Assembly: GCF_000015585.1 (NCBI RefSeq)
Contig: NC_008789.1
Span: forward strand, 210,001 to 242,000
Direction of reading: 5' to 3'
From: Halorhodospira halophila SL1
Lineage (GTDB): Bacteria > Pseudomonadota > Gammaproteobacteria > Nitrococcales > Halorhodospiraceae
Length of the DNA stretch: 32,000 nucleotides
Under the pieces are notes generated by a model, which was not told the origin of the DNA, did not search any database, and saw only the letters and a program-made list of their open reading frames with translations. Position numbers and translations under genes: made by a program. Below, in pieces: positions 1-32,000 of the stretch (positions are counted from its first letter, which is position 1; the number at the start of each line of letters is the position of its first letter).

Positions 1-1
1 C

Positions 2-1375
2 TGCACCCTCGGGCCACGTCGCCCGGAGCTCTACCTGGCCGCCCTCGGCACCCTGCGCCACGGTGCCGTCTACGCCCCCCTGTTCTCGGTCTACGGCCCC
101 GACCCGATCCGCCGTCGCCTGGAACTGGGCGAAGCCCGGGTGGTGATCACCACCCGGCGGCTCTTCGAGGAGCGCATTGCCCCGGTGCGCGGCGCGCTGC
201 CGGCGCTGGAGCACGTCGTCCTGGTCGATGACGAGGCCCCCGGCGCAGCGTCGTGGGAGGCCTTCTGCGCGAATGACGCCGCCCCCCAGCCGATGGCGAC
301 CGGCGCCGAATACCCGGCCCTGTTGCACTTCACCAGTGGCACGTCCGGCCCGCCCAAGGGGGTGCTCCACGTCCACCGCGCCGCCGCGGCCCATTTGGCC
401 ACCGGGCGCGAAGTGCTAGGCCTGGCCCCGGGCGAGCGCTACTGGTGCACCGCCGACCCGGGGTGGGTCACCGGGGTCTCCTACGGCATCCTCGCACCGT
501 TGCTCTGCGGCGCCACCCTGGTGGTCGATGAAGGCGAGTTCGACGCCCAGCGCTGGTACGGCATCCTCGCCACGGAGGGGGTTCGGTGCTGGTTCACGGC
601 ACCCACGGCCCTGCGCATGCTGCGCCGAGCCGGCCCCGAGGCACTGGAGGGCTTCGACCTGTCCCGACTCGAACGGATCTTCAGCACCGGCGAACCCCTG
701 GACCCGGCCCTCACGGAATGGACCGAGAACCATCTGGGCCGCCCCACCCGGGACGCCTGGTGGCAGTCGGAAACCGGCGCCATCATGACCGCCCAGTACG
801 GTGATGCGCCGGTCCGCGCCGGTCGCATGGGCCGCCCTGTGCCGGGCGTCGAGCTGATTCTGGCCGAGGCCGATGGCGACACCGTCACCCCCGTGACCCA
901 ACCGGGGACCACCGGCGAGATCCTGATCCGCCGCGGCTGGCCGTCCATGTTCCGCGCCTACCTGGGCGCGCCGGAGCGCTACCGGGCCGCCTTCGTCGAC
1001 AACTGGTACCGCTCCGGCGACCTAGCCCAGTGGGACGAACAAGGCGAGCTGCGCTTTATCGGCCGAGCCGACGATGTCATCAAGACCGCCGGGCATATGG
1101 TGGGGCCAGCGGAGGTCGAGGCGGTCCTGAACCACCACCCGGAGGTGGCCGAATGCGGGGTGAGCGGCATCCCCGACCCGGTGGCCGGCGCCCTGGTCGC
1201 GGCCTGGGTCGTCACCCGCCGCCCTCCCGAGGCCCCGGAACAGCTGCGCCGGGATCTCATCACCCATGCACGACAGCGCCTCGGCGCGGCGGTGGCGCCG
1301 CGCGAGATCCACTTCGTGGACGAGCTACCCAAGACCCCCAGCGGGAAGATCCTACGCCGTCAGCTGAGCACGTGA
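2..1375 (+). CDS. AMP-dependent synthetase/ligase (acyl/acetyl-CoA synthetase family), 5'-truncated by the window edge
   Basis: The frame is open from position 2, so the listed M at 140 is internal. It has the AMP-binding signature LHFTSGTSGPPKGV, a YRSGDL motif and the C-terminal PKTPSGKILRR lysine motif typical of adenylate-forming enzymes. Confidence 0.85.
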   Translation, partial: CTLGPRRPELYLAALGTLRHGAVYAPLFSVYGPDPIRRRLELGEARVVITTRRLFEERIAPVRGALPALEHVVLVDDEAPGAASWEAFCANDAAPQPMATGAEYPALLHFTSGTSGPPKGVLHVHRAAAAHLATGREVLGLAPGERYWCTADPGWVTGVSYGILAPLLCGATLVVDEGEFDAQRWYGILATEGVRCWFTAPTALRMLRRAGPEALEGFDLSRLERIFSTGEPLDPALTEWTENHLGRPTRDAWWQSETGAIMTAQYGDAPVRAGRMGRPVPGVELILAEADGDTVTPVTQPGTTGEILIRRGWPSMFRAYLGAPERYRAAFVDNWYRSGDLAQWDEQGELRFIGRADDVIKTAGHMVGPAEVEAVLNHHPEVAECGVSGIPDPVAGALVAAWVVTRRPPEAPEQLRRDLITHARQRLGAAVAPREIHFVDELPKTPSGKILRRQLST

Positions 1376-1389
1376 ACCGAGCGCTCCGG

Positions 1390-1542
1390 CTACTTCAGCA
1401 CCCGCCGCAGGGCCCGCCCGGCCGCCTTCCCGGTATCATAACCAGTGACCCGTCGGCCACCGCGCTCGCGACGGACCTGCTCCGCGCTGCGCGCCACGCG
1501 CGCTGCCCGTAGCGCCCAGGGCACCACTCTGAGCCAGTTCAC
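1390..1542 (-). CDS. Possible small basic protein (50 aa, GTG start); function unknown
   Basis: A strong Shine-Dalgarno (AATAGGGAGGAAG) lies 6 nt before the GTG at 1542. Third codon positions are mostly G/C. I see no recognisable motif, and it lies in a 300-bp gap between convergent and divergent genes. Confidence 0.25.
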   Translation of the reverse strand: MNWLRVVPWALRAARVARSAEQVRRERGGRRVTGYDTGKAAGRALRRVLK

Positions 1543-1674
1543 GGTGACTTCCTCCCTATTGAGCCTGAATCTGAGTGTAATCCATCGCCGATCGACACTG
1601 AAGCAGCACACGTGGTCAGCAGTCCGCCACTACCGTTACGCTAACCGGCAACGATCCGGAGAAGGAGATCCCGA

Positions 1675-3798
1675 GTGTTCACCCGACACCCGCTCACCTG
1701 GCTCACCGCCGCCCTCACCGCCCTTGTGCCCGCGCTGGCCCTGGCTGAAGAACCGGAAGAGAACCCGGCGCGCAGCGTGGCCGAACTGACCCAGGGCGCC
1801 GCCCAGACCCTTGGAGAGGAGCTGCGCGCGATCGGCGACCTGTTCAAGGGCTTCGAGGGCGAGGCCCTCGGCCCGCAGCTGTGGACACTCGCCCAGGAGC
1901 TGGCCGACCTGGGCCTGATCATCGCCGTCACCATCGGTCTGCTCCTGCTGCTGCGGCCGCTGGCGCGCCCCGTGTTCAACCGCGCCGAAAGCTGGGCGCA
2001 GCGAGGGGACGCCCGCCTGCGCACGGTCCGTCGCACCGTCGGTGTGCTCGGCGCCGCGCTGGCCGACCTGGCGACCATCTTCCTGGCCTGGATTGCCGGC
2101 TACGCCATCGCCCTGTCCTTCGTTGGCGATGTGGGCGGCATCGAGGCGCGGGAGTCTCTGTTCCTCAACGCCTTTCTGATGGTCGAGGGCGTCAAGGCTC
2201 TGCTGCGCATCCTGTTCGCGCGCCGCAACCCCCACCTGCGCCTGATTGCCACCGACGATGAGCATGCCAACTACTGGGGCAAACGGCTGGCCCGGATGGC
2301 CGGGCTGATCGGCTACGGCCTGCTGTTTATCGGCCCCTTTGCCACCATGGCCGTGGCTGAAGGCGTCGGGCAGCTGGCGGTGCTCATCGTCATGGTGCTC
2401 GCCTTCGGCTACGCAGTGGTCCTGGCCCTGCGCAACCGCCACGACGTGCGGGAGCGTCTCCAGGCCAGTGCCGCGCAGTCCAAGGTACTGTTCACCCGCA
2501 CCATGCTCTCGTCCCTGGCCTGGGTCTGGCACTGGGTGGTCATCCTCTATTTCGGTGCCCTGGCCGTGGTGACGATCACCCAACCGGACGCCGCACTGGC
2601 CTTCATGGGGCAGGCGACCCTACAGACCGCGCTGGCCATCGGCATCGGCGTCTTCCTGGCCATCGTCCTGACTCAGGCAACGGCCCGGCGCATCCGGCTC
2701 AGTGAGCGCAACCGACGCCACTTCCCGCTCCTGGAGCAACGGCTGAACAGCTACCTGCCGTTCGTCCTGAAGATCGTGCGAACCGCCATCATCGTGGTGG
2801 TCATCGCCACCGTACTCGATGCCTGGCAGCTGTTCGACTTCTCCGGATGGCTGACTTCCGAGGGGGGGCTGCAGACCCTCGGGGTCATCTTCTCGGTCTC
2901 CCTGGTGCTGCTCGCCGCCACGGCGGTGTGGCTCCTGGCAGCGAGCTTCATCGAGCACCGCCTGAACCCGGACGTGGGCCATGGTACGCCGTCGGCGCGG
3001 GAACAGACCCTGCTCACCCTGTTCCGCAACGCCATCGCGATCATCCTGATCACCATGACCACGATGATTGTCCTCGCCGAGATCGGCATCAACATCGGCC
3101 CGCTGATCGCCGGTGCCGGTGTCCTCGGCCTGGCCATCGGCTTCGGCGCCCAGAAACTGGTTCAGGACATCATCACCGGGGTCTTCATCCAGCTCGAGAA
3201 CGCCATCGATGTCGGCGATATCATCACCGCCGGCGGCGTCACCGGCACCGTCGAGAAGCTGACCATCCGCTCGGTGAACATCCGCGACCTGTTCGGGACC
3301 TACCACTTCATCCCGTTCTCGTCGGTGGACAGCGTCTCGAACTTCACCCGGCACTTCGCCTACCACGTCGGCAGCTACGGCGTGGCCTACCGGGAGGATG
3401 TCGACCAAGTGATTCCCGAGCTCGAGGCGGCCTACGAGGACCTCCAGCAGCATCCGAACGCGGATATCCGCAACGCCCTTTACGACGACTTCGCCGTGGA
3501 CGGGGTGGTCTCCCTGGGGGACAACTCGGTGAACATCCGGGTGCGCATCAAGACGGCACCGGGCATGCAGTGGGCCGTCGGCCGGGCCTACAACGGGCTG
3601 GTCAAGAAGCGCCTGGATGCCGCGGGTATCGAGATCCCCTTCCCACACCGGACAATCTACTTCGGGGAGGATCACCAGGGGAACGCTCCGCCAATGCGCC
3701 TAGCGCAGGTGGCCTCCGCCTCGCCGAGCCCGGCCAGTATCACTCCGGCGGCACCGACCGCCAGCGACCGGGTCCACCACGATCCTACGGAGGACTAG
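1675..3798 (+). CDS. Large mechanosensitive ion channel, MscS superfamily (YbiO/MscK-like architecture)
   Basis: GTG start after GGAGAAGGAG. It has an N-terminal signal-like segment (LTAALTALVPALALA) and many TM helices. The conserved MscS core reads GAGVLGLAIGFGAQKLVQDIITGVFIQLENAIDVGDII..G..GTVEKLTIRSVNIRD. Confidence 0.9.
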   Translation: MFTRHPLTWLTAALTALVPALALAEEPEENPARSVAELTQGAAQTLGEELRAIGDLFKGFEGEALGPQLWTLAQELADLGLIIAVTIGLLLLLRPLARPVFNRAESWAQRGDARLRTVRRTVGVLGAALADLATIFLAWIAGYAIALSFVGDVGGIEARESLFLNAFLMVEGVKALLRILFARRNPHLRLIATDDEHANYWGKRLARMAGLIGYGLLFIGPFATMAVAEGVGQLAVLIVMVLAFGYAVVLALRNRHDVRERLQASAAQSKVLFTRTMLSSLAWVWHWVVILYFGALAVVTITQPDAALAFMGQATLQTALAIGIGVFLAIVLTQATARRIRLSERNRRHFPLLEQRLNSYLPFVLKIVRTAIIVVVIATVLDAWQLFDFSGWLTSEGGLQTLGVIFSVSLVLLAATAVWLLAASFIEHRLNPDVGHGTPSAREQTLLTLFRNAIAIILITMTTMIVLAEIGINIGPLIAGAGVLGLAIGFGAQKLVQDIITGVFIQLENAIDVGDIITAGGVTGTVEKLTIRSVNIRDLFGTYHFIPFSSVDSVSNFTRHFAYHVGSYGVAYREDVDQVIPELEAAYEDLQQHPNADIRNALYDDFAVDGVVSLGDNSVNIRVRIKTAPGMQWAVGRAYNGLVKKRLDAAGIEIPFPHRTIYFGEDHQGNAPPMRLAQVASASPSPASITPAAPTASDRVHHDPTED

Positions 3799-3829
3799 AC
3801 CGACGCGCCGCAGCGGTGCGGCGCACCAC

Positions 3830-3867
3830 AAAAAAGGCCCGCCCCTCTGCAGGGGCGGGCCTTTTTT
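3830..3867. terminator. Bidirectional rho-independent terminator
   Basis: AAAAAA-GGCCCGCCCCT-ctgc-AGGGGCGGGCC-TTTTTT. This is a perfect 11-bp GC stem flanked by an A-run and a T-run, sitting between the convergent MscS and Rieske genes. Confidence 0.85.
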
Positions 3868-3909
3868 GTGGACTGCTGCCGTAATCCGGCAGCGCGCGGC
3901 GCCCGCGCG

Positions 3910-4527
3910 CTAGACCGGATCCGACATATCGGCATCCTCAGGGTGTTCCCCGATCACCAGCTTGTCGCCGTCCTGCCGATGCGGCGGTACCTCGAGGTTG
4001 GTCGGCGCAGGCTGCGCCCGATAGACCCGACCGGCCATATCGTAGCGAGCCCCGTGACAGGGGCAGAAGAACCCGCCGAGCCAGTCGGCGTCGAAGTCCA
4101 TCGGTTCGATCTCAGGGTAGTACGTGGGGATGCATCCCAGGTGGGTGCAGATCGGCACCACCACGAAGACCTCGGGGTCCACGGACCGGTGCTTGTTCCG
4201 GGCATACTCCGGCTGCTGATCCCGCTCGGAGTCCGGATCGCGCAGGCGGTCCACCATCTTGTCCAGCGTCTCCAGGTGCTCTTCGGTGCGGCTGACCACC
4301 CAGATCGGGCTGCCCTTCCACTCGAACTCAAGGCGCTGCCCCGGCTCGAGCTTGCTCACGTCGACCTCGATGGGCGCACCCTCCGCCTGCGCCTCGACGC
4401 TGGGGCGGAGAAAGCCGATGAACGGGACCGCGGCAAACACCGCGCCGACGCCACCGACCACGCTCGCCGCGCCGGTCAGGAACCGCCGTCGCCCACGATC
4501 CAGATCATCCGGTGCCTCGTTCGTCAT
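3910..4527 (-). CDS. Rieske [2Fe-2S] protein, ubiquinol-cytochrome c reductase iron-sulfur subunit (PetA) type
   Basis: Twin-arginine/TM anchor RGRRRFLTGAASVVGGVGAVFAAVPF. Rieske boxes CTHLGC and CPCHGARYD are present. SD AGGGGG precedes the ATG. Confidence 0.9.
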   Translation of the reverse strand: MTNEAPDDLDRGRRRFLTGAASVVGGVGAVFAAVPFIGFLRPSVEAQAEGAPIEVDVSKLEPGQRLEFEWKGSPIWVVSRTEEHLETLDKMVDRLRDPDSERDQQPEYARNKHRSVDPEVFVVVPICTHLGCIPTYYPEIEPMDFDADWLGGFFCPCHGARYDMAGRVYRAQPAPTNLEVPPHRQDGDKLVIGEHPEDADMSDPV

Positions 4528-4771
4528 GTAGACCCCCTGTTGCTACTTAATCCATTCATGCAACGGTATCGCCGGTTACGGCATAACGTAAAGGTTGCGG
4601 CGTGGAATGCAAGGCGCGGCCGTGCCCCGGCCTGCGGCATGTTACCGCATCGGCCAAGCTAGATGGGCCGTACACACCGCTTCCCCGGCCACCCCGACAG
4701 GCTTGCCTGCCTCCACCGTCGCGGTAGGCTGGACAATACTATACGCAGGAGACTCAATACGGGAGGGCGTC

Positions 4772-5671
4772 ATGCGAATTCTCATCACCGGTGGCAGCGG
4801 CTTTGTCGGCAAGCCCCTGTGTGCCCGCCTCCACGAGCGCGGCCATGAGCTGCTGGTCGTCTCACGCAACCCCGAACGCGCCCGCGGCGCCCTGCCACCG
4901 CGCACCAACGTCCGCCCGAGTGTAGCCGACTTCGTCGACAGTCAGCCCGAGGCGATCATTAACCTGGCCGGCGAGTCGATCGCCGAGGGCCGCTGGACCG
5001 AGGCCAAAAAGCAACGCCTGCTCGACTCTCGGTTGACCATCACCCAGGCCCTGGTCGACCTGTGTGGACAGCTCGAAACCCCGCCCAAGGTCATGGTCTC
5101 GGCCTCGGCCATGGGGTACTACGGCGACCAGGGCGACCGCGAGGTCACCGAAGAGACCCCGCCCAACCCGGAATTCGTCCACGAGCTCTGCGCCCGCTGG
5201 GAGGAGACGGCGCGCCAGGCCGAGTCCCACGGCGTCCGCGTGGCGCTGATGCGCATCGGGCTGGTCCTCGACCGCGACGGCGGCACCCTGGCCAAGCTGC
5301 TGACGCCCTTCCGCCTCGGCCTGGGCGGGCCGCTGGGCAGCGGCAAGCAGTATATGCCGTGGATCCATCGCACCGACCTGGTGCGCATCATCCTCTTCCT
5401 GCTCGATCAGGAGGCACTCGCTGGCCCCTTCAACGCCGGTGCGCCGGAGCCAGTGACCAACGCCGAGTTCACCCGGACCCTGGCCCGGCACCTGCATCGC
5501 CCGGCCTTCCTGCCCGCCCCGGCCCCGGCCCTGCGCCTGGCCTTTGGCGAGATGTCCCGGATCCTGCTTACCGGCGCCCGCATGCGCCCGCAGCGCCTCC
5601 AGGAGGCCGGCTTCACCTTCGAATACCCCACCCTCGACGAGGCCCTGAGCGAGATCCTCCGCAAACGCTAA
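4772..5671 (+). CDS. yfcH: YfcH-like epimerase-family SDR (TIGR01777 / DUF1731 C-terminus)
   Basis: The internal ATG at 4772 is preceded by GGGAGGG. The product starts MRILITGGSGFVGKPL (Rossmann GxxGxxG) and has the C-terminal RLQEAGFTFEYPTLDEAL typical of this family. The upstream 59 codons of the tracked ORF look non-coding. Confidence 0.85.
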   Translation: MRILITGGSGFVGKPLCARLHERGHELLVVSRNPERARGALPPRTNVRPSVADFVDSQPEAIINLAGESIAEGRWTEAKKQRLLDSRLTITQALVDLCGQLETPPKVMVSASAMGYYGDQGDREVTEETPPNPEFVHELCARWEETARQAESHGVRVALMRIGLVLDRDGGTLAKLLTPFRLGLGGPLGSGKQYMPWIHRTDLVRIILFLLDQEALAGPFNAGAPEPVTNAEFTRTLARHLHRPAFLPAPAPALRLAFGEMSRILLTGARMRPQRLQEAGFTFEYPTLDEALSEILRKR

Positions 5672-5777
5672 AGGCCGCGCTGCCTCCCGCCGGCGCCCCC
5701 GCTGAGGCAGCGGCGCCGGTGGGTGGCCCATTCCTTGCTTCCCCTGAGCAAAAGACACTCCACGACCGATTCACGAG

Positions 5778-6581
5778 GTGTACATGCCACTCCCGGTGCA
5801 CCGACACGGCGCGAACCCTCGAAAGCGCCCCTCGGCTCTGGCGCTCCTTGGATTTGCCGTAGCATGGCTCTTTGCCGGTTCGGCCATCGCCGACGCCACG
5901 CGCATCGCCGTCGCCTCGGGTCTGCGTCACGCCATGAATGACCTGGTTGCGCAGTTTCAGGAACAGTACCCGGAACACCGCCTGGCGGTTTCCTACGGAT
6001 CCTCGGGTTCGCTACGCACCCAGATCGCCAATGGCGCCCCCTTCTCCGCCTTCTTCGCTGCCGACATGGCACGCCCCGAGGCACTCGTCGACTCCGGCCA
6101 CGCCGGTTCCGCGGTCCGCCACTACGCCAGCGGTCAGCTGGTCCTGTGGACCCGCAACCAGGGCGACGCCACCGAGCTGGCCGACCTGAAAGATCCAAGC
6201 TTTCGCCGCATCGCCATCGCCCATCCGGAGCACGCCCCCTACGGGGCCCGGGCGGTCGAAGCATTGCAGGCGGAAGGCGTCTACGAGGCCGTGGCGGACC
6301 GCTTGGTCACCGGCAACACGGTCACCCGCGCCCTGCAGCAGGCGCAAAGCGGCGCCGCGCAGGCTGCCCTGATTCCCCTCTCCTTGGCGATCCACCCCAA
6401 CATCGCCGAACAGGGCCAATACACCCCCATTGACCCGGAACTGCACCATCCGCTCGAGCACGGCTACATCATCACCCGACGCGGCGCCGAGGATGAGGCT
6501 GTAGCCCGCTTCATGGAGTTCGTGGGTAGCACCGCGGGCCGCGAGACCCTCAGGGAACACGGTTTCCACCCGCCGGAGTAG
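5778..6581 (+). CDS. modA: Molybdate ABC transporter periplasmic binding protein
   Basis: It has a signal peptide (ALALLGFAVAWLFAGSAIA) and the ModA-like motif SYGSSGSLRTQIANGAPFSAFFAAD. It is followed by modB and modC. The start is GTG 5778 or ATG 5784. Confidence 0.9.
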   Translation: MYMPLPVHRHGANPRKRPSALALLGFAVAWLFAGSAIADATRIAVASGLRHAMNDLVAQFQEQYPEHRLAVSYGSSGSLRTQIANGAPFSAFFAADMARPEALVDSGHAGSAVRHYASGQLVLWTRNQGDATELADLKDPSFRRIAIAHPEHAPYGARAVEALQAEGVYEAVADRLVTGNTVTRALQQAQSGAAQAALIPLSLAIHPNIAEQGQYTPIDPELHHPLEHGYIITRRGAEDEAVARFMEFVGSTAGRETLREHGFHPPE

Positions 6582-6617
6582 CCCACCGGGACTGCGCAGA
6601 GGTACGGACCGCCCACG

Positions 6618-7307
6618 ATGCTATGGATCAGTGAAGCCGACTGGATCGCCCTGCAGCTGACCTTAAAGCTGGCCTCCATCAGCACCGGTCTGCTGCTTCT
6701 GCTCTGCCTGCCGCTGGCCTGGTGGCTCGCCCGCACCGAGGGCCGCGCCAAGGTCTTCGTGGAAGCACTGGTGGCCATGCCCCTGGTCCTGCCGCCGACG
6801 GTCATCGGCTTCTACCTGCTGATCTTCCTGGGCCCAGCGGGGTGGCTCGGCGGCCTGCTCGAGCAGATCGGCGTCGGCCACCTGGCCTTTACGTTCACGG
6901 GCATGGTGATCGGCTCGATGATCTACTCCCTGCCGTTCGCGGTGCAGCCGATGCAGAACGCGTTCCAGGCCATGGGCGAACGCCCGCTGGAGGTGGCCGC
7001 TACGCTTCGCGCGTCGCCCCTGGATCGCTTCCTCACCGTGGTGGTCCCCCTGGCCCGCAACGGCTTCCTGACCGCCGCCGTGCTCTCCTTCGCCCACACC
7101 CTGGGCGAATTCGGCGTGCTCCTGATGATCGGCGGCAGCATCGCCGGGGAGACGGAGGTGGCGTCGATCGCCATCTACAACCACGTCGAAGCCATGGATT
7201 ACGCCGCGGCCCACGGCCTCTCGCTGTTCCTGCTGCTGATGGCGTTCTCGCTGCTCCTGGCGGTCTACCTCCTGAACCGCCGTTTCAAGGTCGTGGGGAT
7301 CGCCTGA
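6618..7307 (+). CDS. modB: Molybdate ABC transporter permease
   Basis: Five or six TM helices and an EAA-loop region (EVAATLRASPLDRFLTVVVPLARNG). It sits between modA and modC. Confidence 0.9.
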   Translation: MLWISEADWIALQLTLKLASISTGLLLLLCLPLAWWLARTEGRAKVFVEALVAMPLVLPPTVIGFYLLIFLGPAGWLGGLLEQIGVGHLAFTFTGMVIGSMIYSLPFAVQPMQNAFQAMGERPLEVAATLRASPLDRFLTVVVPLARNGFLTAAVLSFAHTLGEFGVLLMIGGSIAGETEVASIAIYNHVEAMDYAAAHGLSLFLLLMAFSLLLAVYLLNRRFKVVGIA

Positions 7308-8374
7308 TGGGCATCGACGCGTCGTTCCGAGTGGACCGGGGCGAGTTCTGCCTCCAGGCCGACCTGACCCTCCCCGGCGCTGGGGTGACCACCCTGTTCG
7401 GCCGCTCCGGTTCGGGGAAGACCACCCTGCTGCGCTGCCTCGCCGGCCTGGAGCGCCTTCCTCACGGACGACTCACCGTCAACGGTGCCGTCTGGCAGGA
7501 TGCCGATACCTTCCTGCCGGTCCACCGCCGGCCCATCGGCTACGTCTTCCAGGAACCGAGCCTCTTCCCGCATCTAAACGTGCGCGGCAATCTCCTCTAT
7601 GGGCGACGCCGGACGCCGGCCGGAGACCGTCGCAGCGACTTCGCCGAGGTGACCCGTCTGCTCGGCCTAGAGGAACTCCTGGAGCGCTCGCCGGCCGCAC
7701 TCTCCGGCGGCCAGCGCCAGCGCGTCTCCATCGGGCGCGCGCTGCTGACCGACCCCCATCTCCTGTTGATGGACGAGCCCCTGGCCTCGCTGGACGCCGC
7801 CACCAAGGCGGAGATCCTGCCGTACTTCGAACGCCTGCACGGCCATTTGCACATCCCCATCGTCTACGTCACCCACGCCCTCGACGAGGCCGCCCGACTG
7901 GCCGATCACATGGTGCTGCTCGAAGCCGGCCGTGTCCGCGCCGAGGGCCCCCTCCAGGACTTGCTGACCCGGACCGATCTGCCCCTTGCCCGCAGCGAGT
8001 ACGCCTCGGCAGTGCTGGAGCTGCCCGTCGCGCGCCACCATCCGGCAGACCACCTTACGGAACTCGACGCCGGAGACGCGCCCCTGTACCTGCCGCGTCT
8101 GGACGCTGCCATCGGCGAGCGCGTCCGGGTCCGCATCCACGCCCGGGATGTGAGCCTCGCCCGCGAGCTGCCGACGCAGGTGAGCCTGCTCAACCGCCTG
8201 CCGGGGCGAGTGGCGGCCATTGACGACGACCCGACACCGAGCCACGCCCTGGTGCGTGTGGAGGTCGCCGGACAGGCGCTCCTGGCCCGCATCACCCGCC
8301 GCTCCTGCCAGGAGCTCGGACTGACCCCCGGGGTGTCCATCCACGCCATGGTCAAGGGCGTGGCGCTGCGCTGA
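7307..8374 (+). CDS. modC: Molybdate ABC transporter ATP-binding protein with C-terminal TOBE/Mop-like domain
   Basis: The ATG at 7307 overlaps the modB TGA by 1 nt. It has Walker A GRSGSGKTT, signature LSGGQRQRV and Walker B LLLMDEP. The C-terminal roughly 120 aa beta-rich region is typical of ModC. The upstream part of tracked ORF 6722.. lies within modB in another frame. Confidence 0.92.
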   Translation: MGIDASFRVDRGEFCLQADLTLPGAGVTTLFGRSGSGKTTLLRCLAGLERLPHGRLTVNGAVWQDADTFLPVHRRPIGYVFQEPSLFPHLNVRGNLLYGRRRTPAGDRRSDFAEVTRLLGLEELLERSPAALSGGQRQRVSIGRALLTDPHLLLMDEPLASLDAATKAEILPYFERLHGHLHIPIVYVTHALDEAARLADHMVLLEAGRVRAEGPLQDLLTRTDLPLARSEYASAVLELPVARHHPADHLTELDAGDAPLYLPRLDAAIGERVRVRIHARDVSLARELPTQVSLLNRLPGRVAAIDDDPTPSHALVRVEVAGQALLARITRRSCQELGLTPGVSIHAMVKGVALR

Positions 8375-8448
8375 CGTTGCAGCACGCCAGCTGGCCACCA
8401 TACTGAACCGGACGCCCCCATACGCGGCCACTCGCAGGAAGCCCAAAC

Positions 8449-10656
8449 ATGCCCGCCCGCCTGAGACGGCTGCTGCTCTGCCTGCACCGCTGGATCACCC
8501 TCGCCCTCGCCCCCTTGTTTCTGGTGATCATCCTCAGCGGCGGCCTGCTGGCGCTCGAACCGGTGGTCCGGGACCTGGCGGCATCGCCGGGCGCGGAGGA
8601 ACCGATCCCGCTCGCGGAGCTGCAACGCTTCCTGGCCGAGGTCGACCCCCAGCAGCGCACCCGCGCCCTGACCCTGGAGCAGGGTGGGACCGCCGTGCTC
8701 GAACTCAGTCGTGCCGGGGAGCGCTGGCACGAGGCGTTCGACCTTGAACAGCGCACCTCCCTGGGCGAACGCGCCTACGGCGGTGCGTTCTTCCAGACCG
8801 TCCGACACCTGCACAAGGACCTGATGCTCGACCTGGCGGTGGTCGTCGAGGTCGCCAGCTACGCACTGATCCTGGTGCTGATCGCTGGCCCCTGGCTGGC
8901 CTGGCCCCGGCTGCGCCACAGCCTGACCCAGTGGCACACCTTGATCGGCTGGCTGACCCTGCCCCTGCTCCTGCTCGTCTCGATCACCGGCGTGCTGATG
9001 GCCCTGGAGCTCGGCACCCCCCGGCTGCCCCCGGTGGACCGCGACGCCGGACGCCTGGCCGTAGGCCCGGTCCTGCAACAACTCGAGGCCACCGAGACCA
9101 CCCACGTCTACCGCATGGAACGCTTCGAGCGCGCTGCCTGGACGGTGGAGGTCGACGGCACCGCAGGCCACCGGCAGCTGATCGTCACCGCCGAGGGGAT
9201 CACCCCGGTGGACGCCTACCCCGGCTGGGTCGCCGAGCTTCACCAGGGCACCTGGGCGGGCCCCTGGTCGGGACTCATCAACCTGCTGGCCGCCCTGGCC
9301 CTGCTGTTCCTGTTCATCAGCGGTGTCTGGCTCTGGGCACGCCGCTGGCTGGGCGGACGGCGCCGTGGTGACGCCGATGCGGATCTGCTCATCGCCTACG
9401 CCAGTCAGACGGGCACGGCGGCCCAACTGGCTGCGGAGACAGCGCGCGCGCTGCGCAGCGGCGGCGCCCGCATCGAAGAGGCCGCCCTGTCCGCCCTGGA
9501 GCCGAAGGCACTCGACGGCTATCGCTACACGCTGCTGATCGTCTCCACCTGTGGCGACGGGGACATGCCGGATACCGGACGCACCTTTCTGGCGGCCCTG
9601 GAAAGCTCGTCGTTGAACCGCACACGATTCGCACTGCTCGCCCTCGGCGACTCTAGTTACCGGCACTTCTGCGCCGCCGGGGAGAGCCTGCGCACCAGCC
9701 TGCGCCGTGCCGGGGCCGAAGAGGTTCTGCCCATGGCCCGAGCCGATGGCGCCCCGGAGGCCACCTGGCAGCTCTGGCTCGGCGAGGTGGCGGAACTGGT
9801 CGGCGTGCAGCCAGGCCAGACCAAACCGATCCCGGCCGATCAGCCCCTGCAGCTGACCCTGCGCCGGCGCGAACAGCTCAACGACCCGAACGACCCCATC
9901 ACCCAGGAAGTTTGGGGGCTGACGCTGGAGAGCGACACCCCTCTGACCTACCGCCCCGGGGACCTCCTGCTGGTGCGCCCCGGCGAGGGTGAGCCGGCAC
10001 GCCCCTACTCCATCGGTAGCACCCCGCTCGACGCCCCGCACCGGCTCGAACTGACCGTCGCCGTCACCAGCCGTACCGATGCACGGGGCAAAAACCGCCC
10101 CGGGAAGGCGTCCAGCCTCCTGGCGCAACGGCTTCAGCTAGGCGAAACCATCGCAACGTCCCTGCGCACCCACCGGCACATGCACCCACCAGACGACCCG
10201 CAGCAACCGATCATCCTGATCGCCGCCGGTTGCGGGATTGCCCCCTTCATCGGCTTCGTGGCCGAGCGCGCCGCCCAGAGCCAACGCGGCCCGGTCTGGC
10301 TGATCTTCGGCAACCGCCGCCGCCACGGTGACTTCTTCCACGCCGAGCGCCTGCAGCGGTGGCAGGCCCAGGGCGTGCTCACGCGGCTTGACCTGGCGTT
10401 CTCCCGAGACCCGGAGGACGGCGGCTACGTGCAAGACCGGATCGCGGACGCGCGGGCCATGCTGGTGGACTGGATGCTCCACCGCAACGCCCGGATCTAC
10501 GCCTGTGGACGACGCAGCACCATCGGAACGGCAGTGCCAACCGCACTGACCGAGGCCCTGCGCCAGTGCGGTGCTCCGGCCTATCGTGACCAGGCCGAGG
10601 CGGTCGTGCGAGGCTGGCAAAGCGACGGCCGACTGCGCCTCGACGTGATCGACTGA
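8449..10656 (+). CDS. Fusion protein: PepSY_TM-type membrane domain + flavodoxin-like FMN domain + FAD/NADPH ferredoxin-reductase domain (CysJ-like diflavin reductase)
   Basis: The N-terminal roughly 300 aa has 4 TM helices with His motifs (LHRWITL, HLHKD, QWHTLIGW, ELHQGTW). The flavodoxin motif is LLIAYASQTGTAAQLA. The FAD motif is RPYSIGS, the NADPH motifs are ILIAAGCGIAPFIGF and ..IYACG. Confidence 0.85.
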   Translation: MPARLRRLLLCLHRWITLALAPLFLVIILSGGLLALEPVVRDLAASPGAEEPIPLAELQRFLAEVDPQQRTRALTLEQGGTAVLELSRAGERWHEAFDLEQRTSLGERAYGGAFFQTVRHLHKDLMLDLAVVVEVASYALILVLIAGPWLAWPRLRHSLTQWHTLIGWLTLPLLLLVSITGVLMALELGTPRLPPVDRDAGRLAVGPVLQQLEATETTHVYRMERFERAAWTVEVDGTAGHRQLIVTAEGITPVDAYPGWVAELHQGTWAGPWSGLINLLAALALLFLFISGVWLWARRWLGGRRRGDADADLLIAYASQTGTAAQLAAETARALRSGGARIEEAALSALEPKALDGYRYTLLIVSTCGDGDMPDTGRTFLAALESSSLNRTRFALLALGDSSYRHFCAAGESLRTSLRRAGAEEVLPMARADGAPEATWQLWLGEVAELVGVQPGQTKPIPADQPLQLTLRRREQLNDPNDPITQEVWGLTLESDTPLTYRPGDLLLVRPGEGEPARPYSIGSTPLDAPHRLELTVAVTSRTDARGKNRPGKASSLLAQRLQLGETIATSLRTHRHMHPPDDPQQPIILIAAGCGIAPFIGFVAERAAQSQRGPVWLIFGNRRRHGDFFHAERLQRWQAQGVLTRLDLAFSRDPEDGGYVQDRIADARAMLVDWMLHRNARIYACGRRSTIGTAVPTALTEALRQCGAPAYRDQAEAVVRGWQSDGRLRLDVID

Positions 10657-10660
10657 GCCC

Positions 10661-11539
10661 ATGGAACAACGCCCCCGCAGCCAGACCGCCGAGATCGCTG
10701 CCGCACTCCGTGTCTGGCACACCCGTCTCGACGACGCCCCGACGATCTTCGACGACCGGGCCGTACTCCCCCTCCTGAGCCCGCGGATGCGCCAGCTGGT
10801 GCAACCACCGCCCCCACTGCTGGCCATGCAGCTACGCACCATGGAGGGCATGCACCCGGAACTCGCCGCCCTGCGCGGTCAGACGGTCACCCGCGCCCGC
10901 TTCGCCGAGGACGCCCTGGACGCCGCCGTGGACCGGGGCCACCGCCAGATCGTGCTGCTCGGGGCGGGGCTGGACACCACCGCCCTCCGCCGCCCGGACC
11001 TCCTCGCCCGGACCACCCTGCTGGAGGTGGATCAGGCCCCCATGCAGTGGTGGAAGCGGGCCCATCTGCCCGCCAAGGTGGCCAACCGGATGCGATTCGT
11101 GGCGGTGGACTTCGCCCGCGACCGACTGGCCGAGCGCCTCCTGGACGCTCGAATCGATCCGCAGACTCCGCTGTTCGCCAACTGGATGGGCTGCACCTAC
11201 TACCTGCCCCCGGAGGCCATCGGTGCCACGCTGCAAGGCCTGGCGGAGGTCGCGGCCCCGGGCAGCGAGCTGGTCGCCGATTACTGGCTGCCCGCCGGGG
11301 AGCTGTCGTGGCGGCCGCGTATGCTGTTGCGGGGGGTCGAGCTGGCCCTGAATACGCAGCAGGAGCCACTGCTCGGTCTGATACGGCCCGATACCCTGCA
11401 CCGGCTGGCGGCGAACACCGGCTGGCAAGTACTCGAGGAACTGGACGCGCCCGCCCTCCGGGCACACTGGCTCTCTGAACGACGCGACTCGCTCTCGGTC
11501 CCCGCCTTCGCCCGCTGCCTGCGCCTGGTGCGCGACTGA
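10661..11539 (+). CDS. Class I SAM-dependent methyltransferase, leucine-carboxyl-methyltransferase (LCM / TIGR00027) type
   Basis: It starts 4 nt after the preceding stop. Motifs: FDDRAV, QIVLLGAGLDTTALR (SAM motif I), VDF, NWMGCTYYLPPEA. Confidence 0.8.
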   Translation: MEQRPRSQTAEIAAALRVWHTRLDDAPTIFDDRAVLPLLSPRMRQLVQPPPPLLAMQLRTMEGMHPELAALRGQTVTRARFAEDALDAAVDRGHRQIVLLGAGLDTTALRRPDLLARTTLLEVDQAPMQWWKRAHLPAKVANRMRFVAVDFARDRLAERLLDARIDPQTPLFANWMGCTYYLPPEAIGATLQGLAEVAAPGSELVADYWLPAGELSWRPRMLLRGVELALNTQQEPLLGLIRPDTLHRLAANTGWQVLEELDAPALRAHWLSERRDSLSVPAFARCLRLVRD

Positions 11540-11549
11540 GCTCGGCCCG

Positions 11550-12626
11550 TCATCGGCGCTCGCGCAGCAGCGGCTCCAGCTCCTCGATGGCCTGCTCCCA
11601 GTAGTCCACATCGGCGCGATACCAGTCACCCTCCGGCGTTCGGCAACTGGCGTACTGGAACGGAGGTGGCACCTGGGCAATCCGGAAACGCAGATCGGCG
11701 TAGATGGCGCAGGCATCGCCCTGGTGCACGACCACCTTGCGCAAATAGGGCAGCTGCGCGAAGCGCCGGAACTCGGCAAACTCCGGGCGCCACCATGCCG
11801 CCTCGGCGAACTCGCGCACTGCACCGTCGCCGAAGCGCGGCAGCCGCTCCCACTCCAGCGCCTCGGGCGGTCGGAACGACTGCCAGTGCCGGGTCAGCAG
11901 GCCGGCGGTCTCATCCACCGTCTGCTCGCCCGCCCCGAAACCCAGATGGGCCGACCAGTAGGCGTCGTCGCCCTCGATGAACAACCGCCAGTTCAAGGGA
12001 GATAACGGTTGGGGCATGGCGTGGACCCGGGCCCCGTGCATCCCGCGCTCCTCGGCGGCTAGCCGCGCATGCTCGAGGGCGTGCACATGGGCCACCGACT
12101 GGACCGCGATCACGGCGCCGGCGGCCGCCAGCCCCAACGCCGCCCAGAGCCGCCCACCGTAGCGCCAGGTCAACAGCAGCCCGAGCAGGAGCGCGCCCGT
12201 GATCCACGGATCGAGGATGAAGGTCACCGGGAAGGCGAAGGTCTCTCGAGAGAACGGGGCGAGCAGTTGGGTCCCGTAGTTGGTGATCCAGTCACCGAAG
12301 ATGTGAATCCCGGTGCCCAGGGCGAAGATGAGCGCCCCATCGCGCCAGTCCCGTTGCCCCGGCCACAGACGCGCCACCACCCAGCCCAGCAGAAGCGCCC
12401 AGAATGGGAGCAGCAGCAGTGAATGCGTCTCGCCCCGATGGAGGTTGTAGTAGACCAGGGAGTCGGCGATCACCAGCCCCAGGAACCAGTCGATATCCGG
12501 GAACAGGGCCGCCCCGGCGCCGATCCAGGTGCGTTCGCGGAGGGAAAAGCGTGGCGCCCCGCAGTCGCGCGGCGCCACCACCCGGTTGATCAGTGCGCCG
12601 CTGGCCGCATGGGTGACAGGATCCAT
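11550..12626 (-). CDS. Membrane-bound metal-dependent hydrolase (DUF457/YdjM-like) with extended C-terminal domain
   Basis: I chose the ATG at 12626 (SD GGAG), giving MDPVTHAASGAL, the typical family N-terminus. It has His-rich TM core motifs (HRGETHSLL, GIHIFGDW). Confidence 0.75.
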   Translation of the reverse strand: MDPVTHAASGALINRVVAPRDCGAPRFSLRERTWIGAGAALFPDIDWFLGLVIADSLVYYNLHRGETHSLLLLPFWALLLGWVVARLWPGQRDWRDGALIFALGTGIHIFGDWITNYGTQLLAPFSRETFAFPVTFILDPWITGALLLGLLLTWRYGGRLWAALGLAAAGAVIAVQSVAHVHALEHARLAAEERGMHGARVHAMPQPLSPLNWRLFIEGDDAYWSAHLGFGAGEQTVDETAGLLTRHWQSFRPPEALEWERLPRFGDGAVREFAEAAWWRPEFAEFRRFAQLPYLRKVVVHQGDACAIYADLRFRIAQVPPPFQYASCRTPEGDWYRADVDYWEQAIEELEPLLRERR

Positions 12627-12666
12627 CACTCCAAGATGCCAGCCCGGCGATTTCAAACACAAATGA

Positions 12667-13953
12667 ATGCTTTATCCTAGCGGACCCATGCACCACCCGG
12701 GGCATACAGAGCAGCCTATGGGCAGCGGCCAACGCCTGGAGAGCCTCGATGCCGTCCGCGGGGCGGCAGTGCTGGGTATCCTGGTCATCAACATCCAGCT
12801 CTTCGCCATGCCGGTGGCCGGGCTGTTGAGCCCGACCCTGCTCGGCGGTTTCGAGGGCTGGGACTACGTCGTCTGGGCCATCGGCCACGTCTTCTTCGAG
12901 GGCAAGTTCATCGCCCTCTTCGCCGCCCTGTTCGGCGCCGGCGCCGTCCTGCTCGCCGAACGCCACCGGGCGGCCGGCATCAACCCCTGGGTGGTCCACC
13001 GCCGGCGCATGCTCGCCCTCGGCGCCATCGGCCTGGCCCACGGCACCCTGTTGTGGATGGGGGATATCCTGTTCATCTACGCCGCGATGGGGCTGCTCGC
13101 CTTCCTGTTCATCGACCGCACGCCGCGTGCGCTCCTGGCCTGGGGGGCCGCGCTCTACGCCCTGCCCATCCTGCTGACCATGGCCGCCGGCTGGGGGCTG
13201 ACCCTGCTGCCCACCGCCGGCTTCATCAAGCTCGCCTCCGCCTCGCCGCCCGTCCACGAGGAGATCACCGCGGCCATCGAGGCCTATCAGGGCGGATGGC
13301 TGACGCAGATGGAGCAGCGCCTCCCCGAGGCCCTCACCCGCTATCTGGTCGGCACCCCGGCACGCCTGGGCTGGCTGACCCTCGGCTGCATGCTGATCGG
13401 CATGGCCGCGTACAAGAACGGCTTCCTCACCGGCGCCTGGAGCTCCCGGGCCTACGCGCGGGTGGTGGGCTACGGCCTGGGCATCGGCGTCCCGATGAGC
13501 ATCGTCGGGATCGCTTACCGCGAGTGGCGCGACTGGGAATTGCTCAGCGGCTTCTTCTTCAGCACCCAGCTCAATCAGCTGGCGGTGCCCTTCGTCGCCG
13601 CAGGGTGGGCCGCCCTGATCATCCTCGCCTTCCAACGCGGCTGGCTCGGACGCCTGCACTGGCCGTTGACCGCCGTAGGACGGACAGCCTTGAGTGGTTA
13701 CCTGCTACAGTCGGTGCTGTGTACCCTGGTCTTCTACGGCCACGGGCTGGGGCTGTACGGCGAGATGGGGCGGCCGACCCAGCTGCTGGTGGTACTCGGC
13801 GTCTGGCTGGTCCTGCTGATCGCCGCACCCCTGTGGCTGCGCGCCTTCCGCATGGGACCGGCGGAATGGCTCCTCCGCCAGGCCACACAGCTGCCGAGAC
13901 CGGCGCCACCATGCCCCCCGGTCCCCCCGCCGCGCAGCCCCGACGCCGGCTGA
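12667..13953 (+). CDS. DUF418/YeiB-like polytopic membrane protein
   Basis: RLESLDAVRGAAVLGILVINI, FALFAALFGAG and about 9 further TM helices match this family. The true start may be the ATG at 12718 (MGSGQRLESLD). Confidence 0.8.
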   Translation: MLYPSGPMHHPGHTEQPMGSGQRLESLDAVRGAAVLGILVINIQLFAMPVAGLLSPTLLGGFEGWDYVVWAIGHVFFEGKFIALFAALFGAGAVLLAERHRAAGINPWVVHRRRMLALGAIGLAHGTLLWMGDILFIYAAMGLLAFLFIDRTPRALLAWGAALYALPILLTMAAGWGLTLLPTAGFIKLASASPPVHEEITAAIEAYQGGWLTQMEQRLPEALTRYLVGTPARLGWLTLGCMLIGMAAYKNGFLTGAWSSRAYARVVGYGLGIGVPMSIVGIAYREWRDWELLSGFFFSTQLNQLAVPFVAAGWAALIILAFQRGWLGRLHWPLTAVGRTALSGYLLQSVLCTLVFYGHGLGLYGEMGRPTQLLVVLGVWLVLLIAAPLWLRAFRMGPAEWLLRQATQLPRPAPPCPPVPPPRSPDAG

Positions 13954-13987
13954 ACGACCCCGTGCCCCCACACCCCGGAGGTGGCCC

Positions 13988-14185
13988 ATGAAGGTAACCA
14001 TCGAGGTCGATCTGACCCCCCAGGAGGCCCAGGAACTGATGAGTGGCTCGGCCGAATCGGCCCTGGCCTTCCAGCAGCAGTTCCTCGAGGCGGTCTCCCA
14101 GGAGGTGGCCCGCCAGCTCACCCGGCAGTGGGAGCAGTGGCCGCGGCCTCCGTGGGCCCCCGGGACGGGCTCGCACACGGAGTAA
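13988..14185 (+). CDS. Small conserved-looking hypothetical protein (65 aa)
   Basis: SD GGAGGTGG precedes the ATG. It shows strong G/C third-position bias. The N-terminus [17 protein letters not shown] resembles a small proteobacterial DUF family that I recall only vaguely. Its last 68 nt overlap the convergent MCP gene. Confidence 0.5.
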
Positions 14186-15614
14186 GGCCGCTCTCGTGGA
14201 GGGCACGCAGGGAGAGGTCGGCTGCCAGGACGCCCTGGACCGCGCCGAAGGGGTCCAGCAATGGCACGCCGACGGTAAAGCAGTAATCGCGGCTCGCAGC
14301 CGAACGGTAGAGCGGGGTCACAAACGTCCGGCCGTCCTGCACGGCCCGCTGAAACCAGCTGCGCGCCGACCAGTCCTGCCCCAGGCCACTCTCGCCGTAA
14401 GCAACCTCGAATCCATCCCGGGCGATGTTCTCGGTGATCTGCCGCCCATGGCGGTCTGTTGCGTAGAACAGTTCCAGCGACGGTGAATCCCGCAATGCCT
14501 GCCGCATGGCCTGCTCCATTGCGGCGCGTTCCAACCTGTCCTGTTCCTGAAACCGGCGGGCCGCCGCCTCCACCGATTCGCGGGCGCGGCGATGCACATC
14601 CAGACGAAAGACGCCGATGGCGTCCAGGGCCCCGGCGCTCAACGACTCCAGGCGATCGCTGAGCTGTTGCACCCCCTCGGCCCGACCATCCATGTCTTGG
14701 GCGATCTGCGCCACCTCCTGGATATCACTGCTGACGGACTGGGCCGTGGTCGCCATCTGCTCCGTTGCGCTGGCCACGGCTCGCACCCCGTCGCCAAGTT
14801 GCCCCACCGCCTCCCGAGCCTCCTTGAGGTGGTCCCGGGTCGCACGCACCTGATCCAGGCCGGCTCCCATGTCTTCGCGCACCTGTTCGACCTGTTCCAC
14901 CGTCTGCTGCACGCCACCCTGCACCTGATCGAGCAGTTTCTGCACCCGATCCGTCGCCTCACTGGTCTGCTCTGCCAGGCTGCGCACCTCCTCCGCCACC
15001 ACCGCAAACCCTGCACCGGCGGCACCGGCTCGGGCCGCCTCGATGGCCGCATTCAACGCCAGGAGATTGGTTCTCTTGGCGATGGAGTCGATGATCTCGA
15101 CCACCTCGCTGATCTCGTACGCCCCACTGCTGAGCGCTGCTGTCGTCTCAGCAAGTTGACCGACGCCCTCTCCGATGGCCTCGACGCGCTGGTGTGCAGC
15201 CTCACCGTATTGATCACACTCGGCCGCCGTCCGGTGCACCTTCTCCCCGAGCTCAGCGATCTGTTGACTGTTCGGGGCCAATTCCTGCTCAAGCGTCACC
15301 GCCATCTGCTCGCTCGCACTCGCAATACTACCGGCCGTGGTCGCCAGCGCGCCGCTGTGTTCCCGGGTTTGCCGAGCGTTCGCGGCCAACTCCGGCACCG
15401 CCTCGGCCATGGCGACCGTCGCTTCGCTGGCCCGCCCGATCTCCTCCTGCAGCTTGCCCACGAACCGATCCATGGGCTCGGCCACCACGGGCTCAACACC
15501 GTGCTCACAAAAGCTCAGGGTCAGATCCCAGTCCCGCTCGGTCTGCTCTTCCAGAAGGCTCGCCAGACGGTCGCGGGCGCTACTGCGAGGGCTGAAGGTC
15601 GGAAGAAACGCCAT
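14118..15614 (-). CDS. Soluble (no TM) methyl-accepting chemotaxis protein with C-terminal PAS/Cache-like (YkuI_C-type) sensor domain
   Basis: I chose the ATG at 15614 (SD GGGAG), giving MAFLPTF. The highly conserved MCP hairpin [37 protein letters not shown] is present. I see no hydrophobic TM segment. The C-terminal roughly 130 aa reads [11 protein letters not shown]...[12 protein letters not shown]...[22 protein letters not shown]. Confidence 0.9.
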
Positions 15615-15827
15615 GAGGACTCCCGTGTTGTCGTTTGCCTGTCCTTGCGCGGCAAGTATCGTTCCAGCACACGATTCACCGACCCGTCTGGGCAAAGCCC
15701 CACCGTTACGGCGCTTGCGCACAATCGTTGTGCATCGATCAAACCCCACGGCACATCTGTGGTGCAGACAGGGACGGCGGGATCCGCGGAAACACACTCA
15801 ATTGAGGAGACACGCGCCTCGAAAGCG

Positions 15828-15842
15828 GGCACGGTTCCTGCT
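15828..15842 (+). promoter_or_regulatory. Candidate sigma-54 (-24/-12) promoter upstream of the EAL gene
   Basis: GGCACG-gttc-CTGCT matches the TGGCACG-N4-TTGCW consensus with correct GG/GC spacing. It lies about 70 nt upstream of the ATG at 15912. Confidence 0.35.
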
Positions 15843-15911
15843 TATCTGACCAGCAGCTCGGCCCCATCGCGGACGGGCAGGACGAACGACGCAACTGAAT
15901 AAAGGACGTCT

Positions 15912-17201
15912 ATGCCTCGCCCTTCGGATCAATGGTTCGATTACCGCCTCGAAAGCGCCTTCCAGCCGATCCTCAGCCTCAGCCACCGCCGCATTGTCGG
16001 CTACGAGGCCCTGCTACGCGGCAGATGCTCGACCACCGGGGCGCTGCTCCCTCCTGCCCGGGTCTTTGAGGCGGCCAACACACTCGAGCATCTGCACCAG
16101 CTCGAGCAACAGAGCCAGGCTGTGCATATCGCCAACTTCCAACGGTGCGGCGACCCCGAAGCGCCGCCGAAGTGGCTGTTCCTGAACGTCAGCCCGGAGA
16201 CCGTCGCCGACAACGCCTATCGTGACCTACTGCCGGAGGCACTCCGCTTCGGGGGGGTGCGGCAGCACCAGATCGTCGTGGAGTTGCTCGAAACCCCCGG
16301 CAACGAGACCACCCTGGCCGAGGCGGTGGATTACTTCCGGGGCCTGGGCTGCCTGGTCGCCCTCGACGACTTCGGCACCGGCTACTCGAATTTTGAACGC
16401 CTGTGGGCGCTTGAGCCCGATCTGGTCAAACTGGATCGCTCACTGATCCAGGGCGCCGCAGAGGCGCTCAACAGCAAACGCCGCATCCTCAGCAACCTGG
16501 TTGCCTTGATCCACGAGGCCGGGAGTCTGGTGGTCCTCGAGGGGGTCGAGAGCGAAGAGCAAGCGATGATCGCCCTGGATGCCGATATCGACCTGGTCCA
16601 GGGATTTTACTTCGCGCTGCCGACTCTGGACTCCCATGCTCCGGCGGAGCGCGGCCTGGCGCAGGTGCATCAGGTGACCGAACGCTTCACCGAGGAGACC
16701 CTTACCGCAGTCAACCGGGAGCAAATCACCCTGCAACCGTACGAGCAGACCTTCCTGCGGGCGGCAACCCGGCTGGACCGGGGCCATGGTCTGCGCGAGA
16801 GTTGTGCCGATCTCATGGCCCTGCGGGGCGTTCAGCGCTGCTTCGTCCTCAATCAACGCGGTGAACAAGTCGGGGAACACCTGCTGCCCGCCGGGCTGAA
16901 AGCCGATGCCCCGGTGACGACCGACCCCCGCCACGCTCCGCTCGTGGACACCCGTGGCGGCACTTGGTCGAGGCGACCGTACTTCCGCGATGCCCTGCTC
17001 GCCCCCCGGCGGCTGAAGATCTCTCGCCCCTACTTGTCCAGCACGGGCCGACACGTCTGCATCACCCTCTCGATCGCCACGCGCTCCCACGACGACGGCC
17101 ATTACTACGTGCTCTGCTGCGACGTCGCATGGTACCCGGGCGGCGCCCCCGAAAAAGCGCCTTGCGAAGGAACCTCCCGGGCCGCAGCGCCGAGTCCGTG
17201 A
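15912..17201 (+). CDS. EAL-domain c-di-GMP phosphodiesterase with C-terminal PAS/Cache-like (YkuI_C-type) domain
   Basis: The full set of EAL catalytic motifs is present: YEALLRG, FLNVS, VVELLE, ALDDFGTGYSNFERL, VKLDRSLI, VLEGVESEEQ, QGFYFALP. The C-terminal domain reads FVLNQRGEQV...GTWSRRPYFRDAL...ISRPYLSSTGRHVCITLS. Confidence 0.9.
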   Translation: MPRPSDQWFDYRLESAFQPILSLSHRRIVGYEALLRGRCSTTGALLPPARVFEAANTLEHLHQLEQQSQAVHIANFQRCGDPEAPPKWLFLNVSPETVADNAYRDLLPEALRFGGVRQHQIVVELLETPGNETTLAEAVDYFRGLGCLVALDDFGTGYSNFERLWALEPDLVKLDRSLIQGAAEALNSKRRILSNLVALIHEAGSLVVLEGVESEEQAMIALDADIDLVQGFYFALPTLDSHAPAERGLAQVHQVTERFTEETLTAVNREQITLQPYEQTFLRAATRLDRGHGLRESCADLMALRGVQRCFVLNQRGEQVGEHLLPAGLKADAPVTTDPRHAPLVDTRGGTWSRRPYFRDALLAPRRLKISRPYLSSTGRHVCITLSIATRSHDDGHYYVLCCDVAWYPGGAPEKAPCEGTSRAAAPSP

Positions 17202-17238
17202 TCCCCCTCGGGTGCGAGTCTTCCACTCGTTCCCACGA

Positions 17239-18087
17239 TCATCGCCGCGCCACCCGAGGCCCTTGGTGGTCGGTACCGGAGCCCAACGGATGCTCGCTGT
17301 CGGCCTTTTCAGCCTTGCGCTCCTGCAGGCGCTGATACCAGAGGCTGTCGCGGTGGCTGTCCACCTCCAGCTGCTGGCGCAGTTGCTCCACGAGTTGACT
17401 CGTCTCGTCGGACAACGTGCCGTAGCGCTCCTGCCACTGCTCCAGTGTCTCGCGGAAACGGCCGTAGGCCTCCAGCGGGTCGCTGGGCCGCTCGGCCGTC
17501 TGCTCATCGACCCGCTCGGCCTGGGCGCGGGCGCTCGCCGTAAGCGCCCCGCCGCTCTGGCGGTCGGCATAATCCACCAACAACGCCGCCTCGCGCCGGC
17601 GCAGGGGGCGCCCCTGTTCGACCACCCGCTCGCGATAGACCCGACACGGCCGGCTGTGCAGGCACGCCTCGCGGACCCCGAGCAGATCCTGCGCACGATC
17701 CGCCAGCTCATCCCGCTCGGCCTCCAGTTTGCGCAGTTCCTGGCCCCGGGCCAACGTCCAGGCGGCGAACGCCAGCCCGCCGGCCAGCACGCCAACGGCC
17801 AGCGCCCCCCAGGCGAGCACCGGCACGCCCGGCGGTGCCAACCACGCCGCGAAGACGATCCCCAGGAGCACCAACGGCACGGCGATCAGGGCGGCGCGGG
17901 CCTGACGCTCCAGAGGCTGATGCTCGGGCTCACGGTCCGAGGCGAGACGACGGAAGGTATCCAGCAGGGTCCGGTCCCGCACCCGGGCCAGGAACCGATT
18001 CATGTCGTGGAGTTCGGGCGGGGTAGCCCGCTCGATGAGTTCGTCGTGGAAGAGCTGCGGCGGTTTTCGAGGCACCCGGACCTCCAC
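17239..18087 (-). CDS. Hypothetical 2-TM membrane protein with long charged/coiled-coil C-terminal region
   Basis: GTG start with GGAG 8 nt upstream. Two adjacent TM helices (ALIAVPLVLLGIVFAAWL, LAWGALAVGVLAGGLAFAAW) are followed by an E/R/L/Q-rich helical region. Of the three overlapping ORFs here it has the most protein-like composition. I recognise no family. Confidence 0.6.
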   Translation of the reverse strand: MEVRVPRKPPQLFHDELIERATPPELHDMNRFLARVRDRTLLDTFRRLASDREPEHQPLERQARAALIAVPLVLLGIVFAAWLAPPGVPVLAWGALAVGVLAGGLAFAAWTLARGQELRKLEAERDELADRAQDLLGVREACLHSRPCRVYRERVVEQGRPLRRREAALLVDYADRQSGGALTASARAQAERVDEQTAERPSDPLEAYGRFRETLEQWQERYGTLSDETSQLVEQLRQQLEVDSHRDSLWYQRLQERKAEKADSEHPLGSGTDHQGPRVARR

Positions 18088-18159
18088 GGCACAGGCTCCG
18101 CCCCGGATCGGCGGGTACCGATGGATCCCCGGGCGGGAGAGAGGGATCCCCCAAGGTCA

Positions 18160-18193
18160 CCGGCGCCGGTTCAGCGCTCCGAACCCGCGCCGG
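18160..18193 (-). other. GC-rich stem-loop between the small acidic ORF and the 2-TM gene
   Basis: CCGGCGCCGGTTC-(8 nt)-GAACCCGCGCCGG forms a 13-bp stem with one mismatch. There is no U-tract, so it is not a classical terminator. Confidence 0.3.
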
Positions 18194-18208
18194 ATCACCG
18201 TTGGGAGG

Positions 18209-18370
18209 CTACTCGGCGGTGCGCTCCGCCTCGGTGGCGTCCTCACCGCGGGCGTGCTCGGCGTTCTGCCCCTCCGCCTGCACGACCTCGGCGGACTCGT
18301 CTTGATCCTCGGTCCGGCGATTGACCTCGCGGACGTAGTTGCGCTGCGCATTGACCATGCATCCGAACAT
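18209..18370 (-). CDS. Small highly acidic hypothetical protein (53 aa)
   Basis: The ATG at 18370 follows AGGGGATAGG. About 90% of third codon positions are G/C. The product is MFGCMVNAQRNYVREVNRRTEDQDESAEVVQAEGQNAEHARGEDATEAERTAE. It lies upstream of, and on the same strand as, the 2-TM gene. Confidence 0.45.
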   Translation of the reverse strand: MFGCMVNAQRNYVREVNRRTEDQDESAEVVQAEGQNAEHARGEDATEAERTAE

Positions 18371-18437
18371 TGTCCTATCCCCTTTATTGGCTGCCCCGGC
18401 CGATAGATCAGCACAGCTGGCTCCCCATTTCAAACGG

Positions 18438-18466
18438 TTGAGCGTCTCTTTCAGCGCCTCTATATT
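18438..18466 (+). promoter_or_regulatory. Candidate sigma-70 promoter for the zinc-ribbon-like gene
   Basis: -35 TTGAGC, an exact 17-bp spacer and -10 TATATT. It lies about 35 nt upstream of the ATG at 18501. Confidence 0.4.
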
Positions 18467-18500
18467 CCATCATTACACACGCATACATCAGGAGGGCCGC

Positions 18501-18740
18501 ATGCCGACCTACGATTACCGCTGTCCCAGCAATGGCGCCCGACTCGAGGTCCGCCACGGCATCGAAGAGCAGGTCACGACCTGGGGGGAACTCTGCCGCC
18601 TTGCCGGTCAGGGGCCCGGGGACACGCCGGAAGACGCCCCGGTCGAGCGTCTGATCACCGGCACCGGCTATATCAGCAGCGGGAATCGCTCCGAGCCGGA
18701 GCCGGCGGGGGGATGCTGCGGGGGGGTGTGCGGCCTCTAG
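18501..18740 (+). CDS. FmdB-family-like small protein (putative regulatory zinc ribbon, degenerate Cys knuckles)
   Basis: SD AGGAGGG precedes the ATG at 18501. The N-terminus MPTYDYRC and the Gly/Cys-rich C-terminus GGCCGGVCGL resemble the TIGR02605 family. However, the two CxxC knuckles are reduced to a single Cys. Confidence 0.6.
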   Translation: MPTYDYRCPSNGARLEVRHGIEEQVTTWGELCRLAGQGPGDTPEDAPVERLITGTGYISSGNRSEPEPAGGCCGGVCGL

Positions 18741-19108
18741 GCTTCTCAGCACAAGGGCCTCGCGCCCCGCCTCACCGGCGACCGGCCGCCACTTAACCGA
18801 ACGCTATCCAGCACCGGCCCGCGCCGATCTGAATCGGGGCGCTCCAATCTGGTGTGCTCTTCGGCTCCCCAAAACGATTCGAAGACGGGGGGTTAAGCAC
18901 TAGAACGACAACCGCGATCCATCGCGACGCGCTGAATGACCCGCTTGACGGCAAGCCAATTGTATTCCATTCTATTTATCTATTGTTTAGTTGTATATCC
19001 GTGGAAGAAACCCACTCCACCAGAAAACGCCTCAAGGCTGGATCGGGCCCGACGACGCACCGCGAGCCCTAAGCCGCAAGGCTGACCACCTTGTGAATAG
19101 GAGGAACA

Positions 19109-19525
19109 ATGAGTGAGCTGTCACTGACCTGGCTCCAGGATGCCTATCCAATCCGCAGCCTCGAGCTGCCCAAGGGCGCCCCGGGCCTGAGCTCTGCCGA
19201 TGATCTGTTGGCGAAGCTGCGCAGTCGGGTTGAAGCCGACGAACGCGTCGCCTACATCGCCACCTTCGACCACTACGAACACACCGCTAGCCTGCCCGAT
19301 GGTGAAATCGCCGCAGGCATTCACGACGCCAAGAACTTGGTGTTCTGCGTTGGCCGGCGCCTCCCCATGGCCTTGGCCCCTGCCGTTCGCCCCCGCTCGA
19401 TCGGGGTGGTGACGTTGGACGACCGCTTTGTCGTCAGCTTCATGGAGTCACCGATGCCTCTGGCCAACGAAATCATGACCCAGTGGCTCCACGAACTCGC
19501 CGAGGAGGTGAAGGCCGAGGCCTAG
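19109..19525 (+). CDS. Hypothetical cytoplasmic protein (138 aa), no family recognised
   Basis: A strong SD (AATAGGAGGAACA) precedes the ATG. Composition is protein-like. It lies 61 nt upstream of the transporter gene on the same strand. Confidence 0.7.
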   Translation: MSELSLTWLQDAYPIRSLELPKGAPGLSSADDLLAKLRSRVEADERVAYIATFDHYEHTASLPDGEIAAGIHDAKNLVFCVGRRLPMALAPAVRPRSIGVVTLDDRFVVSFMESPMPLANEIMTQWLHELAEEVKAEA

Positions 19526-19586
19526 ACCGCCCGAGCCACCGACTCAGCGATCCACAATCGCAACGCCGCCAGGGAGTAACTACCCC

Positions 19587-20675
19587 ATGTGGTCCATCCT
19601 CTACGCCCTTCAGAAGCGACTGACCTGGGCCATACCGGCCATGCTCGCGCTGGGTTTCCTCTACGGCGCTCTCCTGCCGGAAGAGCCGCTGCGCTGGCTG
19701 ATCCTGCCGCTGACGTTCCTGATGGTCTACCCGATGATGGTCACCCTGCGCGTATCCCACCTGACCGGGTGGGATGACCTGCGCGCGCAGCTTCTGACCC
19801 AGGGCGTCAACTTTGCAGTCATCCCCTTCATCGCTTTCGGTCTGGGGCTGCTGTTCTTCGCGGATCAGCCCTATATGGCGCTCGGGCTCCTGCTGGCCGG
19901 CCTGGTGCCGACCAGCGGCATGACCATCTCCTGGACGGGCTTCGCGGGCGGCAACCTCGCCGCAGCGGTGAAGATGACGGTCCTCGGCCTGCTGATCGGG
20001 GCGCTGGCGACCCCCTTCTATGTCGAGGCCCTTCTGGGCGCCCAGATCGACGTGGACTTCTGGGCCATCGCCCAACAGGTGCTCGTGATCGTTGTCCTGC
20101 CCCTTGTCCTCGGCCTACTCACCCAGCGCGCACTGGTGCGCCGCTTCGGTCAGGAAGACTTCCGCAATCGCTGGGCGTTTCGCTTCCCGGCACTCTCCAC
20201 ACTGGGCGTGCTGGGCATCGTCTTCATCGCCATGGCCCTCAACGCGGAGACGATCCTCGCGGCGCCCGAGCAATTGCTCTACATCCTGATTCCCGTCGCC
20301 CTGCTCTACGCCATCAACTTCCCGCTCAGCACGGCGCTGGGCAAGGCACTCCTGCCCCGCGGTGACGCCATCGCCCTGGTCTACGGCACGGTGATGCGCA
20401 ACCTCTCCATTGCCCTGGCGATCGCCATGAACGCATTCGGTGCCGAGGGCGCCAACGCCGCTCTGGTGGTGGCCATCGCCTTCGTCATCCAGGTCCAGGC
20501 CGCCGCCTGGTACGTGCGGGTCACCCGGCGTGTCTTTGGCCCGCCCGACGACGAGGTGCGCGAGGCCCGTCGGTCGGATACGGCCGAGTCTGCCGACAAC
20601 GGCGGCGCTCAGGGGAGCGTCGGGTCGGAAACCGGAGCAGAGAGCGAGTCGGGCTCCCGGCGGCCCTCGGGCTGA
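19587..20675 (+). CDS. Bile acid:Na+ symporter / ACR3 (arsenical-resistance-3-like) superfamily transporter with disordered acidic/Gly-Ser tail
   Basis: About 10 TM helices. It has PLTFLMVYPMMVTL and LLLAGLVPTSGMTISWTGFAGGNLAAAV, which resemble the BASS/ACR3 signature regions. I cannot separate the subfamilies by eye. Confidence 0.8.
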   Translation: MWSILYALQKRLTWAIPAMLALGFLYGALLPEEPLRWLILPLTFLMVYPMMVTLRVSHLTGWDDLRAQLLTQGVNFAVIPFIAFGLGLLFFADQPYMALGLLLAGLVPTSGMTISWTGFAGGNLAAAVKMTVLGLLIGALATPFYVEALLGAQIDVDFWAIAQQVLVIVVLPLVLGLLTQRALVRRFGQEDFRNRWAFRFPALSTLGVLGIVFIAMALNAETILAAPEQLLYILIPVALLYAINFPLSTALGKALLPRGDAIALVYGTVMRNLSIALAIAMNAFGAEGANAALVVAIAFVIQVQAAAWYVRVTRRVFGPPDDEVREARRSDTAESADNGGAQGSVGSETGAESESGSRRPSG

Positions 20676-20798
20676 CAGCCCAACCCCGCCGCCGGGCAGG
20701 CCGCAACACCGCCGACCCCTTCCAGCGCATGCGCGGTCCCGAGGCAACCCCCGGGCTCGGCTATCGGTACCGCGCTGAACAGGCGTATGGCTGAGTCC

Positions 20799-21311
20799 TC
20801 AGGGGTCGGCGCGGCCATCCCGATCGGTGGTATCGCGCAGGTACTCGGCCAGCCTTTCGTAGCCGGCATCGTCAGCCTCTTCGATGGCATCCCGCTCGTG
20901 AACAGCATCCGCGAGTTCGGGGTCGGCCCCGCCCTCGACCAACCGCTCCGCAAGGTCTCGCTCGCCCTTCCGGGCGGCCAGATGCAGCGCGCTGAGTCCT
21001 GTCTCGTCCTTTGCAGCCGGATCCGCGCCGCGGTCTAACAACCAATTGGCCATCTCCGTATGCCCATGCTGAATTGCCCGCATCAGTGCGGTTGTACCGC
21101 ATGGCTCTTCCACATCGATGTCCCCACCGAGCAGCAACCACATTCGAGCCATACCGAGGTTCCCTTCGTACGCCGCGGCAACAAGCGGAGTGCGGCCATG
21201 CGCGTCGCGGGCTTCCGGATCCGGGATCGCGCGAACCAGCGCGATGACCACCAGCACCAGGACCAGCACCCGAAAGGGATGATCTGCGATTTGCTGCTGT
21301 ATCCACCTCAC
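20799..21311 (-). CDS. Ankyrin-repeat protein with N-terminal hydrophobic anchor/signal
   Basis: Three ankyrin repeats are visible (GRTPLVAAAYEGNLGMARMWLLLGGDID; GTTALMRAIQHGHTEMANWLLDRGADPA; GLSALHLAARKGERDLAERLVEGGADP). The N-terminal segment is FRVLVLVLVVIALV. Confidence 0.85.
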   Translation of the reverse strand: MRWIQQQIADHPFRVLVLVLVVIALVRAIPDPEARDAHGRTPLVAAAYEGNLGMARMWLLLGGDIDVEEPCGTTALMRAIQHGHTEMANWLLDRGADPAAKDETGLSALHLAARKGERDLAERLVEGGADPELADAVHERDAIEEADDAGYERLAEYLRDTTDRDGRADP

Positions 21312-21340
21312 GATGCTCGATCTCCATCCTCGGTCTCATA

Positions 21341-21697
21341 TCAACTGTGTCCATGTATCTGTTGCTCCGGCGGGAGCGTGGGCAACGTACCCCGGAAGTA
21401 TCGGCGCACTGCCTCTTCCGGATCCGTCACGCTGGTGGCGACCGCTTCCACACCGTGGCGTTCCATCCGCGCCACAAAATTAGGGCCCATGCTCGCAGCG
21501 ATGACGACGTCGTATGCGTAGATCGGATGTCCCGGCGCATTCCCCCAGTGGTGCAGCGTATGATCCTTAGGCAGTTCCAGACGATCGATCAATCGGGGTT
21601 CGCCACCGGACCCAGCTTCGTAGATCAAAAACCGGCGCGTACGCCCTGCATGAGGAGTCACGGTACGCTGGTTCTGACTTGCGACGGCTATACGCAA
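21341..21697 (-). CDS. NifX/NifB-C-terminal family (dinitrogenase FeMo-cofactor-binding domain, Pfam PF02579-like) protein
   Basis: TTG start 8 nt after AAGGAGGA. The product starts MRIAVAS and contains V..HAGR...F.IYE and D.VIAASMGPNFVARMERHGVE, typical of this small alpha/beta domain. Confidence 0.8.
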   Translation of the reverse strand: MRIAVASQNQRTVTPHAGRTRRFLIYEAGSGGEPRLIDRLELPKDHTLHHWGNAPGHPIYAYDVVIAASMGPNFVARMERHGVEAVATSVTDPEEAVRRYFRGTLPTLPPEQQIHGHS

Positions 21698-21792
21698 GGG
21701 ACATTCCTCCTTAGCACCGACACAACCAATCCTGGGCCTTTGGCGCCCATCCCAGTAGGTTACAGCCCACCTGGTTTACTATCGATCTATTG

Positions 21793-21821
21793 AAAATATT
21801 TATGTTGAAAATAGAAGTCAA
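21793..21821 (-). promoter_or_regulatory. Candidate sigma-70 promoter for the NifX-like/ankyrin operon
   Basis: On the minus strand: -35 TTGACT, a 17-bp spacer and -10 TATTTT. It sits inside the AT-rich spacer. Confidence 0.35.
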
Positions 21822-21874
21822 ACCTGGGCGCTACCACCCGAACCGTCGGAAAGCACACGCGCCGGCGACAGCCC

Positions 21875-21902
21875 TTGACGCATAAATGGGAATCGTTACT
21901 AT
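21875..21902 (+). promoter_or_regulatory. Candidate sigma-70 promoter for the ABC transporter operon
   Basis: -35 TTGACG, a 16-bp spacer and -10 TACTAT. It lies about 36 nt upstream of the ATG at 21938. Confidence 0.35.
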
Positions 21903-21937
21903 CCGCACTATTGTTCTATCCCTACATGGAGTGTTCG

Positions 21938-22915
21938 ATGAAACGCCTCGCACTCTTCTTCGCCGGCCTGCTCGGACTCCCGATGGTCGCCACCGGCACC
22001 CCGGCCACCGACTCGCAAGAGATCCGGGTTGGCCTGCCCCCCGATCCGAATGCGGTACCGCTGTTCATCCTTGAGCAGCGCCAGGACGATCTGCTCCCCG
22101 ACTTCGAGCTCGAACTCGTCCGCAACCCCGCGGGCGATCCGTCGGCGATGCGCGCCATGGTGCAGGACGGCCGCATCGATTTCGCCTTCTTCAACCTCAT
22201 CGGCGGCGTCCGCTTCGTCGAGGGCGGCCTCGAACAGCTTGAGCTCGTGGCCCCGTGGGTCTGGCAGGGCATCTACCTGCTCACCCCGGCGGATCGCAGC
22301 GAGCCTGAGAAAGCGGACGGCCGCCAGGTCTTCGCGGCTCCCGGCGTCTCAACACCGCCCCATGTGGTTACCGAACGGGCCCTTGGCGCACGGGGCATCG
22401 AACCGGAGTTCGCCAGCACCGGGGCCGGCATGGCGCTGCTGGCCCAGGCCCGTCACCCACAGCGCGCCCCCGCAGGCATTGCCGCCCCAGAGCCGCTGGT
22501 CAGCCTGATCCTGCACCGCCAGGAGGCTGAAGATTGGGAGCAACAGTGGGCCATCGGCCTCGATCCCGCCGAGGATCTGGAGGATCAGCTCGACGTTCGC
22601 GTGCCGCTGGGTGCCATCTGGTCCGTCGGGGATCAGGCGAACCAAGAACAGCGGGAGGCCCTGATGGACGGTGTGGAAGCGGCGACCGCCTGGCTGACGG
22701 ACCCCGAGAACCAGGAAGAGGCTGCCGAGATGGCCGCCCAGCGCTTCGATACCTTCTTCGATATGCCTATCCCGGAGGCGGCACTGTTGCGCATGCTCCG
22801 TACCGAGCGCGTGACGTGGGAGCCAGCCGACGATCAACCAACCCGTAAGGCCGTCGATACCTACCTCCGCGAGGTATTCGACATCGAGCCACCCGATGGG
22901 GTGCTGTCACAATGA
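21938..22915 (+). CDS. ABC transporter periplasmic substrate-binding protein (NitT/TauT, NMT1/SsuA-like)
   Basis: The internal ATG at 21938 gives MKRLALFFAGLLGLPMVATG, a signal peptide. Its position ahead of the cognate permease and ATPase supports the call. The family assignment rests on size and context and is moderate. Confidence 0.75.
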   Translation: MKRLALFFAGLLGLPMVATGTPATDSQEIRVGLPPDPNAVPLFILEQRQDDLLPDFELELVRNPAGDPSAMRAMVQDGRIDFAFFNLIGGVRFVEGGLEQLELVAPWVWQGIYLLTPADRSEPEKADGRQVFAAPGVSTPPHVVTERALGARGIEPEFASTGAGMALLAQARHPQRAPAGIAAPEPLVSLILHRQEAEDWEQQWAIGLDPAEDLEDQLDVRVPLGAIWSVGDQANQEQREALMDGVEAATAWLTDPENQEEAAEMAAQRFDTFFDMPIPEAALLRMLRTERVTWEPADDQPTRKAVDTYLREVFDIEPPDGVLSQ

Positions 22916-23673
22916 GCCGGCGGCGCGTCTGGTCCAGCTGGCCGCCGTGGGCTGGACTGCTCGGTGTCGTCGCCCTATGGATGGCCGCCGCCCACCAGGT
23001 TCCGGACTCCATCCTGCCGGACCCCTGGGTGGTCACCCTGGAACTGGGTGGCACCCTCCACTCCGGCGACCACTGGGCGAACACCGGGGTCACCCTGCGC
23101 AATGTTGTGGTCAGCTTCTTGCTCTCGCTGCTTGGCGGCGTCGCATTGGGGCTCTGGGCGGCACGCTCACCTACCCTGCAAAGGGCCCTGCACCCGATCA
23201 TCGTCCTGATCGAGGCAGCCCCTCACATCGCCTGGCTGGTCCTCGCCGTCCTCTGGCTGGGCATCGGGGTCGGTCCGCCAGTGCTGGTGGGTGTCAGTAT
23301 GGCCCTGCCGCTGATCTACATGGCCACCAGCCACGGGATCGCGCAGATCGATCGGGGCATCATGGACATGGCCCACATCTATCAGCTCGGCTGGTACAAG
23401 CGCCTGACCCACATCCTGCTCCCGCACCTGGCGCTGACCCTCGCCGGAGCCGCGTCGGGGGCGTTATCGGTCAGCTGGCGTGCCGTGATCATGGCCGAGG
23501 CCTTCGCCAGCGATGCGGGTCTGGGGCAGTCCCTCTGGGGCAGCTACCTCTACGGCGAGGTCACAGCCGTGTACGCCCAAGTCCTGTGGATTGTGCTCCT
23601 CGGCCTAGCGCTGGAGTACCTGCTGATCCACCCCGGTCGACAACTCATCGAGCGACGCCTTCAACATGTCTGA
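22912..23673 (+). CDS. ABC transporter permease (NitT/TauT family)
   Basis: ATGA overlap with the SBP gene. It has 6 TM helices and an EAA-like loop (DMAHIYQLGWYKRLTHILLPHL). Confidence 0.88.
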   Translation: MSRRRVWSSWPPWAGLLGVVALWMAAAHQVPDSILPDPWVVTLELGGTLHSGDHWANTGVTLRNVVVSFLLSLLGGVALGLWAARSPTLQRALHPIIVLIEAAPHIAWLVLAVLWLGIGVGPPVLVGVSMALPLIYMATSHGIAQIDRGIMDMAHIYQLGWYKRLTHILLPHLALTLAGAASGALSVSWRAVIMAEAFASDAGLGQSLWGSYLYGEVTAVYAQVLWIVLLGLALEYLLIHPGRQLIERRLQHV

Positions 23674-24445
23674 CGGTACCCACCCCATGCAGCTCATGCA
23701 TCACGCCCCCCCATGCACGCACCAACCCGTGGTCGCCCTGGACGGCATCAGTCGCATCTTCGCGGGTGGCGGCGGGCTATCCCCGGTCGATCTGGCCGTC
23801 TCCCCCGGAGAGGTGGTCGGCGTCACCGGTGCCAGCGGCTGCGGCAAATCCACCCTCCTGCGCCTGATCGCCGGGCGCGAGACCGCGAGCAGCGGCGCCA
23901 TCGAACGGCATTACAGCCGCCTCGGCATGGTCTTCCAGGAACCCACCCTCCTGCCCTGGCTCACCGTCCAGGGGAATGTGGAACTGGTCCTGAGCCCATC
24001 CGAGCGACCGCGCGCGCGAGAGGCGCTGCATCACGTGGGACTCGAATCGGCAGCGAGCCAATACCCGGCGCAGCTCTCCGGCGGCATGCGGCAACGGGTT
24101 GGCATCGCCCGGGCGCTGGCCGGACACCCGGACCTGCTCCTGATGGACGAACCCTTCTCCAGCCTCGATTACATCAACCGGGCCGAGCTGCTTGAACTGG
24201 TGCGGGAACGGGTGCTGGGTGCCGGTGTGGCTGTGATCTTCGTCAGCCACGACGTCCGCGAGATCGTCCAGCTCTGCCACCGCATCCTGGTGATCGGCGG
24301 CACACCGGGGCGGGTTCAGGCCGAGCTACACCACCCGGCTCCGGCGCACGGCCCGCAACGCCGTCCCGGCGCCCTGGCGAACCTGGAGGAGCGCGTCCTC
24401 GCCGCTATCCGCGGCCATTCCGAAGCGAGATGTAGCTGCTCGTAA
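23666..24445 (+). CDS. ABC transporter ATP-binding protein (NitT/TauT family)
   Basis: It overlaps the permease stop. Walker A GASGCGKST, Q-loop FQEP, signature LSGGMRQRV and Walker B LLLMDEPFSSLD are present. Confidence 0.9.
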   Translation: MSDGTHPMQLMHHAPPCTHQPVVALDGISRIFAGGGGLSPVDLAVSPGEVVGVTGASGCGKSTLLRLIAGRETASSGAIERHYSRLGMVFQEPTLLPWLTVQGNVELVLSPSERPRAREALHHVGLESAASQYPAQLSGGMRQRVGIARALAGHPDLLLMDEPFSSLDYINRAELLELVRERVLGAGVAVIFVSHDVREIVQLCHRILVIGGTPGRVQAELHHPAPAHGPQRRPGALANLEERVLAAIRGHSEARCSCS

Positions 24446-24446
24446 T

Positions 24447-24536
24447 TGGCGGAGAGGGAGGGATTCGAACCCCCGGAGGGCGCATGCCCTCACCCGATTT
24501 CAAGTCGGGTGCTTTCGACCGCTCAGCCACCTCTCC
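24447..24536 (-). tRNA. tRNA-Ser (anticodon UGA), class II with long variable arm, CCA encoded
   Basis: The reverse complement folds as GGAGAGG acceptor / D-arm / CCCGA-CUUGAAA-UCGGG (anticodon UGA) / 18-nt variable arm / GGGGG-TTCGAAT-CCCTC / CCTCTCC-G-CCA. Confidence 0.95.
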
Positions 24537-24617
24537 TCGCCGCGCGATGTTACCGCACGGCGGGCAGACGCACCAACCGAGTCGATCTCAAAGGCCGCGC
24601 AGAACCGCCGGGCGCGG

Positions 24618-25046
24618 TCACCGTTGATCCCCCGGGAGGGGGTACTGCATCTCCAGGGTGTTTCCGGCCGGGCCGGATCGATAGCGAACGTGCCACATCA
24701 GCCCGCGGATGATGCCGATCCCCCGCCCCCCTTCGGCGCAGTCCGCGCCGCTTCGCACGTCCACCGAAGCCGGCTCGGTGGTCATCGGCCACCCTTGGTC
24801 GTGCACCTGCAGCACCAGCCAGTCGGCCCGCTGGTGGACCGTCACGCGGACCACACGGCTCGGGCAGTTGCCGCAGGCGTGGATGATGGCGTTGTTGATC
24901 GCCTCGCACAGGGCCAACTCCACCGCCCCGGCGGCCTCCTCGCCCAGGCCGATCTGCTGGGCCAGCCGCTCCCACGCCCGGCACGCCTCGGCGACCCGAC
25001 GCAGCTCGGCGTTCAGCTCCAGCTCCAGGAGCGTGTTGGACTGCAC
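24618..25046 (-). CDS. Anti-sigma-factor-type serine protein kinase (RsbW/SpoIIAB, HATPase_c_2)
   Basis: GTG start 3 nt after the STAS stop. N-box LCEAINNAIIHA, G1 VHDQGWP and G2 GGRGIGIIRGLM are present. Confidence 0.85.
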   Translation of the reverse strand: MQSNTLLELELNAELRRVAEACRAWERLAQQIGLGEEAAGAVELALCEAINNAIIHACGNCPSRVVRVTVHQRADWLVLQVHDQGWPMTTEPASVDVRSGADCAEGGRGIGIIRGLMWHVRYRSGPAGNTLEMQYPLPGDQR

Positions 25047-25049
25047 CCC

Positions 25050-25394
25050 TCATTCCGCCAGGGCAGCGACGGCCTGCTCGGCGTCGGCGTACATGGGGAA
25101 AACGCGCTGATCGAGCCGGGTAACGCGAAACAACTGCACCACCTTGGGGGCGTGAACGCCGGCCAGGACCACGGAGCCTGCGGGGTCGATGTTCTTGCGC
25201 AGCGACAGCAGCGCGGAGAGGCCGCTGGAATCGATGAAGCTGACCCGGCTTAGGTCCACCACCATTCGCGTAACACCGAGATCCACTGCTTCCAGTGCGG
25301 CCCGTTTGAAGGCCGGCGCCTCGCTGGCGTCGAGGCGATCGACGTCCACCTGGAGGACAGCCACACCGTCCCGGTCCGCGCATGTATAGGCCAT
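25050..25394 (-). CDS. STAS-domain anti-sigma-factor antagonist (RsbV/SpoIIAA-like)
   Basis: The size (114 aa) fits. The phospho-serine motif FIDSSGLSALLSL is conserved. Confidence 0.88.
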   Translation of the reverse strand: MAYTCADRDGVAVLQVDVDRLDASEAPAFKRAALEAVDLGVTRMVVDLSRVSFIDSSGLSALLSLRKNIDPAGSVVLAGVHAPKVVQLFRVTRLDQRVFPMYADAEQAVAALAE

Positions 25395-25419
25395 CGTGCC
25401 ACTCCTTTCTAATCGCCCT

Positions 25420-26607
25420 CTAAGCCGTGCGCCCGGTCACCCTCAGGCACGCAAAGGTGATGTCGTCTTCCGGCGGTTGCTGACTGTGCTCTACCATCAT
25501 TCGCTGCACCCCGCGGATAACCCCATCACTCGGGCAACCGCGCCAGTCCCGCAGCACCACCTCCAACCGCGCGCTGGACAGGTGGGCGCCCACCGCATCC
25601 TCCAGGTCCACCAGGCCGTCCGTGTAGATGAACAGCAGGTCTCCTTCCGCAACCGCAACACGGCCCTCTTCATACCGGCCCCAGCCGCCGATGCCCACCG
25701 GCAATCCGCCCGCTTCCAATGGGATGCTTCCGCCGCGCTGTCGGATCAGCAGACCGGGCGGGTGACCCGCATTAGCGTAACGGATCTCTCGCGCGGCGGG
25801 ATCGTAGACGAGGACGATCAGGGTGAAAAACTTGTCGAACCGCTCCAGCGGATACTCCGCATCCAGGGCATCCAACAACGCCGCCGGTGATACCTGCCGG
25901 CGCTCGGCCACCCACTGGCGAATCGACTGCGCCACCGAGAATGACACCAGCGCCGCGGATACTCCGTGGCCACTGACGTCCAGCATATAGAGCACGAGCC
26001 GCCCATCTTCCAGCGGGATGGTAACGAAGAGATCCCCCCCGAGCCCTGCACTTGGCCGGTAGTACCAGTCCAACGCATACCCGGCCCCTGGCGGCGGCGC
26101 GGATGGCAGCAGGCTCTGCTGGATCCGCGACGCCACACGCAGGTCTTCCTCGATCCGCTGCTGCTGCGCTTCGAGCTGACGGTAATTGGCCGCCAGCAGG
26201 TCGGAGCGGACCTTAAGCTTGACGTGCGCCCCCACCCGGGCCCGCACCACGGCGCTGTTGAACGGCTTGGTGATGTAGTCCACCGCGCCGCGGGCCAGAC
26301 CATCGGCCTCATCCTCCCAGTCGCCCCGGGCGGAGATGAAGATGACCGGGACACCCCGCGTACGCGGCTCACCCTGCAGGGCATCGAGGACGTCGTACCC
26401 GCTGATCCCCGGCATGGTGATATCCAGCAGGACGAGGTCGGGCAGGCGCTCACGGGCGACGATATCCAGGGCCTGTTCACCACTCCGGGCGACCAGGACG
26501 CGGTAGGCATCGCCGAGCAACCGCCCGAGCAACTCCAGGTTGATCGGCTCATCGTCCACGACCAGGACGATGGGGCGACCGCTGACCTCGTCCGCGCTGG
26601 GATCCAT
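25420..26607 (-). CDS. Response-regulator receiver fused to PP2C (SpoIIE/RsbU-type) serine phosphatase
   Basis: REC motifs: VLVVDDEP, DLVLLDITMPGISG, PVIFISA, ITKP. PP2C motifs: GGDLF, MLDVSGHGVSAAL, YANAGHPP, IYTDGL. Confidence 0.9.
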   Translation of the reverse strand: MDPSADEVSGRPIVLVVDDEPINLELLGRLLGDAYRVLVARSGEQALDIVARERLPDLVLLDITMPGISGYDVLDALQGEPRTRGVPVIFISARGDWEDEADGLARGAVDYITKPFNSAVVRARVGAHVKLKVRSDLLAANYRQLEAQQQRIEEDLRVASRIQQSLLPSAPPPGAGYALDWYYRPSAGLGGDLFVTIPLEDGRLVLYMLDVSGHGVSAALVSFSVAQSIRQWVAERRQVSPAALLDALDAEYPLERFDKFFTLIVLVYDPAAREIRYANAGHPPGLLIRQRGGSIPLEAGGLPVGIGGWGRYEEGRVAVAEGDLLFIYTDGLVDLEDAVGAHLSSARLEVVLRDWRGCPSDGVIRGVQRMMVEHSQQPPEDDITFACLRVTGRTA

Positions 26608-26703
26608 GAAGCGCCCCTCCTCCGATCCGGACCTTGGCTTAGTCGGTTTCCTGGGCGGCCATGACTGTTACGATACAGATACACAGGACTTGGCGGGAAT
26701 GCC

Positions 26704-27741
26704 ATGCCGACACCGAGAAAGGGAATGGTCGGGCTGTTGCTGGCGGTCGTCATCGGCGTCAGCACCGCCATCTACCTCCGCATCCACCCCGATATCGTCC
26801 ACTTCCGGCTCGCCGAGTGGCTCGATCACCTCGACCGCGGCGCGGTGGCCACCGATCACCTTGAGCGCAGCATCGCGGCGGGGCTGGATCACCCGGACCG
26901 GCTGCGCGAGGCGACCCTCACCCTGCTCGGACGCGATGAGGCCGAGCCGGCCTTCGTCGGCGCATGGCGCCTGAATCAGAGCGACGCCCTGGACCCCGGG
27001 ACACGCTCGGCCTTCGCCGGACACTTCGATCGCCTCGGCCAACCCGAACGTGCCCTGGCGCTTTACGAGTCGAACGACGGACTCGGCCCCGCCGGGATCA
27101 TGCACCACGCCTCGCTACTGGACCGCGCCGGACAGCCCGAAGCCGCCATGACACGCTATCGGGAACTGCTCCGGGAGCTGCCCGCGGAGCGGGTCGACAC
27201 GGGCCAGAGCACGAAACCGGAAGACCTGGCAGACCCCGAAACCACCCAGGCCCGGCTGGAACTGGCCCGCCTGCTGGCCGAGCGCGGGCGGCACGACGAA
27301 GCGATCACCGAGTACCGGAGGGTCCTCGACGACCAACCGGAACATCAGACCGCCCGGCTCGGCCTGGCCCGCACCCTCTTCTGGGCCGGCGACACCGAAC
27401 GGGCCGCTGCCGAGATCGACGGCCTCGAGACCACCGACCTGGAGCCGCAGGACCGGCTCATGCTGGCCGACCTGCAGCTCAGCCGTGGCGGCTACGAAAG
27501 GGCCATCGACCTCTACCGGGATTATCTGGAGGGCCACCCGGACGACCAGGAGACCCGGTACAAGAAGGCGCTGGCCCTGGCCTGGTCGGCCCGTTACGAC
27601 GCCGCCATCGAGGCCTTTGACCAGGTTCTCCAGGCTCGACCACACGACCGGCAGCTGATGCGCCAGTTCGCTCAGGTTCTGACCTGGGCCGATCAACCCG
27701 ACCGCGCCATCGAGCTCCTGCAGAAAAGCCTGGAGGACTAG
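26704..27741 (+). CDS. Membrane-anchored TPR-repeat protein
   Basis: An N-terminal TM helix (MVGLLLAVVIGVSTAIYL) is followed by repeated 34-aa-like A/L/R/E-rich units (e.g. ARLELARLLAERGRHDEAITEYRRVLDDQPEH). Confidence 0.75.
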   Translation: MPTPRKGMVGLLLAVVIGVSTAIYLRIHPDIVHFRLAEWLDHLDRGAVATDHLERSIAAGLDHPDRLREATLTLLGRDEAEPAFVGAWRLNQSDALDPGTRSAFAGHFDRLGQPERALALYESNDGLGPAGIMHHASLLDRAGQPEAAMTRYRELLRELPAERVDTGQSTKPEDLADPETTQARLELARLLAERGRHDEAITEYRRVLDDQPEHQTARLGLARTLFWAGDTERAAAEIDGLETTDLEPQDRLMLADLQLSRGGYERAIDLYRDYLEGHPDDQETRYKKALALAWSARYDAAIEAFDQVLQARPHDRQLMRQFAQVLTWADQPDRAIELLQKSLED

Positions 27742-27742
27742 T

Positions 27743-30154
27743 TTGGGGGGTGCCACGCAACGGATGGCCATCGGCATCGCCGCCGGCGCAGTGCTACTCG
27801 CCGGCGTCATGCCCCTAAGACAAGCCGCGGCGCAACCGCCGCCGATCCCCCCTGCGGAGGGGAGCCTGGTGGCTGCGCACGAGTACATCAGCGACCGGGG
27901 CGCCCGCCACCAGCTGGCCCGGTTGCTCTCCTATCAGCCACAGCGGCGCGCCGAGGCCCTGTGGCACTACCGGCGGCTTCTGGAGGACACACCGCACGAC
28001 CCCGCGCTGGTCACCGAGACCGCCGAGGTGCTCCAGTGGATGGGCGAGGAGGCAGCCGCCGTCGACCTGCTGACCTCCCTGCCCGCGGGCACTGAGCAAA
28101 CGCGCGCGGGCCTGCTCTTGCAAGCCCGGGTGGAACGCTCGCTGGGGCGGGCCGGCCGCGCCCGAGCCATTCTCGAGGGGCTGCGCCCCCTCGAGGGCCG
28201 CACCGAGCAGCTCCTCGACGCGGCAGCCCTCACCGACTCCGGCGCCCTCCACGGCGCCGAGGCTGTCGTCCGCGGGCTACTCGCCGAATCCCCCGACGAC
28301 CCCGGCCTCCGGCTGCAACTCGGCGATCTCCTTCAGGCCCAGGGCCGGATCTACGCCGCCGAGCACCACTACGCCCGGCTGCTCGCCGACACCCCGGACC
28401 AGACACTGGCCGCGGAGCGCCTCCGGCGCCTGCCCCACCGTGGTCCGGCCGAGCCCGCCGACACCCCGGAACCGATCGCGCCCCAAGAGGCGCCGGCCGC
28501 ACCGCAGACCGCACGGGATCACCTGGCGACTGCGGAACAGGCCCTGCAGGGCGGCGACATCGCGTCGGCCGAGCAGGCCGTCCGCCGCGCCCTGGAACTC
28601 GAGCCGGAACTCACCCGTGCGGACTACCTGCTGGCGGAAGTGCTCATCGCCCGCAACGCCCTCGCCGAGGCCGAGGAGCAGCTCCAGCAGGTCGCCACGC
28701 GCTTCCCGGACGCCACCGAAGCCCGCCTGAACCTGGCGCGGCTGGCGTCCTGGCAGGGTGACTACGACCGCGCCCTGGACCACTACGACGCCCTCGCCGC
28801 TGAGCACCCGACGGACCCGACTTTCCCCTTGGAGGCGGCCCGGCTCGCCGGTTGGGCCGGGGAGCCCGACCAGGCGCGAGAGCGCTACGCAACGCTGCTG
28901 ACGCTTCTTCAGGCCGAGCCGCCCGCCGCGACCAGCACCCCGGGGCCACTTACCGCCGCGCCCCCCGGGCCGGCACTGCCAACACCGACGGACCCGGCCT
29001 ACCCCGCCGCCGCCGAACACCGCGCCGTCCACCAGGAGGCCCGGGCCAAGGCTCTGGTCCACGACCGCCATCCCCGGACCGCCCTGACGGTGCTCCAGCG
29101 CGCCGCAGAGTTCCAGCCCCACAATCTCGAGACGGCCTTCGACCAGGCCCAGATCGAGTGCACCCTGGGGCTGTGCGGCGCCGAACAGGCCACCTATGAG
29201 CGGGTTCTGGACGCCGTCCCCAACCACCCCCAGGCTGCACGCCAGCAGGCCCTGCTCAAACGCCAGCGGGGTCCTCGGGCCGGTCTCCACGCCGACTACC
29301 GCAACGAGTCCGGGCGTGATGCCGAGATGGAAACCATCGGCTATGGGGTCCACGGCAGCCTGCCCGTGGCCACACGCGCCCGGGGCCACGTCTCAGTGGA
29401 CCGGTGGCGCTACCGGTTCGACCCGGACCCCGACGAGGACATCGACGAGGCCCGGGGCAACCGGGTGCACGGCACCCTCAGCGGGGTGGCCAGTACCCAA
29501 CTGCGCTGGCGGACCGAACTCGCCTACACCCGCTTCGACGACCCCGACGTCAAGGACTCGATTGAGGGTCGAGCCGAGATGGATTACCACGTGAGTGATC
29601 GCTTACGGACCCGGGGCGGGATCGCCCAGGAGCGGGTCCTGCGTAACCCCAAGACCGCCAGCGAGCGCATCAATCGGCGCCTCGCCGAGGCCGAGCTGGA
29701 CTACTACGCCGACCGCCGCGTGGATCTGGGCGCCACGGCGCGCACCGCCCACTACTCCGACGGCAACCGCGGCCTCCTCCTGCAGTTCCAGCCGCAGGTG
29801 CGGGTGACCGAGCACCCGCGCCAGCTGACCGCCGGCGCCACCTTCCAGTACCGCGATACGCAAGACGAAGAGGACCTGTACTGGACGCCCCAGGACTACC
29901 TCGCCGCCGGCCCGTTCCTGGAGTGGCATCACGACCTGGCGCGGGTTTTCGGGTGCCGGGCGCTCGACCATTACTACCGGGTCCGCCTCTCGGCATACCG
30001 GGACAGCGAGCACAACACCGGCACCCGCCTGGCAGCCGCCTACGCCTGGGACGCCGGCGACCATCTGCGGTTATCCGCCGACGCCTTCATCGAACGATCC
30101 AGTGAGTGGGACGCCGAGGGCCTCCACGTGAACGCCACCTGGCATTTCCACTGA
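27743..30154 (+). CDS. Outer-membrane exopolysaccharide export protein candidate: N-terminal TPR array + C-terminal beta-barrel (PgaA/BcsC-like architecture)
   Basis: TTG start 5 nt after GGAGGA (alternative ATG at 27764). It has a signal-like N-terminus AIGIAAGAVLLAGVMPLRQAAA and about 480 aa of TPR-like repeats. The last roughly 290 aa show alternating hydrophobic/polar beta-strand patterning and end in ..NATWHF (terminal Phe). Confidence 0.75.
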   Translation: MGGATQRMAIGIAAGAVLLAGVMPLRQAAAQPPPIPPAEGSLVAAHEYISDRGARHQLARLLSYQPQRRAEALWHYRRLLEDTPHDPALVTETAEVLQWMGEEAAAVDLLTSLPAGTEQTRAGLLLQARVERSLGRAGRARAILEGLRPLEGRTEQLLDAAALTDSGALHGAEAVVRGLLAESPDDPGLRLQLGDLLQAQGRIYAAEHHYARLLADTPDQTLAAERLRRLPHRGPAEPADTPEPIAPQEAPAAPQTARDHLATAEQALQGGDIASAEQAVRRALELEPELTRADYLLAEVLIARNALAEAEEQLQQVATRFPDATEARLNLARLASWQGDYDRALDHYDALAAEHPTDPTFPLEAARLAGWAGEPDQARERYATLLTLLQAEPPAATSTPGPLTAAPPGPALPTPTDPAYPAAAEHRAVHQEARAKALVHDRHPRTALTVLQRAAEFQPHNLETAFDQAQIECTLGLCGAEQATYERVLDAVPNHPQAARQQALLKRQRGPRAGLHADYRNESGRDAEMETIGYGVHGSLPVATRARGHVSVDRWRYRFDPDPDEDIDEARGNRVHGTLSGVASTQLRWRTELAYTRFDDPDVKDSIEGRAEMDYHVSDRLRTRGGIAQERVLRNPKTASERINRRLAEAELDYYADRRVDLGATARTAHYSDGNRGLLLQFQPQVRVTEHPRQLTAGATFQYRDTQDEEDLYWTPQDYLAAGPFLEWHHDLARVFGCRALDHYYRVRLSAYRDSEHNTGTRLAAAYAWDAGDHLRLSADAFIERSSEWDAEGLHVNATWHFH

Positions 30155-30198
30155 CCACGCGCCCCGCCTGCAGCGCCAACGGCCGGAGTCGAGAGCCC

Positions 30199-31893
30199 AT
30201 GGGTCAACGCCGCTTCCTGAACCGCAGCCTGCTGATCATCCTCACCGGCGCCGCCATCCTCAGCGTCTTCACCTACCTGATCGGTCGGACGGCGCTGTTC
30301 CTGTTCGCCGACTACCTGTGGTACGAGAAGACCGCGGCCGCATTCCTGCTACTCGCCGAGGCGTTCATCATGGTCCACGCCCTCGGCTACTTCCTGAACA
30401 TCTACCACGCCAATCGCACCCGGCCCGTGGACCCCGCAGCGCCCACCGCCGAACGCGAGATCCCCTCCGCCACGGCACCGCGCTTTTCCTACGAGCAGGC
30501 CCTGAAGATCCTCCCGACGGAAAACCCGCCAGAACTCGCGGTGGTCGTGGCCGCACACAACGAGCCCCTGTGGCTGATTGAAGAGACCCTGACCTGCTTC
30601 TACAACCTGACCTACCCCAACAAGCGGATCTTCCTGCTCGACGATACCCGCTACGACCCATCGGAACAGCGCTCCGCGGAGATGGCCAAGTACCGCCAGG
30701 CGATCGAGGACCTGTGCCAGGGCATCGGCGTCCACCTCTTCCGGCGCCCCTGGCGCGGGGCCAAGGCCGGCATGATCAATGACTTCCTGGCCTTCCTCAA
30801 CGACCGCGCGCCAGCCGGCTTCGAGTTCACCCGCAGTCCGCTGGATGTCGAGCCCTTCAATATCGAATACGTGGCCGTCTTCGACGCCGATATGAACCCG
30901 TTGCCCGAATTCGCCGAACCGCTGATCGCCCAGCTCGAGAGCGAACCGAACCTGGCCTTCATCCAGACACCGCAGTACTACTCCAACTTCGAGACCAACC
31001 GGGTCGCGCGGGCCGCCGGCATGCAGCAGGCGATCTTCTACGAGTACATCTGCGAGGGGAAAAGCTCCCAGGACGCCATGTTCTGCTGCGGTACCAATGT
31101 CATCTTCCGCCGCGCAGCGCTGGAAGACGTCGGCGGCTTCGACGAGACCTCGGTCACCGAGGATTTTGCCACCTCGCTGCGCTTTCACGCACGCGGGTGG
31201 CGCTCCGCCTACATCAACCGGCTCAGTGCGTTCGGGCAGGGTCCGCAGGACCTGGGCGCCTACTTCAAGCAGCAATTCCGCTGGGCGCTGGGCACCGTGG
31301 GGCTGTTCCGCACGGTCCTCCAGGCCATGGTGCGCACGCCGCGCCAGCTTTCGCTGGCCAAGTGGTGGGAGTACTCCCTTTCCGGCACCCACTACTTCGT
31401 CGGCTGGGTGTTCCTGATCATGGTGCTCAGCCCGACCCTCTACCTCCTGCTGGGCGTGCCGAGCTTCTTCGCCCGGGCGGATATCTACCTGCTGTTCTTC
31501 TTCCCCTACATCCTGCTGACGATCACCCTGTTCGCCTTCGCTATGAGTCAGCGCAAGTATCGGCTGCGCGAGCTGGTCACCGGGATCGTCCTTCAGGCCA
31601 CGGCCTTCCCCGTCTATATCAAGGCCAGCCTGCTGGGCATTCTGGGGGTCCGGGGAAGCTTCACGGTCACCCCGAAGGCCGGTAGCAACGGGCTCCCCCT
31701 GCGCGCCCTGTGGCCCCACCTGGCACTGATCGTGCTGTGCACCGCGGCGATCACCTGGGGCGTACTGCGTGGCGTCTTTGAGCAGGAGCCGCTCTGGGCG
31801 CTGGTGGTCAACACCCTCTGGTGCAGCTACCACCTCACGCTGCTGCTGGCTGTCTTCTACTTTAATCATCAACCGCAGGAGCAGACGGCATGA
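30199..31893 (+). CDS. Processive family-2 glycosyltransferase, cellulose-synthase-like, without PilZ domain
   Basis: I chose the ATG at 30199. It has 2 N-terminal TM helices. GT-A motifs: VVVAAHNEP, FLLDDT, VFDADMNP, QTPQYY, FCCGTNVIFRR, TEDFATS, QQFRWALG (QxxRW). About 5 C-terminal TM helices follow, and the protein ends soon after the last one. Confidence 0.9.
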   Translation: MGQRRFLNRSLLIILTGAAILSVFTYLIGRTALFLFADYLWYEKTAAAFLLLAEAFIMVHALGYFLNIYHANRTRPVDPAAPTAEREIPSATAPRFSYEQALKILPTENPPELAVVVAAHNEPLWLIEETLTCFYNLTYPNKRIFLLDDTRYDPSEQRSAEMAKYRQAIEDLCQGIGVHLFRRPWRGAKAGMINDFLAFLNDRAPAGFEFTRSPLDVEPFNIEYVAVFDADMNPLPEFAEPLIAQLESEPNLAFIQTPQYYSNFETNRVARAAGMQQAIFYEYICEGKSSQDAMFCCGTNVIFRRAALEDVGGFDETSVTEDFATSLRFHARGWRSAYINRLSAFGQGPQDLGAYFKQQFRWALGTVGLFRTVLQAMVRTPRQLSLAKWWEYSLSGTHYFVGWVFLIMVLSPTLYLLLGVPSFFARADIYLLFFFPYILLTITLFAFAMSQRKYRLRELVTGIVLQATAFPVYIKASLLGILGVRGSFTVTPKAGSNGLPLRALWPHLALIVLCTAAITWGVLRGVFEQEPLWALVVNTLWCSYHLTLLLAVFYFNHQPQEQTA

Positions 31894-32000
31894 ACCACCG
31901 CCGACTGATCCGCTGGGCCGGCGGCGCCCTGATCTGCGCCCACGGACTGCTCCCCGCCGGACTCCCGGCGGGCAGCGCCCCGCCCCCCGCCGCACCCCCG
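31890..32000 (+). CDS. Start of a downstream gene (truncated by the window); signal-peptide-like, Pro-rich
   Basis: ATGA translational-coupling overlap with the GT2 stop. The product begins MNHRRLIRWAGGALICAHGLLPAGLPAGSAPPPAAPP. Only 37 codons are visible. Confidence 0.35.
   Translation, partial: MNHRRLIRWAGGALICAHGLLPAGLPAGSAPPPAAPP

Follow-up and report, generated by a model that had tools for sequence, protein, structure and literature searches.

Partner switches that control biofilm polysaccharides independently of a sigma factor are known from a few models: Vibrio Syp, Sinorhizobium Bgr, Pseudomonas Hsb, and Anabaena HenR. The locus described here lies in a 32,000-nt stretch of the Halorhodospira halophila SL1 genome (NC_008789.1, positions 210,001–242,000; hereafter, the window), in which a triad of genes for a receiver-phosphatase (REC-PP2C), a STAS protein, and an RsbW-type kinase borders an exopolysaccharide (EPS) gene cluster. 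It resembles the SypE/SypA system of Vibrio fischeri in that a polysaccharide locus with no cognate sigma factor encodes a single-domain STAS protein with a conserved phosphorylatable serine (S56 in both), and in that RsbW-type kinase and PP2C activities, gated through a receiver domain, control this protein. However, SypE is one kinase-REC-PP2C protein, whereas here a 395-aa REC-PP2C and a 142-aa kinase each have an ORF of their own, and syp is an 18-gene locus, in contrast to the synthase-dependent TPR-porin/GT2/GH26/PilZ cluster of H. halophila. The syp locus belongs to the Wzx/Wzy type. The active form of SypA is the unphosphorylated one, and the target of SypA is still unknown (PMC8256260).

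In Anabaena, as is predicted for the present locus, a REC-PP2C (HenR) and an RsbW-type kinase (Alr3423) set the phosphorylation state of a STAS domain, and the histidine kinase is not known. The output there is the STAS-glycosyltransferase All4160, an EPS enzyme that is controlled directly and is active in the unphosphorylated form; its authors considered control of the HenR/All4160 type to be specific to cyanobacteria (PMC13555669). The STAS domain of All4160 is fused to a Bac_transf sugar transferase, whereas the H. halophila STAS protein is free (114 aa) and the GT2 has no STAS domain; moreover, the Anabaena genes are dispersed, whereas here all are clustered and the enzyme is a BcsA-like GT2. 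The BgrSTUWV-BgrR/BgsBA system of Sinorhizobium meliloti likewise places a sigma-less partner switch and c-di-GMP on a processive GT2 beta-glycan synthase. BgsA binds c-di-GMP itself via its C-terminal region. BgrV, the STAS protein, acts on a diguanylate cyclase, whereas the present locus has no cyclase and has a separate PilZ protein for c-di-GMP sensing. The product of BgsBA is a mixed-linkage beta-glucan, BgrV controls the cyclase BgrR for the GT2 BgsA, and in Pseudomonas aeruginosa HsbA controls HsbD (PMC8457831, PMC13438883). In the HptB-HsbR-HsbA(-HsbD) system, as may also be the case for our locus, a phosphorelay feeds a REC-PP2C and the STAS output (HsbA) is directed to non-sigma targets, but HsbR holds its kinase domain in the same polypeptide, the outputs are FlgM and a cyclase, and the genes are not embedded in an EPS cluster.

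The Bacillus RsbU/RsbV/RsbW-SigB system draws on these three protein families and works by the same phospho-chemistry; the PP2C, STAS, and GHKL kinase features of this system and of SpoIIE/AA/AB-SigF are found here, but a co-encoded sigma factor is not. Bacillus cereus RsbY shares the REC-PP2C architecture. The neighboring cluster itself is similar to Bcs, Pga, and Pel: the processive synthase sits in the inner membrane, a TPR-porin serves as exporter, the glycoside hydrolase is periplasmic, and control is through c-di-GMP/PilZ. It differs from them in that PilZ is not the synthase C-terminus but a protein of its own, the hydrolase belongs to GH26 instead of GH8, and a partner switch is integrated. 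A literature search found no description of GH26 together with a cellulose-synthase-like GT2 and STAS/PilZ, or of such a system in Halorhodospira.

A preliminary description of this DNA had read the triad as a minus-strand operon with gaps of 25 and 3 nt, and the ORF coordinates agree. The REC-PP2C (SpoIIE-type) serine phosphatase, the signal-receiving component, is encoded at 25420–26607, the single-domain STAS protein, the proposed output of the module, at 25050–25394, and the RsbW/SpoIIAB-type GHKL serine kinase (GTG start) at 24618–25046, all on the minus strand; in the ORF list, 25 nt (25395–25419) separate the first two genes and 3 nt (25047–25049) lie between the STAS stop codon and the kinase GTG. 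On inspection of the sequence, the first two starts are preceded by the Shine-Dalgarno-like GGAGGAGG and AAGGAG. Because orthologs of all three proteins are conserved in other genomes, the ORFs are genuine genes rather than chance ORFs. On one flank of the triad lie tRNA-Ser(UGA) and an ABC transporter; on the other lie the TPR, TPR-porin, and GT2 genes. The 96-bp divergent spacer that it was said to share with the EPS genes runs from 26608 to 26703, ending before the plus-strand ATG at 26704. An alignment of five Halorhodospira-type spacers revealed a conserved TATCGTAACAG-like element at 26665–26675 on the triad strand, and a scan of 24300–27000 found no consensus sigma-70 promoter or terminator.

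The identities previously given to the three proteins, including the DSSGLS motif of the STAS protein, are supported by the Pfam matches and the intact motifs. The REC-PP2C matched Response_reg (E-value 8.9e-26) and SpoIIE/PP2C (5.5e-40), and its nearest solved structure in the PDB is the P. aeruginosa RssB-type REC-PP2C 3eq2 (6.5e-31). The receiver residues D18/D19, D62, S92, and K114 are present, with Asp62 (codon 26422–26424) as the phospho-acceptor, as are the PP2C motifs GGDLF (190–194), DVSGHG (210–215), NAGHP, YTDG, and EDDIT; the metal-binding motifs are conserved among 32 cluster-linked PP2Cs. The STAS protein matched Pfam STAS (3.1e-14), and its PDB relatives are the anti-sigma antagonists SpoIIAA, TM1442, and RsfB. 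The DSSGLS motif occupies residues 55–60 and contains the predicted phosphorylatable residue, Ser56 (codon 25227–25229); among the cluster-linked STAS proteins, D55 is retained in 51/51 and S56 in 50/51. The kinase matched HATPase_c_2 (5.1e-33), and its NCBIfam matches to RsbA, SpoIIAB, and RsbW were weak and all below the cut-off; a sequence search of the PDB gave no match. It is predicted to be a GHKL kinase, with an intact N box (EAINNAIIHA, 48–57), G1 box (HDQG), and G2 box (EGGRGIG), and these boxes are conserved across 30 cluster-linked kinases.

The EPS cluster comprises genes for a TPR protein, a TPR-porin, a PilZ-less BcsA-like GT2, a GH26 protein, and a stand-alone PilZ protein; those within the window are read from the plus strand. 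The first gene (26704–27741, 345 aa) matched TPR_19 (5e-22) and other TPR families and is conserved in 82 loci. The second (27743–30154, called start 27764, 796 aa) encodes TPRs and a C-terminal beta-barrel export porin resembling PgaA/BcsC, with matches to Pfam TPR families and a weak one to PgaA_barrel (1.8e-5, below the cut-off). The processive GT2 synthase (30199–31893, 564 aa) matched Glyco_trans_2_3 (3e-25) and Cellulose_synt (5e-11), had no PilZ match, and scored 214 bits against the NCBIfam CelA domain, for which the cut-off is 699. It keeps the DxD (FDADM), TED (VTEDFA), QxxRW (QQFRW), and gating-loop (FTVTPK) motifs, all of which are invariant or nearly so among 25 homologs. The GH26 glycoside hydrolase gene begins at 31890 and runs past the window end at 32000 (351 aa; Glyco_hydro_26, 7.5e-13); a hydrolase of this family hints that the polymer may be a beta-mannan or some other beta-glycan. 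The GH26 gene is followed by the last gene of the operon, which lies beyond the window at approximately 32935–33765 and encodes the 276-aa PilZ protein. Pfam PilZ matched three orthologs of this protein with E-values of 1e-4 to 2e-3 and 34/41 orthologs overall, the RxxxR and DxSxxG motifs are conserved, and a PDB profile search with the family gave no match. No BcsB-like gene was detected in the cluster. Because none of the eight proteins compared with NCBIfam reached the cut-off of an equivalog, the cluster does not belong to the curated, named systems.

The preliminary description had expected the triad and the TPR/porin/GT2 genes to be conserved neighbors and would have been contradicted had they not been; the expectation was borne out. 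A genome scan with the GT2 returned 378 relatives, from which 80 loci with a GT2 identity of 53–87% were analyzed; homologs in this range occur in many phyla, and the loci represent at least five. Loci with 3.5 kb or more on each side (full-flank loci) numbered 33; STAS and the PilZ protein each occurred in 27 of these, PP2C in 23, and the kinase in 17, as counts not corrected for phylogeny. The kinase is absent near about half of the clusters. The STAS gene was co-directional with the first TPR gene and lay upstream of it by no more than 600 bp in 34/62 loci having upstream sequence, and lay on the downstream side of the cluster in a further 10; these cluster-attached genes account for 44 of the 49 STAS matches in the 1.27 Mb of fetched loci. 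The divergent order is retained in all five Halorhodospira-type loci (63–100% identity), and the opposite flank varies. In Thermodesulfobacteriota, Chromatiaceae, Geobacter, Opitutaceae, and Riflebacteria, too, this EPS cluster has STAS attached to it, whether or not PP2C and kinase are there as well. The input domain of the PP2C varies among the clusters (REC, CHASE-PAS, PAS, none, or a kinase fusion, with fused kinase-PP2C forms among the Opitutaceae versions), and STAS is constant. Because the linkage is kept in several phyla, the triad most likely switches the polymer on and off rather than controlling a sigma factor.

Searches in the reverse direction gave related arrangements. A 42%-identical REC-PP2C was found in the order REC-PP2C/STAS/kinase/TPR/TPR/GT2/GH26, with PilZ, Hpt, and hybrid kinase genes alongside, and when metagenomes were scanned with an alignment of 12 STAS sequences, 8 of the 10 best-ranked relatives on contigs of at least 4 kb adjoined TPR/porin genes. 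A separate minimal operon, [sensor-PP2C-kinase]-[PilZ-less cellulose-synthase-like GT2]-[STAS], was present on 8 contigs, in one of which the sensor is a PilZ-REC-PAS fusion. A STAS search of a large protein database gave 7 matches, the word prefilter working poorly on 114 aa. Some near relatives of the STAS protein and the REC-PP2C occur in other contexts (L088, L091, and L097). One of these, a PAS-PP2C/STAS/kinase triad with a 59% STAS match (L091), is on a 4.5-kb contig that shows no EPS genes, and its context is therefore uninformative. Among the distant REC-PP2C homologs, P0014 (L088) lies beside nucleotide-sugar genes rather than this EPS cluster, and P0010 (L090) runs off its own contig. 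In one Halorhodospira lineage (L001), the porin barrel, GT2, and GH26 are deleted, and the triad and PilZ gene are intact, indicating either a recent deletion or another role of the module. One GT2 clade of the cluster has neither STAS nor PilZ, from which it follows that the partner-switch module is an accessory; inspection of this clade for a replacement partner turned up no more than an occasional PP2C plus an MBL/ODP-like gene, in no regular pattern.

The relationship to c-di-GMP differs from that first proposed, namely, that the triad substitutes for missing PilZ/c-di-GMP control of the synthase. The GT2 itself does lack a PilZ domain, but PilZ control is not missing: the stand-alone PilZ gene ends the operon just past the window, two genes downstream from the synthase gene, and substitution is therefore not supported. 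Moreover, 26 of the 33 full-flank loci had both the STAS and the PilZ protein, 5 lacked both, and 2 were discordant (counts not corrected for phylogeny, with the absences falling within one GT2 clade). This co-occurrence suggests that the two inputs act jointly rather than as alternatives.

No sigma factor gene adjoining the triad had been seen in the sequence, and this holds for the window and 87 loci. A search of their 6606 ORFs returned zero matches at E-values of up to 10, with RpoE and SigB sequences as seeds, which very divergent ECF sigma factors could escape; similarly, there was no Sigma70 Pfam domain in the neighbors examined and no sigma-70-family ORF among window ORFs of at least 60 aa. 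The ORF search of the window also confirmed that the histidine kinase feeding the receiver is not encoded there: neither a histidine kinase (ORFs of at least 60 aa) nor an Hpt gene was detected. In three relatives (L089, L011, and L035), Hpt and hybrid kinase genes adjoin the module.

These results are best explained by a sigma-independent partner switch whose STAS protein is the output and acts on the synthase/PilZ complex, a reading for and against which we judge the chances to be evenly balanced. We hold with the same, divided confidence that the triad serves specifically as a regulatory accessory to a synthase-dependent EPS cluster that is widespread and as yet unnamed. In such a system, a histidine kinase encoded elsewhere would phosphorylate Asp62 of the receiver and thereby set the activity of the attached PP2C, which would strip from Ser56 of the STAS protein the phosphate added by the RsbW-type kinase. 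Acting most likely in the unphosphorylated state, for which SypA and the directly controlled All4160 are precedents, the STAS protein would then exert post-translational control on the GT2, on the trans-acting PilZ partner, or on both. If STAS acts on the synthase/PilZ complex, polymer synthesis would require both c-di-GMP and the phospho-signal. Which way the switch works, what the STAS protein targets, and that control is post-translational are inferences. The comparative sequence data favor the machinery over transcription as the probable STAS target. Retention of STAS exceeds that of the kinase, which would be expected if STAS, and not an anti-sigma kinase, were the output. The minimal operon, a three-gene unit whose sole other member is the synthase, points to the synthase as the likely target. 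Together with the conserved linkage to the cluster, it narrows the candidate STAS targets to the GT2 and the PilZ partner. More tentatively, and with the balance somewhat against it, single-domain phospho-STAS proteins may be direct allosteric partners of PilZ-less BcsA-like synthases, alongside c-di-GMP sensing by a PilZ protein in trans or by PilZ fused to the PP2C-kinase.

In one of its phospho-states, the STAS protein could instead bind and control a diguanylate cyclase encoded elsewhere in Halorhodospira, the resulting c-di-GMP activating the synthase via the stand-alone PilZ protein. Such an indirect route has precedents in BgrV-BgrR-BgsA of S. meliloti and HsbA-HsbD of P. aeruginosa (PMC8457831, PMC13438883), and it is consistent with the co-occurrence of the PilZ protein with STAS and with REC-GGDEF or other GGDEF genes adjoining the module (within 500 bp) in about 11/80 loci. 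However, no GGDEF gene was detected among window ORFs of at least 60 aa, and most clusters also lack one nearby (present within 10 kb in 9/33 full-flank loci). Furthermore, in the minimal [PilZ-REC-PAS-PP2C-kinase]-GT2-STAS operon, which has no cyclase, the c-di-GMP sensor is upstream rather than downstream of STAS. We therefore regard this route as unlikely, albeit the most credible of the alternatives.

A canonical anti-sigma switch is more doubtful still. Under this reading, the kinase would sequester a sigma factor whose gene lies elsewhere (for example, RpoS, as CrsR does in Shewanella, or a factor of the ECF or FliA type), and dephosphorylated STAS would free it for EPS operon transcription from the 96-nt spacer. 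The kinase does belong to the RsbW/SpoIIAB family, and an alternative sigma factor is conceivable because the spacer has the conserved element and no sigma-70 consensus promoter. Canonical systems, however, co-encode the sigma factor, and its gene was detected beside none of more than 85 related loci; in addition, the kinase is the least conserved member of the triad (17/33, versus 27/33 for STAS), and in most taxa the EPS operon itself includes the STAS gene. The triad might also be a general stress or physiology switch that is functionally unlinked to the EPS genes and neighbors them by chance. The Halorhodospira lineage in which the triad outlasts the synthase and the similar triads in unrelated contexts (L088 and L091) agree with this, but linkage across at least five phyla, several gene orders, and differing input domains, as well as the attachment of nearly all STAS genes in the fetched loci to the cluster, make it very improbable.

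In H. halophila and its relatives, a sigma-independent switch of this kind is a hard-wired part of one conserved, uncharacterized synthase-dependent cluster. The control of polysaccharide enzymes by STAS phosphorylation probably extends beyond cyanobacteria, contrary to a recent suggestion (PMC13555669), and a dual phospho-signal and c-di-GMP gate on polymer synthesis is pointed to in sulfate reducers, purple sulfur bacteria, and Verrucomicrobiota. A direct STAS-synthase partnership, if true, would constitute an undescribed, widespread class of "phospho-STAS-gated" synthases in at least five phyla, and would identify the kind of target that has long been sought for STAS outputs like SypA.

The region 24618–26703 matched its preliminary description in gene order, gaps, spacer, and domain content. 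The first gene, starting at 26607, encodes a REC-PP2C protein of 395 amino acids (Pfam Response_reg, E = 8.9e−26; SpoIIE/PP2C, E = 5.5e−40), the middle gene a STAS protein of 114 amino acids (Pfam STAS, E = 3.1e−14), and the last, ending at 24618, a 142-amino-acid protein with an RsbW/SpoIIAB-type kinase fold (Pfam HATPase_c_2, E = 5.1e−33). Among the window ORFs, the triad genes are separated by gaps of 25 nt and then 3 nt, and a 96-nt spacer extends to the plus-strand ATG at 26704. The receiver residues D18/D19, D62, S92, and K114 are all present in the REC-PP2C protein, as are the PP2C motifs GGDLF, DVSGHG, NAGHP, YTDG, and DD; the STAS motif is D55-S56-S-G-L, and the kinase carries N, G1, and G2 boxes. 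The three proteins retain the full set of residues required for activity and are typical of the PP2C/STAS/RsbW partner-switching families. The phosphorylatable Ser was conserved in 50 of 51 cluster-linked STAS proteins. The 96-nt divergent spacer showed no promoter of the sigma-70 consensus type; its TATCGTAACAG-like element at 26665–26675 on the triad strand was the sole block conserved across the five Halorhodospira-type spacers. The H. halochloris spacer (contig L002, about 9700–9900) is 342 nt long with a long near-perfect inverted repeat, which the window lacks. On the same strand as the triad, a tRNA-Ser(UGA) gene (24447–24536, minus strand) lies 81 nt 3′ of the kinase stop codon, a flank that differs in the other Halorhodospira-type loci.

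Three plus-strand genes diverge from the triad: one for a TPR protein, one for a TPR protein that ends in a PgaA-like barrel, and one for a BcsA-like GT2 of 564 amino acids (30199–31893) with DxD, TED, QxxRW, and gating-loop FTVTPK motifs, in which Pfam detected no PilZ domain. On a longer contig with identical genes (L004), the operon continues on the plus strand past base 32000, with a GH26 hydrolase gene whose start at 31890 overlaps the GT2 stop, and then a gene for a stand-alone protein of 276 amino acids; together the two genes span 31890 to about 33765 (L004:2843–4718). The latter protein has no precomputed Pfam annotation; three Halorhodospira orthologues matched Pfam PilZ at E-values of 1e−4 to 2e−3, as did 34 of 41 family members at E ≤0.01 (best, 1.4e−7). 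The c-di-GMP-binding signatures RxxxR and DxSxxG were conserved in an alignment of 54 family members, and the protein has a C-terminal region of roughly 150 amino acids. The last gene of the operon thus encodes a PilZ protein. With this module supplied in trans, the synthase is not without c-di-GMP control; the earlier suggestion that the triad may substitute for a missing PilZ is contradicted, but the proposed connection with EPS holds. The only c-di-GMP-metabolizing gene near the locus encodes an EAL-domain protein of 429 amino acids (15912–17201, plus strand). The EPS cluster resembles both Bcs and Pga, but differs in its trans PilZ protein, its GH26, and the lack of a detectable BcsB. The GH26 partner hints that the polymer is a β-mannan or another non-cellulose β-glycan. 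NCBIfam gave no equivalog at or above cut-off for any EPS-cluster protein, and literature searches turned up no account of this gene combination.

The divergent layout was present in every Halorhodospira-type locus found (phosphatase identities of 100, 76, 72, 64, and 63%), with the other triad flank varying among tRNA-Ser plus an ABC transporter, an aldo-keto reductase plus PAS kinases, and MlaA. The GT2 was far more widely conserved than the phosphatase, with many homologues at 53–60% identity in Thermodesulfobacteriota, Chromatiaceae, Verrucomicrobiota, and others. Conservation of this family across phyla is unusually high, with 160 invariant columns in its alignment (A1). A GT2 scan with one genome per species returned 378 relatives. 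The best 80 loci were analyzed with 10-kb flanks, using profiles that started from the window proteins and were searched iteratively against all six-frame ORFs. TPR, TPR, TPR-porin, GT2, and GH26 were recovered nearly everywhere. Triad members recur with these genes across genomes: of the 33 loci flanked by 3.5 kb or more on each side, 27 had STAS, 27 had the PilZ protein, 23 had a PP2C, and 17 had the RsbW-type kinase. Of the 62 loci with upstream sequence, 34 carry the STAS gene in the same direction as the first TPR gene and no more than 600 bp before it, and in Desulfovibrionaceae it lay inside a convergent kinase-STAS-PP2C unit directly after the PilZ gene. One or the other placement applies to 44 of the 49 STAS genes that were detected across 1.27 Mb; therefore, a coincidental adjacency of triad and EPS genes was rejected. 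Carriers include Halorhodospira, Thiocapsa, many Thermodesulfobacteriota, Geobacter, Opitutaceae, and a Riflebacterium.

The linkage was also recovered in the reverse direction. When metagenomes were scanned with a STAS alignment, STAS adjoined TPR/porin genes in 8 of the ten top-scoring contigs that were 4 kb or longer; of the remaining two, one was cut within the phosphatase gene and one had only a receiver gene beside STAS. A metagenomic locus whose REC-PP2C is 42% identical (L089) has the order REC-PP2C, STAS, kinase, TPR, TPR, GT2, GH26, with a PilZ gene, an Hpt gene, and a CHASE3-PAS hybrid histidine kinase on the opposite strand. Other genomic contexts (as in L088 and L091) were found for STAS relatives further down the ranking and for some REC-PP2C relatives, so these families also exist outside the EPS cluster. 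Halorhodospira sp. GCA_022227925.1 (L001, 6343–8881) carries a clean in-place deletion joining porin residue 522 to GH26 residue 315 (porin residue 523 to GH26 residue 314 removed), which takes all of the GT2 together with the barrel and the greater part of GH26, while the triad and PilZ gene remain intact at 58–83% identity. This deletion counts against strict dedication to EPS. The triad is probably a dedicated regulator of the EPS cluster.

The preliminary description had found no sigma factor gene beside the triad and no histidine kinase for its REC domain in the window. Both observations held: no sigma-70-family gene, histidine kinase, or GGDEF gene was detected among window ORFs of at least 60 amino acids, and RpoE and SigB seeds detected no sigma-factor gene in the window or any related locus. 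The most conserved triad member was STAS and the least conserved was the kinase, which has the anti-sigma role in canonical systems. Together with the lack of a detected sigma gene, this pattern is what would be expected of systems like those of SypA and HsbA, where STAS itself serves as the output. A canonical anti-sigma switch whose sigma factor is encoded at a distance agrees with the pattern poorly and is less likely. The input domain always sits on the PP2C protein and varies by taxon. Halorhodospira and many Thermodesulfobacteriota use REC, often accompanied by Hpt or hybrid kinases; Desulfovibrionaceae have CHASE and PAS domains together; and other carriers have PAS or no input domain. 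In Opitutaceae, PP2C and kinase are fused. This variation indicates that the phosphatase is the regulated step. STAS and the PilZ protein were both present in 26 loci, both absent from 5, and discordant in 2 (Fisher p = 1.5e−4, uncorrected for phylogeny); the absences map to essentially one clade of the GT2 tree, which implies that the pair was lost jointly on one or two occasions. Several taxa have the two genes side by side (PilZ-STAS-TPR). In some loci of the clade lacking both (L040:3443–4970 and L082:3361–5231), a PP2C gene and a gene that, judged by eye, resembles a metallo-β-lactamase or di-iron (ODP-like) protein lie divergently upstream of the first TPR gene.

An independent second operon type, [sensor-PP2C-RsbW kinase fusion]-[cellulose-synthase-like GT2]-[STAS], appeared on eight metagenomic contigs (L114, L115, L126, L130, L141, L148, L150, and L171). 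Its GT2 (about 720 amino acids, without PilZ) and STAS are 30% and 44% identical to those of the window, respectively, and the synthase is the only non-signalling gene. The sensor region is PAS-GAF in L130, PAS-PAS in L171, and PilZ-REC-PAS in L115 (3275–8318), where the whole protein reads PilZ-REC-PAS-PP2C-kinase, thus placing a c-di-GMP sensor upstream of STAS. Together with the absence of detectable sigma genes, the conservation pattern, the variable input domains, and STAS/PilZ co-occurrence, this operon favors a model in which the STAS phospho-state is the final signal to the synthase complex and c-di-GMP takes part in the same decision.

In Halorhodospira, a histidine kinase or phosphorelay would act on receiver Asp62 and thereby on PP2C activity, with STAS Ser56 phosphorylated by the RsbW-type kinase and dephosphorylated by PP2C. 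By analogy with SypA and All4160, unphosphorylated STAS may bind the GT2 and/or the PilZ protein, permitting polymerization and export through the TPR-porin, and GH26 would trim the polymer. The parts list, intact motifs, lack of detectable sigma genes, and genetic linkage are directly established; we infer the active phospho-form, the binding partner, and a post-translational level of control. The full statement, in which STAS acts directly on the synthase/PilZ complex, has about an even chance of being correct. An indirect action of STAS via a diguanylate cyclase is a less likely alternative. Such routes are established for BgrV-BgrR-BgsA of S. meliloti and HsbA-HsbD of P. aeruginosa (PMC8457831, PMC13438883), and one here would be compatible with the REC-GGDEF or other GGDEF genes that about 11 of 80 loci have within 500 bp of the module (L010:1457–2527, L036:1485–2402, and about 9 more). 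However, most loci, like the window, have no adjoining GGDEF gene; in some other loci, hybrid histidine kinases, some with Hpt, adjoin the module.

The concept itself has precedents. The system lacks the co-encoded sigma factor that defines the canonical partner switch and works like non-canonical EPS-linked switches, differing from each one. SypE is a single fused protein, unlike the separate genes here, and the target of the SypA output is not established (PMC8256260). HenR/Alr3423/All4160 directly controls a glycosyltransferase (PMC13555669), but with the STAS domain fused to the enzyme rather than free. In BgrSTUWV-BgrR, the STAS protein works through a cyclase, and in HptB-HsbR-HsbA, HsbR is fused and the system lies outside any EPS cluster. 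Here, a widespread, uncharacterized synthase-dependent polysaccharide cluster includes, as integral parts, both a partner-switching module and a PilZ protein that stands alone. With its broad conservation and the minimal GT2-STAS operons, the binding partner of SypA-like STAS outputs becomes directly testable.

What the first reader, a model, noticed from the sequence alone, without database searches (positions are those of the whole stretch)
26704..32000. Non-canonical synthase-dependent exopolysaccharide locus (TPR anchor + TPR/beta-barrel porin + PilZ-less cellulose-synthase-like GT2)
Seen in sequence: three tightly packed same-strand genes with gaps of 1 nt and 44 nt, plus a fourth gene coupled by an ATGA overlap. 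The 803-aa protein has a signal-like N-terminus and a long TPR array. Its roughly 290-aa C-terminal region has beta-strand periodicity and ends in Phe. The GT2 carries the full processive-synthase motif set (DxD FDADMNP, QTPQYY, TED, QQFRWALG) and flanking TM helices, but it ends right after the last TM helix. There is therefore no PilZ-type c-di-GMP receptor. Established knowledge: TPR+porin proteins (PgaA, BcsC, PelB, AlgK/AlgE) and QxxRW GT2 synthases (BcsA, PgaC, Alg8, CrdS) define synthase-dependent EPS secretion. Inference: the gene content and order match none of the pga (no PgaB deacetylase between porin and synthase), bcs (no BcsB or PilZ seen), pel or alg layouts. This may be an undescribed variant making an unknown polymer. 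The extra inner-membrane-anchored TPR protein is also unusual.
Basis: partly seen in the sequence, partly recalled or inferred. Interest (0 to 1): 0.72.

Follow-up and report, generated by a model that had tools for sequence, protein, structure and literature searches.

The report
Uncharacterised beta-glycan secretion operon, PilZ in trans
This Halorhodospira halophila locus belongs to a widespread, apparently unstudied type of exopolysaccharide synthesis-and-export system in which the cellulose-synthase-like enzyme has no c-di-GMP sensor of its own, because a separate PilZ protein is encoded two genes downstream, next to a lichenase-type GH26 hydrolase and a phosphorylation switch.

Summary
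The window (H. halophila SL1, Hhal_0206-0209) holds a membrane-anchored TPR protein, a TPR protein with a predicted 16-strand barrel, a 564-aa PilZ-less BcsA-like GT2, and the start of a fourth gene. An identical contig shows what lies past base 32000: gene 4 is a GH26 hydrolase, 39% identical to the C. thermocellum lichenase CtLic26A. Gene 5 is a 276-aa cytoplasmic PilZ protein with invariant RxxxR and DxSxxG motifs. The cassette (one or two TPR proteins, TPR-porin, GT2, GH26) recurs in at least 80 species representatives of Thermodesulfobacteriota, purple sulfur bacteria, Verrucomicrobiota and others. In 31 loci with full flanks, the PilZ protein and a STAS protein are each present in 27, usually with a PP2C phosphatase and often an anti-sigma-type kinase. 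In H. halophila these three genes lie divergently just upstream. My reading is a synthase-dependent system, probably for a beta-glucan and possibly a mixed-linkage one, gated by c-di-GMP in trans and by partner switching. I found no paper describing it. It is a new variant of a known kind, and the product and regulatory wiring are inferred.

The parts
24618..25046 (-). Anti-sigma-type serine kinase (HATPase_c_2, 142 aa), called 'W'. By position it should be Hhal_0203, but that tag was inferred by counting, not retrieved.
   Evidence: Pfam HATPase_c_2 E 5e-33. N-box and G-box residues are conserved in the family. Homologues lie next to the cassette in 16 of 31 loci with full flanks.
25050..25394 (-). 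STAS-domain protein (114 aa), called 'V', the phosphorylatable partner-switching component.
   Evidence: Pfam STAS E 3e-14. The DSSGL phospho-site motif is conserved. Present in 27 of 31 full-flank loci, and together with the PilZ protein in 26.
25420..26607 (-). Response-regulator receiver fused to a PP2C (SpoIIE) phosphatase (395 aa), called 'U'.
   Evidence: Pfam Response_reg E 9e-26 and SpoIIE E 5e-40. In other genomes the PP2C domain carries CHASE/PAS or other sensor domains. Present in 23 of 31 full-flank loci.
26608..26703 (.). 96-bp divergent intergenic region between the phosphatase operon and the polysaccharide operon; presumed promoter region.
   Evidence: Gene coordinates. No Rfam family, including any riboswitch, reaches its gathering score. 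The sigma-70 consensus scan found nothing across this region and the operon (window about 26398-34098), which says little at 68% G+C.
26704..27741 (+). Inner-membrane-anchored periplasmic TPR protein (345 aa, Hhal_0206).
   Evidence: Many TPR Pfam hits. One N-terminal hydrophobic helix at aa 7-25. Its two halves match the two separate small TPR proteins of other genomes: 34% identity (E 1e-9) and 46% identity (E 9e-45). It therefore corresponds to those two proteins joined in one gene.
27764..30154 (+). Outer-membrane export protein (796 aa; 803 aa from the TTG at 27743; Hhal_0207): signal peptide, TPR array, and a C-terminal 16-strand beta-barrel.
   Evidence: AlphaFold2 model with mean pLDDT 76: 24 helices at aa 45-501 and 16 strands at aa 505-795. 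Foldseek best hit is E. coli BcsC 9b8a (E 8e-13). The PgaA barrel 4y25 aligns with TM 0.71. Pfam PgaA_barrel scores 24.5 bits, just below its cut-off of 27. A family profile finds PgaA 4y25 as its only barrel hit in the PDB (E 0.0065).
30199..31893 (+). Processive family-2 glycosyltransferase (564 aa, Hhal_0208): a BcsA-like core with 6 TM helices and no PilZ domain.
   Evidence: Pfam Glyco_trans_2_3 and Cellulose_synt. NCBIfam CelA scores 214 bits against a cut-off of 699. Best PDB match is BcsA 5ej1/4hg6, E 7e-33. The DxD, QTPQYY, TED, QQFRW and FTVTPK motifs are present, with 2 N-terminal and 4 C-terminal TM helices. The family is 51-60% identical across phyla.
31890..32000 (+). Start of the GH26 glycoside hydrolase gene (351 aa, Hhal_0209). 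It continues to window-equivalent base 32945 on the identical contig L001. The fifth gene, the PilZ protein (276 aa, Hhal_0210), lies wholly outside the window at equivalent 32935-33765 (L001 12737-13567).
   Evidence: L001 is identical to the window over the 501 bases compared.

GH26: Pfam E 7.5e-13. Best PDB match is the CtLic26A lichenase 2bv9, E 4e-35, 39% identity over 225 aligned residues. Mannanases reach only E 7e-8. The catalytic HEMN and FET motifs are at least 90% conserved in 83 members.

PilZ protein: R12, R16, D43, S45 and G48 are invariant in 36 homologues. The model has pLDDT 83.6, and the best-ranked Foldseek hits are nearly all c-di-GMP-bound PilZ structures, although none is below E 0.001.

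Best explanation
The locus encodes a complete synthase-dependent exopolysaccharide secretion system of an operon type I could not find described.

Shown or predicted here:
- A 6-TM BcsA-like GT2 carries the full processive-synthase motif set and the gating-loop motif.
- An outer-membrane protein has a long TPR array and a 16-strand BcsC/PgaA-like barrel.
- An extra membrane-anchored TPR protein is present.
- A GH26 hydrolase of the lichenase branch keeps both catalytic glutamates. No hydrophobic N-terminal segment reached the hydropathy threshold used, so its periplasmic location is assumed by analogy, not shown.
- A soluble 276-aa protein has an N-terminal PilZ barrel with the canonical c-di-GMP-binding motifs and a conserved C-terminal helical bundle.

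Inferred mechanism:
1. The GT2 polymerises a beta-linked hexose from a nucleotide sugar and threads it through its own membrane channel. The sugar is most likely glucose. The product could be a mixed-linkage beta-1,3/1,4-glucan, judging by the hydrolase.
2. The TPR proteins bridge the periplasm to the barrel, which exports the chain.
3. The GH26 enzyme trims or clears polymer, as BcsZ, PelA and PslG do in their systems.
4. The PilZ protein binds c-di-GMP and activates the synthase in trans. This replaces the fused PilZ of BcsA and is functionally comparable to Alg44 or PssE.
5. A partner-switching module adds a second, phosphorylation-based input. A sensor-linked PP2C phosphatase and a kinase set the phosphorylation state of a STAS protein. 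The target is most likely the PilZ protein or the synthase.
For: - Gene content and extension beyond the window.
- GT2 homology to BcsA, motifs and topology.
- Barrel and TPR model with BcsC and PgaA as structural matches.
- GH26 on the lichenase branch with conserved catalytic residues. GH26 is known to contain separate mannanase, xylanase and lichenase branches (PMC6556568; PMC10470212).
- PilZ protein: a weak Pfam hit in H. halophila (18.8 bits), but the Thiocapsa orthologue passes the cut-off (31.3 bits). Motifs are invariant. The fold matches PilZ-c-di-GMP structures including Alg44 and BcsA. NCBI names it a PilZ domain-containing protein.
- Conserved neighbourhood: GH26 in 80 of the 85 loci analysed, and in 31 of 31 with full flanks. 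In those 31, PilZ is present in 27, STAS in 27, both in 26, PP2C in 23 and the kinase in 16. No other family is conserved.
- Reciprocal check: two PilZ-protein homologues sit in the same cassette.
- The PilZ family is small and uniform: 211 representative clusters among 1.84 billion proteins, nearly all 250-295 aa.
- STAS phospho-site and kinase motifs are conserved.
- Precedents for partner switching acting on polysaccharide synthesis: S. meliloti BgrU/W/V controls a diguanylate cyclase for mixed-linkage glucan, and Anabaena HenR acts on a STAS-glycosyltransferase.
Against: - Nothing here is experimental. The polymer, c-di-GMP binding and every protein-protein contact are inferred.
- The H. 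halophila PilZ domain scores below Pfam's cut-off.
- Canonical PilZ motifs do not guarantee binding. The R. ilealis synthase PilZ showed no c-di-GMP binding in vitro (PMC10374906).
- GH26 is mostly a mannanase family, and 39% identity to one characterised lichenase does not fix specificity.
- The kinase is missing from about half of the full-flank loci, and four of those 31 lack the PilZ protein within 10 kb.
- No fusion of the PilZ protein to the GT2 or to STAS was found. The one long family member has a coiled-coil N-terminus.
- The porin model rests on only 7 sequences, with pTM 0.60.
- BcsA needs BcsB for activity, and no equivalent protein is evident here.
Confidence: 0.75

Rival explanations
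1. It is simply a divergent cellulose (Bcs) system. The GT2 makes beta-1,4-glucan, the TPR-barrel protein is a BcsC orthologue, and the GH26 replaces BcsZ as the endoglucanase.
For: The GT2's best curated-family and PDB matches are cellulose synthases. The porin model's best structural match is BcsC. UniProt names the hydrolase 'Endoglucanase, family 26' and the GT2 'Cellulose synthase (UDP-forming)'.
Against: - The GT2 scores 214 bits against the 699-bit CelA cut-off and is about 26-31% identical to BcsA.
- No BcsB, which BcsA needs, and no fused PilZ are present, and no GH8 was detected.
- From my recollection of Taylor et al. 2005, not re-read here, the nearest characterised GH26, CtLic26A, does not cut beta-1,4-glucan homopolymers.
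Confidence: 0.15
2. The product is a beta-mannan or glucomannan. Most GH26 enzymes are beta-mannanases, and the GT2 would be a bacterial mannan synthase.
For: Pfam GH26 membership and weaker matches to many mannanases, E 7e-8 to 1e-5. The QQFRW form of the QxxRW motif resembles the plant CslA/CslC motif, but this rests on my memory and was not tested.
Against: The hydrolase matches the lichenase CtLic26A about 90 bits better than any mannanase (124 against 35 bits). In a published GH26 tree the lichenases form a branch separate from the mannanases.
Confidence: 0.12
3. The STAS/PP2C/kinase module is a neighbour with its own unrelated target, such as a sigma factor encoded elsewhere. Alternatively it acts only indirectly through a distant diguanylate cyclase, as in S. 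meliloti, and not on the PilZ protein or the synthase.
For: Partner-switching modules classically control sigma factors. In S. meliloti the target is the cyclase BgrR. The kinase is absent from about half of the full-flank loci. No direct evidence of contact exists.
Against: STAS is next to the cassette in 27 of 31 full-flank loci across several phyla. It appears in at least three different gene orders, often directly beside the PilZ gene. No sigma factor or cyclase is conserved nearby.
Confidence: 0.3

Closest known systems
Bacterial cellulose secretion system (BcsA, BcsB, BcsZ, BcsC)
   Same: - A processive GT2 with the D, DxD, TED, QxxRW and FxVTxK motifs and the equivalent of BcsA TM3-8.
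- An outer-membrane TPR protein with a 16-strand barrel, like BcsC.
- A hydrolase encoded in the operon.
- A PilZ-type c-di-GMP receptor.
   Different: - The PilZ is a separate soluble protein with an extra helical domain, not fused to the synthase.
- There is no BcsB.
- The hydrolase is GH26 of the lichenase branch, not GH8.
- There are one or two extra small membrane-anchored TPR proteins.
- The GT2 is only about 26-31% identical to BcsA and lacks its N-terminal TM pair.
- A partner-switching module is associated with the cassette.
PNAG system PgaABCD
   Same: PgaA-like architecture of the export protein, a TPR array followed by a 16-strand barrel (TM 0.71 to 4y25). The synthase is a GT2.
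   Different: No PgaB deacetylase/hydrolase or PgaD-like protein is conserved with the cassette. The GT2 scores 65 bits against the PgaC cut-off of 422. c-di-GMP would be sensed by a PilZ protein, not at a PgaC-PgaD interface.
Sinorhizobium meliloti mixed-linkage beta-glucan system (bgsBA with bgrUWV and the cyclase BgrR)
   Same: A PilZ-less BcsA-like GT2 controlled by c-di-GMP. A PP2C/kinase/STAS partner switch is linked to polymer production. A lichenase-type hydrolase here hints at the same class of polymer.
   Different: - Export there uses a membrane-fusion protein and TolC. Here it uses a TPR-barrel porin.
- BgsA binds c-di-GMP through its own C-terminal domain. This GT2 has no C-terminal domain, and a separate PilZ protein is present.
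- No diguanylate cyclase is conserved in this cassette.
- No GH26 is reported in the bgs papers read here.
Alginate Alg8/Alg44 and Listeria PssC/PssE
   Same: The c-di-GMP receptor is a polypeptide separate from the GT2 synthase and is encoded in the same operon.
   Different: Alg44 is membrane-anchored with a periplasmic fusion-protein-like domain. The protein here has no TM helix and carries a cytoplasmic helical bundle. The polymers, hydrolases or lyases, and export parts also differ.

Membership tests
Synthase-dependent exopolysaccharide secretion (general class) | Inner-membrane processive glycosyltransferase that also forms the translocation channel | tested here: met
   GT2 with the full motif set, 6 TM helices and homology to BcsA at E 7e-33. 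Activity was not tested.
Synthase-dependent exopolysaccharide secretion (general class) | Periplasmic TPR scaffold plus an outer-membrane beta-barrel porin | tested here: met
   Predicted 24-helix TPR array and 16-strand barrel. The best structural matches are BcsC and PgaA.
Synthase-dependent exopolysaccharide secretion (general class) | c-di-GMP receptor associated with the synthase | tested here: inconclusive
   A PilZ protein with invariant RxxxR and DxSxxG motifs is encoded in the operon. Neither ligand binding nor contact with the synthase could be tested.
Bcs cellulose system | BcsA orthologue with a C-terminal PilZ domain | tested here: not met
   The protein ends 11 residues after its last TM helix. 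It scores 214 bits on CelA (cut-off 699) and 138 bits on PRK11498 (cut-off 992).
Bcs cellulose system | BcsB co-polymerase subunit | tested here: not met
   No such gene lies in the operon. No further conserved family was found in the 85 loci analysed. The rest of the genome was not searched.
Bcs cellulose system | GH8 endoglucanase BcsZ | tested here: not met
   The operon's hydrolase is GH26.
Pga PNAG system | PgaC synthase, PgaB deacetylase and PgaD | tested here: not met
   PgaC model 64.8 bits against a cut-off of 422. No deacetylase or PgaD-like gene is conserved.
Pga PNAG system | PgaA export porin | tested here: inconclusive
   Pfam PgaA_barrel 24.5 bits against a cut-off of 27. NCBIfam PgaA models score far below their cut-offs. 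The structural match to 4y25 has TM 0.71.
S. meliloti Bgs mixed-linkage glucan system | BgsA with its own C-terminal c-di-GMP-binding domain, BgsB membrane-fusion protein and TolC | tested here: not met
   The GT2 has no C-terminal domain. No fusion protein is conserved in the cassette. At most about 31% identity to any plasmid-borne rhizobial GT2.
S. meliloti Bgs mixed-linkage glucan system | Product is a beta-1,3/1,4-glucan | not testable with these tools
   Only indirect evidence: the GH26 is 39% identical to the lichenase CtLic26A.
PilZ domain | RxxxR and (D/N)xSxxG motifs on a six-strand barrel | tested here: met
   R12, R16, D43, S45 and G48 are invariant. The model's N-terminal barrel matches the PilZ domains of YcgR, Alg44 and BcsA. 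Pfam gives 18.8 bits in H. halophila (below the cut-off of 22.5) and 31.3 bits in the Thiocapsa orthologue.
GH26, lichenase branch | Two catalytic glutamates on a (beta/alpha)8 barrel; closest to CtLic26A and not to mannanases or xylanases | tested here: met
   The HEMN and FET motifs align to the CtLic26A catalytic residues and are at least 90% conserved. E 4e-35 to CtLic26A against 7e-8 to mannanases, and no match to the beta-1,3-xylanase Xyl4 at E<=1. Substrate specificity was not tested.
Partner-switching system (RsbU/V/W type) | PP2C phosphatase, STAS protein with a phosphorylatable serine, and HATPase_c_2 kinase | tested here: met
   Pfam domains. The DSSGL motif and the kinase N and G boxes are conserved. 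The output partner is unknown.

The most novel reading that the evidence does not exclude
This is a widespread, uncharacterised class of synthase-dependent secretion system that makes a mixed-linkage beta-1,3/1,4-glucan in anaerobic sulfate reducers, purple sulfur bacteria and Verrucomicrobiota. Its synthase is switched on only when two signals coincide: c-di-GMP bound to a dedicated stand-alone PilZ-helical-bundle protein, and a dephosphorylated STAS protein that binds that PilZ protein directly. A PilZ adaptor would be a new kind of output for partner-switching systems.
Probability: 0.25. Interest if true: 0.78.

Novelty: new variant of a known kind. Interest (0 to 1): 0.6.

Why it matters
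Synthase-dependent systems (cellulose, PNAG, alginate, Pel) are the best-understood route to biofilm matrix polysaccharides. Each new type has revealed a new polymer or a new way of coupling c-di-GMP to synthesis. This cassette is conserved at 51-60% GT2 identity across several phyla that dominate sulfidic, anoxic and hypersaline sediments and mats. Matrix polymers matter there for aggregation, mat cohesion and corrosion biofilms, yet I found no study of it.

The system offers three testable questions:
- Do bacteria other than rhizobia and Romboutsia make mixed-linkage glucans?
- How does a detached PilZ protein gate a BcsA-like synthase that has no BcsB?
- How does a partner-switching module with no nearby sigma factor feed into polysaccharide synthesis?

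The GH26 enzyme could also serve as a matrix-degrading tool for these biofilms.

Tried and rejected
- Fusion proteins that would tie the PilZ protein to the synthase. The one long family member (P0294, 826 aa) has a coiled-coil N-terminus and no GT2 similarity.
- A c-di-GMP or other riboswitch. Rfam at gathering thresholds finds only a tRNA-Ser.
- Promoter and terminator scans over the operon. No promoter-like site was found, and terminator-like sites were no more frequent than in shuffles. This says little at this G+C content.
- Profile search of the barrel region against PDB sequences. It was dominated by the last TPR repeat. The only barrel hit was PgaA at E 0.0065, so I relied on the structure prediction.
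- Literature. Eight full-text searches covered GH26 with synthase-dependent or PilZ terms, the Hhal locus tags, the host taxa, the partner-switch terms, the Bgr gene names and CtLic26A. None found a description of this operon. The library lacks most subscription journals, so absence is not proof.
- Filing the system under bcs, pga or bgs. I considered each and rejected it on the defining features listed in the membership table.
- The long antisense ORFs in the region, such as 30349-31995 on the minus strand (548 aa). I treated them as high-G+C artefacts. Their relatives in other loci also lie antisense to the conserved genes.


Full report
**What is in the window**

- A 345-aa TPR protein at 26704-27741.
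- An 803-aa TPR protein at 27743-30154 from a TTG start. Databases use the ATG at 27764, giving 796 aa.
- A 564-aa GT2 at 30199-31893.
- A fourth gene starting at 31890 through an ATGA overlap.

Both TPR proteins give many TPR hits. The large one also has a near-threshold PgaA_barrel hit (24.5 bits, cut-off 27). The GT2 matches Glyco_trans_2_3 and Cellulose_synt. On the curated cellulose-synthase models it scores 214 bits against a cut-off of 699, and on PgaC 65 bits against 422.

The GT2 has two N-terminal and four C-terminal hydrophobic helices and an FTVTPK gating-loop motif. It ends 11 residues after its last helix, so it has no PilZ domain. The organism is Halorhodospira halophila SL1. 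The genes are Hhal_0206 to Hhal_0210.

**What lies beyond base 32000**

An exact-protein look-up found a contig (L001) identical to the window over the 501 bases compared, and it runs on past the window end.
- Gene 4 is a 351-aa GH26 hydrolase.
- Gene 5 overlaps it by 11 nt and is a 276-aa protein with no TM helix.
- A convergent pyrD follows.

**The hydrolase**

Its best solved relative by a wide margin is the GH26 module of C. thermocellum endoglucanase H, which is CtLic26A (E 4e-35, 124 bits, 39% identity over 225 aligned residues). Mannanases reach only E 7e-8, and the beta-1,3-xylanase Xyl4 does not appear at E<=1.

CtLic26A is a lichenase (the Taylor et al. 2005 title is cited). In a published GH26 tree, lichenases, xylanases and mannanases sit on separate branches (PMC6556568). 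The HEMN and FET motifs that align with the CtLic26A catalytic glutamates are at least 90% conserved in 83 family members.

**The fifth gene is a PilZ protein**

- In H. halophila the Pfam PilZ hit is sub-threshold (18.8 bits). The Thiocapsa orthologue passes (31.3 bits), and NCBI names the family PilZ domain-containing.
- In 36 homologues R12, R16, D43, S45 and G48 are invariant. These are the RxxxR and DxSxxG motifs.
- An AlphaFold2 model (pLDDT 83.6) has a beta-barrel at aa 26-127 and a helical bundle at aa 134-273.
- Its best-ranked Foldseek PDB matches are nearly all PilZ domains solved with c-di-GMP: YcgR, PA4608-type, MrkH, VCA0042, MotI, Alg44 and BcsA. E-values are modest (none below 0.001) and probabilities are 0.9-1.0.
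- The whole two-domain family is small and uniform: 211 representative clusters among 1.84 billion proteins, nearly all 250-295 aa.

The synthase is therefore PilZ-less, but the system is not.

**The export protein**

The model of the 796-aa protein rests on 7 sequences (pLDDT 76, pTM 0.60). It shows a disordered signal region, 24 helices at aa 45-501, and 16 strands at aa 505-795 with pLDDT mostly 80-94. Foldseek ranks E. coli BcsC first (E 8e-13) and aligns the PgaA barrel 4y25 with TM 0.71. The protein ends ...WHFH, so Phe is the penultimate residue, not the last.

**Conservation**

The GT2 has hundreds of relatives of 51-60% identity, all about 545 aa. A scan of one genome per species found 148 species representatives, of which 80 were fetched. 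They come from:
- Thermodesulfobacteriota, including Desulfovibrionales, Desulfobacterales, Syntrophales and Geobacter
- Ectothiorhodospiraceae and Thiocapsa
- Opitutaceae and other Verrucomicrobiota, and Kiritimatiellia
- Riflebacteria, Brocadiaceae and Neomarinimicrobiota

I built profiles from the H. halophila proteins and searched all ORFs of the 85 loci then held. Results:
- The order small TPR, small TPR, TPR-barrel, GT2, GH26 is essentially universal. GH26 is present in 80 of 85 loci, and most of the loci without it are cut off soon after the GT2.
- In the 31 loci with at least 9 kb upstream and 8 kb downstream: GH26 31, PilZ protein 27, STAS 27, both together 26, PP2C phosphatase 23, HATPase_c_2 kinase 16.
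- All-against-all clustering found no other conserved family. There is no BcsB, deacetylase, membrane-fusion protein, cyclase or sigma factor.
- The regulatory genes appear in at least three arrangements: PilZ-STAS upstream of the cassette; PilZ after GH26 followed by a convergent kinase-STAS-phosphatase; or phosphatase-STAS-kinase upstream with PilZ downstream on the other strand. Conservation in shuffled order argues for a functional link and against mere inheritance of order.
- Two PilZ-protein homologues looked up independently sit in the same cassette.
- The H. halophila 345-aa TPR protein corresponds to the two small TPR proteins of other genomes joined together.

**The upstream module in the window**

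The module lies divergently from the operon.
- 25420-26607: a receiver-PP2C phosphatase.
- 25050-25394: a STAS protein.
- 24618-25046: an anti-sigma-type kinase.

The STAS DSSGL phospho-site and the kinase N and G boxes are conserved in the family. In other genomes the PP2C domain carries CHASE, PAS or other sensor domains. This suggests different inputs feeding a common switch.

**How it most likely works**

The domain and fold assignments and the synteny are shown. The rest is inference.
1. The GT2 polymerises and translocates a beta-glycan.
2. The anchored TPR protein and the TPR array guide the chain to the barrel.
3. The GH26 trims or clears it.
4. The PilZ protein binds c-di-GMP and releases the synthase's gating loop in trans.
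5. The partner switch adds a phosphorylation-dependent input.

There are precedents. In S. meliloti the BgrU/BgrW/BgrV switch controls the cyclase BgrR and so mixed-linkage glucan synthesis by the PilZ-less BgsA. In Anabaena a PP2C and kinases control a STAS-bearing glycosyltransferase.

Because the hydrolase is of the lichenase type, I favour a glucan with mixed 1,3/1,4 linkages. I hold this at only about 0.4. Cellulose and mannan remain open.

**Caveats**

- Motifs do not prove c-di-GMP binding. The R. ilealis synthase PilZ showed none in vitro.
- The kinase is often absent from the cassette.
- No fusion links the PilZ protein to a partner.
- No riboswitch was found, and promoter scans were uninformative.

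**Comparison with known systems, and novelty**

The system works like the Bcs and Pga systems. It fails their defining features: a fused PilZ, BcsB and GH8 for Bcs, and PgaB, PgaC and PgaD for Pga. It shares logic with the S. meliloti Bgs/Bgr system but uses a different export route and receptor.

The GT2 is at most about 31% identical to any BcsA or rhizobial GT2 tested. Eight full-text searches, including the locus tags, found no description of this operon. The library is incomplete, so this is not proof.

I class it as a new variant of a known kind.

Noticed in passing
window 14592-18324 (+): A 429-aa EAL-domain protein (15912-17201; Pfam EAL E 8.6e-49) is tightly flanked by two ORFs of 436 and 370 aa with no Pfam or NCBIfam hit. 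It may be a c-di-GMP phosphodiesterase about 10 kb upstream of the polysaccharide locus. It is not conserved with the cassette elsewhere.
   Followed up: partly
window 24447-24536 (-): A tRNA-Ser (anticodon TGA) sits between an ABC-transporter operon (21875-24445) and the kinase-STAS-phosphatase operon. It marks the left edge of the regulatory module.
   Followed up: yes
P0294 (metagenomic protein, 826 aa): One member of the PilZ-helical-bundle family carries a roughly 560-aa N-terminal extension rich in coiled-coil-like Glu/Ala/Arg repeats. It has no Pfam hit and no similarity to the GT2.
   Followed up: partly
L063, L067, L077 (Opitutaceae and other Verrucomicrobiota loci): In these loci the HATPase_c_2 kinase homologue is about 590-600 aa, against about 145 aa elsewhere. 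This suggests a fusion with another domain, perhaps an HsbR-like phosphatase-kinase. Domains were not checked.
   Followed up: no
window 30349-31995 (-) and similar: Long antisense ORFs overlap the GT2, GH26 and TPR genes, up to 548 aa in the window. They recur in other loci only because the sense genes are conserved, so they look like high-G+C artefacts.
   Followed up: yes
window 8449-10656 (+): A 735-aa protein combines PepSY_TM, flavodoxin and an FNR-type NAD-binding domain. It lies next to an ABC ATPase with a TOBE domain (6722-8374) and an LCM-type methyltransferase (10661-11539). None of these relates to the finding.
   Followed up: no
window 30199-31893, GT2 residue motif KQQFRW: The QxxRW motif reads QQFRW. 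From memory, plant CslA/CslC mannan and glucan synthases have QQHRW. I could not compare sequences, so any link to that clade is untested.
   Followed up: no
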